From positions 3,348,001-3,412,000 of the forward strand of contig OZ059894.1 in NCBI GenBank assembly GCA_964057225.1: a stretch of 64,000 nt of DNA, in the 5' to 3' direction. Shown here piece after piece: positions 1-64,000 of this stretch. The position numbers and the translations under genes were made by a program. Positions within the stretch are counted from its first letter, which is position 1. Each line of letters opens with the position of its first letter. The stretch comes from Auanema rhodensis (Eukaryota; Animalia; Nematoda). Below the pieces are notes generated by a model. The model was given only the letters and a program-made list of their open reading frames with translations. It did not search any database and had not been told where the DNA came from.

Positions 1-3000
1 AAAAAGTAGATGTTTTTAGATTCCTTTTTTCAAGGCAAAAACGATGGACAATGTTATTCAACGAAAAAAGTAAATCTTCAGGGTGAAAATCGAGGATACA
101 AGTGTGAACATATATCAGTTGATTTCTCGGTGCATTTTTAAGCTAGCGCAAATCTGATAACACAGATCGACGCAGCTCAAAAATCTACATCGAATGCACT
201 ATACTTCATTAAGAAATGCTCAATACCAAAATTAGTTATGATCGTTTGGAAAATGATGCATTACTGTATGTTGAGTTTCAATGTACACTCAACATTGCTT
301 CCAAAAACATTTTGACAAAAATTTTCCCGAAAAATTTCAAAATAATTTCACGAAAAGTAGATGTTTTTAGATTCCCTTTTTCGAGGCGAAGATGATGGAC
401 AATGTTATTCAGCGAAAAAATAAACTCTTCAGGGTGAAAATCGAGGATATAAGTGTGAACATATATCAGTTGATATCTCGGTGCATTTTTAAGCTAGCGC
501 AAATCTGATAACACAGATCGACGCAGCTCAAAAATCTACATCGAATGCACTATACTTCATTAAGAAATGCTCAATACCAAAATTAGTTATGATCGTTTGA
601 AAAATGATGCATTATTGTATGTTGAGTTTCCATGTACACTCAACATTGCTTCCAAAAACATTTTGACAAAAATTTTCCCGAAAAATTTCTAGATAATTTC
701 ACAAAAAGTAGATGTTTTTAGATTCCTTTTTTCAAGGCGAAGACGACGGACAATGTTATTCAACGTAAAAATTAGTTCTTTAGGGTGAAAATCGAGGATA
801 TAGGTGTGAACTTATATCAGTTGATATCTCGGTGCATTTTTAAGCTAGCGCAAATCTGATAACACAGATCGACGCAGCTTAAAAATCCGCATCGAATGGG
901 CTATACTACATTAAGAAACGCTTAATATAAAAATTAGTTATGATCGTTTGAAAAATGATGCATTAGTGTATGTTGAGTTTCCATGTACACTCAACATTGC
1001 TTCCAAAAACATTTTGACAAAAATTTTTTCGAAAAATTTCAAAATAGTTTAGCAAAAAGTAGATGTTTTTAGATTCCTTTTTTCAAGGCAAAAACGATGG
1101 ACAATGTTATTCAACGAAAAAAGTAAATCTTCAGGGTGAAAATCGAGGATATAAGTGTGAACATATATCAGTTGATATCTCGGTGCATTTTTAAGCTAGC
1201 GCAAATCTGATAACACAGATCGACGCAGCTCAAAAATCTACATCGAATGCACTATACTTCATTAAGAAATGCTCAATACAAAAATTAGTTATGATCGTTT
1301 AAAAAATGATGCATTATTGTATGTTGAGTTTCCATGTACACTCAACATTGCTTCCAAAAACATTTTGACAAAAATTTTCCCGAAAAATTTCAAAATAATT
1401 TCACGAAAAGTAGATGTTTTTAGATTCCCTTTTTCGAGGCAAAGATGATGGACAATGTTATTCAGCGAAAAAATAAACTCTTCAGGGTGAAAATCGAGGA
1501 TATAAGTGTGAACAAATATCAGTTGATATCTCGGTTCATTTTTAAGCTAGCGCAAATCTGATAACACAGATCGACGCAGCTCAAAAATCTACATCGAATG
1601 CACTATATTTCATTAAGAAATGCTCAATACAAAAATTAGTTATGATCGTTTGGAAAATGATGCATTACTGTATGTTGAGTTTCAATGTACACTCAACATT
1701 GCTTCCAAAAACATTTTGACAAAAATTTTCCCGAAAAATTTCAAAATAATTTCACGAAAAGTAGATGTTTTTAGATTCCTTTTTTCAAGGCGAAGACGAT
1801 GGACAATGTTATTCAGCGAAAAAATTAACTCTTCAGTGTGAAAATCGAGAAAAATGATGCATTACTGTATGTTGAGTTTCAATGTACACTCAACATTGCT
1901 TCCAAAAACATTTTGACAAAAATTTTCCCGAAAAATTTCAAAATAATTTCACGAAAAGTAGACGTTTATAGATTCCTTTTTTCAAGGCGAAGACGATAGA
2001 CAATGTTATTCAGCGAAAAAATTAACTCTCCAGGGTGAAAATCGAGGATATAAGTGTGAACCGATATCAGTTGATATCTCGGTGCATTTTTAAGCTAGCG
2101 CAAATATGATAACATAGATCGACGCAGCTTAAAAATCCGCATTGAATGCACTATACTACATTGAGAAAAGCTTAATACAAAAATTAGTTATGATCGTTTG
2201 AAAAATGATGCATTACTGTATGTTGAGTTTCCATGTACACTCAACATTGCTTCCAAAAACATTTTGACAAAAATTTTCCCGAAAAATTTCAAAATAATTT
2301 CACGAAAAGTAGATGTTTTTAGATTCCTTTTTTCAAGGCGAAGACGACGGACGATGTTATTCAACGTAAAAATTAGTTCTTTAGGGTGAAAATCGAGGAT
2401 ATAAGTTTGAACATATATCAGTTGATATCTCGGTGCATTTTTAAGCTAGCGCAAATCTGATAACACAGATCGACGCAGCTCAAAAATCTACATCGAATGC
2501 ACTATACTTCATTAAGAAATGCTCAAAACAAAAATTAGTTATGATCGTTTGAAAAATGATGCATTATTGTATGTTGAGTTTCCATGTACACTCAACATTG
2601 CTTCCAAAAACATTTTGACAAAAATTTTCCCGGAAAATTTCAAAATAATTTCACGAAAAGTAGATGTTTTTAGATTTCTTTTTTCGAGGCGAAGATGATG
2701 GACAATGTATTTCAGCGAAAAAATAAACTCTTCAGGGTGAAAATCGAGGATATAAGTGTGAACAAATATCAGTTGATATCTCGGTGCATTTTTAAGCTAG
2801 CGCAAATCTGATAACACAGATCGACGCAGCTCAAAAATCTACATAGAATGCACTATACTTCATTAAGAAATGCTCAATACAAAAATTAGTTATGATCGTT
2901 TGGAAAATGATGCATTACTGTATGTTGAGTTTCAATGTACACTCAACATTGCTTCCAAAAACATTTTGACAAAAGTTTTCCCGAAAAATTTCAAAATAAT

Positions 3001-6000
3001 TTCACGAAAAGTAGATGTTTTTAGATTCCTTTTTTCAAGGCAAAGACGATGGACAATGTTATTCAGCGAAAAAATTAACTCTTCAGTGTGAAAATCGAGG
3101 ATATAAGTGTGAACATATATCAGTTGATATCTCGGTGCATTTTTAAGCTAGCGCAAATCTGATAACACAGATCGACGCAGCTCAAAAATCTACATCGAAT
3201 GCACTATACTTCATTAAGAAATGCTCAATACCAAAATTAGTTATGATCGTTTGGAAAATGATGCATTACTGTATGTTGAGTTTCAATGTACACTCAACAT
3301 TGCTTCCAAAAACATTTTGACAAAAATTTTCCCGAAAAATTTCGAAATAATTTCACGAAAAGTATATGTTTTTAGATTCCTTTTTTCAAGGCGAAGACGA
3401 TAGACAATGTTATTCAGCGAAAAAATTAACTCTCCAGGGTGAAAATAGAGGATATAAGTGTGAACCGATATCAGTTGATATCTCGGTGCATTTTTAAGCT
3501 AGCGCAAATATGATAACATAGATCGACGCAGCTTAAAAATCCGCATTGAATGCACTATACTACATTGAGAAAAGCTTAATACAAAAATTAGTTATGATCG
3601 TTTGAAAAATGATGCATTACTGTATGTTGAGTTTCCATGTACACTCAACATTGCTTCCAAAAACATTTTGACAAAAATTTTCCCGAAAAATTTCTAGATA
3701 ATTTCACAAAAAGTAGATGTTTTTAGATTCCTTTTTTCAAGGCGAAGACGACGGACAATGTTATTCAACGTAAAAATTAGTTCTTTAGGGTGAAAATCGA
3801 GGATATAGGTGTGAACTTATATCAGTTGATATCTCGGTGCATTTTTAAGCTAGCGCAAATCTGATAACACAGATCGACGCAGCTTAAAAATCCGCATCGA
3901 ATGCACTATACTACATTAAGAAACGCTTAATATAAAAATTAGTTATGATCGTTTGAAAAATGATGCATTAGTGTATGTTGAGTTTCCATGTACACTCAAC
4001 ATTGCTTCCAAAAACATTTTGACAAAAATTTTTTCGAAAAATTTCAAAATAGTTTAGCAAAAAGTAGATGTTTTTAGATTTCTTTTTTCAAGGCAAAAAC
4101 GATGGACAATGTTATTCAACGAAAAAAGTAAATCTTCAGGGTGAAAATCGAGGATACAAGTGTGAACATATATCAGTTGATTTCTCGGTGCATTTTTAAG
4201 CTAGCGCAAATATGATAACATAGATCGACGCAGCTTAAAAATCCGCATTGAATGCACTATACTATATTGAGAAAAGCTTAATACAAAAATTAGTTATGAT
4301 CGTTTGAAAAATGATGCATTACTGTATGTTGAGTTTCAATGTACACTCAACATTGCTTCCAAAAACATTTTGACAAAAATTTTCCCGGAAAATTTCAAAA
4401 TAATTTCAAGAAAAGTAGATGTTTTTAGATTCCTTTTTTCAAGGCGAAGACGATGGACAATGTTATTCAGCGAAAAAATTAACTCTTCAGTGTGAAAATC
4501 GAGAAAAATGATGCATTACTGTATGTTGAGTTTCAATGTACACTCAACATTGCTTCCAAAAACATTTTGACAAAAATTTTCCCGGAAAATTTCAAAATAA
4601 TTTCACGAAAAGTAGATGTTTTTAGATTCCTTTTTTCAAGGCGAAGACGATGGACAATGTTATTCAGCGAAAAAATTAACTCTTCAGTGTGAAAATCGAG
4701 AAAAATGATGCATTACTGTATGTTGAGTTTCAATGTACACTCAACATTGCTTCCAAAAACATTTTGACAAAAATTTTCCCGGAAAATTTCAAAATAATTT
4801 CAAGAAAAGTAGATGTTTTTAGATTCCTTTTTTCAAGGCGAAGACGATGGACAATGTTATTCAGCGAAAAAATTAACTCTTCAGTGTGAAAATCGAGAAA
4901 AATGATGCATTACTGTATGTTGAGTTTCAATGTACACTCAACATTGCTTCCAAAAACATTTTGACAAAAATTTTTTCGAAAAATTTCAAAATAGTTTAGC
5001 AAAAAGTAGATGTTTTTAGATTTCTTTTTTCAAGGCAAAAACGATGGACAATGTTATTCAACGAAAAAAGTAAATCTTCAGGGTGAAAATCGAGGATACA
5101 AGTGTGAACATATATCAGTTGATTTCTCGGTGCATTTTTAAGCTAGCGCAAATATGATAACATAGATCGACGCAGCTTAAAAATCCGCATTGAATGCACT
5201 ATACTTCATTAAGAAATGCTCAATACAAAAATTAGTTATGATCGTTTAAAAAATGATGCATTATTGTATGTTGAGTTTCCATGTACACTCAACATTGCTT
5301 CCAAAAACATTTTGACAAAAATTTTCCCGGAAAATTTCAAAATAATTTCACGAAAAGTAGATGTTTTTAGATTTCTTTTTTCGAGGCGAAGATGATGGAC
5401 AATGTTATTCAGCGAAAAAATAAACTCTTCAGGGTGAAAATCGAGGATATAAGTGTGAACAAATATCAGTTGATATCTCGGTTCATTTTTAAGCTAGCGC
5501 AAATCTGATAACACAGATCGACGCAGCTCAAAAATCTACATCGAATGCACTATATTTCATTAAGAAATGCTCAATACAAAAATTAGTTATGATCGTTTGG
5601 AAAATGATGCATTACTGTATGTTGAGTTTCAATGTACACTCAACATTGCTTCCAAAAACATTTTGACAAAAATTTTCCCGAAAAATTTCAAAATAATTTC
5701 ACGAAAAGTAGACGTTTATAGATTCCTTTTTTCAAGGCGAAGACGATAGACAATGTTATTCAGCGAAAAAATTAACTCTCCAGGGTGAAAATCGAGGATA
5801 TAAGTGTGAACCGATATCAGTTGATATCTCGGTGCATTTTTAAGCTAGCGCAAATATGATAACATAGATCGACGCAGCTTAAAAATCCGCATTGAATGCA
5901 CTATACTACATTGAGAAAAGCTTAATACAAAAATTAGTTATGATCGTTTGAAAAATGATGCATTACTGTATGTTGAGTTTCCATGTACACTCAACATTGC

Positions 6001-9000
6001 TTCCAAAAACATTTTGACAAAAATTTTCCCGAAAAATTTCAAAATAATTTCACGAAAAGTAGATGTTTTTAGATTCCTTTTTTCAAGGCGAAGACGACGG
6101 ACGATGTTATTCAACGTAAAAATTAGTTCTTTAGGGTGAAAATCGAGGATATAAGTTTGAACATATATCAGTTGATATCTCGGTGCATTTTTAAGCTAGC
6201 GCAAATCTGATAACACAGATCGACGCAGCTCAAAAATCTACATCGAATGCACTATACTTCATTAAGAAATGCTCAAAACAAAAATTAGTTATGATCGTTT
6301 GAAAAATGATGCATTATTGTATGTTGAGTTTCCATGTACACTCAACATTGCTTCCAAAAACATTTTGACAAAAATTTTCCCGGAAAATTTCAAAATAATT
6401 TCACGAAAAGTAGATGTTTTTAGATTTCTTTTTTCGAGGCGAAGATGATGGACAATGTATTTCAGCGAAAAAATAAACTCTTCAGGGTGAAAATCGAGGA
6501 TATAAGTGTGAACAAATATCAGTTGATATCTCGGTGCATTTTTAAGCTAGCGCAAATCTGATAACACAGATCGACGCAGCTCAAAAATCTACATAGAATG
6601 CACTATACTTCATTAAGAAATGCTCAATACAAAAATTAGTTATGATCGTTTGGAAAATGATGCATTACTGTATGTTGAGTTTCAATGTACACTCAACATT
6701 GCTTCCAAAAACATTTTGACAAAAGTTTTCCCGAAAAATTTCAAAATAATTTCACGAAAAGTAGATGTTTTTAGATTCCTTTTTTCAAGGCAAAGACGAT
6801 GGACAATGTTATTCAGCGAAAAAATTAACTCTTCAGTGTGAAAATCGAGGATATAAGTGTGAACATATATCAGTCGATATCTCGGTGCATTTTTAAGCTA
6901 GCGCAAATCTGATAACACAGATCGACGCAGCTCAAAAATCTACATCGAATGCACTATACTTCATTAAGAAATGCTCAATACCAAAATTAGTTATGATCGT
7001 TTGGAAAATGATGCATTACTGTATGTTGAGTTTCAATGTACACTCAACATTGCTTCCAAAAACATTTTGACAAAAATTTTCCCGAAAAATTTCGAAATAA
7101 TTTCACGAAAAGTATATGTTTTTAGATTCCTTTTTTCAAGGCGAAGACGATAGACAATGTTATTCAGCGAAAAAATTAACTCTCCAGGGTGAAAATAGAG
7201 GATATAAGTGTGAACCGATATCAGTTGATATCTCGGTGCATTTTTAAGCTAGCGCAAATATGATAACATAGATCGACGCAGCTTAAAAATCCGCATTGAA
7301 TGCACTATACTACATTGAGAAAAGCTTAATACAAAAATTAGTTATGATCGTTTGAAAAATGATGCATTACTGTATGTTGAGTTTCCATGTACACTCAACA
7401 TTGCTTCCAAAAACATTTTGACAAAAATTTTCCCGAAAAATTTCTAGATAATTTCACAAAAAGTAGATGTTTTTAGATTCCTTTTTTCAAGGCGAAGACG
7501 ACGGACAATGTTATTCAACGTAAAAATTAGTTCTTTAGGGTGAAAATCGAGGATATAGGTGTGAACTTATATCAGTTGATATCTCGGTGCATTTTTAAGC
7601 TAGCGCAAATCTGATAACACAGATCGACGCAGCTTAAAAATCCGCATCGAATGCACTATACTACATTAAGAAACGCTTAATATAAAAATTAGTTATGATC
7701 GTTTGAAAAATGATGCATTAGTGTATGTTGAGTTTCCATGTACACTCAACATTGCTTCCAAAAACATTTTGACAAAAATTTTTTCGAAAAATTTCAAAAT
7801 AGTTTAGCAAAAAGTAGATGTTTTTAGATTTCTTTTTTCAAGGCAAAAACGATGGACAATGTTATTCAACGAAAAAAGTAAATCTTCAGGGTGAAAATCG
7901 AGGATACAAGTGTGAACATATATCAGTTGATTTCTCGGTGCATTTTTAAGCTAGCGCAAATATGATAACATAGATCGACGCAGCTTAAAAATCCGCATTG
8001 AATGCACTATACTATATTGAGAAAAGCTTAATACAAAAATTAGTTATGATCGTTTGAAAAATGATGCATTACTGTATGTTGAGTTTCAATGTACACTCAA
8101 CATTGCTTCCAAAAACATTTTGACAAAAATTTTCCCGGAAAATTTCAAAATAATTTCACGAAAAGTAGATGTTTTTAGATTCCTTTTTTCAAGGCGAAGA
8201 CGATGGACAATGTTATTCAGCGAAAAAATTAACTCTTCAGTGTGAAAATCGAGAAAAATGATGCATTACTGTATGTTGAGTTTCAATGTACACTCAACAT
8301 TGCTTCCAAAAACATTTTGACAAAAATTTTCCCGAAAAATTTCAAAATAATTTCACGAAAAGTAGATGTTTTTAGATTCCCTTTTTCGGGGCGAAGATGA
8401 TGGACAATGTTATTCAGCGAAAAAATAAACTCTTCAGGGTGAAAATCGAGGATATAAGTGTGAACATATATCAGTTGATATCTCGGTGCATTTTTAAGCT
8501 AGCGCAAATCTGATAACACAGATGGACGCAGCTCAAAAATCTACATCGAATGCACTATACTTCATTAAGAAATGCTCAATACAAAAATTAGTTATGATCG
8601 TTTGAAAAATGATGCATTATTGTATGTTGAGTTTCCATGTACACTCAACATTGCTTCCAAAAACATTTTGACAAAAATTTTCCCGGAAAATTTCAGAATA
8701 ATTTCACGAAAAGTAGATGTTTTTAGATTTCTTTTTTCGAGGCGAAGATGATGGACAATGTTATTCAGCGAAAAAATAAACTCTTCAGGGTGAAAATCGA
8801 GGATATAAGTGTGAACATATATCAGTTGATATCTCGGTGCATTTTTAAGCTAGCGCAAATCTGATAACACAGATCGACGCAGCTCAAAAATCTACATCGA
8901 ATGCACTATACTTCATTAAGAAATGCTCAATACCAAAATTAGTTATGATCGTTTGAAAAATGATGCATTATTGTATGTTGAGTTTCCATGTACACTCAAC

Positions 9001-12000
9001 ATTGCTTCCAAAAACATTTTGACAAAAATTTTCCCGGAAAATTTCGAAATAATTTCACGAAAAGTAGATGTTTTTAGATTTCTTTTTTCGAGGCGAAGAT
9101 GATGGACAATGTTATTCAGCGAAAAAATAAACTCTTCAGGGTGAAAATCGAGGATATAAGTGTGAACAAATATCAGTTGATATCTCGGTTAATTTTTAAG
9201 CTAGCGCAAATCTGATAACACAGATCGACGCAGCTCAAAAATCTACATCGAATGCACTATACTTCATTAAGAAATGCTCAATACAAAAATTAGTTATGAT
9301 CGTTTGGAAAATGATGCATTACTGTATGTTGAGTTTCAATGTACACTCAACATTGCTTCCAAAAACATTTTGACAAAAATTTTCCCGAAAAATTTCAAAA
9401 TAATTTCACGAAAAGTAGATGTTTTTAGATTCCTTTTTTCAAGGCGAAGACGATGGACAATGTTATTCAGCGAAAAAATTAACCCTTCAGTGTGAAAATC
9501 GAGAAAAATGATGCATTACTGTATGTTGAGTTTCAATGTACACTCAACATTGCTTCCAAAAACATTTTGACAAAAATTTTCCCGAAAAATTTCAAAATAA
9601 TTTCACGAAAAGTAGATGTTTTTAGATTTCTTTTTTCGAGGCGAAGATGATGGACAATGTTATTCAGCGAAAAAATAAACTCTTCAGGGTGAAAATCGAG
9701 GATATAAGTGTGAACATATATCAGTTGATATCTCGGTGCATTTTTAAGCTAGCGCAAATCTGATAACACAGATGGACGCAGCTCAAAAATCTACATCGAA
9801 TGCACTATACTTCATTAAGAAATGCTCAATACCAAAATTAGTTATGATCGTTTGAAAAATGATGCATTATTGTATGTTGAGTTTCCATGTACACTCAACA
9901 TTGCTTCCAAAAACATTTTGACAAAAATTTTCCCGGAAAATTTCGAAATAATTTCACGAAAAGTAGATGTTTTTAGATTTCTTTTTTCGAGGCGAAGATG
10001 ATGGACAATGTTATTCAGCGAAAAAATAAACTCTTCAGGGTGAAAATCGAGGATATAAGTGTGAACAAATATCAGTTGATATCTCGGTTAATTTTTAAGC
10101 TAGCGCAAATCTGATAACACAGATCGACGCAGCTCAAAAATCTACATCGAATGCACTATACTTCATTAAGAAATGCTCAATACAAAAATTAGTTATGATC
10201 GTTTGGAAAATGATGCATTACTGTATGTTGAGTTTCAATGTACACTCAACATTGCTTCCAAAAACATTTTGACAAAAATTTTCCCGAAAAATTTCAAAAT
10301 AATTTCACGAAAAGTAGATGTTTTTAGATTCCTTTTTTCAAGGCGAAGACGATGGACAATGTTATTCAGCGAAAAAATTAACCCTTCAGTGTGAAAATCG
10401 AGAAAAATGATGCATTACTGTATGTTGAGTTTCAATGTACACTCAACATTGCTTCCAAAAACATTTTGACAAAAATTTTCCCGAAAAATTTCAAAATAAT
10501 TTCACGAAAAGTAGATGTTTTTAGATTTCTTTTTTCGAGGCGAAGATGATGGACAATGTTATTCAGCGAAAAAATAAACTCTTCAGGGTGAAAATCGAGG
10601 ATATAAGTGTGAACATATATCAGTTGATATCTCGGTGCATTTTTAAGCTAGCGCAAATCTGATAACACAGATCGACGCAGCTCAAAAATCTACATCGAAT
10701 GCACTATACTTCATTAAGAAATGCTCAATACCAAAATTAGTTATGATCGTTTGGAAAATGATGCATTACTGTATGTTGAGTTTCAATGTACACTCAACAT
10801 TGCTTTCAAAAACATTTTGACAAAAATTTTCCCGAAAAATTTCGAAATAATTTCACGAAAAGTAGATGTTTTTAGACTCCTTTTTTTAAGGCAAAGACGA
10901 TGGACAATGTTATTCAACGAAAAAATTAATTCTTCAGGGTGAAAATCGAGGATATAAGTGTGAACTTATATCAGTTGATATCTCGGTGCATTTTTAAGCT
11001 AGCGCAAATATGATAACATTGATCGACGCAGCTTAAAAATCCGCATTGAATGCACTATACTACATTGAGAAAAGCTTAATACAAAAATTAGTTATGATCA
11101 TTTGAAAAATGATGCATTAGTGTATGTTGAGTTTCCATGTACACTCAACATTGCTTCCAAAAACATTTTGATAAAAATTTTTTCGAAAAATTTCAAAATA
11201 GTTTAGCAAAAAGTAGATGTTTTTAGATTCCTTTTTTCAAGGCAAAAACGATGGACAATGTTATTCAACGAAAAAAGTAAATCTTCAGGGTGAAAATCGA
11301 GGATACAAGTGTGAACATATATCAGTTGATTTCTCGGTGCATTTTTAAGCTAGCGCAAATATGATAACATAGATCGACGCAGCTTAAAAATCCGCATTGA
11401 ATGCACTATACTATATTGAGAAAAGCTTAATACAAAAATTAGTTATGATCGTTTGAAAAATGATGCATTATTGTGTGTTGAGTTTCCATGTACACTCAAC
11501 ATTGCTTCCAAAAACATTTTGACAAAAATTTTCCCGGAAAATTTCAAAATAATTTCACGAAAAGTAGATGTTTTTAGATTTCTTTTTTCGAGGCGAAGAT
11601 GATGGACAATGTTATTCAGCGAAAAAATTAACTCTTCAGTGTGAAAATCGAGGATATAAGTGTGAACATATATCAGTTGATATCTCGGTGCATTTTTAAG
11701 CTAGCGCAAATCTGATAACACAGATCGACGCAGCTCAAAAATCTACATCGAATGCACTATACTTCATTAAAAAATGCTCAATACAAAAATTAGTTATGAT
11801 CGTTTGAAAAATGATGCATTATTGTATGTTGAGTTTCCATGTACACTCAACATTGCTTCCAAAAACATTTAGACAAAAATTTTCCCGAAAAATTTCAAAA
11901 TAATTTCACAAAAAGTAGATGTTTTTAGATTTCTTTTTTCAAGGCGAAGACGATGGACAATGTTATTCAGCGAAAAAATTAACTCTTCAGTGTGAAAATC

Positions 12001-15000
12001 GAGAAAAATGATGCATTACTGTATGTTGAGTTTCAATGTACACTCAACATTGCTTCCAAAAACATTTTGACAAAAATTTTCCCGAAAAATTTCAAAATAA
12101 TTTCACGAAAAATAGATGTTTTTAGATTTTTTTTTTCGAGGCGAAGATGATGGACAATGTTATTCAGCGAAAAAATAAACTCTTCAGGGTGAAAATCGAG
12201 GATATAAGTGTGAACATATATCAGTTGATATCTCGGTGCATTTTTAAGCTAGCGCAAATCTGATAACACAGATCGACGCAGCTCAAAAATCTACATCGAA
12301 TGCACTATACTTCATTAAGAAATGCTCAATACCAAAATTAGTTATGATCGTTTGGAAAATGATGCATTACTGTATGTTGAGTTTCAATGTACACTCAACA
12401 TTGCTTTCAAAAACATTTTGACAAAAATTTTCCCGAAAAATTTCGAAATAATTTCACGAAAAGTAGATGTTTTTAGATTCCTTTTTTCAAGGCAAAGACG
12501 ATGGACAATGTTATTCAACGAAAAAATTAATTCTTCAGGGTGAAAATCGAGGATATAAGTGTGAACTTATATCAGTTGATATCTCGGTGCATTTTTAAGC
12601 TAGCGCAAATATGATAACATAGATCGACGCAGCTTAAAAATCCGCATTGAATGCACTATACTACATTGAGAAAAGCTTAATACAAAAATTAGTTATGATC
12701 GTTTGAAAAATGATGCATTACTGTATGTTGAGTTTCCATGTACACTCAACATTGCTTCCAAAAACATTTTGACAAAAATTTTCCCGAAAAATTTCTAGAT
12801 AATTTCACAAAAAGTAGATGTTTTTAGATTCCTTTTTTCAAGGCGAAGACGACGGACAATGTTATTCAACGTAAAAATTAGTTCTTTAGGGTGAAAATCG
12901 AGAAAAATGATGCATTACTGTATGTTGAGTTTCAATGTACACTCAACATTGCTTCCAAAAACATTTTGACAAAAATTTTCCCGAAAAATTTCAAAATAAT
13001 TTCACGAAAAGTAGATGTTTTTAGATTCCCTTTTTCGAGGCGAAGATGATGGACAATGTTATTCAGCGAAAAAATAAACTCTTCAGGGTGAAAATCGAGG
13101 ATATAAGTGTGAACATATATCAGTTGATATCTCGGTGCATTTTTAAGCTAGCGCAAATCTGATAACACAGATCGACGCAGCTTAAAAATCCGCATCGAAT
13201 GCACTATACTACATTGAGAAACGCTTAATACAAAAATTAGTTATGATCGTTTGAAAAATGATGCATTAGTGTATGTTGAGTTTCAATGTACACTCAACAT
13301 TGCTTCCAAAAACATTTTGACAAAAATTTTCCCGGAAAATTTCAAAATAATTTCACGAAAAGTAGATGTTTTTAGATTCCTTTTTTCAAGGCGAAGACGA
13401 TGGACAATGTTATTCAGCGAAAAAATTAACTCTTCAGTGTGAAAATCGAGGATATAAGTGTGAACTTATATCAGTTGATATCTCGGTGCATTTTTAAGCT
13501 AGCGCAAATATGATAACATAGATCGACGCAGCTTAAAAATCCGCATTGAATGCACTATACTACATTGAGAAAAGCTTAATACAAAAATTAGTTATGATCG
13601 TTTGAAAAATGATGCATTACTGTATGTTGAGTTTCCATGTACACTCAACATTGCTTCCAAAAACATTTTGACAAAAATTTTCCCGAAAAATTTCTAGATA
13701 ATTTCACAAAAAGTAGATGTTTTTAGATTCCTTTTTTCAAGGCGAAGACGACGGACAATGTTATTCAACGTAAAAATTAGTTCTTTAGGGTGAAAATCGA
13801 GAAAAATGATGCATTACTGTATGTTGAGTTTCAATGTACACTCAACATTGCTTCCAAAAACATTTTGACAAAAATTTTCCCGAAAAATTTCAAAAAAATT
13901 TCACGAAAAGTAGATGTTTTTAGATTCCCTTTTTCGATGCGAAGATGATGGACAATGTTATTCAGCGAAAAAATAAACTCTTCAGGGTGAAAATCGAGGA
14001 TATAAGTGTGAACATATATCAGTTGATATCTCGGTGCATTTTTAAGCTAGCGCAAATCTGATAACACAGATCGACGCAGCTCAACAATCTACATCGAATG
14101 CACTATGCTTCATTGAGAAATGCTCAATACAAAAATTAGTTATGATCGTTTGAAAAATGATGCATTATTGTATGTTGAGTTTCCATGTACACTCAACATT
14201 GCTTCCAAAAACATTTTGATAAAAATTTTTTCGAAAAATTTCAAAATAGTTTAGCAAAAAGTAGATGTTTTTAGATTCCTTTTTTCAAGGCAAAAACGAT
14301 GGACAATGTTATTCAACGAAAAAAGTAAATCTTCAGGGTGAAAATCGAGGATACAAGTGTGAACATATATCAGTTGATTTCTCGGTGCATTTTTAAGCTA
14401 GCGCAAATCTGATAACACAGATCGACGCAGCTCAAAAATCTACATCGAATGCACTATACTTCATTAAGAAATGCTCAATACCAAAATTAGTTATGATCGT
14501 TTGGAAAATGATGCATTACTGTATGTTGAGTTTCAATGTACACTCAACATTGCTTCCAAAAACATTTTGACAAAAATTTTCCCGGAAAATTTCAAAATAA
14601 TTTCACGAAAAGTAGATGTTTTTAGATTTCTTTTTTCGAGGCGAAGATGATGGACAATGTTATTCAGCGAAAAAATTAACTCTTCAGTGTGAAAATCGAG
14701 GATATAAGTGTGAACATATATCAGTTGATATCTCGGTGCATTTTTAAGCTAGCGCAAATCTGATAACACAGATCGACGCAGCTCAAAAATCTACATCGAA
14801 TGCACTATACTTCATTAAAAAATGCTCAATACAAAAATTAGTTATGATCGTTTGAAAAATGATGCATTATTGTATGTTGAGTTTCCATGTACACTCAACA
14901 TTGCTTCCAAAAACATTTAGACAAAAATTTTCCCGAAAAATTTCAAAATAATTTCACGAAAAGTAGATGTTTTTAGATTCCTTTTTTCAAGGCGAAGACG

Positions 15001-18000
15001 ATGGACAATGTTATTCAGCGAAAAAATTAACTCTTCAGTGTGAAAATCGAGAAAAATGATGCATTACTGTATGTTAAGTTTCAATGTACACTCAACATTG
15101 CTTCCAAAAACATTTTGACAAAAATTTTCCCGAAAAATTTCAAAATAATTTCACGAAAAATAGATGTTTTTAGATTTTTTTTTTCGAGGCGAAGATGATG
15201 GACAATGTTATTCAGCGAAAAAATAAACTCTTCAGGGTGAAAATCGAGGATATAAGTGTGAACATATATCAGTTGATATCTCGGTGCATTTTTAAGCTAG
15301 CGCAAATCTGATAACACAGATCGACGCAGCTCAAAAATCTACATCGAATGCACTATACTTCATTAAGAAATGCTCAATACCAAAATTAGTTATGATCGTT
15401 TGGAAAATGATGCATTACTGTATGTTGAGTTTCAATGTACACTCAACATTGCTTTCAAAAACATTTTGACAAAAATTTTCCCGAAAAATTTCGAAATAAT
15501 TTCACGAAAAGTAGATGTTTTTAGATTCCTTTTTTCAAGGCAAAGACGATGGACAATGTTATTCAACGAAAAAATTAATTCTTCAGGGTGAAAATCGAGG
15601 ATATAAGTGTGAACTTATATCAGTTGATATCTCGGTGCATTTTTAAGCTAGCGCAAATATGATAACATAGATCGACGCAGCTTAAAAATCCGCATTGAAT
15701 GCACTATACTACATTGAGAAAAGCTTAATACAAAAATTAGTTATGATCGTTTGAAAAATGATGCATTACTGTATGTTGAGTTTCCATGTACACTCAACAT
15801 TGCTTCCAAAAACATTTTGACAAAAATTTTCCCGAAAAATTTCTAGATAATTTCACAAAAAGTAGATGTTTTTAGATTCCTTTTTTCAAGGCGAAGACGA
15901 CGGACAATGTTATTCAACGTAAAAATTAGTTCTTTAGGGTGAAAATCGAGAAAAATGATGCATTACTGTATGTTGAGTTTCAATGTACACTCAACATTGC
16001 TTCCAAAAACATTTTGACAAAAATTTTCCCGAAAAATTTCAAAATAATTTCACGAAAAGTAGATGTTTTTAGATTCCCTTTTTCGAGGCGAAGATGATGG
16101 ACAATGTTATTCAGCGAAAAAATAAACTCTTCAGGGTGAAAATCGAGGATATAAGTGTGAACATATATCAGTTGATATCTCGGTGCATTTTTAAGCTAGC
16201 GCAAATCTGATAACACAGATCGACGCAGCTCAAAAATGTACATCGAATGCACTATACTATATTGAGAAAAGCTTAATACAAAAATTAGTTATGATCGTTT
16301 GAAAAATGATGCATTACTGTATGTTGAGTTTCAATGTACACTCAACATTGCTTCCAAAAACATTTTGACAAAAATTTTCCCGGAAAATTTCAAAATAATT
16401 TCACGAAAAGTAGATGTTTTTAGATTCCTTTTTTCAAGGCGAAGACGATGGACAATGTTATTCAGCGAAAAAATTAACTCTTCAGTGTGAAAATCGAGGA
16501 TATAAGTGTGAACTTATATCAGTTGATATCTCGGTGCATTTTTAAGCTAGCGCAAATATGATAACATAGATCGACGCAGCTTAAAAATCCGCATTGAATG
16601 CACTATACTACATTGAGAAAAGCTTAATACAAAAATTAGTTATGATCGTTTGAAAAATGATGCATTACTGTATGTTGAGTTTCCATGTACACTCAACATT
16701 GCTTCCAAAAACATTTTGACAAAAATTTTCCCGAAAAATTTCTAGATAATTTCACAAAAAGTAGATGTTTTTAGATTCCTTTTTTCAAGGCGAAGACGAC
16801 GGACAATGTTATTCAACGTAAAAATTAGTTCTTTAGGGTGAAAATCGAGAAAAATGATGCATTACTGTATGTTGAGTTTCAATGTACACTCAACATTGCT
16901 TCCAAAAACATTTTGACAAAAATTTTCCCGAAAAATTTCAAAAAAATTTCACGAAAAGTAGATGTTTTTAGATTCCCTTTTTCGATGCGAAGATGATGGA
17001 CAATGTTATTCAGCGAAAAAATAAACTCTTCAGGGTGAAAATCGAGGATATAAGTGTGAACATATATCAGTTGATATCTCGGTGCATTTTTAAGCTAGCG
17101 CAAATCTGATAACACAGATCGACGCAGCTCAACAATCTACATCGAATGCACTATGCTTCATTGAGAAATGCTCAATACAAAAATTAGTTATGATCGTTTG
17201 AAAAATGATGCATTATTGTATGTTGAGTTTCCATGTACACTCAACATTGCTTCCAAAAACATTTTGATAAAAATTTTTTCGAAAAATTTCAAAATAGTTT
17301 AGCAAAAAGTAGATGTTTTTAGATTCCTTTTTTCAAGGCAAAAACGATGGACAATGTTATTCAACGAAAAAAGTAAATCTTCAGGGTGAAAATCGAGGAT
17401 ACAAGTGTGAACATATATCAGTTGATTTCTCGGTGCATTTTTAAGCTAGCGCAAATCTGATAACACAGATCGACGCAGCTCAAAAATCTACATCGAATGC
17501 ACTATACTTCATTAAGAAATGCTCAATACCAAAATTAGTTATGATCGTTTGGAAAATGATGCATTACTGTATGTTGAGTTTCAATGTACACTCAACATTG
17601 CTTCCAAAAACATTTTGACAAAAATTTTCCCGAAAAATTTCAAAATAATTTCACGAAAAGTAGATGTTTTTAGATTCCCTTTTTCGAGGCGAAGATGATG
17701 GACAATGTTATTCAGCGAAAAAATAAACTCTTCAGGGTGAAAATCGAGGATATAAGTGTGAACATATATCAGTTGATATCTCGGTGCATTTTTAAGCTAG
17801 CGCAAATCTGATAACACAGATCGACGCAGCTCAAAAATCTACATCAAATGCACTATACTTCATTAAGAAATGCTCAATACCAAAATTAGTTATGATCGTT
17901 TGAAAAATGATGCATTATTGTATGTTGAGTTTCAATGTACACTCAACATTGCTTCCAAAAACATTTTGACAAAAATTTTCCCGGAAAATTTCAAAATAAT

Positions 18001-21000
18001 TTCACGAAAAGTAGATGTTTTTAGATTCCTTTTTTCAAGGCGAAGACGATGGACAATGTTATTCAGCGAAAAAATTAACTCTTCAGTGTGAAAATCGAGA
18101 AAAATGATGCATTACTGTATGTTGAGTTTCAATGTACACTCAACATTGCTTCCAAAAACATTTTGACAAAAATTTTCCCGAAAAATTTCAAAAAAATTTC
18201 ACAAAAAGTAGATGTTTTTAGATTCCCTTTTTCGAGGCGAAGATGATGGACAATGTTATTCAGCGAAAAAATAAACTCTTCAGGGTGAAAATCGAGGATA
18301 TAAGTGTGAACATATATCAGTTGATATCTCGGTGCATTTTTAAGCTAGCGCAAATCTGATAACACAGATCGACGCAGCTCAAAAATCTACATCGAATGCA
18401 CTATACTTCATTGAGAAATGCTCAATACAAAAATTAGTTATGATCGTTTGAAAAATGATGCATTACTGTATGTTGAGTTTCAATGTACACTCAACATTGC
18501 TTTCAAAAACATTTTGACAAAAATTTTCCCGAAAAATTTCGAAATAATTTCACGAAAAGTAGATGTTTTTAGATTTCTTTTTTCAAGGCAAAGACGATGG
18601 ACAATGTTATTCAACGAAAAAATTAATTCTTCAGGGTGAAAATCGAGGATATAAGTGTGAACTTATATCAGTTGATATCTCGGTGCATTTTTAAGCTAGC
18701 GCAAATATGATAACATAGATCGACGCAGCTTAAAAATCCGCATTGAATGCACTATACTACATTGAGAAAAGCTTAATACAAAAATTAGTTATGATCGTTT
18801 GAAAAATGATGCATTACTGTATGTTGAGTTTCCATGTACACTCAACATTGCTTCCAAAAACATTTTGACAAAAATTTTCCCGAAAAATTTCTAGATAATT
18901 TCACAAAAAGTAGATGTTTTTAGATTCCTTTTTTCAAGGCGAAGACGACGGACAATGTTATTCAACGTAAAAATTAGTTCTTTAGGGTGAAAATCGAGAA
19001 AAATGATGCATTACTGTATGTTGAGTTTCAATGTACACTCAACATTGCTTCCAAAAACATTTTGACAAAAATTTTCCCGAAAAATTTCAAAAAAATTTCA
19101 CGAAAAGTAGATGTTTTTAGATTCCCTTTTTCGATGCGAAGATGATGGACAATGTTATTCAGCGAAAAAATAAACTCTTCAGGGTGAAAATCGAGGATAT
19201 AAGTGTGAACATATATCAGTTGATATCTCGGTGCATTTTTAAGCTAGCGCAAATCTGATAACACAGATCGACGCAGCTCAACAATCTACATCGAATGCAC
19301 TATACTTCATTGAGAAATGCTCAATACAAAAATTAGTTATGATCGTTTGAAAAATGATGCATTATTGTACGTTGAGTTTCCATGTACACTCAACATTGCT
19401 TCCAAAAACATTTTGATAAAAATTTTTTCGAAAAATTTCAAAATAGTTTAGCAAAAAGTAGATGTTTTTAGATTCCTTTTTTCAAGGCAAAAACGATGGA
19501 CAATGTTATTCAACGAAAAAAGTAAATCTTCAGGGTGAAAATCGAGGATACAAGTGTGAACATATATCAGTTGATTTCTCGGTGCATTTTTAAGCTAGCG
19601 CAAATCTGATAACACAGATCGACGCAGCTCAAAAATCTACATCGAATGCACTATACTTCATTAAGAAATGCTCAATACCAAAATTAGTTATGATCGTTTG
19701 GAAAATGATGCATTACTGTATGTTGAGTTTCAATGTACACTCAACATTGCTTCCAAAAACATTTTGACAAAAATTTTCCCGAAAAATTTCAAAATAATTT
19801 CACGAAAAGTAGATGTTTTTAGATTCCCTTTTTCGAGGCGAAGATGATGGACAATGTTATTCAGCGAAAAAATAAACTCTTCAGGGTGAAAATCGAGGAT
19901 ATAAGTGTGAACATATATCAGTTGATATCTCGGTGCATTTTTAAGCTAGCGCAAATCTGATAACACAGATCGACGCAGCTCAAAAATCTACATCGAATGC
20001 ACTATACTTCATTAAGAAATGCTCAATACCAAAATTAGTTATGATCGTTTGAAAAATGATGCATTACTGTATGTTGAGTTTCAATGTACACTCAACATTG
20101 CTTCCAAAAACATTTTGACAAAAATTTTCCAGAAAAATTTCAAAAAAATTTCACAAAAAGTAGATGTTTTTAGATTCCCTTTTTCGAGGCGAAGATGATG
20201 GACAATGTTATTCAGCGAAAAAATAAACTCTTCAGGGTGAAAATCGAGGATATAAGTGTGAACATATATCAGTTGATATCTCGGTGCATTTTTAAGCTAG
20301 CGCAAATCTGATAACACAGATCGACGCAGCTCTAAAATCTACATCGAATGCACTATACTTCATTAAGAAATGCTCAATACCAAAATTAGTTATGATCGTT
20401 TGGAAAATGATGCATTACTGTATGTTGAGTTTCAATGTACACTCAACATTGCTTCCAAAAACATTTTGACAAAAATTTTCCCGAAAAATTTCAAAATAAT
20501 TTCACGAAAAGTAGATGTTTTTAGATTCCCTTTTTTGAGGCGAAGATGATGGACAATGTTATTCAACGAAAAAAGTAAATCTTCAGGGTGAAAATCGAGG
20601 ATACAAGTGTGAACATATATCAGTTGATTTCTCGGTGCATTTTTAAGCTAGCGCAAATCTGATAACACAGATCGACGCAGCTCTAAAATCTACATCGAAT
20701 GCACTATACTTCATTAAGAAATGCTCAATACCAAAATTAGTTATGATCGTTTGGAAAATGATGCATTACTGTATGTTGAGTTTCAATGTACACTCAACAT
20801 TGCTTCCAAAAACATTTTGACAAAAATTTTCCCGAAAAATTTCAAAATAATTTCACGAAAAGTAGATGTTTTTAGATTCCCTTTTTTGAGGCGAAGATGA
20901 TGGACAATGTTATTCAGCGAAAAAATAAACTCTTCAGGGTGAAAATCGAGGATATAAGTGTGAACATATATCAGTTGATATCTCGGTGCATTTTTAAGCT

Positions 21001-24000
21001 AGCGCAAATCTGATAACACAGATCGACGCAGCTTGAAAATCCGCATCGAATGCACTATACTACATTGAGAAACGCTTAATACAAAAATTAGTTATGATCG
21101 TTTGAAAAATGATGCATTAGTGTATGTTGAGTTTCCATGTACACTCAACATTGCTTCCAAAAACATTTTGATAAAAATTTTTTCGAAAAATTTCAAAATA
21201 GTTTAGCAAAAAGTAGATGTTTTTAGATTCCTTTTTTCAAGGCAAAAACGATGGACAATGTTATTCAACGAAAAAAGTAAATCTTCAGGGTGAAAATCGA
21301 GGATACAAATGTGAACATATATCAGTTGATTTCCCGAAAAATTTCAAAATAATTTCACGAAAAGTAGATGTTTTTAGATTCCCTTTTTCGAGGCGAAGAT
21401 GATGGACAATGTTATTCAGCGAAAAAATAAACTCTTCAGGGTGAAAATCGAGGATATAAGTGTGAACATATATCAGTTGATATCTCGGTGCATTTTTAAG
21501 CTAGCGCAAATCTGATAACACAGATCGACGCAGCTTGAAAATCCGCATCGAATGCACTATACTACATTGAGAAACGCTTAATACAAAAATTAGTTATGAT
21601 CGTTTGAAAAATGATGCATTAGTGTATGTTGAGTTTCCATGTACACTCAACATTGCTTCCAAAAACATTTTGATAAAAATTTTTTCGAAAAATTTCAAAA
21701 TAGTTTAGCAAAAAGTAGATGTTTTTAGATTCCTTTTTTCAAGGCAAAAACGATGAACAATGTTATTCAACGAAAAAAGTAAATCTTCAGGGTGAAAATC
21801 GAGGATACAAATGTGAACATATATCAGTTGATTTCCCGAAAAATTTCAAAATAATTTCACGAAAAGTAGATGTTTTTAGATTCCTTTTTTCAAGGCAAAA
21901 ACGATGGACAATGTTATTCAACGAAAAAAGTAAATCTTCAGGGTGAAAATCGAGGATACAAATGTGAACATATATCAGTTGATTTCTCGGTGCATTTTTA
22001 AGCTAGCGCAAATATGATAACATAGATCGACGCAGCTTAAAAATCCGCATTGAATGCACTATACTATATTGAGAAAAGCTTAATACAAAAATTAGTTATG
22101 ATCGTTTGAAAAATGATGCATTACTGTATGTTGAGTTTCAATGTACACTCAACATTGCTTCCAAAAACATTTTGATAAAAATTTTTTCGAAAAATTTCAA
22201 AATAGTTTAGCAAAAAGTAGATGTTTTTAGATTCCTTTTTTCAAGGCAAAAACGATGGACAATGTTATTCAACGAAAAAAGTAAATCTTCAGGGTGAAAA
22301 TCGAGGATACAAATGTGAACATATATCAGTTGATTTCTCGGTGCATTTTTAAGCTAGCGCAAATATGATAACATAGATCGACGCAGCTTAAAAATCCGCA
22401 TTGAATGCACTATACTTCATTGAGAAATGCTCAATACCAAAATTAGTTATGATCGTTTGAAAAATGATGCATTATTGTATGTTGAGTTTCCATGTACACT
22501 CAACATTGCTTCCAAAAACATTTTGACAAAAATTTTCCCGGAAAATTTCAAAATAATTTCACGAAAAGTAGATGTTTTTAGATTTCTTTTTTTGAGGCGA
22601 AGATGATGGACAATGTTATTCAGCGAAAAAATAAACTCTTCAGGGTGAAAATCGAGGATATAAGTGTGAACATATATCAGTTGATATCTCGGTGCATTTT
22701 TAAGCTAGCGCAAATATGGTAACATAGATCGACGCAGCTTAAAAATCCGCATTGAATGCACTATACTACATTGAGAAAAGCTTTATACAAAAATTAGTTA
22801 TGATCGTTTGAAAAATGATGCATTACTGTATGTTGAGTTTCCATGTACACTCAACATTGCTTCCAAAAACATTTTGACAAAAATTTTCCCGGAAAATTTC
22901 AAAATAATTTCACGAAAAGTAGATGTTTTTAGATTTCTTTTTTTGAGGCGAAGATGATGGACAATGTTATTCAGCGAAAAAATAAACTCTTCAGGGTGAA
23001 AATCGAGAAAAATGATGCATTACTGTATGTTGAGTTTCAATGTACACTCAACATTGCTTCCAAAAACATTTTGACAAAAATTTTCCCGAAAAATTTCAAA
23101 AAAATTTCACGAAAAGTAGATGTTTTTAGATTCCCTTTTTCGAGGCGAAGATGATGGACAATGTTATTCAGCGAAAAAATAAACTCTTCAGGGTGAAAAT
23201 CGAGGATATAAGTGTGAACATATATCAGTTGATATCTCGGTGCATTTTTAAGCTAGCGCAAATCTGATAACACAGATCGACGCAGCTCAAAAATCTACAT
23301 CGAATGCACTATACTTCATTGAGAAATGCTCAATACAAAAATTAGTTATGATCGTTTGAAAAATGATGCATTATTGTATGTTGAGTTTCCATGTACACTC
23401 AACATTGCTTCCAAAAACATTTTGACAAAAATTTTCCCGGAAAATTTCAAAATAATTTCACGAAAAGTAGATGTTTTTAGATTTCTTTTTTTGAGGCGAA
23501 GATGATGGACAATGTTATTCAGCGAAAAAATAAACTCTTCAGGGTGAAAATCGAGGATATAAGTGTGAACATATATCAGTTGATATCTCGGTGCATTTTT
23601 AAGCTAGCGCAAATATGGTAACATAGATCGACGCAGCTTAAAAATCCGCATTGAATGCACTATACTTCATTAAGAAATGCTCAATACCAAAATTAGTTAT
23701 GATCGTTTGGAAAATGATGCATTACTGTATGTTGAGTTTCAATGTACACTCAACATTGCTTCCAAAAACATTTTGACAAAAATTTTCCCGAAAAATTTCA
23801 AAATAATTTCACGAAAAGTAGATGTTTTTAGATTCCCTTTTTTGAGGCGAAGATGATGGACAATGTTATTCAGCGAAAAAATAAACTCTTCAGGGTGAAA
23901 ATCGAGGATATAAGTGTGAACATATATCAGTTGATATCTCGGTGCATTTTTAAGCTAGCGCAAATCTGATAACACAGATCGACGCAGCTTGAAAATCCGC

Positions 24001-27000
24001 ATCGAATGCACTATACTACATTGAGAAACGCTTAATACAAAAATTAGTTATGATCGTTTGAAAAATGATGCATTAGTGTATGTTGAGTTTCCATGTACAC
24101 TCAACATTGCTTCCAAAAACATTTTGATAAAAATTTTTTCGAAAAATTTCAAAATAGTTTAGCAAAAAGTAGATGTTTTTAGATTCCTTTTTTCAAGGCA
24201 AAAACGATGGACAATGTTATTCAACGAAAAAAGTAAATCTTCAGGGTGAAAATCGAGGATACAAATGTGAACATATATCAGTTGATTTCCCGAAAAATTT
24301 CAAAATAATTTCACGAAAAGTAGATGTTTTTAGATTCCCTTTTTCGAGGCGAAGATGATGGACAATGTTATTCAGCGAAAAAATAAACTCTTCAGGGTGA
24401 AAATCGAGGATATAAGTGTGAACATATATCAGTTGATATCTCGGTGCATTTTTAAGCTAGCGCAAATCTGATAACACAGATCGACGCAGCTTGAAAATCC
24501 GCATCGAATGCACTATACTACATTGAGAAACGCTTAATACAAAAATTAGTTATGATCGTTTGAAAAATGATGCATTAGTGTATGTTGAGTTTCCATGTAC
24601 ACTCAACATTGCTTCCAAAAACATTTTGATAAAAATTTTTTCGAAAAATTTCAAAATAGTTTAGCAAAAAGTAGATGTTTTTAGATTCCTTTTTTCAAGG
24701 CAAAAACGATGAACAATGTTATTCAACGAAAAAAGTAAATCTTCAGGGTGAAAATCGAGGATACAAATGTGAACATATATCAGTTGATTTCCCGAAAAAT
24801 TTCGAAATAATTTCACGAAAAGTAGATGTTTTTAGATTCCTTTTTTCAAGGCAAAAACGATGGACAATGTTATTCAACGAAAAAAGTAAATCTTCAGGGT
24901 GAAAATCGAGGATACAAATGTGAACATATATCAGTTGATTTCTCGGTGCATTTTTAAGCTAGCGCAAATATGATAACATAGATCGACGCAGCTTAAAAAT
25001 CCGCATTGAATGCACTATACTATATTGAGAAAAGCTTAATACAAAAATTAGTTATGATCGTTTGAAAAATGATGCATTACTGTATGTTGAGTTTCAATGT
25101 ACACTCAACATTGCTTCCAAAAACATTTTGATAAAAATTTTTTCGAAAAATTTCAAAATAGTTTAGCAAAAAGTAGATGTTTTTAGATTCCTTTTTTCAA
25201 GGCAAAAACGATGGACAATGTTATTCAACGAAAAAAGTAAATCTTCAGGGTGAAAATCGAGGATACAAATGTGAACATATATCAGTTGATTTCTCGGTGC
25301 ATTTTTAAGCTAGCGCAAATATGATAACATAGATCGACGCAGCTTAAAAATCCGCATTGAATGCACTATACTTCATTGAGAAATGCTCAATACCAAAATT
25401 AGTTATGATCGTTTGAAAAATGATGCATTATTGTATGTTGAGTTTCCATGTACACTCAACATTGCTTCCAAAAACATTTTGACAAAAATTTTCCCGGAAA
25501 ATTTCAAAATAATTTCACGAAAAGTAGATGTTTTTAGATTTCTTTTTTTGAGGCGAAGATGATGGACAATGTTATTCAGCGAAAAAATAAACTCTTCAGG
25601 GTGAAAATCGAGGATATAAGTGTGAACATATATCAGTTGATATCTCGGTGCATTTTTAAGCTAGCGCAAATATGGTAACATAGATCGACGCAGCTTAAAA
25701 ATCCGCATTGAATGCACTATACTACATTGAGAAAAGCTTTATACAAAAATTAGTTATGATCGTTTGAAAAATGATGCATTACTGTATGTTGAGTTTCCAT
25801 GTACACTCAACATTGCTTCCAAAAACATTTTGACAAAAATTTTCCCGGAAAATTTCAAAATAATTTCACGAAAAGTAGATGTTTTTAGATTTCTTTTTTT
25901 GAGGCGAAGATGATGGACAATGTTATTCAGCGAAAAAATAAACTCTTCAGGGTGAAAATCGAGAAAAATGATGCATTACTGTATGTTGAGTTTCAATGTA
26001 CACTCAACATTGCTTCCAAAAACATTTTGACAAAAATTTTCCCGAAAAATTTCAAAAAAATTTCACGAAAAGTAGATGTTTTTAGATTCCCTTTTTCGAG
26101 GCGAAGATGATGGACAATGTTATTCAGCGAAAAAATAAACTCTTCAGGGTGAAAATCGAGGATATAAGTGTGAACATATATCAGTTGATATCTCGGTGCA
26201 TTTTTAAGCTAGCGCAAATCTGATAACACAGATCGACGCAGCTCAAAAATCTACATCGAATGCACTATACTTCATTGAGAAATGCTCAATACAAAAATTA
26301 GTTATGATCGTTTGAAAAATGATGCATTATTGTATGTTGAGTTTCCATGTACACTCAACATTGCTTCCAAAAACATTTTGACAAAAATTTTCCCGGAAAA
26401 TTTCAAAATAATTTCACGAAAAGTAGATGTTTTTAGATTTCTTTTTTTGAGGCGAAGATGATGGACAATGTTATTCAGCGAAAAAATAAACTCTTCAGGG
26501 TGAAAATCGAGGATATAAGTGTGAACATATATCAGTTGATATCTCGGTGCATTTTTAAGCTAGCGCAAATATGGTAACATAGATCGACGCAGCTTAAAAA
26601 TCCGCATTGAATGCACTATACTACATTGAGAAAAGCTTTATACAAAAATTAGTTATGATCGTTTGAAAAATGATGCATTACTGTATGTTGAGTTTCCATG
26701 TACACTCAACATTGCTTCCAAAAACATTTTGACAAAAATTTTCCCGGAAAATTTCAAAATAATTTCACGAAAAGTAGATGTTTTTAGATTTCTTTTTTCA
26801 AGGCGAAGATGATGGACAATGTTATTCAGCGAAAAAATAAACTCTTCAGGGTGAAAATCGAGGATATAAGTGTGAACATATATCAGTTGATATCTCGGTG
26901 CATTTTTAAGCTAGCGCAAATCTGATAACACAGATCGACGCAGCTCAAAAATCTACATCGAATGCACTATACTTCATTAAGAAATGCTCAATACCAAAAT

Positions 27001-27665
27001 TAGTTATGATCGTTTGGAAAATGATGCATTACTGTATGTTGAGTTTCAATGTACACTCAACATTGCTTTCAAAAACATTTTGACAAAAATTTTCCCGAAA
27101 AATTTCGAGATAATTTCACGAAAAGTAGATGTTTTTAGATTCCTTTTTTCAAGGCGAAGACGATGGACAATGTTATTCAGCGAAAAAATTAACTCTTCAG
27201 GGTGAAAATCGAGGATATAGGTGTGAACTTATATCAGTTGATATCTCGGTGCATTTTTAAGCTAGCGCAAATCTGATAACATAGATCGACGCAGCTTAAA
27301 AATCCGCATTGAATGCACTATACTACATTGAGAAAAGCTTAATACAAAAATTAGTTATGATCGTTTGAAAAATGATGCATTACTGTATGTTGAGTTTCCA
27401 TGTACACTCAACATTGCTTCCAAAAACATTTTGACAAAAATTTTCCCGAAAAATTTCTAGATAATTTCACAAAAAGTAGATGTTTTTAGATTCCTTTTTT
27501 CAAGGCGAAGACGACGGACAATGTTATTCAACGTAAGAATTAGTTCTTTAGGGTGAAAATCGAGGATATAGGTGTGAACTTATATCAGTTGATATCTTGT
27601 TGCATTTTTAAGCTACCGCAAATCTGATAACACAGATCGACGCAGCTTAAAAATCCGCATCGAAT
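1..27665. repeat. 351-bp AT-rich satellite array (block 1), with 197-bp and 151-bp deletion monomers
   Basis: Continuous head-to-tail repeat; landmark motifs (gctagcgcaaat, tgtacactcaacattg) recur every 351 bp (e.g. ORF starts 2870/3221); several monomer subtypes defined by linked SNPs. Confidence 0.98.
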
Positions 27666-27680
27666 AAGGAAAACCTTGAC

Positions 27681-27869
27681 AAGGAAAACCTTGAGAACTC
27701 CACGAGTCTTTTCATAGATGAGTCGAGAGATACGCTTTACTCCACCACGACGAGCAAGACGACGGATAGCAGGCTTGTTTATACCTTGGATGTTATCACG
27801 GAGAACCTTACGATGGCGTTTGGCTTCTCCCTTTCCAAGACCTTTTCCTCCTTTAACACGTCCAGACAT
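27681..27869 (-). pseudogene. H4: Histone H4, 3'-truncated and mutated (copy 1)
   Basis: [29 protein letters not shown]...RGVLKVFL matches H4 residues 1-62 with G4V, G14E, T30N, G48R, E53K. The C-terminal ~40 residues and stem-loop are missing; the frame runs into satellite and stops at 27585. Confidence 0.93.
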
Positions 27870-27911
27870 GCTGATCGAGCTGTGTGTTGAATAGTAACCC
27901 TAGCATTTACC

Positions 27912-27936
27912 TTATATACTAGTGCTGTAGAGGTCA
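27912..27936 (-). promoter_or_regulatory. H4 core promoter (TATA box); also at 38851-38875 and 43280-43304
   Basis: Minus strand reads TGACCTC-tacagca-CTAGTATATAA, about 43 bp upstream of the H4 ATG. Confidence 0.6.
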
Positions 27937-28305
27937 CCGCGCAAAAACCCATTGTAATCGCCACCAAGCATATTGGCGCTTAATTTTGCTGCTCAATTCT
28001 AAAAATGTATTTTTAAATTTCATATAAACGATAAGAATAACATAAACAACTGTTTATTTGCGAACAAACGTAGAATAGAAGCATGTGAGGCATTAGATAT
28101 GATAACTGTTGTTGTTATCAACATGAAAGCATAATTAATGAAATTCATAAAAAAAAATGAAGATGGATATGGAATATCAAAGACAGGGATTCTCCTTTAC
28201 ATAACAACAAAACATATCATATCAATTAACATTACATAGCAAAAAAAGACAAGACAGACACAGTATTATATTATAAATCATTATGAATACATCAAATTTA
28301 AGTGT

Positions 28306-28321
28306 GGCCCTGAAGAGGGCC
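28306..28321 (-). other. Histone mRNA 3' stem-loop of H3 (copy 1)
   Basis: Minus strand ccaac-GGCCCT-CTTC-AGGGCC-aca: 6-bp stem with 4-nt loop, 26 nt after the H3 stop; typical SLBP-binding element of replication-dependent histone mRNAs. Confidence 0.93.
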
Positions 28322-28347
28322 GTTGGGTTATGTAACGTTTCAAGTGC

Positions 28348-28851
<504 letters not shown>

Positions 28852-29234
28852 TCACTATTTTGGTATTTTGACTATAAATATATTAAATCGGATCATAGCT
28901 ACATAAATAAAGTGTTACAGTAATAAGGACAAAAACTTAGTAACTGTGCGTTGATTGGAATGTAATAGTAAATTGTATTAAAACATTCACTGTTCCATTT
29001 AAAAAATAATTGTCTTCACGTATTATATAGTAAAATTTTTAATTAGAATACACTTGACCAATTATGGATATTTCAACATCATTATAGCAAACATCTTAAA
29101 ATTAACTAAATGCACCACTTGACAAGAGTTACTCATCTCATAAGAATTACATCAATATTAAGAAGCTCAAAAAAACTAACTATAACAACAACCGATCAAC
29201 TGCCATCTGTTTCAAAAATGAAATATCAATCAAA

Positions 29235-30094
29235 ATTATTGAACACGCCAGTTTGTTATTATATTTATTTTTATATTATTTTATATTATATTTGTTTATA
29301 AATATTAGGTCTTGCATGGAAATTCCTTTTGTTCACTAAAAAACACGGTACGCAATTCGGGCAACACATTGTCTGGAATAATGTTGAAGCTCCAGTTAAT
29401 TTATGCAATTAAGTTATTTTGTTAAAAGTTAGCTTTACTTTCGTAATTCATTATTGAACACGCCAGTTTGTTATTATATTTATTTTTATATTATTTTATA
29501 TTATATTTGTTTATAAGTATTAGGTCCTGCATGGAAATTCCTTTTGTTCACTAAAAAACACGGTACGCAATTCGGGCAACACATTATCTGGAATAATGTT
29601 GAAGCTCCAGTTAATTTATGCAGTTAAGTTATTTTGTAAAAAGTTAGCTTTACTTTCGTAATTCATTATTGAACACGCCAGTTTGTTATTATATTTATTT
29701 TTATATTATTTTATATTATATTTGTTTATAAGTATTAGGTCCTGCATGGAAATTCCTTTTGTTCACTAAAAAACACGGTACGCAATTCGGGCAACACATT
29801 GTCTGGAATAATGTTGAAGCTCCAGTTAATTTATGCAATTAAGTTATTTTGTTAAAAGTTAGCTTTACTTTCGTAATTCATTATTGAACACGCCAGTTTG
29901 TTATTATATTTATTTTTATATTATTTTATATTATATTTGTTTATAAGTATTAGGTCCTGCATGGAAATTCCTTTTGTTCACTAAAAAACACGGTACGCAA
30001 TTCGGGCAACACATTATCTGGAATAATGTTGAAGCTCCAGTTAATTTATGCAGTTAAGTTATTTTGTAAAAAGTTAGCTTTACTTTCGTAATTC
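29235..30094. repeat. 215-bp spacer tandem repeat, 4 units
   Basis: gaacacgccag recurs at 29241, 29456, 29671, 29886; two alternating variants (gtctgg/caatt versus atctgg/cagtt). Confidence 0.93.
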
Positions 30095-30149
30095 TTTATG
30101 ATTAAAAGTAGTGAAAGATTCAATATGTTTCTACTTTTTTATTTGGATG

Positions 30150-30919
30150 TTGATTGGAATGTAATAGTAAATTGTATTAAAACATTCACTGTTCCATTTA
30201 AAAAAAAATTGTCTTCACGTATTATATAGTAAAATTTTTAATTAGAATACACTTGACCAATTATGGATATTTCAACATCATTATAGCAAACATCTTAAAA
30301 TTAACTAAATGCACCACTTGACAAGAGTTACTCATCTCATAAGAATTACATCAATATTAAGAAGCTCAAAAAAACTAACTATAACAACAACCGATCAACT
30401 GCCATCTGTTTCAAAAATGAAATATCAATCAAAATTATTGAACACGCCAGTTTGTTATTATATTTATTTTTATATTATTTTATATTATATTTGTTTATAA
30501 ATATTAGGTCCTGCATGGAAATTCCTTTTGTTCACTAAAAAACACGGTACGCAATTCGGGCAACACATTGTCTGGAATAATGTTGAAGCTCCAGTTAATT
30601 TATGCAATTAAGTTACTTTGTTAAAAGTTAGCTTTACTTTCGTAATTCATTATTGAACACGCCAGTTTGTTATTATATTTATTTTTATATTATTTTATAT
30701 TATATTTGTTTATAAGTATTAGGTCCTGCATGGAAATTCCTTTTGTTCACTAAAAAACACGGTACGCAATTCGGGCAACACATTATCTGGAATAATGTTG
30801 AAGCTCCAGTTAATTTATGCAGTTAAGTTATTTTGTAAAAAGTTAGCTTTACTTTCGTAATTCTTTATGATTAAAAGTAGTGAAAGATTCAATATGTTTC
30901 TACTTTTTTATTTGGATGT
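30150..30919. repeat. Tandem duplicate of spacer 28951-30149, carrying two 215-bp units
   Basis: ttgattggaatgtaatag restarts at 30150 (offset 1199); 215-bp units at ~30434 and ~30649. Confidence 0.9.
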
Positions 30920-31060
30920 GACATTACTTCCTTTTTTTTATTTGTGATTTTTCGATCATCTATATTTTAGTTATTATTATTTAAATATACACAATGTATA
31001 TTTAAAACACTTTTGTAGCATCTTGTTATTATGATCATGCTCAAATGAGTTGTTGCAGGT

Positions 31061-31085
31061 TGACCTCCCTGGTCCTAGTATATAA
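31061..31085 (+). promoter_or_regulatory. Second histone-type TATA element; also at 40696-40720 and 45125-45149
   Basis: TGACCTC-cctggtc-CTAGTATATAA: same two blocks and 7-nt spacing as the H4 promoter, on the opposite strand. Confidence 0.5.
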
Positions 31086-31111
31086 TGAAGAAAATTCTTC
31101 ACTTCATCTCC

Positions 31112-32630
31112 TGGTTTGCGCGCTAACTAACATACAGGTCAGCAAAGGGAGTGGCACAATAACAGTTCATTCGTCAGCGTAAGAATAACCATGCCACCCA
31201 AGACATCCGCCAAGGGAGCTGAAGAAACGGAGAGAAGAAGAAGAGAAATTCCTGAAAGTAAGTTTTTAAGTTTTTAATGTTTAAATAATTCAAATAATTT
31301 CGAGTTGAATCAAATGTGTTTATCTATATTTTAGTTATTATTATTTAAATAAACACAATTCTTATAGTAAAGCTTCTAACCAGAGTTGGGAGAATGGGGG
31401 CGTGGTTTGCGCGCTAACTAACATATAGGTCAGCAAAGGAAGTTGTACAATAACAGTTGATTCGTCAGCGTAGGAATAACCATGCCACCCAAGCCATCCG
31501 CCAAGGGAGCTGAAGACAAAGGAGAGAAGAAGAAGAGAAATTCCTGAAAGTAAGTTTTTAATGTTTAAATAATTCAAATAATTTCAAGTTGAATCAAATG
31601 TCTTTATCTATATTTTAGTTATTATTATTTAAATATACACAATTCTTATAGTAAAGCTTCTAACCAGAGTTGGGAGAATGGGGGCGTGGTTTGCGTGCTA
31701 ACTAACATATAGGTCAGCAAAGGGAATTGTACAATAACAGTTGATACGTCAGCGTAGGAATAACCATGCCACCCAAGCCATCCGCCAAGGGAGCTGAAGA
31801 AGAGAAATTCCAGAAAGTAAGTTTATATCAATAGTTTTCATGTAAAACAGCCTTTTATGAGGAAATTTAAAGTTTTTAATGTTTAAATAATTCAAATAAT
31901 TTCAAGTTGAATCAAATGTCTTTATCTATATTTTAGTATATTATTATTTAAATATACACAATTCTTATAGTAAAGCTTCTAACCAGAGTTGGGAGAATGG
32001 GGGCGTGGTTTTCGCACTAACTAACATATAGGTCAGCAAAGGGAGTTGTACAATAACAGTTGATTCGTCAGCGTAGGAATAACCATGCCACCCAAGCCAT
32101 CCGCCAAGGGAGCTGAAGAGAAAGGAGAGAAGAAGAAGAGAAATTCCTGAAAGTGAGTTTTCAAGTTTTTAATGTTTAAATAATTCAAATAATTTCAAGT
32201 TGAATCAAATGTCTTTATCTATATTTTAGTTATTATTATTCAAATATACACAATTCTTATAGTAAAGCTTCTAACCAGAGTTGGGAGAATGGGGGCGTGG
32301 TTTGCGCGCTAACTATCATATAGGTCAGCAAAGGGAGTTGTACAATAACAGTTGATTCGTCAGCGTAGGAATAACCATGCCACCCAAGCCATCCGCCAAG
32401 GGAGCTGAAGAAAAGGAGAGAAGAAGAAGAGAAATTCCTGAAAGTAAGTTTTTAAGTTTTTAATGTTTAAATAATTCAAATAATTTCAAGTTGATTCAAA
32501 TGTCTTTATCTATATCTTAGTTATTATTATTTAAATATACATAATTTTTGTAGTAAAGCTTCTAACCAGAGTTGGGAGAATGGGTAAGGATAAGCTTCTA
32601 ACCAGAGTTGGGAGAATGGGGGAGTGGTTT
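31112..32630 (+). repeat. H2B promoter/5'-end-derived tandem repeat, 5 units (284-319 bp)
   Basis: accATGCCACCCAAG at 31191, 31482, 31766, 32085, 32377. Confidence 0.9.
32085..32150 (+). pseudogene. H2B: Histone H2B N-terminal fragment (representative unit; ~55 such units in the window)
   Basis: Translates MPPKPSAKGAEEKGEKKKRNS*. MPPKPSAKGA is an invertebrate/nematode-type H2B N-terminus, and KKKRNS*K resembles the basic patch before RKESY; no histone fold follows. Confidence 0.75.
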
Positions 32631-35600
32631 CGAATGCACTATACCACATTAAGAAACGCTCAATACAAGACTTAGTTATGATCGTTTGAAAAATGATGCA
32701 TTACTGTATGTTGAGTTTCAATGTACACTCAACATTGCTTCCAAAAACATTTTGACAAAAATTTTCCCGGAAAATTTCAAAATAATTTCACGAAAAGTAG
32801 ATGTTTTTGGATTTCTTTTCTCGAGGCGAAGATGATGGACAATGTTATTCAGCGAAAAAATAAACTCTTCAGGGTGAAAATCGAGGATATAAGTGTGAAC
32901 CTATATCAGTTGATATCTCGGTGCATTTTTAAGCTAGCGCAAATCTGATAACACAGATCGACGCAGCTCAAAAATCTACATCGAATGCACTATACTTCAT
33001 TAAGAAATGCTCAATACCAAAATTAGTTATGATCGTTTGGAAAATGATGCATTACTGTATGTTGAGTTTCAATGTACACTCAACATTGCTTTCAAAAACA
33101 TTTTGACAAAAATTTTCCCGAAAAATTTCGAAATAATTTCACGAAAAGTAGATGTTTTTAGATTCCCTTTTTCGAGGCGAAGATGATGGACAATGTTATT
33201 CAGCGAAAAAATAAACTCTTCAGGGTGAAAATCGAGGATATAAGTGTGAACATATATCAGTTGATATCTCGGTGCATTTTTAAGCTAGCGCAAATCTGAT
33301 AACACAGATCGACGCAGCTCAAAAATCTACATCGAATGCACTATACTTCATTGAGAAATACTCAATACAAAAATTAGTTATGATCGTTTGAAAAATGATG
33401 CATTATTGTATGTTGAGTTTCCATGTACACTCAACATTGCTTCCAAAAACATTTTGACAAAAATTTTCCCGGAAAATTTCAAAATAATTTCACGAAAAGT
33501 AGATGTTTTTAGATTTCTTTTTTCGAGGCGAAGATGATGGACAATGTTATTCAGCGAAAAAATAAACTCTTCAGGGTGAAAATCGAGGATATAAGTGTGA
33601 ACATATATCAGTTGATATCTCGGTGCATTTTTAAGCTAGCGCAAATCTGATAACACAGATCGACGCAGCTCAAAAATCTACATCGAATGCACTATACTTC
33701 ATTAAGAAATGCTCAATACCAAAATTAGTTATGATCGTTTGGAAAATGATGCATTACTGTATGTTGAGTTTCAATGTACACTCAACATTGCTTTCAAAAA
33801 CATTTTGACAAAAATTTTCCCGAAAAATTTCGAAATAATTTCACGAAAAGTAGATGTTTTTAGATTCCTTTTTTCAAGGCGAAGACGATGGACAATGTTA
33901 TTCAGCGAAAAAATTAACTCTTCAGGGTGAAAATCGAGGATATAAGTGTGAACCGATATCAGTTGATATCTCGGTGCATTTTTAAGCTAGCGCAAATATG
34001 GTAACATAGATCGACGCAGCTTAAAAATCCGCATTGAATGCACTATACTACATTGAGAAAAGCTTTATACACAAATTAGTTATGATCGTTTGAAAAATGA
34101 TGCATTACTGTATGTTGAGTTTCCATGTACACTCAACATTGCTTCCAAAAACATTTTGACAAAAATTTTCCCGGAAAATTTCAAAATAATTTCACGAAAA
34201 GTAGATGTTTTTAGATTTCTTTTTTCGAGGCGAAGATGATGGACAATGTTATTCAGCGAAAAAATAAACTCTTCAGGGTGAAAATCGAGGATATAAGTGT
34301 GAACATATATCAGTTGATATCTCGGTGCATTTTTAAGCTAGCGCAAATCTGATAACACAGATCGACGCAGCTCAAAAATCTACATCGAATGCACTATACT
34401 TCATTAAGAAATGCTCAATACCAAAATTAGTTATGATCGTTTGGAAAATGATGCATTACTGTATGTTGAGTTTCAATGTACACTCAACATTGCTTTCAAA
34501 AACATTTTGACAAAAATTTTCCCGAAAAATTTCGAAATAATTTCACGAAAAGTAGATGTTTTTAGATTCCTTTTTTCAAGGCGAAGACGATGGACAATGT
34601 TATTCAGCGAAAAAATTAACTCTTCAGGGTGAAAATCGAGGATATAAGTGTGAACCGATATCAGTTGATATCTCGGTGCATTTTTAAGCTAGCGCAAATA
34701 TGGTAACATAGATCGACGCAGCTCAAAAATCTACATCGAATGCACTATACTTCATTAAGAAATGCTCAATACCAAAATTAGTTATGATCGTTTGGAAAAT
34801 GATGCATTACTGTATGTTGAGTTTCAATGTACACTCAACATTGCTTTCAAAAACATTTTGACAAAAATTTTCCCGAAAAATTTCGAAATAATTTCACGAA
34901 AAGTAGATGTTTTTAGATTCCTTTTTTCAAGGCGAAGACGATGGACAATGTTATTCAGCGAAAAAATTAACTCTTCAGGGTGAAAATCGAGGATATAAGT
35001 GTGAACCGATATCAGTTGATATCTCGGTGCATTTTTAAGCTAGCGCAAATATGGTAACATAGATCGACGCAGCTTAAAAATCCGCATTGAATGCACTATA
35101 CTACATTGAGAAAAGCTTTATACAAAAATTAGTTATGATCGTTTGAAAAATGATGCATTACTGTATGTTGAGTTTCCATGTACACTCAACATTGCTTCCA
35201 AAAACATTTTGACAAAAATTTTCCCGGAAAATTTCAAAATAATTTCACGAAAAGTAGATGTTTTTAGATTTCTTTTTTCGAGGCGAAGATGATGGACAAT
35301 GTTATTCAGCGAAAAAATTAGTTCTTCAGGGTGAAAATCGAGGATATAGGTGTGAACATATATCAGTTGATATCTCGGTGCATTTTTAAGCTAGCGCAAA
35401 TCTGATAACACAGATCGACGCAGCTCAAAAATCTACATCGAATGCACTATACTTCATTAAGAAATGCTCAATACCAAAATTAGTTATGATCGTTTGGAAA
35501 ATGATGCATTACTGTATGTTGAGTTTCAATGTACACTCAACATTGCTTTCAAAAACATTTTGACAAAAATTTTCCCGAAAAATTTCGAAATAATTTCACG

Positions 35601-38600
35601 AAAAGTAGATGTTTTTAGATTCCTTTTTTCAAGGCGAAGACGATGGACAATGTTATTCAGCGAAAAAATTAACTCTTCAGGGTGAAAATCGAGGATATAA
35701 GTGTGAACCGATATCAGTTGATATCTCGGTGCATTTTTAAGCTAGCGCAAATATGGTAACATAGATCGACGCAGCTCAAAAATCTACATCGAATGCACTA
35801 TACTTCATTAAGAAATGCTCAATACCAAAATTAGTTATGATCGTTTGGAAAATGATGCATTACTGTATGTTGAGTTTCAATGTACACTCAACATTGCTTT
35901 CAAAAACATTTTGACAAAAATTTTCCCGAAAAATTTCGAAATAATTTCACGAAAAGTAGATGTTTTTAGATTCCTTTTTTCAAGGCGAAGACGATGGACA
36001 ATGTTATTCAGCGAAAAAATTAACTCTTCAGGGTGAAAATCGAGGATATAAGTGTGAACCGATATCAGTTGATATCTCGGTGCATTTTTAAGCTAGCGCA
36101 AATATGGTAACATAGATCGACGCAGCTTAAAAATCCGCATTGAATGCACTATACTACATTGAGAAAAGCTTTATACAAAAATTAGTTATGATCGTTTGAA
36201 AAATGATGCATTACTGTATGTTGAGTTTCCATGTACACTCAACATTGCTTCCAAAAACATTTTGACAAAAATTTTCCCGGAAAATTTCAAAATAATTTCA
36301 CGAAAAGTAGATGTTTTTAGATTTCTTTTTTCGAGGCGAAGATGATGGACAATGTTATTCAGCGAAAAAATTAGTTCTTCAGGGTGAAAATCGAGGATAT
36401 AGGTGTGAACTTATATCAGTTGATATCTCGGTGCATTTTTAAGCTAGCGCAAATATGGTAACACAGATCGACGCAGCTTAAAAATCCGCATCGAATGCAC
36501 TATACTACATTGAGAAACGCTTAATATAAAAATTAGTTATGATCGTTTGAAAAATGATGCATTAGTGTATGTTGAGTTTCCATGTACACTCAACATTGCT
36601 TCCAAAAACATTTTGACAAAAATTTTTTTCGAAAAATTTCAAATTAGTTTAGCAAAAAGTAGATGTTTTTAGATTCCTTTTTTCAAGGCAAAAACGATGG
36701 ACAATGTTATTCAACGAAAAAAGTAAATCTTCAGGGTGAAAATCGAGGATACAAGTGTGAACATATATCAGTTGATTTCTCGGTGCATTTTTAAGCTAGC
36801 GCAAATATGATAACATAGATCGACGCAGCTTAAAAATCCGCATTGAATGCACTATACTACATTGAGAAAAGCTTAATACAAAAATTAGTTATGATCGTTT
36901 GAAAAATGATGCATTACTGTATGTTGAGTTTCAATGTACACTCAACATTGCTTCCAAAAACATTTTGACAAAAATTTTCCCGAAAAATTTCTAGATAATT
37001 TCACAAAAAGTAGATGTTTTTAGATTCCTTTTTTCAAGGCGAAGACGATGGACAATGTTATTCAGCGAAAAAATTAACTCTTCAGGGTGAAAATCGAGGA
37101 TATAGGTGTGAACCGATATCAGTTGATATCTCGGTGCATTTTTAAGCTAGCGCAAATATGGTAACATAGATCGACGCAGCTTAAAAATCTACATCGAATG
37201 CACTATACTTCATTAAGAAATGCTCAATACCAAAATTAGTTATGATCGTTTGGAAAATGATGCATTACTGTATGTTGAGTTTCAATGTACACTCAACATT
37301 GCTTTCAAAAACATTTTGACAAAAATTTTCCCGAAAAATTTCGAAATAATTTCACGAAAAGTAGATGTTTTTAGATTCCTTTTTTCAAGGCGAAGACGAT
37401 GGACAATGTTATTCAGCGAAAAAATTAACTCTTCAGGGTGAAAATCGAGGATATAAGTGTGAACCGATATCAGTTGATATCTCGGTGCATTTTTAAGCTA
37501 GCGCAAATATGGTAACATAGATCGACGCAGCTTAAAAATCCGCATTGAATGCACTATACTACATTGAGAAAAGCTTTATACAAAAATTAGTTATGATCGT
37601 TTGAAAAATGATGCATTACTGTATGTTGAGTTTCCATGTACACTCAACATTGCTTCCAAAAACATTTTGACAAAAATTTTCCCGGAAAATTTCAAAATAA
37701 TTTCACGAAAAGTAGATGTTTTTAGATTTCTTTTTTCGAGGCGAAGATGATGGACAATGTTATTCAGCGAAAAAATTAGTTCTTCAGGGTGAAAATCGAG
37801 GATATAGGTGTGAACTTATATCAGTTGATATCTCGGTGCATTTTTAAGCTAGCGCAAATATGGTAACACAGATCGACGCAGCTTAAAAATCCGCATCGAA
37901 TGCACTATACTACATTGAGAAACGCTTAATATAAAAATTAGTTATGATCGTTTGAAAAATGATGCATTAGTGTATGTTGAGTTTCCATGTACACTCAACA
38001 TTGCTTCCAAAAACATTTTGACAAAAATTTTTTTCGAAAAATTTCAAATTAGTTTAGCAAAAAGTAGATGTTTTTAGATTCCTTTTTTCAAGACAAAAAC
38101 GATGGACAATGTTATTCAACGAAAAAAGTAAATCTTCAGGGTGAAAATCGAGGATACAAGTGTGAACATATATCAGTTGATTTCTCGGTGCATTTTTAAG
38201 CTAGCGCAAATATGATAACATAGATCGACGCAGCTTAAAAATCCGCATTGAATGCACTATACTACATTGAGAAAAGCTTAATACAAAAATTAGTTATGAT
38301 CGTTTGAAAAATGATGCATTACTGTATGTTGAGTTTCCATGTACACTCAACATTGCTTCCAAAAACATTTTGACAAAAATTTTCCCGAAAAATTTCTAGA
38401 TAATTTCACAAAAAGTAGATGTTTTTAGATTCCTTTTTTCAAGGCGAAGACGACGGACAATGTTATTCAACGTAAAAATTAGTTTTTTAGGGTGAAAATC
38501 GAGGATATAGGTGTGAACTTATATCAGTTGATATCTTGTTGCATTTTTAAGCTACCGCAAATCTGATAACACAGATCGACGCAGCTTAAAAATCCGCATC

Positions 38601-38604
38601 GAAT
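32631..38604. repeat. 351-bp satellite array (block 2), 17 monomers
   Basis: 5974 bp = 17x351 + two 1-bp T insertions + 5-bp duplicated site. Confidence 0.97.
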
Positions 38605-38619
38605 AAGGAAAACCTTGAC

Positions 38620-38808
38620 AAGGAAAACCTTGAGAACTCCACGAGTCTTTTCATAGATGAGTCGAGAGATACGCTTTACTCCACCACGACGAGCAAGACG
38701 ACGGATAGCAGGCTTGTTTATACCTTGGATGTTATCACGGAGAACCTTACGATGGCGTTTGGCTTCTCCCTTTCCAAGACCTTTTCCTCCTTTAACACGT
38801 CCAGACAT
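38620..38808 (-). pseudogene. H4: Histone H4, truncated (copy 2)
   Basis: Translation identical to copy 1. Confidence 0.93.
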
Positions 38809-39244
38809 GCTGATCGAGCTGTGTGTTGAATAGTAACCCTAGCATTTACCTTATATACTAGTGCTGTAGAGGTCACCGCGCAAAAACCCATTGTAATCGC
38901 CACCAAGCATATTGGCGCTTAATTTTGCTGCTCAATTCTAAAAATGTATTTTTAAATTTCATATAAACGATAAGAATAACATAAACAACTGTTTATTTGC
39001 GAACAAACGTAGAATAGAAGCATGTGAGGCATTAGATATGATAACTGTTGTTGTTATCAACATGAAAGCATAATTAATGAAATTCATAAAAAAAAATGAA
39101 GATGGATATGGAATATCAAAGACAGGGATTCTCCTTTACATAACAACAAAACATATCATATCAATTAACATTACATAGCAAAAAAAGACAAGACAGACAC
39201 AGTATTATATTATAAATCATTATGAATACATCAAATTTAAGTGT

Positions 39245-39260
39245 GGCCCTGAAGAGGGCC
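39245..39260 (-). other. Histone 3' stem-loop (copy 2)
   Basis: GGCCCTCTTCAGGGCC on the minus strand downstream of H3. Confidence 0.93.
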
Positions 39261-39286
39261 GTTGGGTTATGTAACGTTTCAAGTGC

Positions 39287-39790
<504 letters not shown>

Positions 39791-40173
39791 TCACTATTTT
39801 GGTATTTTGACTATAAATATATTAAATCGGATCATAGCTACATAAATAAAGTGTTACAGTAATAAGGACAAAAACTTAGTAACTGTGCGTTGATTGGAAT
39901 GTAATAGTAAATTGTATTAAAACATTCACTGTTCCATTTAAAAAATAATTGTCTTCACGTATTATATAGTAAAATTTTTAATTAGAATACACTTGACCAA
40001 TTATGGATATTTCAACATCATTATAGCAAACATCTTAAAATTAACTAAATGCACCACTTGACAAGAGTTACTCATCTCATAAGAATTACATCAATATTAA
40101 GAAGCTCAAAAAAACTAACTATAACAACAACCGATCAACTGCCATCTGTTTCAAAAATGAAATATCAATCAAA

Positions 40174-40521
40174 ATTATTGAACACGCCAGTTTGTTATTA
40201 TATTTATTTTTATATTATTTTATATTATATTTGTTTATAAATATTAGGTCCTGCATGGAAATTCCTTTTGTTCACTAAAAAACACGGTACGCAATTCGGG
40301 CAACACATTGTCTGGAATAATGTTGAAGCTCCAGTTAATTTATGCAATTAAGTTATTTTGTTAAAAGTTAGCTTTACTTTCGTAATTCATTATTGAACAC
40401 GCCAGTTTGTTATTATATTTATTTTTATATTATTTTATATTATATTTGTTTATAAGTATTAGGTCCTGCATGGAAATTCCTTTTGTTCACTAAAAAACAC
40501 GGTACGCAATTCGGGCAACAC
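40174..40521. repeat. 215-bp spacer repeat, ~1.6 units, followed by T15
   Basis: Second unit breaks at gggcaacac and is followed by T15 (40522-40536). Confidence 0.85.
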
Positions 40522-40746
40522 TTTTTTTTTTTTTTTACTTTTTTATTTGGATGTGACATTACTTCCTTTTTTTTATTTGTGATTTTTCGATCATCTATAT
40601 TTTAGTTATTATTATTTAAATATACACAATGTATATTTAAAACACTTTTGTAGCATCTTGTTATTATGATCATGCTCAAATGAGTTGTTGCAGGTTGACC
40701 TCCCTGGTCCTAGTATATAATGAAGAAAATTCTTCACTTCATCTCC

Positions 40747-41974
40747 TGGTTTGCGCGCTAACTAACATACAGGTCAGCAAAGGGAGTGGCACAATAACAG
40801 TTCATTCGTCAGCGTAAGAATAACCATGCCACCCAAGACATCCGCCAAGGGAGCTGAAGAAACGGAGAGAAGAAGAAGAGAAATTCCTGAAAGTAAGTTT
40901 TTAAGTTTTTAATGTTTAAATAATTCAAATAATTTCGAGTTGAATCAAATGTGTTTATCTATATTTTAGTTATTATTATTTAAATAAACACAATTCTTAT
41001 AGTAAAGCTTCTAACCAGAGTTGGGAGAATGGGGGCGTGGTTTGCGCGCTAACTAACATATAGGTCAGCAAAGGAAGTTGTACAATAACAGTTGATTCGT
41101 CAGCGTAGGAATAACCATGCCACCCAAGCCATCCGCCAAGGGAGCTGAAGACAAAGGAGAGAAGAAGAAGAGAAATTCCTGAAAGTAAGTTTTTAATGTT
41201 TAAATAATTCAAATAATTTCAAGTTGAATCAAATGTCTTTATCTATATTTTAGTTATTATTATTTAAATATACACAATTCTTATAGTAAAGCTTCTAACC
41301 AGAGTTGGGAGAATGGGGGCGTGGTTTGCGTGCTAACTAACATATAGGTCAGCAAAGGGAATTGTACAATAACAGTTGATACGTCAGCGTAGGAATAACC
41401 ATGCCACCCAAGCCATCCGCCAAGGGAGCTGAAGAAGAGAAATTCCAGAAAGTAAGTTTATATCAATAGTTTTCATGTAAAACAGCCTTTTATGAGGAAA
41501 TTTAAAGTTTTTAATGTTTAAATAATTCAAATAATTTCAAGTTGAATCAAATGTCTTTATCTATATTTTAGTATATTATTATTTAAATATACACAATTCT
41601 TATAGTAAAGCTTCTAACCAGAGTTGGGAGAATGGGGGCGTGGTTTTCGCACTAACTAACATATAGGTCAGCAAAGGGAGTTGTACAATAACAGTTGATT
41701 CGTCAGCGTAGGAATAACCATGCCACCCAAGCCATCCGCCAAGGGAGCTGAAGAGAAAGGAGAGAAGAAGAAGAGAAATTCCTGAAAGTAAGTTTTTAAG
41801 TTTTTAATGTTTAAATAATTCAAATAATTTCAAGTTGATTCAAATGTCTTTATCTATATCTTAGTTATTATTATTTAAATATACATAATTTTTGTAGTAA
41901 AGCTTCTAACCAGAGTTGGGAGAATGGGTAAGGATAAGCTTCTAACCAGAGTTGGGAGAATGGGGGAGTGGTTT
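40747..41974 (+). repeat. H2B-derived tandem repeat, 4 units
   Basis: ATGCCACCCAAG at 40826, 41117, 41401, 41720. Confidence 0.9.
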
Positions 41975-43033
41975 CGAATGCACTATACCACATTAAGAAA
42001 CGCTCAATACAAGACTTAGTTATGATCGTTTGAAAAATGATGCATTACTGTATGTTGAGTTTCCATGTACACTCAACATTGCTTCCAAAAACATTTTGAC
42101 AAAAATTTTCCCGGAAAATTTCAAAATAATTTCACGAAAAGTAGATGTTTTTAGATTTCTTTTTTCGAGGCGAAGATGATGGACAATGTTATTCAGCGAA
42201 AAAATTAGTTCTTCAGGGTGAAAATCGAGGATATAGGTGTGAACTTATATCAGTTGATATCTCGGTGCATTTTTAAGCTAGCGCAAATATGGTAACACAG
42301 ATCGACGCAGCTTAAAAATCCGCATCGAATGCACTATACTACATTGAGAAACGCTTAATATAAAAATTAGTTATGATCGTTTGAAAAATGATGCATTAGT
42401 GTATGTTGAGTTTCCATGTACACTCAACATTGCTTCCAAAAACATTTTGACAAAAATTTTTTTCGAAAAATTTCAAATTAGTTTAGCAAAAAGTAGATGT
42501 TTTTAGATTCCTTTTTTCAAGACAAAAACGATGGACAATGTTATTCAACGAAAAAAGTAAATCTTCAGGGTGAAAATCGAGGATACAAGTGTGAACATAT
42601 ATCAGTTGATTTCTCGGTGCATTTTTAAGCTAGCGCAAATATGATAACATAGATCGACGCAGCTTAAAAATCCGCATTGAATGCACTATACTACATTGAG
42701 AAAAGCTTAATACAAAAATTAGTTATGATCGTTTGAAAAATGATGCATTACTGTATGTTGAGTTTCCATGTACACTCAACATTGCTTCCAAAAACATTTT
42801 GACAAAAATTTTCCCGAAAAATTTCTAGATAATTTCACAAAAAGTAGATGTTTTTAGATTCCTTTTTTCAAGGCGAAGACGACGGACAATGTTATTCAAC
42901 GTAAAAATTAGTTTTTTAGGGTGAAAATCGAGGATATAGGTGTGAACTTATATCAGTTGATATCTTGTTGCATTTTTAAGCTACCGCAAATCTGATAACA
43001 CAGATCGACGCAGCTTAAAAATCCGCATCGAAT
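41975..43033. repeat. 351-bp satellite (block 3), 3 monomers
   Basis: 1059 bp = 3x351 + 1 + 5. Confidence 0.96.
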
Positions 43034-43048
43034 AAGGAAAACCTTGAC

Positions 43049-43237
43049 AAGGAAAACCTTGAGAACTCCACGAGTCTTTTCATAGATGAGTCGAGAGATA
43101 CGCTTTACTCCACCACGACGAGCAAGACGACGGATAGCAGGCTTGTTTATACCTTGGATGTTATCACGGAGAACCTTACGATGGCGTTTGGCTTCTCCCT
43201 TTCCAAGACCTTTTCCTCCTTTAACACGTCCAGACAT
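43049..43237 (-). pseudogene. H4: Histone H4, truncated (copy 3)
   Basis: Translation identical to copies 1 and 2. Confidence 0.93.
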
Positions 43238-43673
43238 GCTGATCGAGCTGTGTGTTGAATAGTAACCCTAGCATTTACCTTATATACTAGTGCTGTAGAG
43301 GTCACCGCGCAAAAACCCATTGTAATCGCCACCAAGCATATTGGCGCTTAATTTTGCTGCTCAATTCTAAAAATGTATTTTTAAATTTCATATAAACGAT
43401 AAGAATAACATAAACAACTGTTTATTTGCGAACAAACGTAGAATAGAAGCATGTGAGGCATTAGATATGATAACTGTTGTTGTTATCAACATGAAAGCAT
43501 AATTAATGAAATTCATAAAAAAAAATGAAGATGGATATGGAATATCAAAGACAGGGATTCTCCTTTACATAACAACAAAACATATCATATCAATTAACAT
43601 TACATAGCAAAAAAAGACAAGACAGACACAGTATTATATTATAAATCATTATGAATACATCAAATTTAAGTGT

Positions 43674-43689
43674 GGCCCTGAAGAGGGCC
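43674..43689 (-). other. Histone 3' stem-loop (copy 3)
   Basis: GGCCCTCTTCAGGGCC on the minus strand. Confidence 0.93.
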
Positions 43690-43715
43690 GTTGGGTTATG
43701 TAACGTTTCAAGTGC

Positions 43716-44219
<504 letters not shown>

Positions 44220-44602
44220 TCACTATTTTGGTATTTTGACTATAAATATATTAAATCGGATCATAGCTACATAAATAAAGTGTTACAGTAATAAGGACAA
44301 AAACTTAGTAACTGTGCGTTGATTGGAATGTAATAGTAAATTGTATTAAAACATTCACTGTTCCATTTAAAAAATAATTGTCTTCACGTATTATATAGTA
44401 AAATTTTTAATTAGAATACACTTGACCAATTATGGATATTTCAACATCATTATAGCAAACATCTTAAAATTAACTAAATGCACCACTTGACAAGAGTTAC
44501 TCATCTCATAAGAATTACATCAATATTAAGAAGCTCAAAAAAACTAACTATAACAACAACCGATCAACTGCCATCTGTTTCAAAAATGAAATATCAATCA
44601 AA

Positions 44603-44950
44603 ATTATTGAACACGCCAGTTTGTTATTATATTTATTTTTATATTATTTTATATTATATTTGTTTATAAATATTAGGTCCTGCATGGAAATTCCTTTTGT
44701 TCACTAAAAAACACGGTACGCAATTCGGGCAACACATTGTCTGGAATAATGTTGAAGCTCCAGTTAATTTATGCAATTAAGTTATTTTGTTAAAAGTTAG
44801 CTTTACTTTCGTAATTCATTATTGAACACGCCAGTTTGTTATTATATTTATTTTTATATTATTTTATATTATATTTGTTTATAAGTATTAGGTCCTGCAT
44901 GGAAATTCCTTTTGTTCACTAAAAAACACGGTACGCAATTCGGGCAACAC
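44603..44950. repeat. 215-bp spacer repeat, ~1.6 units, followed by T15
   Basis: Same as copy 2; T15 at 44951-44965. Confidence 0.85.
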
Positions 44951-45175
44951 TTTTTTTTTTTTTTTACTTTTTTATTTGGATGTGACATTACTTCCTTTTT
45001 TTTATTTGTGATTTTTCGATCATCTATATTTTAGTTATTATTATTTAAATATACACAATGTATATTTAAAACACTTTTGTAGCATCTTGTTATTATGATC
45101 ATGCTCAAATGAGTTGTTGCAGGTTGACCTCCCTGGTCCTAGTATATAATGAAGAAAATTCTTCACTTCATCTCC

Positions 45176-48100
45176 TGGTTTGCGCGCTAACTAACATACA
45201 GGTCAGCAAAGGGAGTGGCACAATAACAGTTCATTCGTCAGCGTAAGAATAACCATGCCACCCAAGACATCCGCCAAGGGAGCTGAAGAAACGGAGAGAA
45301 GAAGAAGAGAAATTCCTGAAAGTAAGTTTTTAAGTTTTTAATGTTTAAATAATTCAAATAATTTCGAGTTGAATCAAATGTGTTTATCTATATTTTAGTT
45401 ATTATTATTTAAATAAACACAATTCTTATAGTAAAGCTTCTAACCAGAGTTGGGAGAATGGGGGCGTGGTTTGCGCGCTAACTAACATATAGGTCAGCAA
45501 AGGAAGTTGTACAATAACAGTTGATTCGTCAGCGTAGGAATAACCATGCCACCCAAGCCATCCGCCAAGGGAGCTGAAGACAAAGGAGAGAAGAAGAAGA
45601 GAAATTCCTGAAAGTAAGTTTTTAATGTTTAAATAATTCAAATAATTTCAAGTTGAATCAAATGTCTTTATCTATATTTTAGTTATTATTATTTAAATAT
45701 ACACAATTCTTATAGTAAAGCTTCTAACCAGAGTTGGGAGAATGGGGGCGTGGTTTGCGTGCTAACTAACATATAGGTCAGCAAAGGGAATTGTACAATA
45801 ACAGTTGATACGTCAGCGTAGGAATAACCATGCCACCCAAGCCATCCGCCAAGGGAGCTGAAGAAGAGAAATTCCAGAAAGTAAGTTTATATCAATAGTT
45901 TTCATGTAAAACAGCCTTTTATGAGGAAATTTAAAGTTTTTAATGTTTAAATAATTCAAATAATTTCAAGTTGAATCAAATGTCTTTATCTATATTTTAG
46001 TATATTATTATTTAAATATACACAATTCTTATAGTAAAGCTTCTAACCAGAGTTGGGAGAATGGGGGCGTGGTTTTCGCACTAACTAACATATAGGTCAG
46101 CAAAGGGAGTTGTACAATAACAGTTGATTCGTCAGCGTAGGAATAACCATGCCACCCAAGCCATCCGCCAAGGGAGCTGAAGAGAAAGGAGAGAAGAAGA
46201 AGAGAAATTCCTGAAAGTAAGTTTTTAAGTTTTTAATGTTTAAATAATTCAAATAATTTCAAGTTGAATCAAATGTCTGTATCTATATTTTAGTTATTAT
46301 TATTTAAATATACACAATTCTTATAGTAAAGCTTCTAACCAGAGTTGGGAGAATGGAAGCGTGGTTTGCGTGCTAACTAACATATAGGTCAGCAAAGGGA
46401 GTTGTACAATAACAGTTGATACGTCAGCGTAGGAATAACCATGCCACCCAAGCCATCCGCCAAGGGAGCTGAAGAAGAGAAATTCCAGAAAGTAAGTTTA
46501 TATCAATAGTTTTCATGTAAAACAGCCTTTTATGAGGAAATTTAAAGTTTTTAATTTTTAAATAATTCAAATAATTTCAAGTTGAATCAAATGTCTTTAT
46601 GTATATTTTAGTATATTATTATTCAAGTATACACAATTCTTATAGTAAAGCTTCTAACCAGAGTTGGGAGAATGGGGGCGTGGTTTGCGCGCTAACTAAC
46701 GTATAGGTCAGCAAAGGGAGTTGTACAATAACAGTTGATTCGTCAGCGTAGGAATAACCATGCCACCCAAGCCATCCGCCAAGGGAGCTGAAGAAGAGAA
46801 ATTCCAGAAAGTAAGTTTATATCAATAGTTTTCATGTAAAACAGCCTTTTATGAGGAAATTTAAAGTTTTTAATTTTTAAATATTTCAAATAATTTCAAG
46901 TTGAATCAAATGTCTTTATGTATATTTTAGTATATTATTATTCAAGTATACACAATTCTTATAGTAAAGCTTCTAACCAGAGTTGGGAGAATGGGGGCGT
47001 GGTTTGCGCGCTAACTAACGTATAGGTCAGCAAAGGGAGTTGTACAATAACAGTTGATTCGTCAGCGTAGGAATAACCATGCCACCCAAGCCATCCGCCA
47101 AGGGAGCTGAAGAGAAAGGAGAGAAGAAGAAGAGAAATTCCTGAAAGTAAGTTTTTAAGTTTTTAATGTTTAAATAATTCAAATAATTTCAAGTTGAATC
47201 AAATGTCTGTATCTATATTTTAGTTATTATTATTTAAATATACACAATTCTTATAGTAAAGCTTCTAACCAGAGTTGGGAGAATGGAAGCGTGGTTTGCG
47301 TGCTAACTAACATATAGGTCAGCAAAGGGAGTTGTACAATAACAGTTGATACGTCAGCGTAGGAATAACCATGCCACCCAAGCCATCCGCCAAGGGAGCT
47401 GAAGAAGAGAAATTCCAGAAAGTAAGTTTATATCAATAGTTTTCATGTAAAACAGCCTTTTATGAGGAAATTTAAAGTTTTTAATTTTTAAATAATTCAA
47501 ATAATTTCAAGTTGAATCAAATGTCTTTATGTATATTTTAGTATATTATTATTCAAGTATACACAATTCTTATAGTAAAGCTTCTAACCAGAGTTGGGAG
47601 AATGGGGGCGTGGTTTGCGCGCTAACTAACGTATAGGTCAGCAAAGGGAGTTGTACAATAACAGTTGATTCGTCAGCGTAGGAATAACCATGCCACCCAA
47701 GCCATCCGCCAAGGGAGCTGAAGAGAAAGGAGAGAAGAAGAAGAGAAATTCCTGAAAGTGAGTTTTCAAGTTTTTAATGTTTAAATAATTCAAATAATTT
47801 CAAGTTGAATCAAATGTCTTTATCTATATTTTAGTTATTATTATTCAAATATACACAATTCTTATAGTAAAGCTTCTAACCAGAGTTGGGAGAATGGGGG
47901 CGTGGTTTGCGCGCTAACTATCATATAGGTCAGCAAAGGGAGTTGTACAATAACAGTTGATTCGTCAGCGTAGGAATAACCATGCCACCCAAGCCATCCG
48001 CCAAGGGAGCTGAAGAAGAGAAATTCCAGAAAGTAAGTTTATATCAATAGTTTTCATGTAAAACAGCCTTTTATGAGGAAATTTAAAGTTTTTAATGTTT

Positions 48101-51100
48101 AAATAATTCAAATAATTTCAAGTTGAATCAAATGTCGTTATCTATATTTTAGTATATTATTATTTAAATATACACAATTCTTATAGTAAAGCTTCTAACC
48201 AGAGTTGGGAGAATGGGGGCGTGGTTTTCGCACTAACTAACATATAGGTCAGCAAAGGGAGTTGTACAATAACAGTTGATTCGTCAGCGTAGGAATAACC
48301 ATGCCACCCAAGCCATCCGCCAAGGGAGCTGAAGAGAAAGGAGAGAAGAAGAAGAGAAATTCCTGAAAGTAAGTTTTTAAGTTTTTAATGTTTAAATAAT
48401 TCAAATAATTTCAAGTTGAATCAAATGTCTGTATCTATATTTTAGTTATTATTATTTAAATATACACAATTCTTATAGTAAAGCTTCTAACCAGAGTTGG
48501 GAGAATGGAAGCGTGGTTTGCGTGCTAACTAACATATAGGTCAGCAAAGGGAGTTGTACAATAACAGTTGATACGTCAGCGTAGGAATAACCATGCCACC
48601 CAAGCCATCCGCCAAGGGAGCTGAAGAAGAGAAATTCCAGAAAGTAAGTTTATATCAATAGTTTTCATGTAAAACAGCCTTTTATGAGGAAATTTAAAGT
48701 TTTTAATTTTTAAATAATTCAAATAATTTCAAGTTGAATCAAATGTCTTTATGTATATTTTAGTATATTATTATTCAAGTATACACAATTCTTATAGTAA
48801 AGCTTCTAACCAGAGTTGGGAGAATGGGGGCGTGGTTTGCGCGCTAACTAACGTATAGGTCAGCAAAGGGAGTTGTACAATAACAGTTGATTCGTCAGCG
48901 TAGGAATAACCATGCCACCCAAGCCATCCGCCAAGGGAGCTGAAGAGAAAGGAGAGAAGAAGAAGAGAAATTCCTGAAAGTGAGTTTTCAAGTTTTTAAT
49001 GTTTAAATAATTCAAATAATTTCAAGTTGAATCAAATGTCTTTATCTATATTTTAGTTATTATTATTCAAATATACACAATTCTTATAGTAAAGCTTCTA
49101 ACCAGAGTTGGGAGAATGGGGGCGTGGTTTGCGCGCTAACTATCATATAGGTCAGCAAAGGGAGTTGTACAATAACAGTTGATTCGTCAGCGTAGGAATA
49201 ACCATGCCACCCAAGCCATCCGCCAAGGGAGCTGAAGAAGAGAAATTCCAGAAAGTAAGTTTATATCAATAGTTTTCATGTAAAACAGCCTTTTATGAGG
49301 AAATTTAAAGTTTTTAATGTTTAAATAATTCAAATAATTTCAAGTTGAATCAAATGTCTTTATCTATATTTTAGTATATTATTATTTAAATATACACAAT
49401 TCTTATAGTAAAGCTTCTAACCAGAGTTGGGAGAATGGGGGCGTGGTTTTCGCACTAACTAACATATAGGTCAGCAAAGGGAGTTGTACAATAACAGTTG
49501 ATTCGTCAGCGTAGGAATAACCATGCCACCCAAGCCATCCGCCAAGGGAGCTGAAGAGAAAGGAGAGAAGAAGAAGAGAAATTCCTGAAAGTAAGTTTTT
49601 AAGTTTTTAATGTTTAAATAATTCAAATAATTTCAAGTTGAATCAAATGTCTGTATCTATATTTTAGTTATTATTATTTAAATATACACAATTCTTATAG
49701 TAAAGCTTCTAACCAGAGTTGGGAGAATGGAAGCGTGGTTTGCGTGCTAACTAACATATAGGTCAGCAAAGGGAGTTGTACAATAACAGTTGATACGTCA
49801 GCGTAGGAATAACCATGCCACCCAAGCCATCCGCCAAGGGAGCTGAAGAAGAGAAATTCCAGAAAGTAAGTTTATATCAATAGTTTTCATGTAAAACAGC
49901 CTTTTATGAGGAAATTTAAAGTTTTTAATTTTTAAATAATTCAAATAATTTCAAGTTGAATCAAATGTCTTTATGTATATTTTAGTATATTATTATTCAA
50001 GTATACACAATTCTTATAGTAAAGCTTCTAACCAGAGTTGGGAGAATGGGGGCGTGGTTTGCGCGCTAACTAACGTATAGGTCAGCAAAGGGAGTTGTAC
50101 AATAACAGTTGATTCGTCAGCGTAGGAATAACCATGCCACCCAAGCCATCCGCCAAGGGAGCTGAAGAGAAAGGAGAGAAGAAGAAGAGAAATTCCTGAA
50201 AGTGAGTTTTCAAGTTTTTAATGTTTAAATAATTCAAATAATTTCAAGTTGAATCAAATGTCTTTATCTATATTTTAGTTATTATTATTCAAATATACAC
50301 AATTCTTATAGTAAAGCTTCTAACCAGAGTTGGGAGAATGGGGGCGTGGTTTGCGCGCTAACTATCATATAGGTCAGCAAAGGGAGTTGTACAATAACAG
50401 TTGATTCGTCAGCGTAGGAATAACCATGCCACCCAAGCCATCCGCCAAGGGAGCTGAAGAAGAGAAATTCCAGAAAGTAAGTTTATATCAATAGTTTTCA
50501 TGTAAAACAGCCTTTTATGAGGAAATTTAAAGTTTTTAATGTTTAAATAATTCAAATAATTTCAAGTTGAATCAAATGTCTTTATCTATATTTTAGTATA
50601 TTATTATTTAAATATACACAATTCTTATAGTAAAGCTTCTAACCAGAGTTGGGAGAATGGGGGCGTGGTTTTCGCACTAACTAACATATAGGTCAGCAAA
50701 GGGAGTTGTACAATAACAGTTGATTCGTCAGCGTAGGAATAACCATGCCACCCAAGCCATCCGCCAAGGGAGCTGAAGAGAAAGGAGAGAAGAAGAAGAG
50801 AAATTCCTGAAAGTAAGTTTTTAAGTTTTTAATGTTTAAATAATTCAAATAATTTCAAGTTGAATCAAATGTCTGTATCTATATTTTAGTTATTATTATT
50901 TAAATATACACAATTCTTATAGTAAAGCTTCTAACCAGAGTTGGGAGAATGGAAGCGTGGTTTGCGTGCTAACTAACATATAGGTCAGCAAAGGGAGTTG
51001 TACAATAACAGTTGATTCGTCAGCGTAGGAATAACCATGCCACCCAAGCCATCCGCCAAGGGAGCTGAAGAAGAGAAATTCCAGAAAGTAAGTTTATATC

Positions 51101-54100
51101 AATAGTTTTCATGTAAAACAGCCTTTTATGAGGAAATTTAAAGTTTTTAATTTTTAAATAATTCAAATAATTTCAAGTTGAATCAAATGTCTTTATGTAT
51201 ATTTTAGTATATTATTATTCAAGTATACACAATTCTTATAGTAAAGCTTCTAACCAGAGTTGGGAGAATGGGGGCGTGGTTTGCGCGCTAACTAACGTAT
51301 AGGTCAGCAAAGGGAGTTGTACAATAACAGTTGATTCGTCAGCGTAGGAATAACCATGCCACCCAAGCCATCCGCCAAGGGAGCTGAAGAGAAAGGAGAG
51401 AAGAAGAAGAGAAATTCCTGAAAGTGAGTTTTCAAGTTTTTAATGTTTAAATAATTCAAATAATTTCAAGTTGAATCAAATGTCTTTATCTATATTTTAG
51501 TTATTATTATTCAAATATACACAATTCTTATAGTAAAGCTTCTAACCAGAGTTGGGAGAATGGGGGCGTGGTTTGCGCGCTAACTATCATATAGGTCAGC
51601 AAAGGGAGTTGTACAATAACAGTTGATTCGTCAGCGTAGGAATAACCATGCCACCCAAGCCATCCGCCAAGGGAGCTGAAGAAGAGAAATTCCAGAAAGT
51701 AAGTTTATATCAATAGTTTTCATGTAAAACAGCCTTTTATGAGGAAATTTAAAGTTTTTAATGTTTAAATAATTCAAATAATTTCAAGTTGAATCAAATG
51801 TCTTTATCTATATTTTAGTATATTATTATTTAAATATACACAATTCTTATAGTAAAGCTTCTAACCAGAGTTGGGAGAATGGGGGCGTGGTTTTCGCACT
51901 AACTAACATATAGGTCAGCAAAGGGAGTTGTACAATAACAGTTGATTCGTCAGCGTAGGAATAACCATGCCACCCAAGCCATCCGCCAAGGGAGCTGAAG
52001 AGAAAGGAGAGAAGAAGAAGAGAAATTCCTGAAAGTAAGTTTTTAAGTTTTTAATGTTTAAATAATTCAAATAATTTCAAGTTGAATCAAATGTCTGTAT
52101 CTATATTTTAGTTATTATTATTTAAATATACACAATTCTTATAGTAAAGCTTCTAACCAGAGTTGGGAGAATGGAAGCGTGGTTTGCGTGCTAACTAACA
52201 TATAGGTCAGCAAAGGGAGTTGTACAATAACAGTTGATACGTCAGCGTAGGAATAACCATGCCACCCAAGCCATCCGCCAAGGGAGCTGAAGAAGAGAAA
52301 TTCCAGAAAGTAAGTTTATATCAATAGTTTTCATGTAAAACAGCCTTTTATGAGGAAATTTAAAGTTTTTAATTTTTAAATAATTCAAATAATTTCAAGT
52401 TGAATCAAATGTCTTTATGTATATTTTAGTATATTATTATTCAAGTATACACAATTCTTATAGTAAAGCTTCTAACCAGAGTTGGGAGAATGGGGGCGTG
52501 GTTTGCGCGCTAACTAACGTATAGGTCAGCAAAGGGAGTTGTACAATAACAGTTGATTCGTCAGCGTAGGAATAACCATGCCACCCAAGCCATCCGCCAA
52601 GGGAGCTGAAGAGAAAGGAGAGAAGAAGAAGAGAAATTCCTGAAAGTGAGTTTTCAAGTTTTTAATGTTTAAATAATTCAAATAATTTCAAGTTGAATCA
52701 AATGTCTTTATCTATATTTTAGTTATTATTATTCAAATATACACAATTCTTATAGTAAAGCTTCTAACCAGAGTTGGGAGAATGGGGGCGTGGTTTGCGC
52801 GCTAACTATCATATAGGTCAGCAAAGGGAGTTGTACAATAACAGTTGATTCGTCAGCGTAGGAATAACCATGCCACCCAAGCCATCCGCCAAGGGAGCTG
52901 AAGAAGAGAAATTCCAGAAAGTAAGTTTATATCAATAGTTTTCATGTAAAACAGCCTTTTATGAGGAAATTTAAAGTTTTTAATGTTTAAATAATTCAAA
53001 TAATTTCAAGTTGAATCAAATGTCTTTATCTATATTTTAGTATATTATTATTTAAATATACACAATTCTTATAGTAAAGCTTCTAACCAGAGTTGGGAGA
53101 ATGGGGGCGTGGTTTTCGCACTAACTAACATATAGGTCAGCAAAGGGAGTTGTACAATAACAGTTGATTCGTCAGCGTAGGAATAACCATGCCACCCAAG
53201 CCATCCGCCAAGGGAGCTGAAGAGAAAGGAGAGAAGAAGAAGAGAAATTCCTGAAAGTAAGTTTTTAAGTTTTTAATGTTTAAATAATTCAAATAATTTC
53301 AAGTTGAATCAAATGTCTGTATCTATATTTTAGTTATTATTATTTAAATATACACAATTCTTATAGTAAAGCTTCTAACCAGAGTTGGGAGAATGGAAGC
53401 GTGGTTTGCGTGCTAACTAACATATAGGTCAGCAAAGGGAGTTGTACAATAACAGTTGATACGTCAGCGTAGGAATAACCATGCCACCCAAGCCATCCGC
53501 CAAGGGAGCTGAAGAAGAGAAATTCCAGAAAGTAAGTTTATATCAATAGTTTTCATGTAAAACAGCCTTTTATGAGGAAATTTAAAGTTTTTAATTTTTA
53601 AATAATTCAAATAATTTCAAGTTGAATCAAATGTCTTTATGTATATTTTAGTATATTATTATTCAAGTATACACAATTCTTATAGTAAAGCTTCTAACCA
53701 GAGTTGGGAGAATGGGGGCGTGGTTTGCGCGCTAACTAACGTATAGGTCAGCAAAGGGAGTTGTACAATAACAGTTGATTCGTCAGCGTAGGAATAACCA
53801 TGCCACCCAAGCCATCCGCCAAGGGAGCTGAAGAGAAAGGAGAGAAGAAGAAGAGAAATTCCTGAAAGTGAGTTTTCAAGTTTTTAATGTTTAAATAATT
53901 CAAATAATTTCAAGTTGAATCAAATGTCTTTATCTATATTTTAGTTATTATTATTCAAATATACACAATTCTTATAGTAAAGCTTCTAACCAGAGTTGGG
54001 AGAATGGGGGCGTGGTTTGCGCGCTAACTATCATATAGGTCAGCAAAGGGAGTTGTACAATAACAGTTGATTCGTCAGCGTAGGAATAACCATGCCACCC

Positions 54101-57100
54101 AAGCCATCCGCCAAGGGAGCTGAAGAAGAGAAATTCCAGAAAGTAAGTTTATATCAATAGTTTTCATGTAAAACAGCCTTTTATGAGGAAATTTAAAGTT
54201 TTTAATGTTTAAATAATTCAAATAATTTCAAGTTGAATCAAATGTCTTTATCTATATTTTAGTATATTATTATTTAAATATACACAATTCTTATAGTAAA
54301 GCTTCTAACCAGAGTTGGGAGAATGGGGGCGTGGTTTTCGCACTAACTAACATATAGGTCAGCAAAGGGAGTTGTACAATAACAGTTGATTCGTCAGCGT
54401 AGGAATAACCATGCCACCCAAGCCATCCGCCAAGGGAGCTGAAGAGAAAGGAGAGAAGAAGAAGAGAAATTCCTGAAAGTAAGTTTTTAAGTTTTTAATG
54501 TTTAAATAATTCAAATAATTTCAAGTTGAATCAAATGTCTGTATCTATATTTTAGTTATTATTATTTAAATATACACAATTCTTATAGTAAAGCTTCTAA
54601 CCAGAGTTGGGAGAATGGAAGCGTGGTTTGCGTGCTAACTAACATATAGGTCAGCAAAGGGAGTTGTACAATAACAGTTGATACGTCAGCGTAGGAATAA
54701 CCATGCCACCCAAGCCATCCGCCAAGGGAGCTGAAGAAGAGAAATTCCAGAAAGTAAGTTTATATCAATAGTTTTCATGTAAAACAGCCTTTTATGAGGA
54801 AATTTAAAGTTTTTAATTTTTAAATAATTCAAATAATTTCAAGTTGAATCAAATGTCTTTATGTATATTTTAGTATATTATTATTCAAGTATACACAATT
54901 CTTATAGTAAAGCTTCTAACCAGAGTTGGGAGAATGGGGGCGTGGTTTGCGCGCTAACTAACGTATAGGTCAGCAAAGGGAGTTGTACAATAACAGTTGA
55001 TTCGTCAGCGTAGGAATAACCATGCCACCCAAGCCATCCGCCAAGGGAGCTGAAGAGAAAGGAGAGAAGAAGAAGAGAAATTCCTGAAAGTGAGTTTTCA
55101 AGTTTTTAATGTTTAAATAATTCAAATAATTTCAAGTTGAATCAAATGTCTTTATCTATATTTTAGTTATTATTATTCAAATATACACAATTCTTATAGT
55201 AAAGCTTCTAACCAGAGTTGGGAGAATGGGGGCGTGGTTTGCGCGCTAACTATCATATAGGTCAGCAAAGGGAGTTGTACAATAACAGTTGATTCGTCAG
55301 CGTAGGAATAACCATGCCACCCAAGCCATCCGCCAAGGGAGCTGAAGAAGAGAAATTCCAGAAAGTAAGTTTATATCAATAGTTTTCATGTAAAACAGCC
55401 TTTTATGAGGAAATTTAAAGTTTTTAATGTTTAAATAATTCAAATAATTTCAAGTTGAATCAAATGTCTTTATCTATATTTTAGTATATTATTATTTAAA
55501 TATACACAATTCTTATAGTAAAGCTTCTAACCAGAGTTGGGAGAATGGGGGCGTGGTTTTCGCACTAACTAACATATAGGTCAGCAAAGGGAGTTGTACA
55601 ATAACAGTTGATTCGTCAGCGTAGGAATAACCATGCCACCCAAGCCATCCGCCAAGGGAGCTGAAGAGAAAGGAGAGAAGAAGAAGAGAAATTCCTGAAA
55701 GTAAGTTTTTAAGTTTTTAATGTTTAAATAATTCAAATAATTTCAAGTTGAATCAAATGTCTGTATCTATATTTTAGTTATTATTATTTAAATATACACA
55801 ATTCTTATAGTAAAGCTTCTAACCAGAGTTGGGAGAATGGAAGCGTGGTTTGCGTGCTAACTAACATATAGGTCAGCAAAGGGAGTTGTACAATAACAGT
55901 TGATACGTCAGCGTAGGAATAACCATGCCACCCAAGCCATCCGCCAAGGGAGCTGAAGAAGAGAAATTCCAGAAAGTAAGTTTATATCAATAGTTTTCAT
56001 GTAAAACAGCCTTTTATGAGGAAATTTAAAGTTTTTAATTTTTAAATAATTCAAATAATTTCAAGTTGAATCAAATGTCTTTATGTATATTTTAGTATAT
56101 TATTATTCAAGTATACACAATTCTTATAGTAAAGCTTCTAACCAGAGTTGGGAGAATGGGGGCGTGGTTTGCGCGCTAACTAACGTATAGGTCAGCAAAG
56201 GGAGTTGTACAATAACAGTTGATTCGTCAGCGTAGGAATAACCATGCCACCCAAGCCATCCGCCAAGGGAGCTGAAGAGAAAGGAGAGAAGAAGAAGAGA
56301 AATTCCTGAAAGTGAGTTTTCAAGTTTTTAATGTTTAAATAATTCAAATAATTTCAAGTTGAATCAAATGTCTTTATCTATATTTTAGTTATTATTATTC
56401 AAATATACACAATTCTTATAGTAAAGCTTCTAACCAGAGTTGGGAGAATGGGGGCGTGGTTTGCGCGCTAACTATCATATAGGTCAGCAAAGGGAGTTGT
56501 ACAATAACAGTTGATTCGTCAGCGTAGGAATAACCATGCCACCCAAGCCATCCGCCAAGGGAGCTGAAGAAGAGAAATTCCAGAAAGTAAGTTTATATCA
56601 ATAGTTTTCATGTAAAACAGCCTTTTATGAGGAAATTTAAAGTTTTTAATGTTTAAATAATTCAAATAATTTCAAGTTGAATCAAATGTCTTTATCTATA
56701 TTTTAGTATATTATTATTTAAATATACACAATTCTTATAGTAAAGCTTCTAACCAGAGTTGGGAGAATGGGGGCGTGGTTTTCGCACTAACTAACATATA
56801 GGTCAGCAAAGGGAGTTGTACAATAACAGTTGATTCGTCAGCGTAGGAATAACCATGCCACCCAAGCCATCCGCCAAGGGAGCTGAAGAGAAAGGAGAGA
56901 AGAAGAAGAGAAATTCCTGAAAGTAAGTTTTTAAGTTTTTAATGTTTAAATAATTCAAATAATTTCAAGTTGAATCAAATGTCTGTATCTATATTTTAGT
57001 TATTATTATTTAAATATACACAATTCTTATAGTAAAGCTTCTAACCAGAGTTGGGAGAATGGAAGCGTGGTTTGCGTGCTAACTAACATATAGGTCAGCA

Positions 57101-59269
57101 AAGGGAGTTGTACAATAACAGTTGATACGTCAGCGTAGGAATAACCATGCCACCCAAGCCATCCGCCAAGGGAGCTGAAGAAGAGAAATTCCAGAAAGTA
57201 AGTTTATATCAATAGTTTTCATGTAAAACAGCCTTTTATGAGGAAATTTAAAGTTTTTAATTTTTAAATAATTCAAATAATTTCAAGTTGAATCAAATGT
57301 CTTTATGTATATTTTAGTATATTATTATTCAAGTATACACAATTCTTATAGTAAAGCTTCTAACCAGAGTTGGGAGAATGGGGGCGTGGTTTGCGCGCTA
57401 ACTAACGTATAGGTCAGCAAAGGGAGTTGTACAATAACAGTTGATTCGTCAGCGTAGGAATAACCATGCCACCCAAGCCATCCGCCAAGGGAGCTGAAGA
57501 GAAAGGAGAGAAGAAGAAGAGAAATTCCTGAAAGTGAGTTTTCAAGTTTTTAATGTTTAAATAATTCAAATAATTTCAAGTTGAATCAAATGTCTTTATC
57601 TATATTTTAGTTATTATTATTCAAATATACACAATTCTTATAGTAAAGCTTCTAACCAGAGTTGGGAGAATGGGGGCGTGGTTTGCGCGCTAACTATCAT
57701 ATAGGTCAGCAAAGGGAGTTGTACAATAACAGTTGATTCGTCAGCGTAGGAATAACCATGCCACCCAAGCCATCCGCCAAGGGAGCTGAAGAAGAGAAAT
57801 TCCAGAAAGTAAGTTTATATCAATAGTTTTCATGTAAAACAGCCTTTTATGAGGAAATTTAAAGTTTTTAATGTTTAAATAATTCAAATAATTTCAAGTT
57901 GAATCAAATGTCTTTATCTATATTTTAGTATATTATTATTTAAATATACACAATTCTTATAGTAAAGCTTCTAACCAGAGTTGGGAGAATGGGGGCGTGG
58001 TTTTCGCACTAACTAACATATAGGTCAGCAAAGGGAGTTGTACAATAACAGTTGATTCGTCAGCGTAGGAATAACCATGCCACCCAAGCCATCCGCCAAG
58101 GGAGCTGAAGAGAAAGGAGAGAAGAAGAAGAGAAATTCCTGAAAGTAAGTTTTTAAGTTTTTAATGTTTAAATAATTCAAATAATTTCAAGTTGAATCAA
58201 ATGTCTGTATCTATATTTTAGTTATTATTATTTAAATATACACAATTCTTATAGTAAAGCTTCTAACCAGAGTTGGGAGAATGGAAGCGTGGTTTGCGTG
58301 CTAACTAACATATAGGTCAGCAAAGGGAGTTGTACAATAACAGTTGATACGTCAGCGTAGGAATAACCATGCCACCCAAGCCATCCGCCAAGGGAGCTGA
58401 AGAAGAGAAATTCCAGAAAGTAAGTTTATATCAATAGTTTTCATGTAAAACAGCCTTTTATGAGGAAATTTAAAGTTTTTAATTTTTAAATAATTCAAAT
58501 AATTTCAAGTTGAATCAAATGTCTTTATGTATATTTTAGTATATTATTATTCAAGTATACACAATTCTTATAGTAAAGCTTCTAACCAGAGTTGGGAGAA
58601 TGGGGGCGTGGTTTGCGCGCTAACTAACGTATAGGTCAGCAAAGGGAGTTGTACAATAACAGTTGATTCGTCAGCGTAGGAATAACCATGCCACCCAAGC
58701 CATCCGCCAAGGGAGCTGAAGAGAAAGGAGAGAAGAAGAAGAGAAATTCCTGAAAGTGAGTTTTCAAGTTTTTAATGTTTAAATAATTCAAATAATTTCA
58801 AGTTGAATCAAATGTCTTTATCTATATTTTAGTTATTATTATTCAAATATACACAATTCTTATAGTAAAGCTTCTAACCAGAGTTGGGAGAATGGGGGCG
58901 TGGTTTGCGCGCTAACTATCATATAGGTCAGCAAAGGGAGTTGTACAATAACAGTTGATTCGTCAGCGTAGGAATAACCATGCCACCCAAGCCATCCGCC
59001 AAGGGAGCTGAAGAAAAGGAGAGAAGAAGAAGAGAAATTCCTGAAAGTAAGTTTTTAAGTTTTTAATGTTTAAATAATTCAAATAATTTCAAGTTGATTC
59101 AAATGTCTTTATCTATATCTTAGTTATTATTATTTAGATATACATAATTTTTGTAGTAAAGCTTCTAACCAGAGTTGGGAGAATGGGTAAGGATAAGCTT
59201 CTAACCAGAGTTGGGAGAATGGGTAAGGATAAGCTTCTAACCAGAGTTGGGAGAATGGGGGAGTGGTTT
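45176..59269 (+). repeat. H2B-promoter-derived satellite, ~46 units of 292/319 bp in a 1222-bp four-monomer higher-order repeat
   Basis: ATGCCACCCAAG from 45255 to 58980; the ggaagcgtgg variant unit recurs every 1222 bp (ATGs at 47371, 48593, 49815 ... 58369). Confidence 0.95.
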
Positions 59270-62200
59270 CGAATGCACTATACCACATTAAGAAACGCTC
59301 AATACAAGACTTAGTTATGATCGTTTGAAAAATGATGCATTACTGTATGTTGAGTTTCAATGTACACTCAACATTGCTTCCAAAAACATTTTGACAAAAA
59401 TTTTCCCGGAAAATTTCAAAATAATTTCACGAAAAGTAGATGTTTTTAGATTTCTTTTCTCGAGGCGAAGATGATGGACAATGTTATTCAGCGAAAAAAT
59501 AAACTCTTCAGGGTGAAAATCGAGGATATAAGTGTGAACCTATATCAGTTGATATCTCGGTGCATTCTTAAGCTAGCGCAAATCTGATAACACAGATCGA
59601 CGCAGCTCAAACATCCACATCGAAAGCACTATACTTCATTAAGAAATGCTCAATACAAAAATTAGTTATGATCGTTTGGAAAATGATGCATTACTGTATA
59701 TTGAGTTTCAATGTACACTCAACATTGCTTTCAAAAACATTTTGACAAAAATTTTCCCGAAAAATTTCTAGATAATTTCACAAAAAGTAGATGTTTTTAG
59801 ATTCCTTTTTTCAAGGCGAAGATGATGGACAATGTTATTCAGCGAAAAAATAAACTCTTCAGGGTGAAAATCGAGGATATAAGTGTGAACATATATCAGT
59901 TGATATCTCGGTGCATTTTTAAGCTAGCGCAAATTTGATAACACAGATCGACGCAGCTCAAAAATCTACATCGAATGCACTATACTACATTGAAAAACGC
60001 TTAATACAAAAATTAGTTATGATCGTTTGAAAAATGATGCATTACTGTATGTTGAGTTTCAATGTACACTCAACATTGCTTCCAAAAACATTTTGACAAA
60101 AATTTTCCCGGAAAATTTCAAAATAATTTCACGAAAAGTAGATGTTTTTAGATTTCTTTTCTCGAGGCGAAGATGATGGACAATGTTATTCAGCGAAAAA
60201 ATAAACTCTTCAGGGTGAAAATCGAGGATATAAGTGTGAACCTATATCAGTTGATATCTCGGTGCATTCTTAAGCTAGCGCAAATCTGATAACACAGATC
60301 GACGCAGCTCAAACATCCACATCGAAAGCACTATACTTCATTAAGAAATGCTCAATACAAAAATTAGTTATGATCGTTTGGAAAATGATGCATTACTGTA
60401 TATTGAGTTTCAATGTACACTCAACATTGCTTTCAAAAACATTTTGACAAAAATTTTCCCGAAAAATTTCTAAATAATTTCACGAAAAGTAGATGTTTTT
60501 AGATTCCTTTTTTCAAGGCAAAGACGATGGACAATGTTATTCAACGAAAAAATTAATTCTTCAGGGTGAAAATCGAGGATATAAGTGTGAACTTATATCA
60601 GTTGATATCTCGGTGCATTTTTAAGCTAGCGCAAATCTGATAACACAGATCGACGCAGCTTGAAAATCCGCATCGAATGCACTATACTACATTGAAAAAC
60701 GCTTAATACAAAAATTAGTTATGATCGTTTGAAAAATGATGCATTAGTGTATGTTGAGTTTCCATGTACACTCAACATTGCTTCCAAAAACATTTTGACA
60801 AAAATTTTTTCGAAAAATTTCAGAATAATTTAGCGAAAAGTAGATGTTTTTAGATTCCTTTTTTCAAGGCAAAGACGATGGACAGTGTTATTCAACGAAA
60901 AAATTAATTCTTCAGGGTGAAAATCGAGGATATAAGTGTGAACTTATATCAGTTGATATCTCGGTGCATTTTTAAGCTAGCGCAAATCTGATAACACAGA
61001 TCGACGCAGCTTAAAAATCCGCATCGAATGCACTATACTACATTGAAAAACGCTTAATACAAAAATTAGTTATGATCGTTTGAAAAATGATGCATTAGTG
61101 TATGTTGAGTTTCCATGTACACTCAACATTGCTTCCAAAAACATTTTGACAAAAATTTTTTCGAAAAATTTCAGAATAATTTAGCGAAAAGTAGATGTTT
61201 TTAGATTCCTTTTTTCAAGGCAAAGACGATGGACAATGTTATTCAACGAAAAAATTAATTCTTCAGGGTGAAAATCGAGGATATAAGTGTGAACTTATAT
61301 CAGTTGATATCTCGGTGCATTTTTAAGCTAGCGCAAATCTGATAACACAGATCGACGCAGCTTAAAAATCCGCATCGAATGCACTATACTACATTGAAAA
61401 ACGCTTAATACAAAAATCAGTTATGATCGTTTGAAAAATGATGCATTAGTGTATGTTGAGTTTCCATGTACACTCAACATTGCTTCCAAAAACATTTTGA
61501 CAAAAATTTTTTCGAAAAATTTCAAAATAATTTAGCGAAAAGTAGATGTTTTTAGATTCCTTTTTTCAAGGCAAAAACGATGGACAATGTTATTCAACGA
61601 AAAAAGTAAATCTTCAGGGTGAAAATCGAGGATACAAGTGTGAACATATATCAGTTGATTTCTCGGTGCATTTTTAAGCTAGCGCAAATATGATAACATA
61701 GATCGACGCAGCTTAAAAATCCGCATTGAATGCACTATACTACATTGAGAAAAGCTTAATACAAAAATTAGTTATGATCGTTTGAAAAATGATGCATTAC
61801 TGTATGTTGAGTTTCCATGTACACTCAACATTGCTTCCAAAAACATTTTGACAAAAATTTTCCCGAAAAATTTCTAGATAATTTCACAAAAAGTAGATGT
61901 TTTTAGATTCCTTTTTTCAAGGCGAAGATGATGGACAATGTTATTCAGCGAAAAAATTAACTCTTCAGGGTGAAAATCGAGGATATAAGTGTGAACCGAT
62001 ATCAGTTGATATCTCGGTGCATTTTTAAGCTAGCGCAAATATGGTAACATAGATCGACGCAGCTCAAAAATCTACATCGAATGCACTATACTTCATTAAG
62101 AAATGCTCAATACCAAAATTAGTTATGATCGTTTGGAAAATGATGCATTACTGTATGTTGAGTTTCAATGTACACTCAACATTGCTTTCAAAAACATTTT

Positions 62201-64000
62201 GACAAAAATTTTCCCGAAAAATTTCGAAATAATTTCACGAAAAGTAGATGTTTTTAGATTTCTTTTTTCAAGGCGAAGACGATGGACAATGTTATTCAGC
62301 GAAAAAATTAACTCTTCAGGGTGAAAATCGAGGATATAAGTGTGAACCGATATCAGTTGATATCTCGGTGCATTTTTAAGCTAGCGCAAATATGGTAACA
62401 TAGATCGACGCAGCTCAAAAATCTACATCGAATGCACTATACTTCATTAAGAAATGCTCAATACCAAAATTAGTTATGATCGTTTGGAAAATGATGCATT
62501 ACTGTATGTTGAGTTTCAATGTACACTCAACATTGCTTTCAAAAACATTTTGACAAAAATTTTCCCGAAAAATTTCGAAATAATTTCACGAAAAGTAGAT
62601 GTTTTTAGATTCCTTTTTTCAAGGCGAAGACGATGGACAATGTTATTCAGCGAAAAAATTAACTCTTCAGGGTGAAAATCGAGGATATAAGTGTGAACCG
62701 ATATCAGTTGATATCTCGGTGCATTTTTAAGCTAGCGCAAATATGGTAACATAGATCGACGCAGCTTAAAAATCCGCATTGCATGCACTATACTACATTG
62801 AGAAAAGCTTTATACAAAAATTAGTTATGATCGTTTGAAAAATGATGCATTACTGTATGTTGAGTTTCCATGTACACTCAACATTGCTTCCAAAAACATT
62901 TTGACAAAAATTTTCCCGGAAAATTTCAAAATAATTTCACGAAAAGTAGATGTTTTTAGATTTCTTTTTTCGAGGCGAAGATGATGGACAATGTTATTCA
63001 ACGAAAAAATTAGTTCTTCAGGGTGAAAATCGAGGATATAGGTGTGAACTTATATCAGTTGATATCTCGGTGCATTTTTAAGCTAGCGCAAATCTGATAA
63101 CACAGATCGACGCAGCTTAAAAATCCGCATTGAATGCACTATACTACATTGAGAAAAGCTTAATACAAAAATTAGTTATGATCGTTTGAAAAATGATGCA
63201 TTACTGTATGTTGAGTTTCCATGTACACTCAACATTGCTTCCAAAAACATTTTGACAAAAATTTTCCCGAAAAATTTCTAGATAATTTCACAAAAAGTAG
63301 ATGTGTTTAGATTCCTTTTTTCAAGGCGAAGATGATGGACAATGTTATTCAGCGAAAAAATTAACTCTTCAGGGTGAAAATCGAGGATATAAGTGTGAAC
63401 CGATATCAGTTGATATCTCGGTGCATTTTTAAGCTAGCGCAAATATGGTAACATAGATCGACGCAGCTCAAAAATCTACATCGAATGCACTATACTTCAT
63501 TAAGAAATGCTCAATACCAAAATTAGTTATGATCGTTTGGAAAATGATGCATTACTGTATGTTGAGTTTCAATGTACACTCAACATTGCTTTCAAAAACA
63601 TTTTGACAAAAATTTTCCCGAAAAATTTCGAAATAATTTCACGAAAAGTAGATGTTTTTAGATTTCTTTTTTCAAGGCGAAGACGATGGACAATGTTATT
63701 CAGCGAAAAAATTAACTCTTCAGGGTGAAAATCGAGGATATAAGTGTGAACCGATATCAGTTGATATCTCGGTGCATTTTTAAGCTAGCGCAAATATGGT
63801 AACATAGATCGACGCAGCTCAAAAATCTACATCGAATGCACTATACTTCATTAAGAAATGCTCAATACCAAAATTAGTTATGATCGTTTGGAAAATGATG
63901 CATTACTGTATGTTGAGTTTCAATGTACACTCAACATTGCTTTCAAAAACATTTTGACAAAAATTTTCCCGAAAAATTTCGAAATAATTTCACGAAAAGT
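59270..64000. repeat. 351-bp satellite array (block 4), ~13.5 monomers
   Basis: Same monomer and orientation as the other blocks; runs off the window end. Confidence 0.98.

Follow-up and report, generated by a model that had tools for sequence, protein, structure and literature searches.

In Drosophila, Stellate and Su(Ste) are gene-derived heterochromatic tandem arrays that are transcribed and spliced and that feed a piRNA conflict, while D4Z4, with DUX4, is a gene-containing macrosatellite of the human genome. The histone clusters of the newt Notophthalmus viridescens are reportedly embedded in satellite DNA, as described by Stephenson, Diaz and Gall in 1981. In the lampbrush loops of newts, transcription reads through from gene promoters into satellite 2 (PMC2114352). 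Transposons, rDNA spacers and anonymous sequence are the usual sources to which satellites are traced. A review names rDNA spacers and transposable elements among the established seeds (PMC5615363); our search of the literature returned no report of a histone-derived satellite. In the nematode Auanema rhodense, multi-megabase tandem arrays with units of 167-504 bp are restricted to the germline, and the whole orthogroup of an Auanema-specific H3 variant cluster lies in eliminated DNA (10.64898/2026.08.27.747507). The locus described here, found in a 64-kb window (the whole stretch of DNA that was analysed, in which all coordinates are given), probably represents a local and very recent expansion of a pre-existing repeat derived from the 5' end of a replication-type histone H2B gene, a repeat whose family appears to be transcribed and spliced.

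The window holds three histone cassettes inside a satellite of 351 bp (Table 1), each of them made of a truncated H4 gene, an intact H3 gene with its stem-loop, a spacer and the 5' end of an H2B gene, the last of which is repeated in tandem. Counting by exact anchors and TRF gives 55 head-to-tail units in three arrays, split 5/4/46, between identical junctions, which confirms the unit of ~290-320 bp, occurring five, four and ~46 times between the same junctions, that an earlier note on this DNA had proposed. The units measure 291, 284, 319 or 292 bp, save for the terminal one, which is longer in each array (332, 333 or 368 bp); AACCATGCCACCCAAG is present in all 55, and the divergence between unit types is 1-5%. 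The boundary between successive units is spanned by GGGGCGTGG, which the first unit of each array lacks on its upstream side. Units 1-3 are identical across the three arrays and the terminal unit is of a related kind in each; the units in between are mosaics of the variants present in array 1. With both ends of the arrays thus held in common, growth has been internal and local.

Table 1. Features of the three histone cassettes and their H2B-derived arrays (positions in the 64-kb window)
Feature	Position	Strand	Basis or remark
Histone cassette copy 1, in 351-bp satellite	27666..32629	.	junctions read directly
Histone cassette copy 2	38605..41973	.	
Histone cassette copy 3, carrying expanded array	43034..59268	.	
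H4 fragment, codons 1-63, cut at KVFL	27681..27869; same 38620-38808, 43049-43237	-	
Intact H3 gene, 136 aa	28348..28758; same 39287-39697, 43716-44126	-	
Histone 3' stem-loop after H3	28282..28326; same 39221-39265, 43650-43694	-	RF00032
38-bp spacer patch, identical to unit positions 211-249	30957..30994	+	sequence match
Non-repeated H4-promoter-like module	31044..31111; same ~40679-40746, 45108-45175	+	score 20.5, 0/1000 shuffles
H2B-derived array 1: 5 units, 291/284/319/292/332 bp	31112..32629	+	exact anchors
H2B-derived array 2: 4 units, 291/284/319/333 bp	40747..41973	+	exact anchors
Representative read-through exon	41003..41184	+	X11 contig
Representative intron, GTAAGT...TTATAG	41185..41286	+	X11 contig
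H2B-derived array 3: 46 units, 14.1 kb	45176..59268	+	TRF + exact anchors
Block of 8.8 higher-order-repeat copies (1,222 bp), single substitution at 51017	48222..59000	+	
36-bp unit-tail motif, 2.8 copies at right end of array 3	59159..59259	+	TRF

The descent of the unit from H2B is visible around its start codon. Its first nine residues, MPPKPSAKG, are identical to those of the H2B of another nematode (locus L009), a Pfam-histone gene divergent from H2A, with which about 27 of 30 bases match in the ATG region, so that the reading of MPPKPSAKGA as an H2B-type N-terminus, also proposed earlier, is borne out. The homology is confined to the leader, the start codon and roughly the first 12 codons, and none is found past about codon 12 in the comparison with that nematode's H2B; the basic stretch and the 'ES' that follow could, at a guess, be a remnant of the H2B tail. 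The identification is in keeping with the physical linkage of this 5' end to H3, with its stem-loop, and to the H4 fragment in the same cassette. As regards the rest of the unit, the spacer match into its AT-rich half does not extend significantly past the 38-mer, and the 43-bp unit tail shows no homology to the 117 bp preceding the first unit (z below 0); as far as sequence comparison goes, more than half of the unit is of no traced origin, apart from the 38-bp patch that it has in common with the spacer, and the AT-rich half and the tail may be either native H2B upstream DNA or foreign. The 36-bp unit-tail motif is present twice in arrays 1 and 2.

The histone part of the cassettes is a broken fragment of a cluster. 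The H4 fragment carries five replacements with respect to canonical H4 and ends in a 15-bp tandem duplication at its break (27666-27695), and the open reading frame in which it is fused to the satellite gave no match on look-up. The exact H3 protein is on record in many genomes, and its stem-loop matches RF00032 with an E-value of 6e-5, which is below the gathering score; an Rfam scan of 26.5-47.5 kb returned nothing besides the three histone stem-loops. At the left junction the satellite ends in ...CGCATCGAAT, after which the duplicated 15 bp of H4 begin (27666, 38605 and 43034), and at the right junction the array ends in ...GGGGGAGTGGTT and is followed by TCGAATGCAC at 32630, 41974 and 59269. 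TCGAAT stands on either side of cassette copy 1 (27660-27665 and 32630-32635). Apart from this 5-6-bp duplication, no terminal repeats or transposon genes are seen, which does not fit an insertion mediated by a transposon. The cassette ends are instead the H4 coding break with its 15-bp duplication and a unit tail, and the insertion looks like one of the repair type. The right end of the cassette already holds the unit tail followed by TGGTT, which means that a unit-unit junction existed before or at the time of insertion. Between copies there is at most one substitution, besides indels in the spacer. The 2,142-bp non-array part is identical in copies 2 and 3, which arose as a tandem duplication of 4,429 bp that took in the cassette and three satellite units; on their right flank, copies 1 and 3 have at least 11 satellite units in common. 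To judge from these identities, the cassettes have spread by segmental duplication, satellite flanks included.

Evidence on transcription comes from run X11, which comprises 44,561 contigs (20.5 Mb) and is transcriptome-like, its RNA nature being a guess; contigs as such cannot show starts, strand or level. A single 212-nt X11 contig, which reaches across two units, joins 41787 to 41003 exactly at ...CCTGAAA/GTAAGT...TTATAG/TAAAGC... (boundaries marked by slashes). The representative exon of the read-through transcript comprises the 35-nt tail of a unit, the junction with the GC box, TTTGCGCG, CATATAG, the leader, the ATG and an ORF of 21 codons. Across the 55 units the intron is 102, 110 or 154 nt long, and the splice donor and acceptor are kept in every one of them, a conservation that means little because the units diverge by only 1-5%. 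No X11 contig lies on the 351-bp satellite, which dominates the DNA runs (summed depths of 10^6-10^7). These observations suggest that the family is transcribed as a spliced read-through RNA. The second exon of the contig has no exact match in the window, and the array locus itself may therefore be silent. A gene for a repeat protein running across the spliced exons was also considered and rejected, the longest stop-free stretch in sense being 39 codons; an antisense stretch of 170 codons is meaningless, since the splice sites are strand-specific.

Where such transcripts would begin is a separate matter. The earlier note counted ~55 histone-promoter-like elements, and as far as motifs and spacing go the likeness to the H4 and H3 promoters stands: TTTGCGCG lies at -76 in the unit, exactly its position in the neighbouring H4 promoter, CATATAG lies at -60 (CATATAA at -57 in H3), and the GC box lies at -86, to be compared with GGGCGGGG at -74 in H3. 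TTTGCGCG occurs 32 times in the window, where 1.8 occurrences are expected, and is confined to units and H4 promoters. As to the count itself, TTTGCGCG is kept in 29 of the 55 units and mutated in the other 26, among them two of the four unit types of the higher-order repeat described below. Each of the ~55 units could be an autonomous promoter of the histone type, binding histone-gene factors and firing in S phase, so that the array would act as a sink for factors or as a source of cell-cycle-timed repeat RNA. Beyond the motif distances, this possibility can draw on the collinear alignment of the unit to the regions upstream of H4 or H3, which is weak (p about 0.03), and on the expression of the family in a library in which the surrounding satellite is not visible. 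Against it, the first unit has CATACAG, and the only significantly H4-like promoter (TATATAA, p below 0.001) is a module outside the repeat, upstream of the first unit; measured from the H2B ATG, its GACCTC lies at -129 and its CTAGTATATAA at -112. Furthermore, the putative promoter forms part of an exon in the RNA contig, which means that the molecule started further upstream. Autonomous promoters in every unit are thus unlikely in our judgement, and the binding of histone transcription factors to the units, with transcription in S phase, is speculation.

Array 3 departs from the other two in its size and in its inner order. It consists of three old units and ~10 copies of a 1,222-bp higher-order repeat, itself made of four units (292, 319, 292 and 319 bp), the less regular, earlier copies of which span 46070-48221. 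It has the make-up of a satellite, namely a long head-to-tail array with higher-order blocks that are more alike than neighbouring units: the higher-order repeat shows one difference in 10.8 kb, compared with 1-5% between unit types. In the surrounding satellite, the identity at a lag of 351 is 83-95%. A single substitution across 10.8 kb implies either that the amplification is very recent or that the array has been mis-sized in the assembly. According to the second possibility, the assembler enlarged or created array 3, and the true locus holds only a few units, much as copies 1 and 2 do. Near-identical cassettes within 30 kb are indeed a hard case for assemblers, and the near-perfect identity of 8.8 higher-order-repeat copies could come from assembly or polishing. 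However, the higher-order repeat has variant combinations of its own, absent from arrays 1 and 2, its left part is irregular, as real arrays are, and in the DNA run X1 the bins of the unit are several-fold above the cassette spacer (in summed contig depth, which is not copy number). An artefact of this kind is accordingly rather improbable. The scenario proposed earlier, in which a few copies came first and then grew to 14 kb, is retained in part: growth was internal and local, as the shared first three units and the related terminal units indicate, but it took the form of one very recent, ~10-copy amplification of a four-unit repeat and not of a gradual build-up, and the direction among 5, 4 and 46 units is not one that can be read from the arrays.

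A further alternative concerns the splice itself. The GT..AG joint of the X11 contig might correspond to a genomic variant of the unit that lacks the AT-rich part (a deletion or a processed copy) and was caught in a library containing some DNA, given that the RNA label of the run is guessed and that the second exon is without an exact counterpart in the window. Such a deletion would have to end exactly on GTAAGT and TTATAG, and would have to be found in a run of transcriptome-like size without contigs of the 351-bp satellite, which makes it very unlikely.

The family is older than its expansion in array 3. Pieces of the unit, and the unit-unit junction, are present at 96-99% identity in runs labelled as organisms B and C (coded labels, which may stand for strains of one species), and their presence under two other organism labels implies that the family predates the expansion; the claim that the satellite arose anew at this locus is therefore not supported. 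One contig of organism B shares the H2B leader, diverges upstream of -45 and carries a CCAAT...CATAAAGGTCAG variant (loose end at 41678). The 319-bp type and the part comprising the first unit and TATATAA are without contigs in organisms B and C, possibly through gaps in coverage.

The local expansion of this pre-existing repeat probably proceeded as follows. A fragment of a histone cluster (H4 cut at codon 63, H3, spacer and an H2B 5' end already with repeat units) came to lie in the 351-bp satellite, with a target duplication of 5-6 bp, and was then duplicated along with satellite on either side into copies that are almost identical. A few unit variants may next have been shuffled, through unequal exchange or replication slippage, into the four-unit repeat of 1,222 bp, which would have multiplied about tenfold in cassette copy 3 very recently. 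For the family, not for the locus of array 3, the X11 contig indicates RNA that runs through successive units in the sense of H2B and from which the AT-rich half of each unit is removed as a GT-AG intron, leaving exons of 165-182 nt with the promoter-like part, the leader and an ORF of 17-21 codons; the spliced product is presumably non-coding. Transcription need not start in each unit, and probably one or a few promoters of the histone type, followed by read-through, would suffice, the candidates being some of the units or the single-copy module that precedes unit 1. No function would be required of the array, which on the simplest view is a neutral by-product of the turnover of repeats in a region that is rich in them and possibly restricted to the germline.

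Two readings would instead give the array a role. It might be a newborn multi-exon non-coding RNA gene, to which we give little credence: tandem duplication of a histone promoter and 5' end would have built, in a single step, a repeating module of promoter, exon and intron within satellite DNA that is otherwise silent, and its replication- or germline-timed transcripts would act on the satellite block, for instance as precursors of small RNAs or as marks of germline-restricted DNA, or would titrate histone-gene factors. Least probable of all is a gene for a functional RNA, either a spliced non-coding RNA or a precursor of small RNAs, in repeat-rich, germline-restricted chromatin, retained because its transcripts act on the satellite block or on histone expression. 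In its favour, the family appears to be expressed and precisely spliced, no unit has lost its splice sites, three organism labels include it and, if this genome is alike, it belongs to a kind of satellite block that is germline-restricted in Auanema rhodense (10.64898/2026.08.27.747507), but sequence constraint is not visible beyond recent common descent, the promoter motifs decay among units, and the copy number is 4, 5 and 46 in adjacent duplicates.

Set beside the systems mentioned at the outset, the locus resembles the blocks of A. rhodense in its long tandem arrays of comparable unit size and differs in that the four FISH probes published for A. rhodense have no match in the window (with up to five errors). 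Should the host prove to be a nematode that eliminates DNA in a programmed way, this locus would offer a handle on transcription in germline-restricted repeats. It also appears to form a transcribed island within a satellite that is itself not seen in the same library. As in satellites from rDNA intergenic spacers, which carry duplicated spacer promoters, a promoter-bearing piece beside a multicopy gene family has been amplified in tandem, the difference being that this repeat comes from a Pol II histone gene, start codon included. A unit that visibly carries the control region and start codon of a Pol II gene, with the fragment of the parent cluster still attached and with 4, 5 and 46 copies in duplicates that are otherwise near-identical, is a rare opportunity to follow the birth of a satellite and the formation of a higher-order repeat almost in real time. 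With Stellate it shares tandem arrays from a protein-coding gene in heterochromatin, which is presumptive here, and apparent transcription and splicing, although Stellate units keep most of the gene, and here ~12 codons survive. With D4Z4/DUX4 it shares a higher-order tandem array of a gene-derived, transcribable unit, but the H2B unit has a tenth of the size and is presumably non-coding, and transcripts of the array appear to span several units, with one intron each; this apparent splicing of one intron per unit suggests that tandem duplication can make an exon-intron architecture from non-intronic DNA. Finally, as in the newt, histone genes lie within long satellite arrays and transcription from genic promoters would enter tandem repeats. 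The newt clusters, however, are functional and lie in a satellite that has no relation to histone genes, whereas here the unit itself derives from the H2B 5' end, the cassette is no more than a broken piece of a cluster, and the RNA of the repeat appears to be spliced.

Almost the entire window is made up of a 351-bp AT-rich satellite, together with short variants of 197 bp and 151 bp. A single type of cassette breaks into this satellite at three places; it is composed of a truncated H4 gene, an H3 gene and, on the plus strand, an AT-rich spacer followed by a tandem array of H2B-derived units (see the table). Each cassette is preceded by the satellite sequence CGCATCGAAT and followed by TCGAATGCAC, which, against CGCATCGAATGCAC at the same site of an uninterrupted satellite unit, shows a target duplication of 5-6 bp; no transposon features were found at the insertion. 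The satellite has a higher-order structure of its own, given its multi-unit periodicities (e.g., 900-bp and 3,048-bp patterns recurring around 12000-19000), and the short units are regularly interspersed among the 351-bp units in 1-27665, 32630-38604 and 59269-64000.

Coordinates of the histone cassettes and their features
Feature	Coordinates	Strand	Remarks
Cassette 1	27666-32629		
Cassette 2	38605-41973		
Cassette 3	43034-59268		
Histone H4 fragment, first 63 codons	27681-27869 (cassette 1; also in the other two)	minus	58/63 residues as in canonical H4
Intact histone H3, 136 codons	28348-28758 (cassette 1; copy in every cassette)	minus	followed by a histone 3' stem-loop
215-bp tandem repeat within the H3-H2B spacer	29235-30099 and 30434-30868 (cassette 1)		
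Poly-T run replacing about 105-120 bp of spacer	40513-40535 (cassette 2); 44942-44964 (cassette 3)		
H2B-derived arrays 1, 2 and 3	31112-32629; 40747-41973; 45176-59268	plus	
36-bp unit-tail piece AAGCTTCTAACCAGAGTTGGGAGAATGGGTAAGGAT closing each array	32557-32629; 41901-41973; 59159-59259		2 copies in arrays 1 and 2, 2.8 in array 3; small slippage difference at the right junction

The H4 fragment breaks off at KVFL with a 15-bp tandem duplication and shows five amino-acid replacements in its 63 codons, while the cassette H3 encodes exactly the protein that H3 has in many other genomes and keeps its stem-loop. This unequal decay within one cassette suggests continued use of H3 or its renewal through gene conversion. 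In cassette 1, an internal duplication (about 1.2 kb) has brought the 215-bp spacer repeat to 4 + 2 copies. For the spacer stretch 39778-40185, a version about 8% divergent is far deeper than the exact one in the DNA runs X1 and X6 (summed depth in X1, 2,849 vs 421), so the H3-H2B spacer is shared with further histone clusters or cassettes that are more abundant.

Exact anchors yield 55 units (5, 4 and 46 in arrays 1, 2 and 3), which bears out the 5, 4 and ~46 copies of the earlier note; they measure 291, 284, 319 or 292 bp, the terminal unit being longer, and their ORF runs for 17-21 codons to a stop. The H2B-type N-terminus recognized there also stands, since the H2B gene of L009, a locus of another nematode (Pfam histone; divergent from H2A), begins with MPPKPSAKG and matches the unit over its first ~30 bases at all but three positions. 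The proposed origin from an H2B 5' end finds support in the leader and over the first ~12 codons: past about codon 12 of the unit ORF there is no similarity to the L009 gene, and none to H2B in the AT-rich half. The L009 gene itself (L009:13417-14047) has an intron after ...VLKQ and, around codon 9, what looks like a frame problem of 1 base, bridged by the gene call. Within the AT-rich part, one 38-bp segment recurs unchanged in the spacer (30957-30994), with no further similarity on either flank. By sequence, the AT-rich half of the unit and its 43-bp tail may either come from the native upstream DNA of H2B or be foreign.

Regarding the history of the cassettes, cassettes 2 and 3 are identical outside their arrays (2,142 bp), and cassette 1 shows one substitution and three indels in the spacer relative to them. 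Cassettes 2 and 3 constitute a 4,429-bp tandem duplication comprising three satellite units and the cassette, and at least 11 right-flank satellite units are common to cassettes 1 and 3 (92-100% identity). The identical junctions and co-duplicated flanks are most simply read as a single entry of the cassette into the satellite, followed by its spread with the satellite by segmental duplication. Since the unit tail and then TGGTT are present at the right end of every cassette, the unit-to-unit junction already existed at insertion, and the changes in unit number were internal, as all three arrays begin with the same three units and end in related ones. In array 3, the three shared units are followed by an irregular stretch (46070-48221) and then by a four-unit block of 1,222 bp (292, 319, 292 and 319 bp) that is repeated 8.8 times. 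The block copies show a single substitution (51017) over 10.8 kb, compared to 1-5% divergence between unit types and a lag-351 identity of 83-95% in the surrounding satellite, so the 14 kb reflect either one very recent higher-order-repeat amplification or a mis-sized assembly. All four unit types are mosaics of variants present in array 1, which is the expectation under unequal exchange. As for the 'intermediate stages' claimed previously, the series of array sizes is real, but the order among 4, 5 and 46 units is not readable from the data.

The idea of a new satellite arising here should give way to another reading, because the family already exists elsewhere: X4 and X6, DNA-type runs labelled as two further organisms, contain pieces of the 284/292-type units as well as the junction between units (96-99% identity), and the family is clearly not private to this locus. 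Their contigs leave the first unit, the TATATAA module and the segment specific to the 319-bp type uncovered, although gaps in contig coverage prove nothing. A contig of organism B shares the leader with the unit but departs from it upstream, where it has a CCAAT...CATAAAGGTCAG variant, and may represent a native H2B promoter. The reading that should replace the former one is that an existing H2B-derived repeat family, carried in a duplicated histone cassette, has very recently undergone a higher-order-repeat amplification at this place. The GC skew rises from ~0.03 in the satellite to ~0.16 across the array (46000-60000) which reflects the purine richness of the units on their sense strand.

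Counted from the ATG, the unit carries a GC box (GGGGGCGTGG) at -86, TTTGCGCG at -76 and CATATAG at -60; the H4 promoter has TTTGCGCG at -76, GACCTC at -66 and TATATAA at -49, and the H3 promoter a GC box (GGGCGGGG) at -74 and CATATAA at -57. With 32 hits in the window vs 1.8 expected, TTTGCGCG is confined to H4 promoters and units, so the unit resembles the histone promoters of this genome in motif and spacing, a likeness that is real. The overall similarity is only marginal (p about 0.03), and the strongest histone-type module lies outside the repeat: the boundary between successive units falls within the GC box, and in its place 117 bp with significant similarity to the H4 promoter (score 20.5, reached by 0/1000 shuffles), including GACCTC and CTAGTATATAA (at -112), stand before the first unit in every array. 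Exact TTTGCGCG is retained by only 29/55 units, and it is mutated in two of the four higher-order-repeat unit types. Per-unit promoters, a sink for histone factors and S-phase transcription would be candidate roles of the array.

The most interesting feature is the apparent splicing of read-through RNA, with one intron per unit. When the stretch 39760-42400 was compared with four public runs, all of them contig sets, a single contig of X11 was placed, of 212 nt, with bases 1-68 on 41720-41787 and bases 69-212 on 41003-41146. X11 is transcriptome-like (44,561 contigs, 20.5 Mb; no contig of the 351-bp satellite, which is present at summed depths of 10^6-10^7 in DNA runs), and in it the joint (CCTGAAA/GTAAGT...TTCTTATAG/TAAAGC) corresponds to a canonical GT-AG intron removed between neighbouring units. 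Donor and acceptor are kept in 55/55 units, giving introns of 102, 110 or 154 nt and exons of about 165-182 nt, and an exon of the contig crosses the unit junction, the GC box, TTTGCGCG and CATATAG. The spliced sense RNA has stops in every frame, its longest open stretch being 39 codons. Since the second exon has no exact match anywhere in the window, the transcript stems from a different array or a different strain, so that the RNA evidence speaks for the repeat family and not for the window locus.

In published work, A. rhodense removes multi-megabase tandem-repeat blocks from its soma, and an H3 variant cluster, the entire orthogroup of which is located in the eliminated DNA, is lost along with them (2026 preprint, 10.64898/2026.08.27.747507); 0/4 of the FISH probes of that study occur in the window. 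Literature searches found no published case of a histone-derived satellite, the known satellite seeds being, according to a review, rDNA spacers and transposons (PMC5615363).
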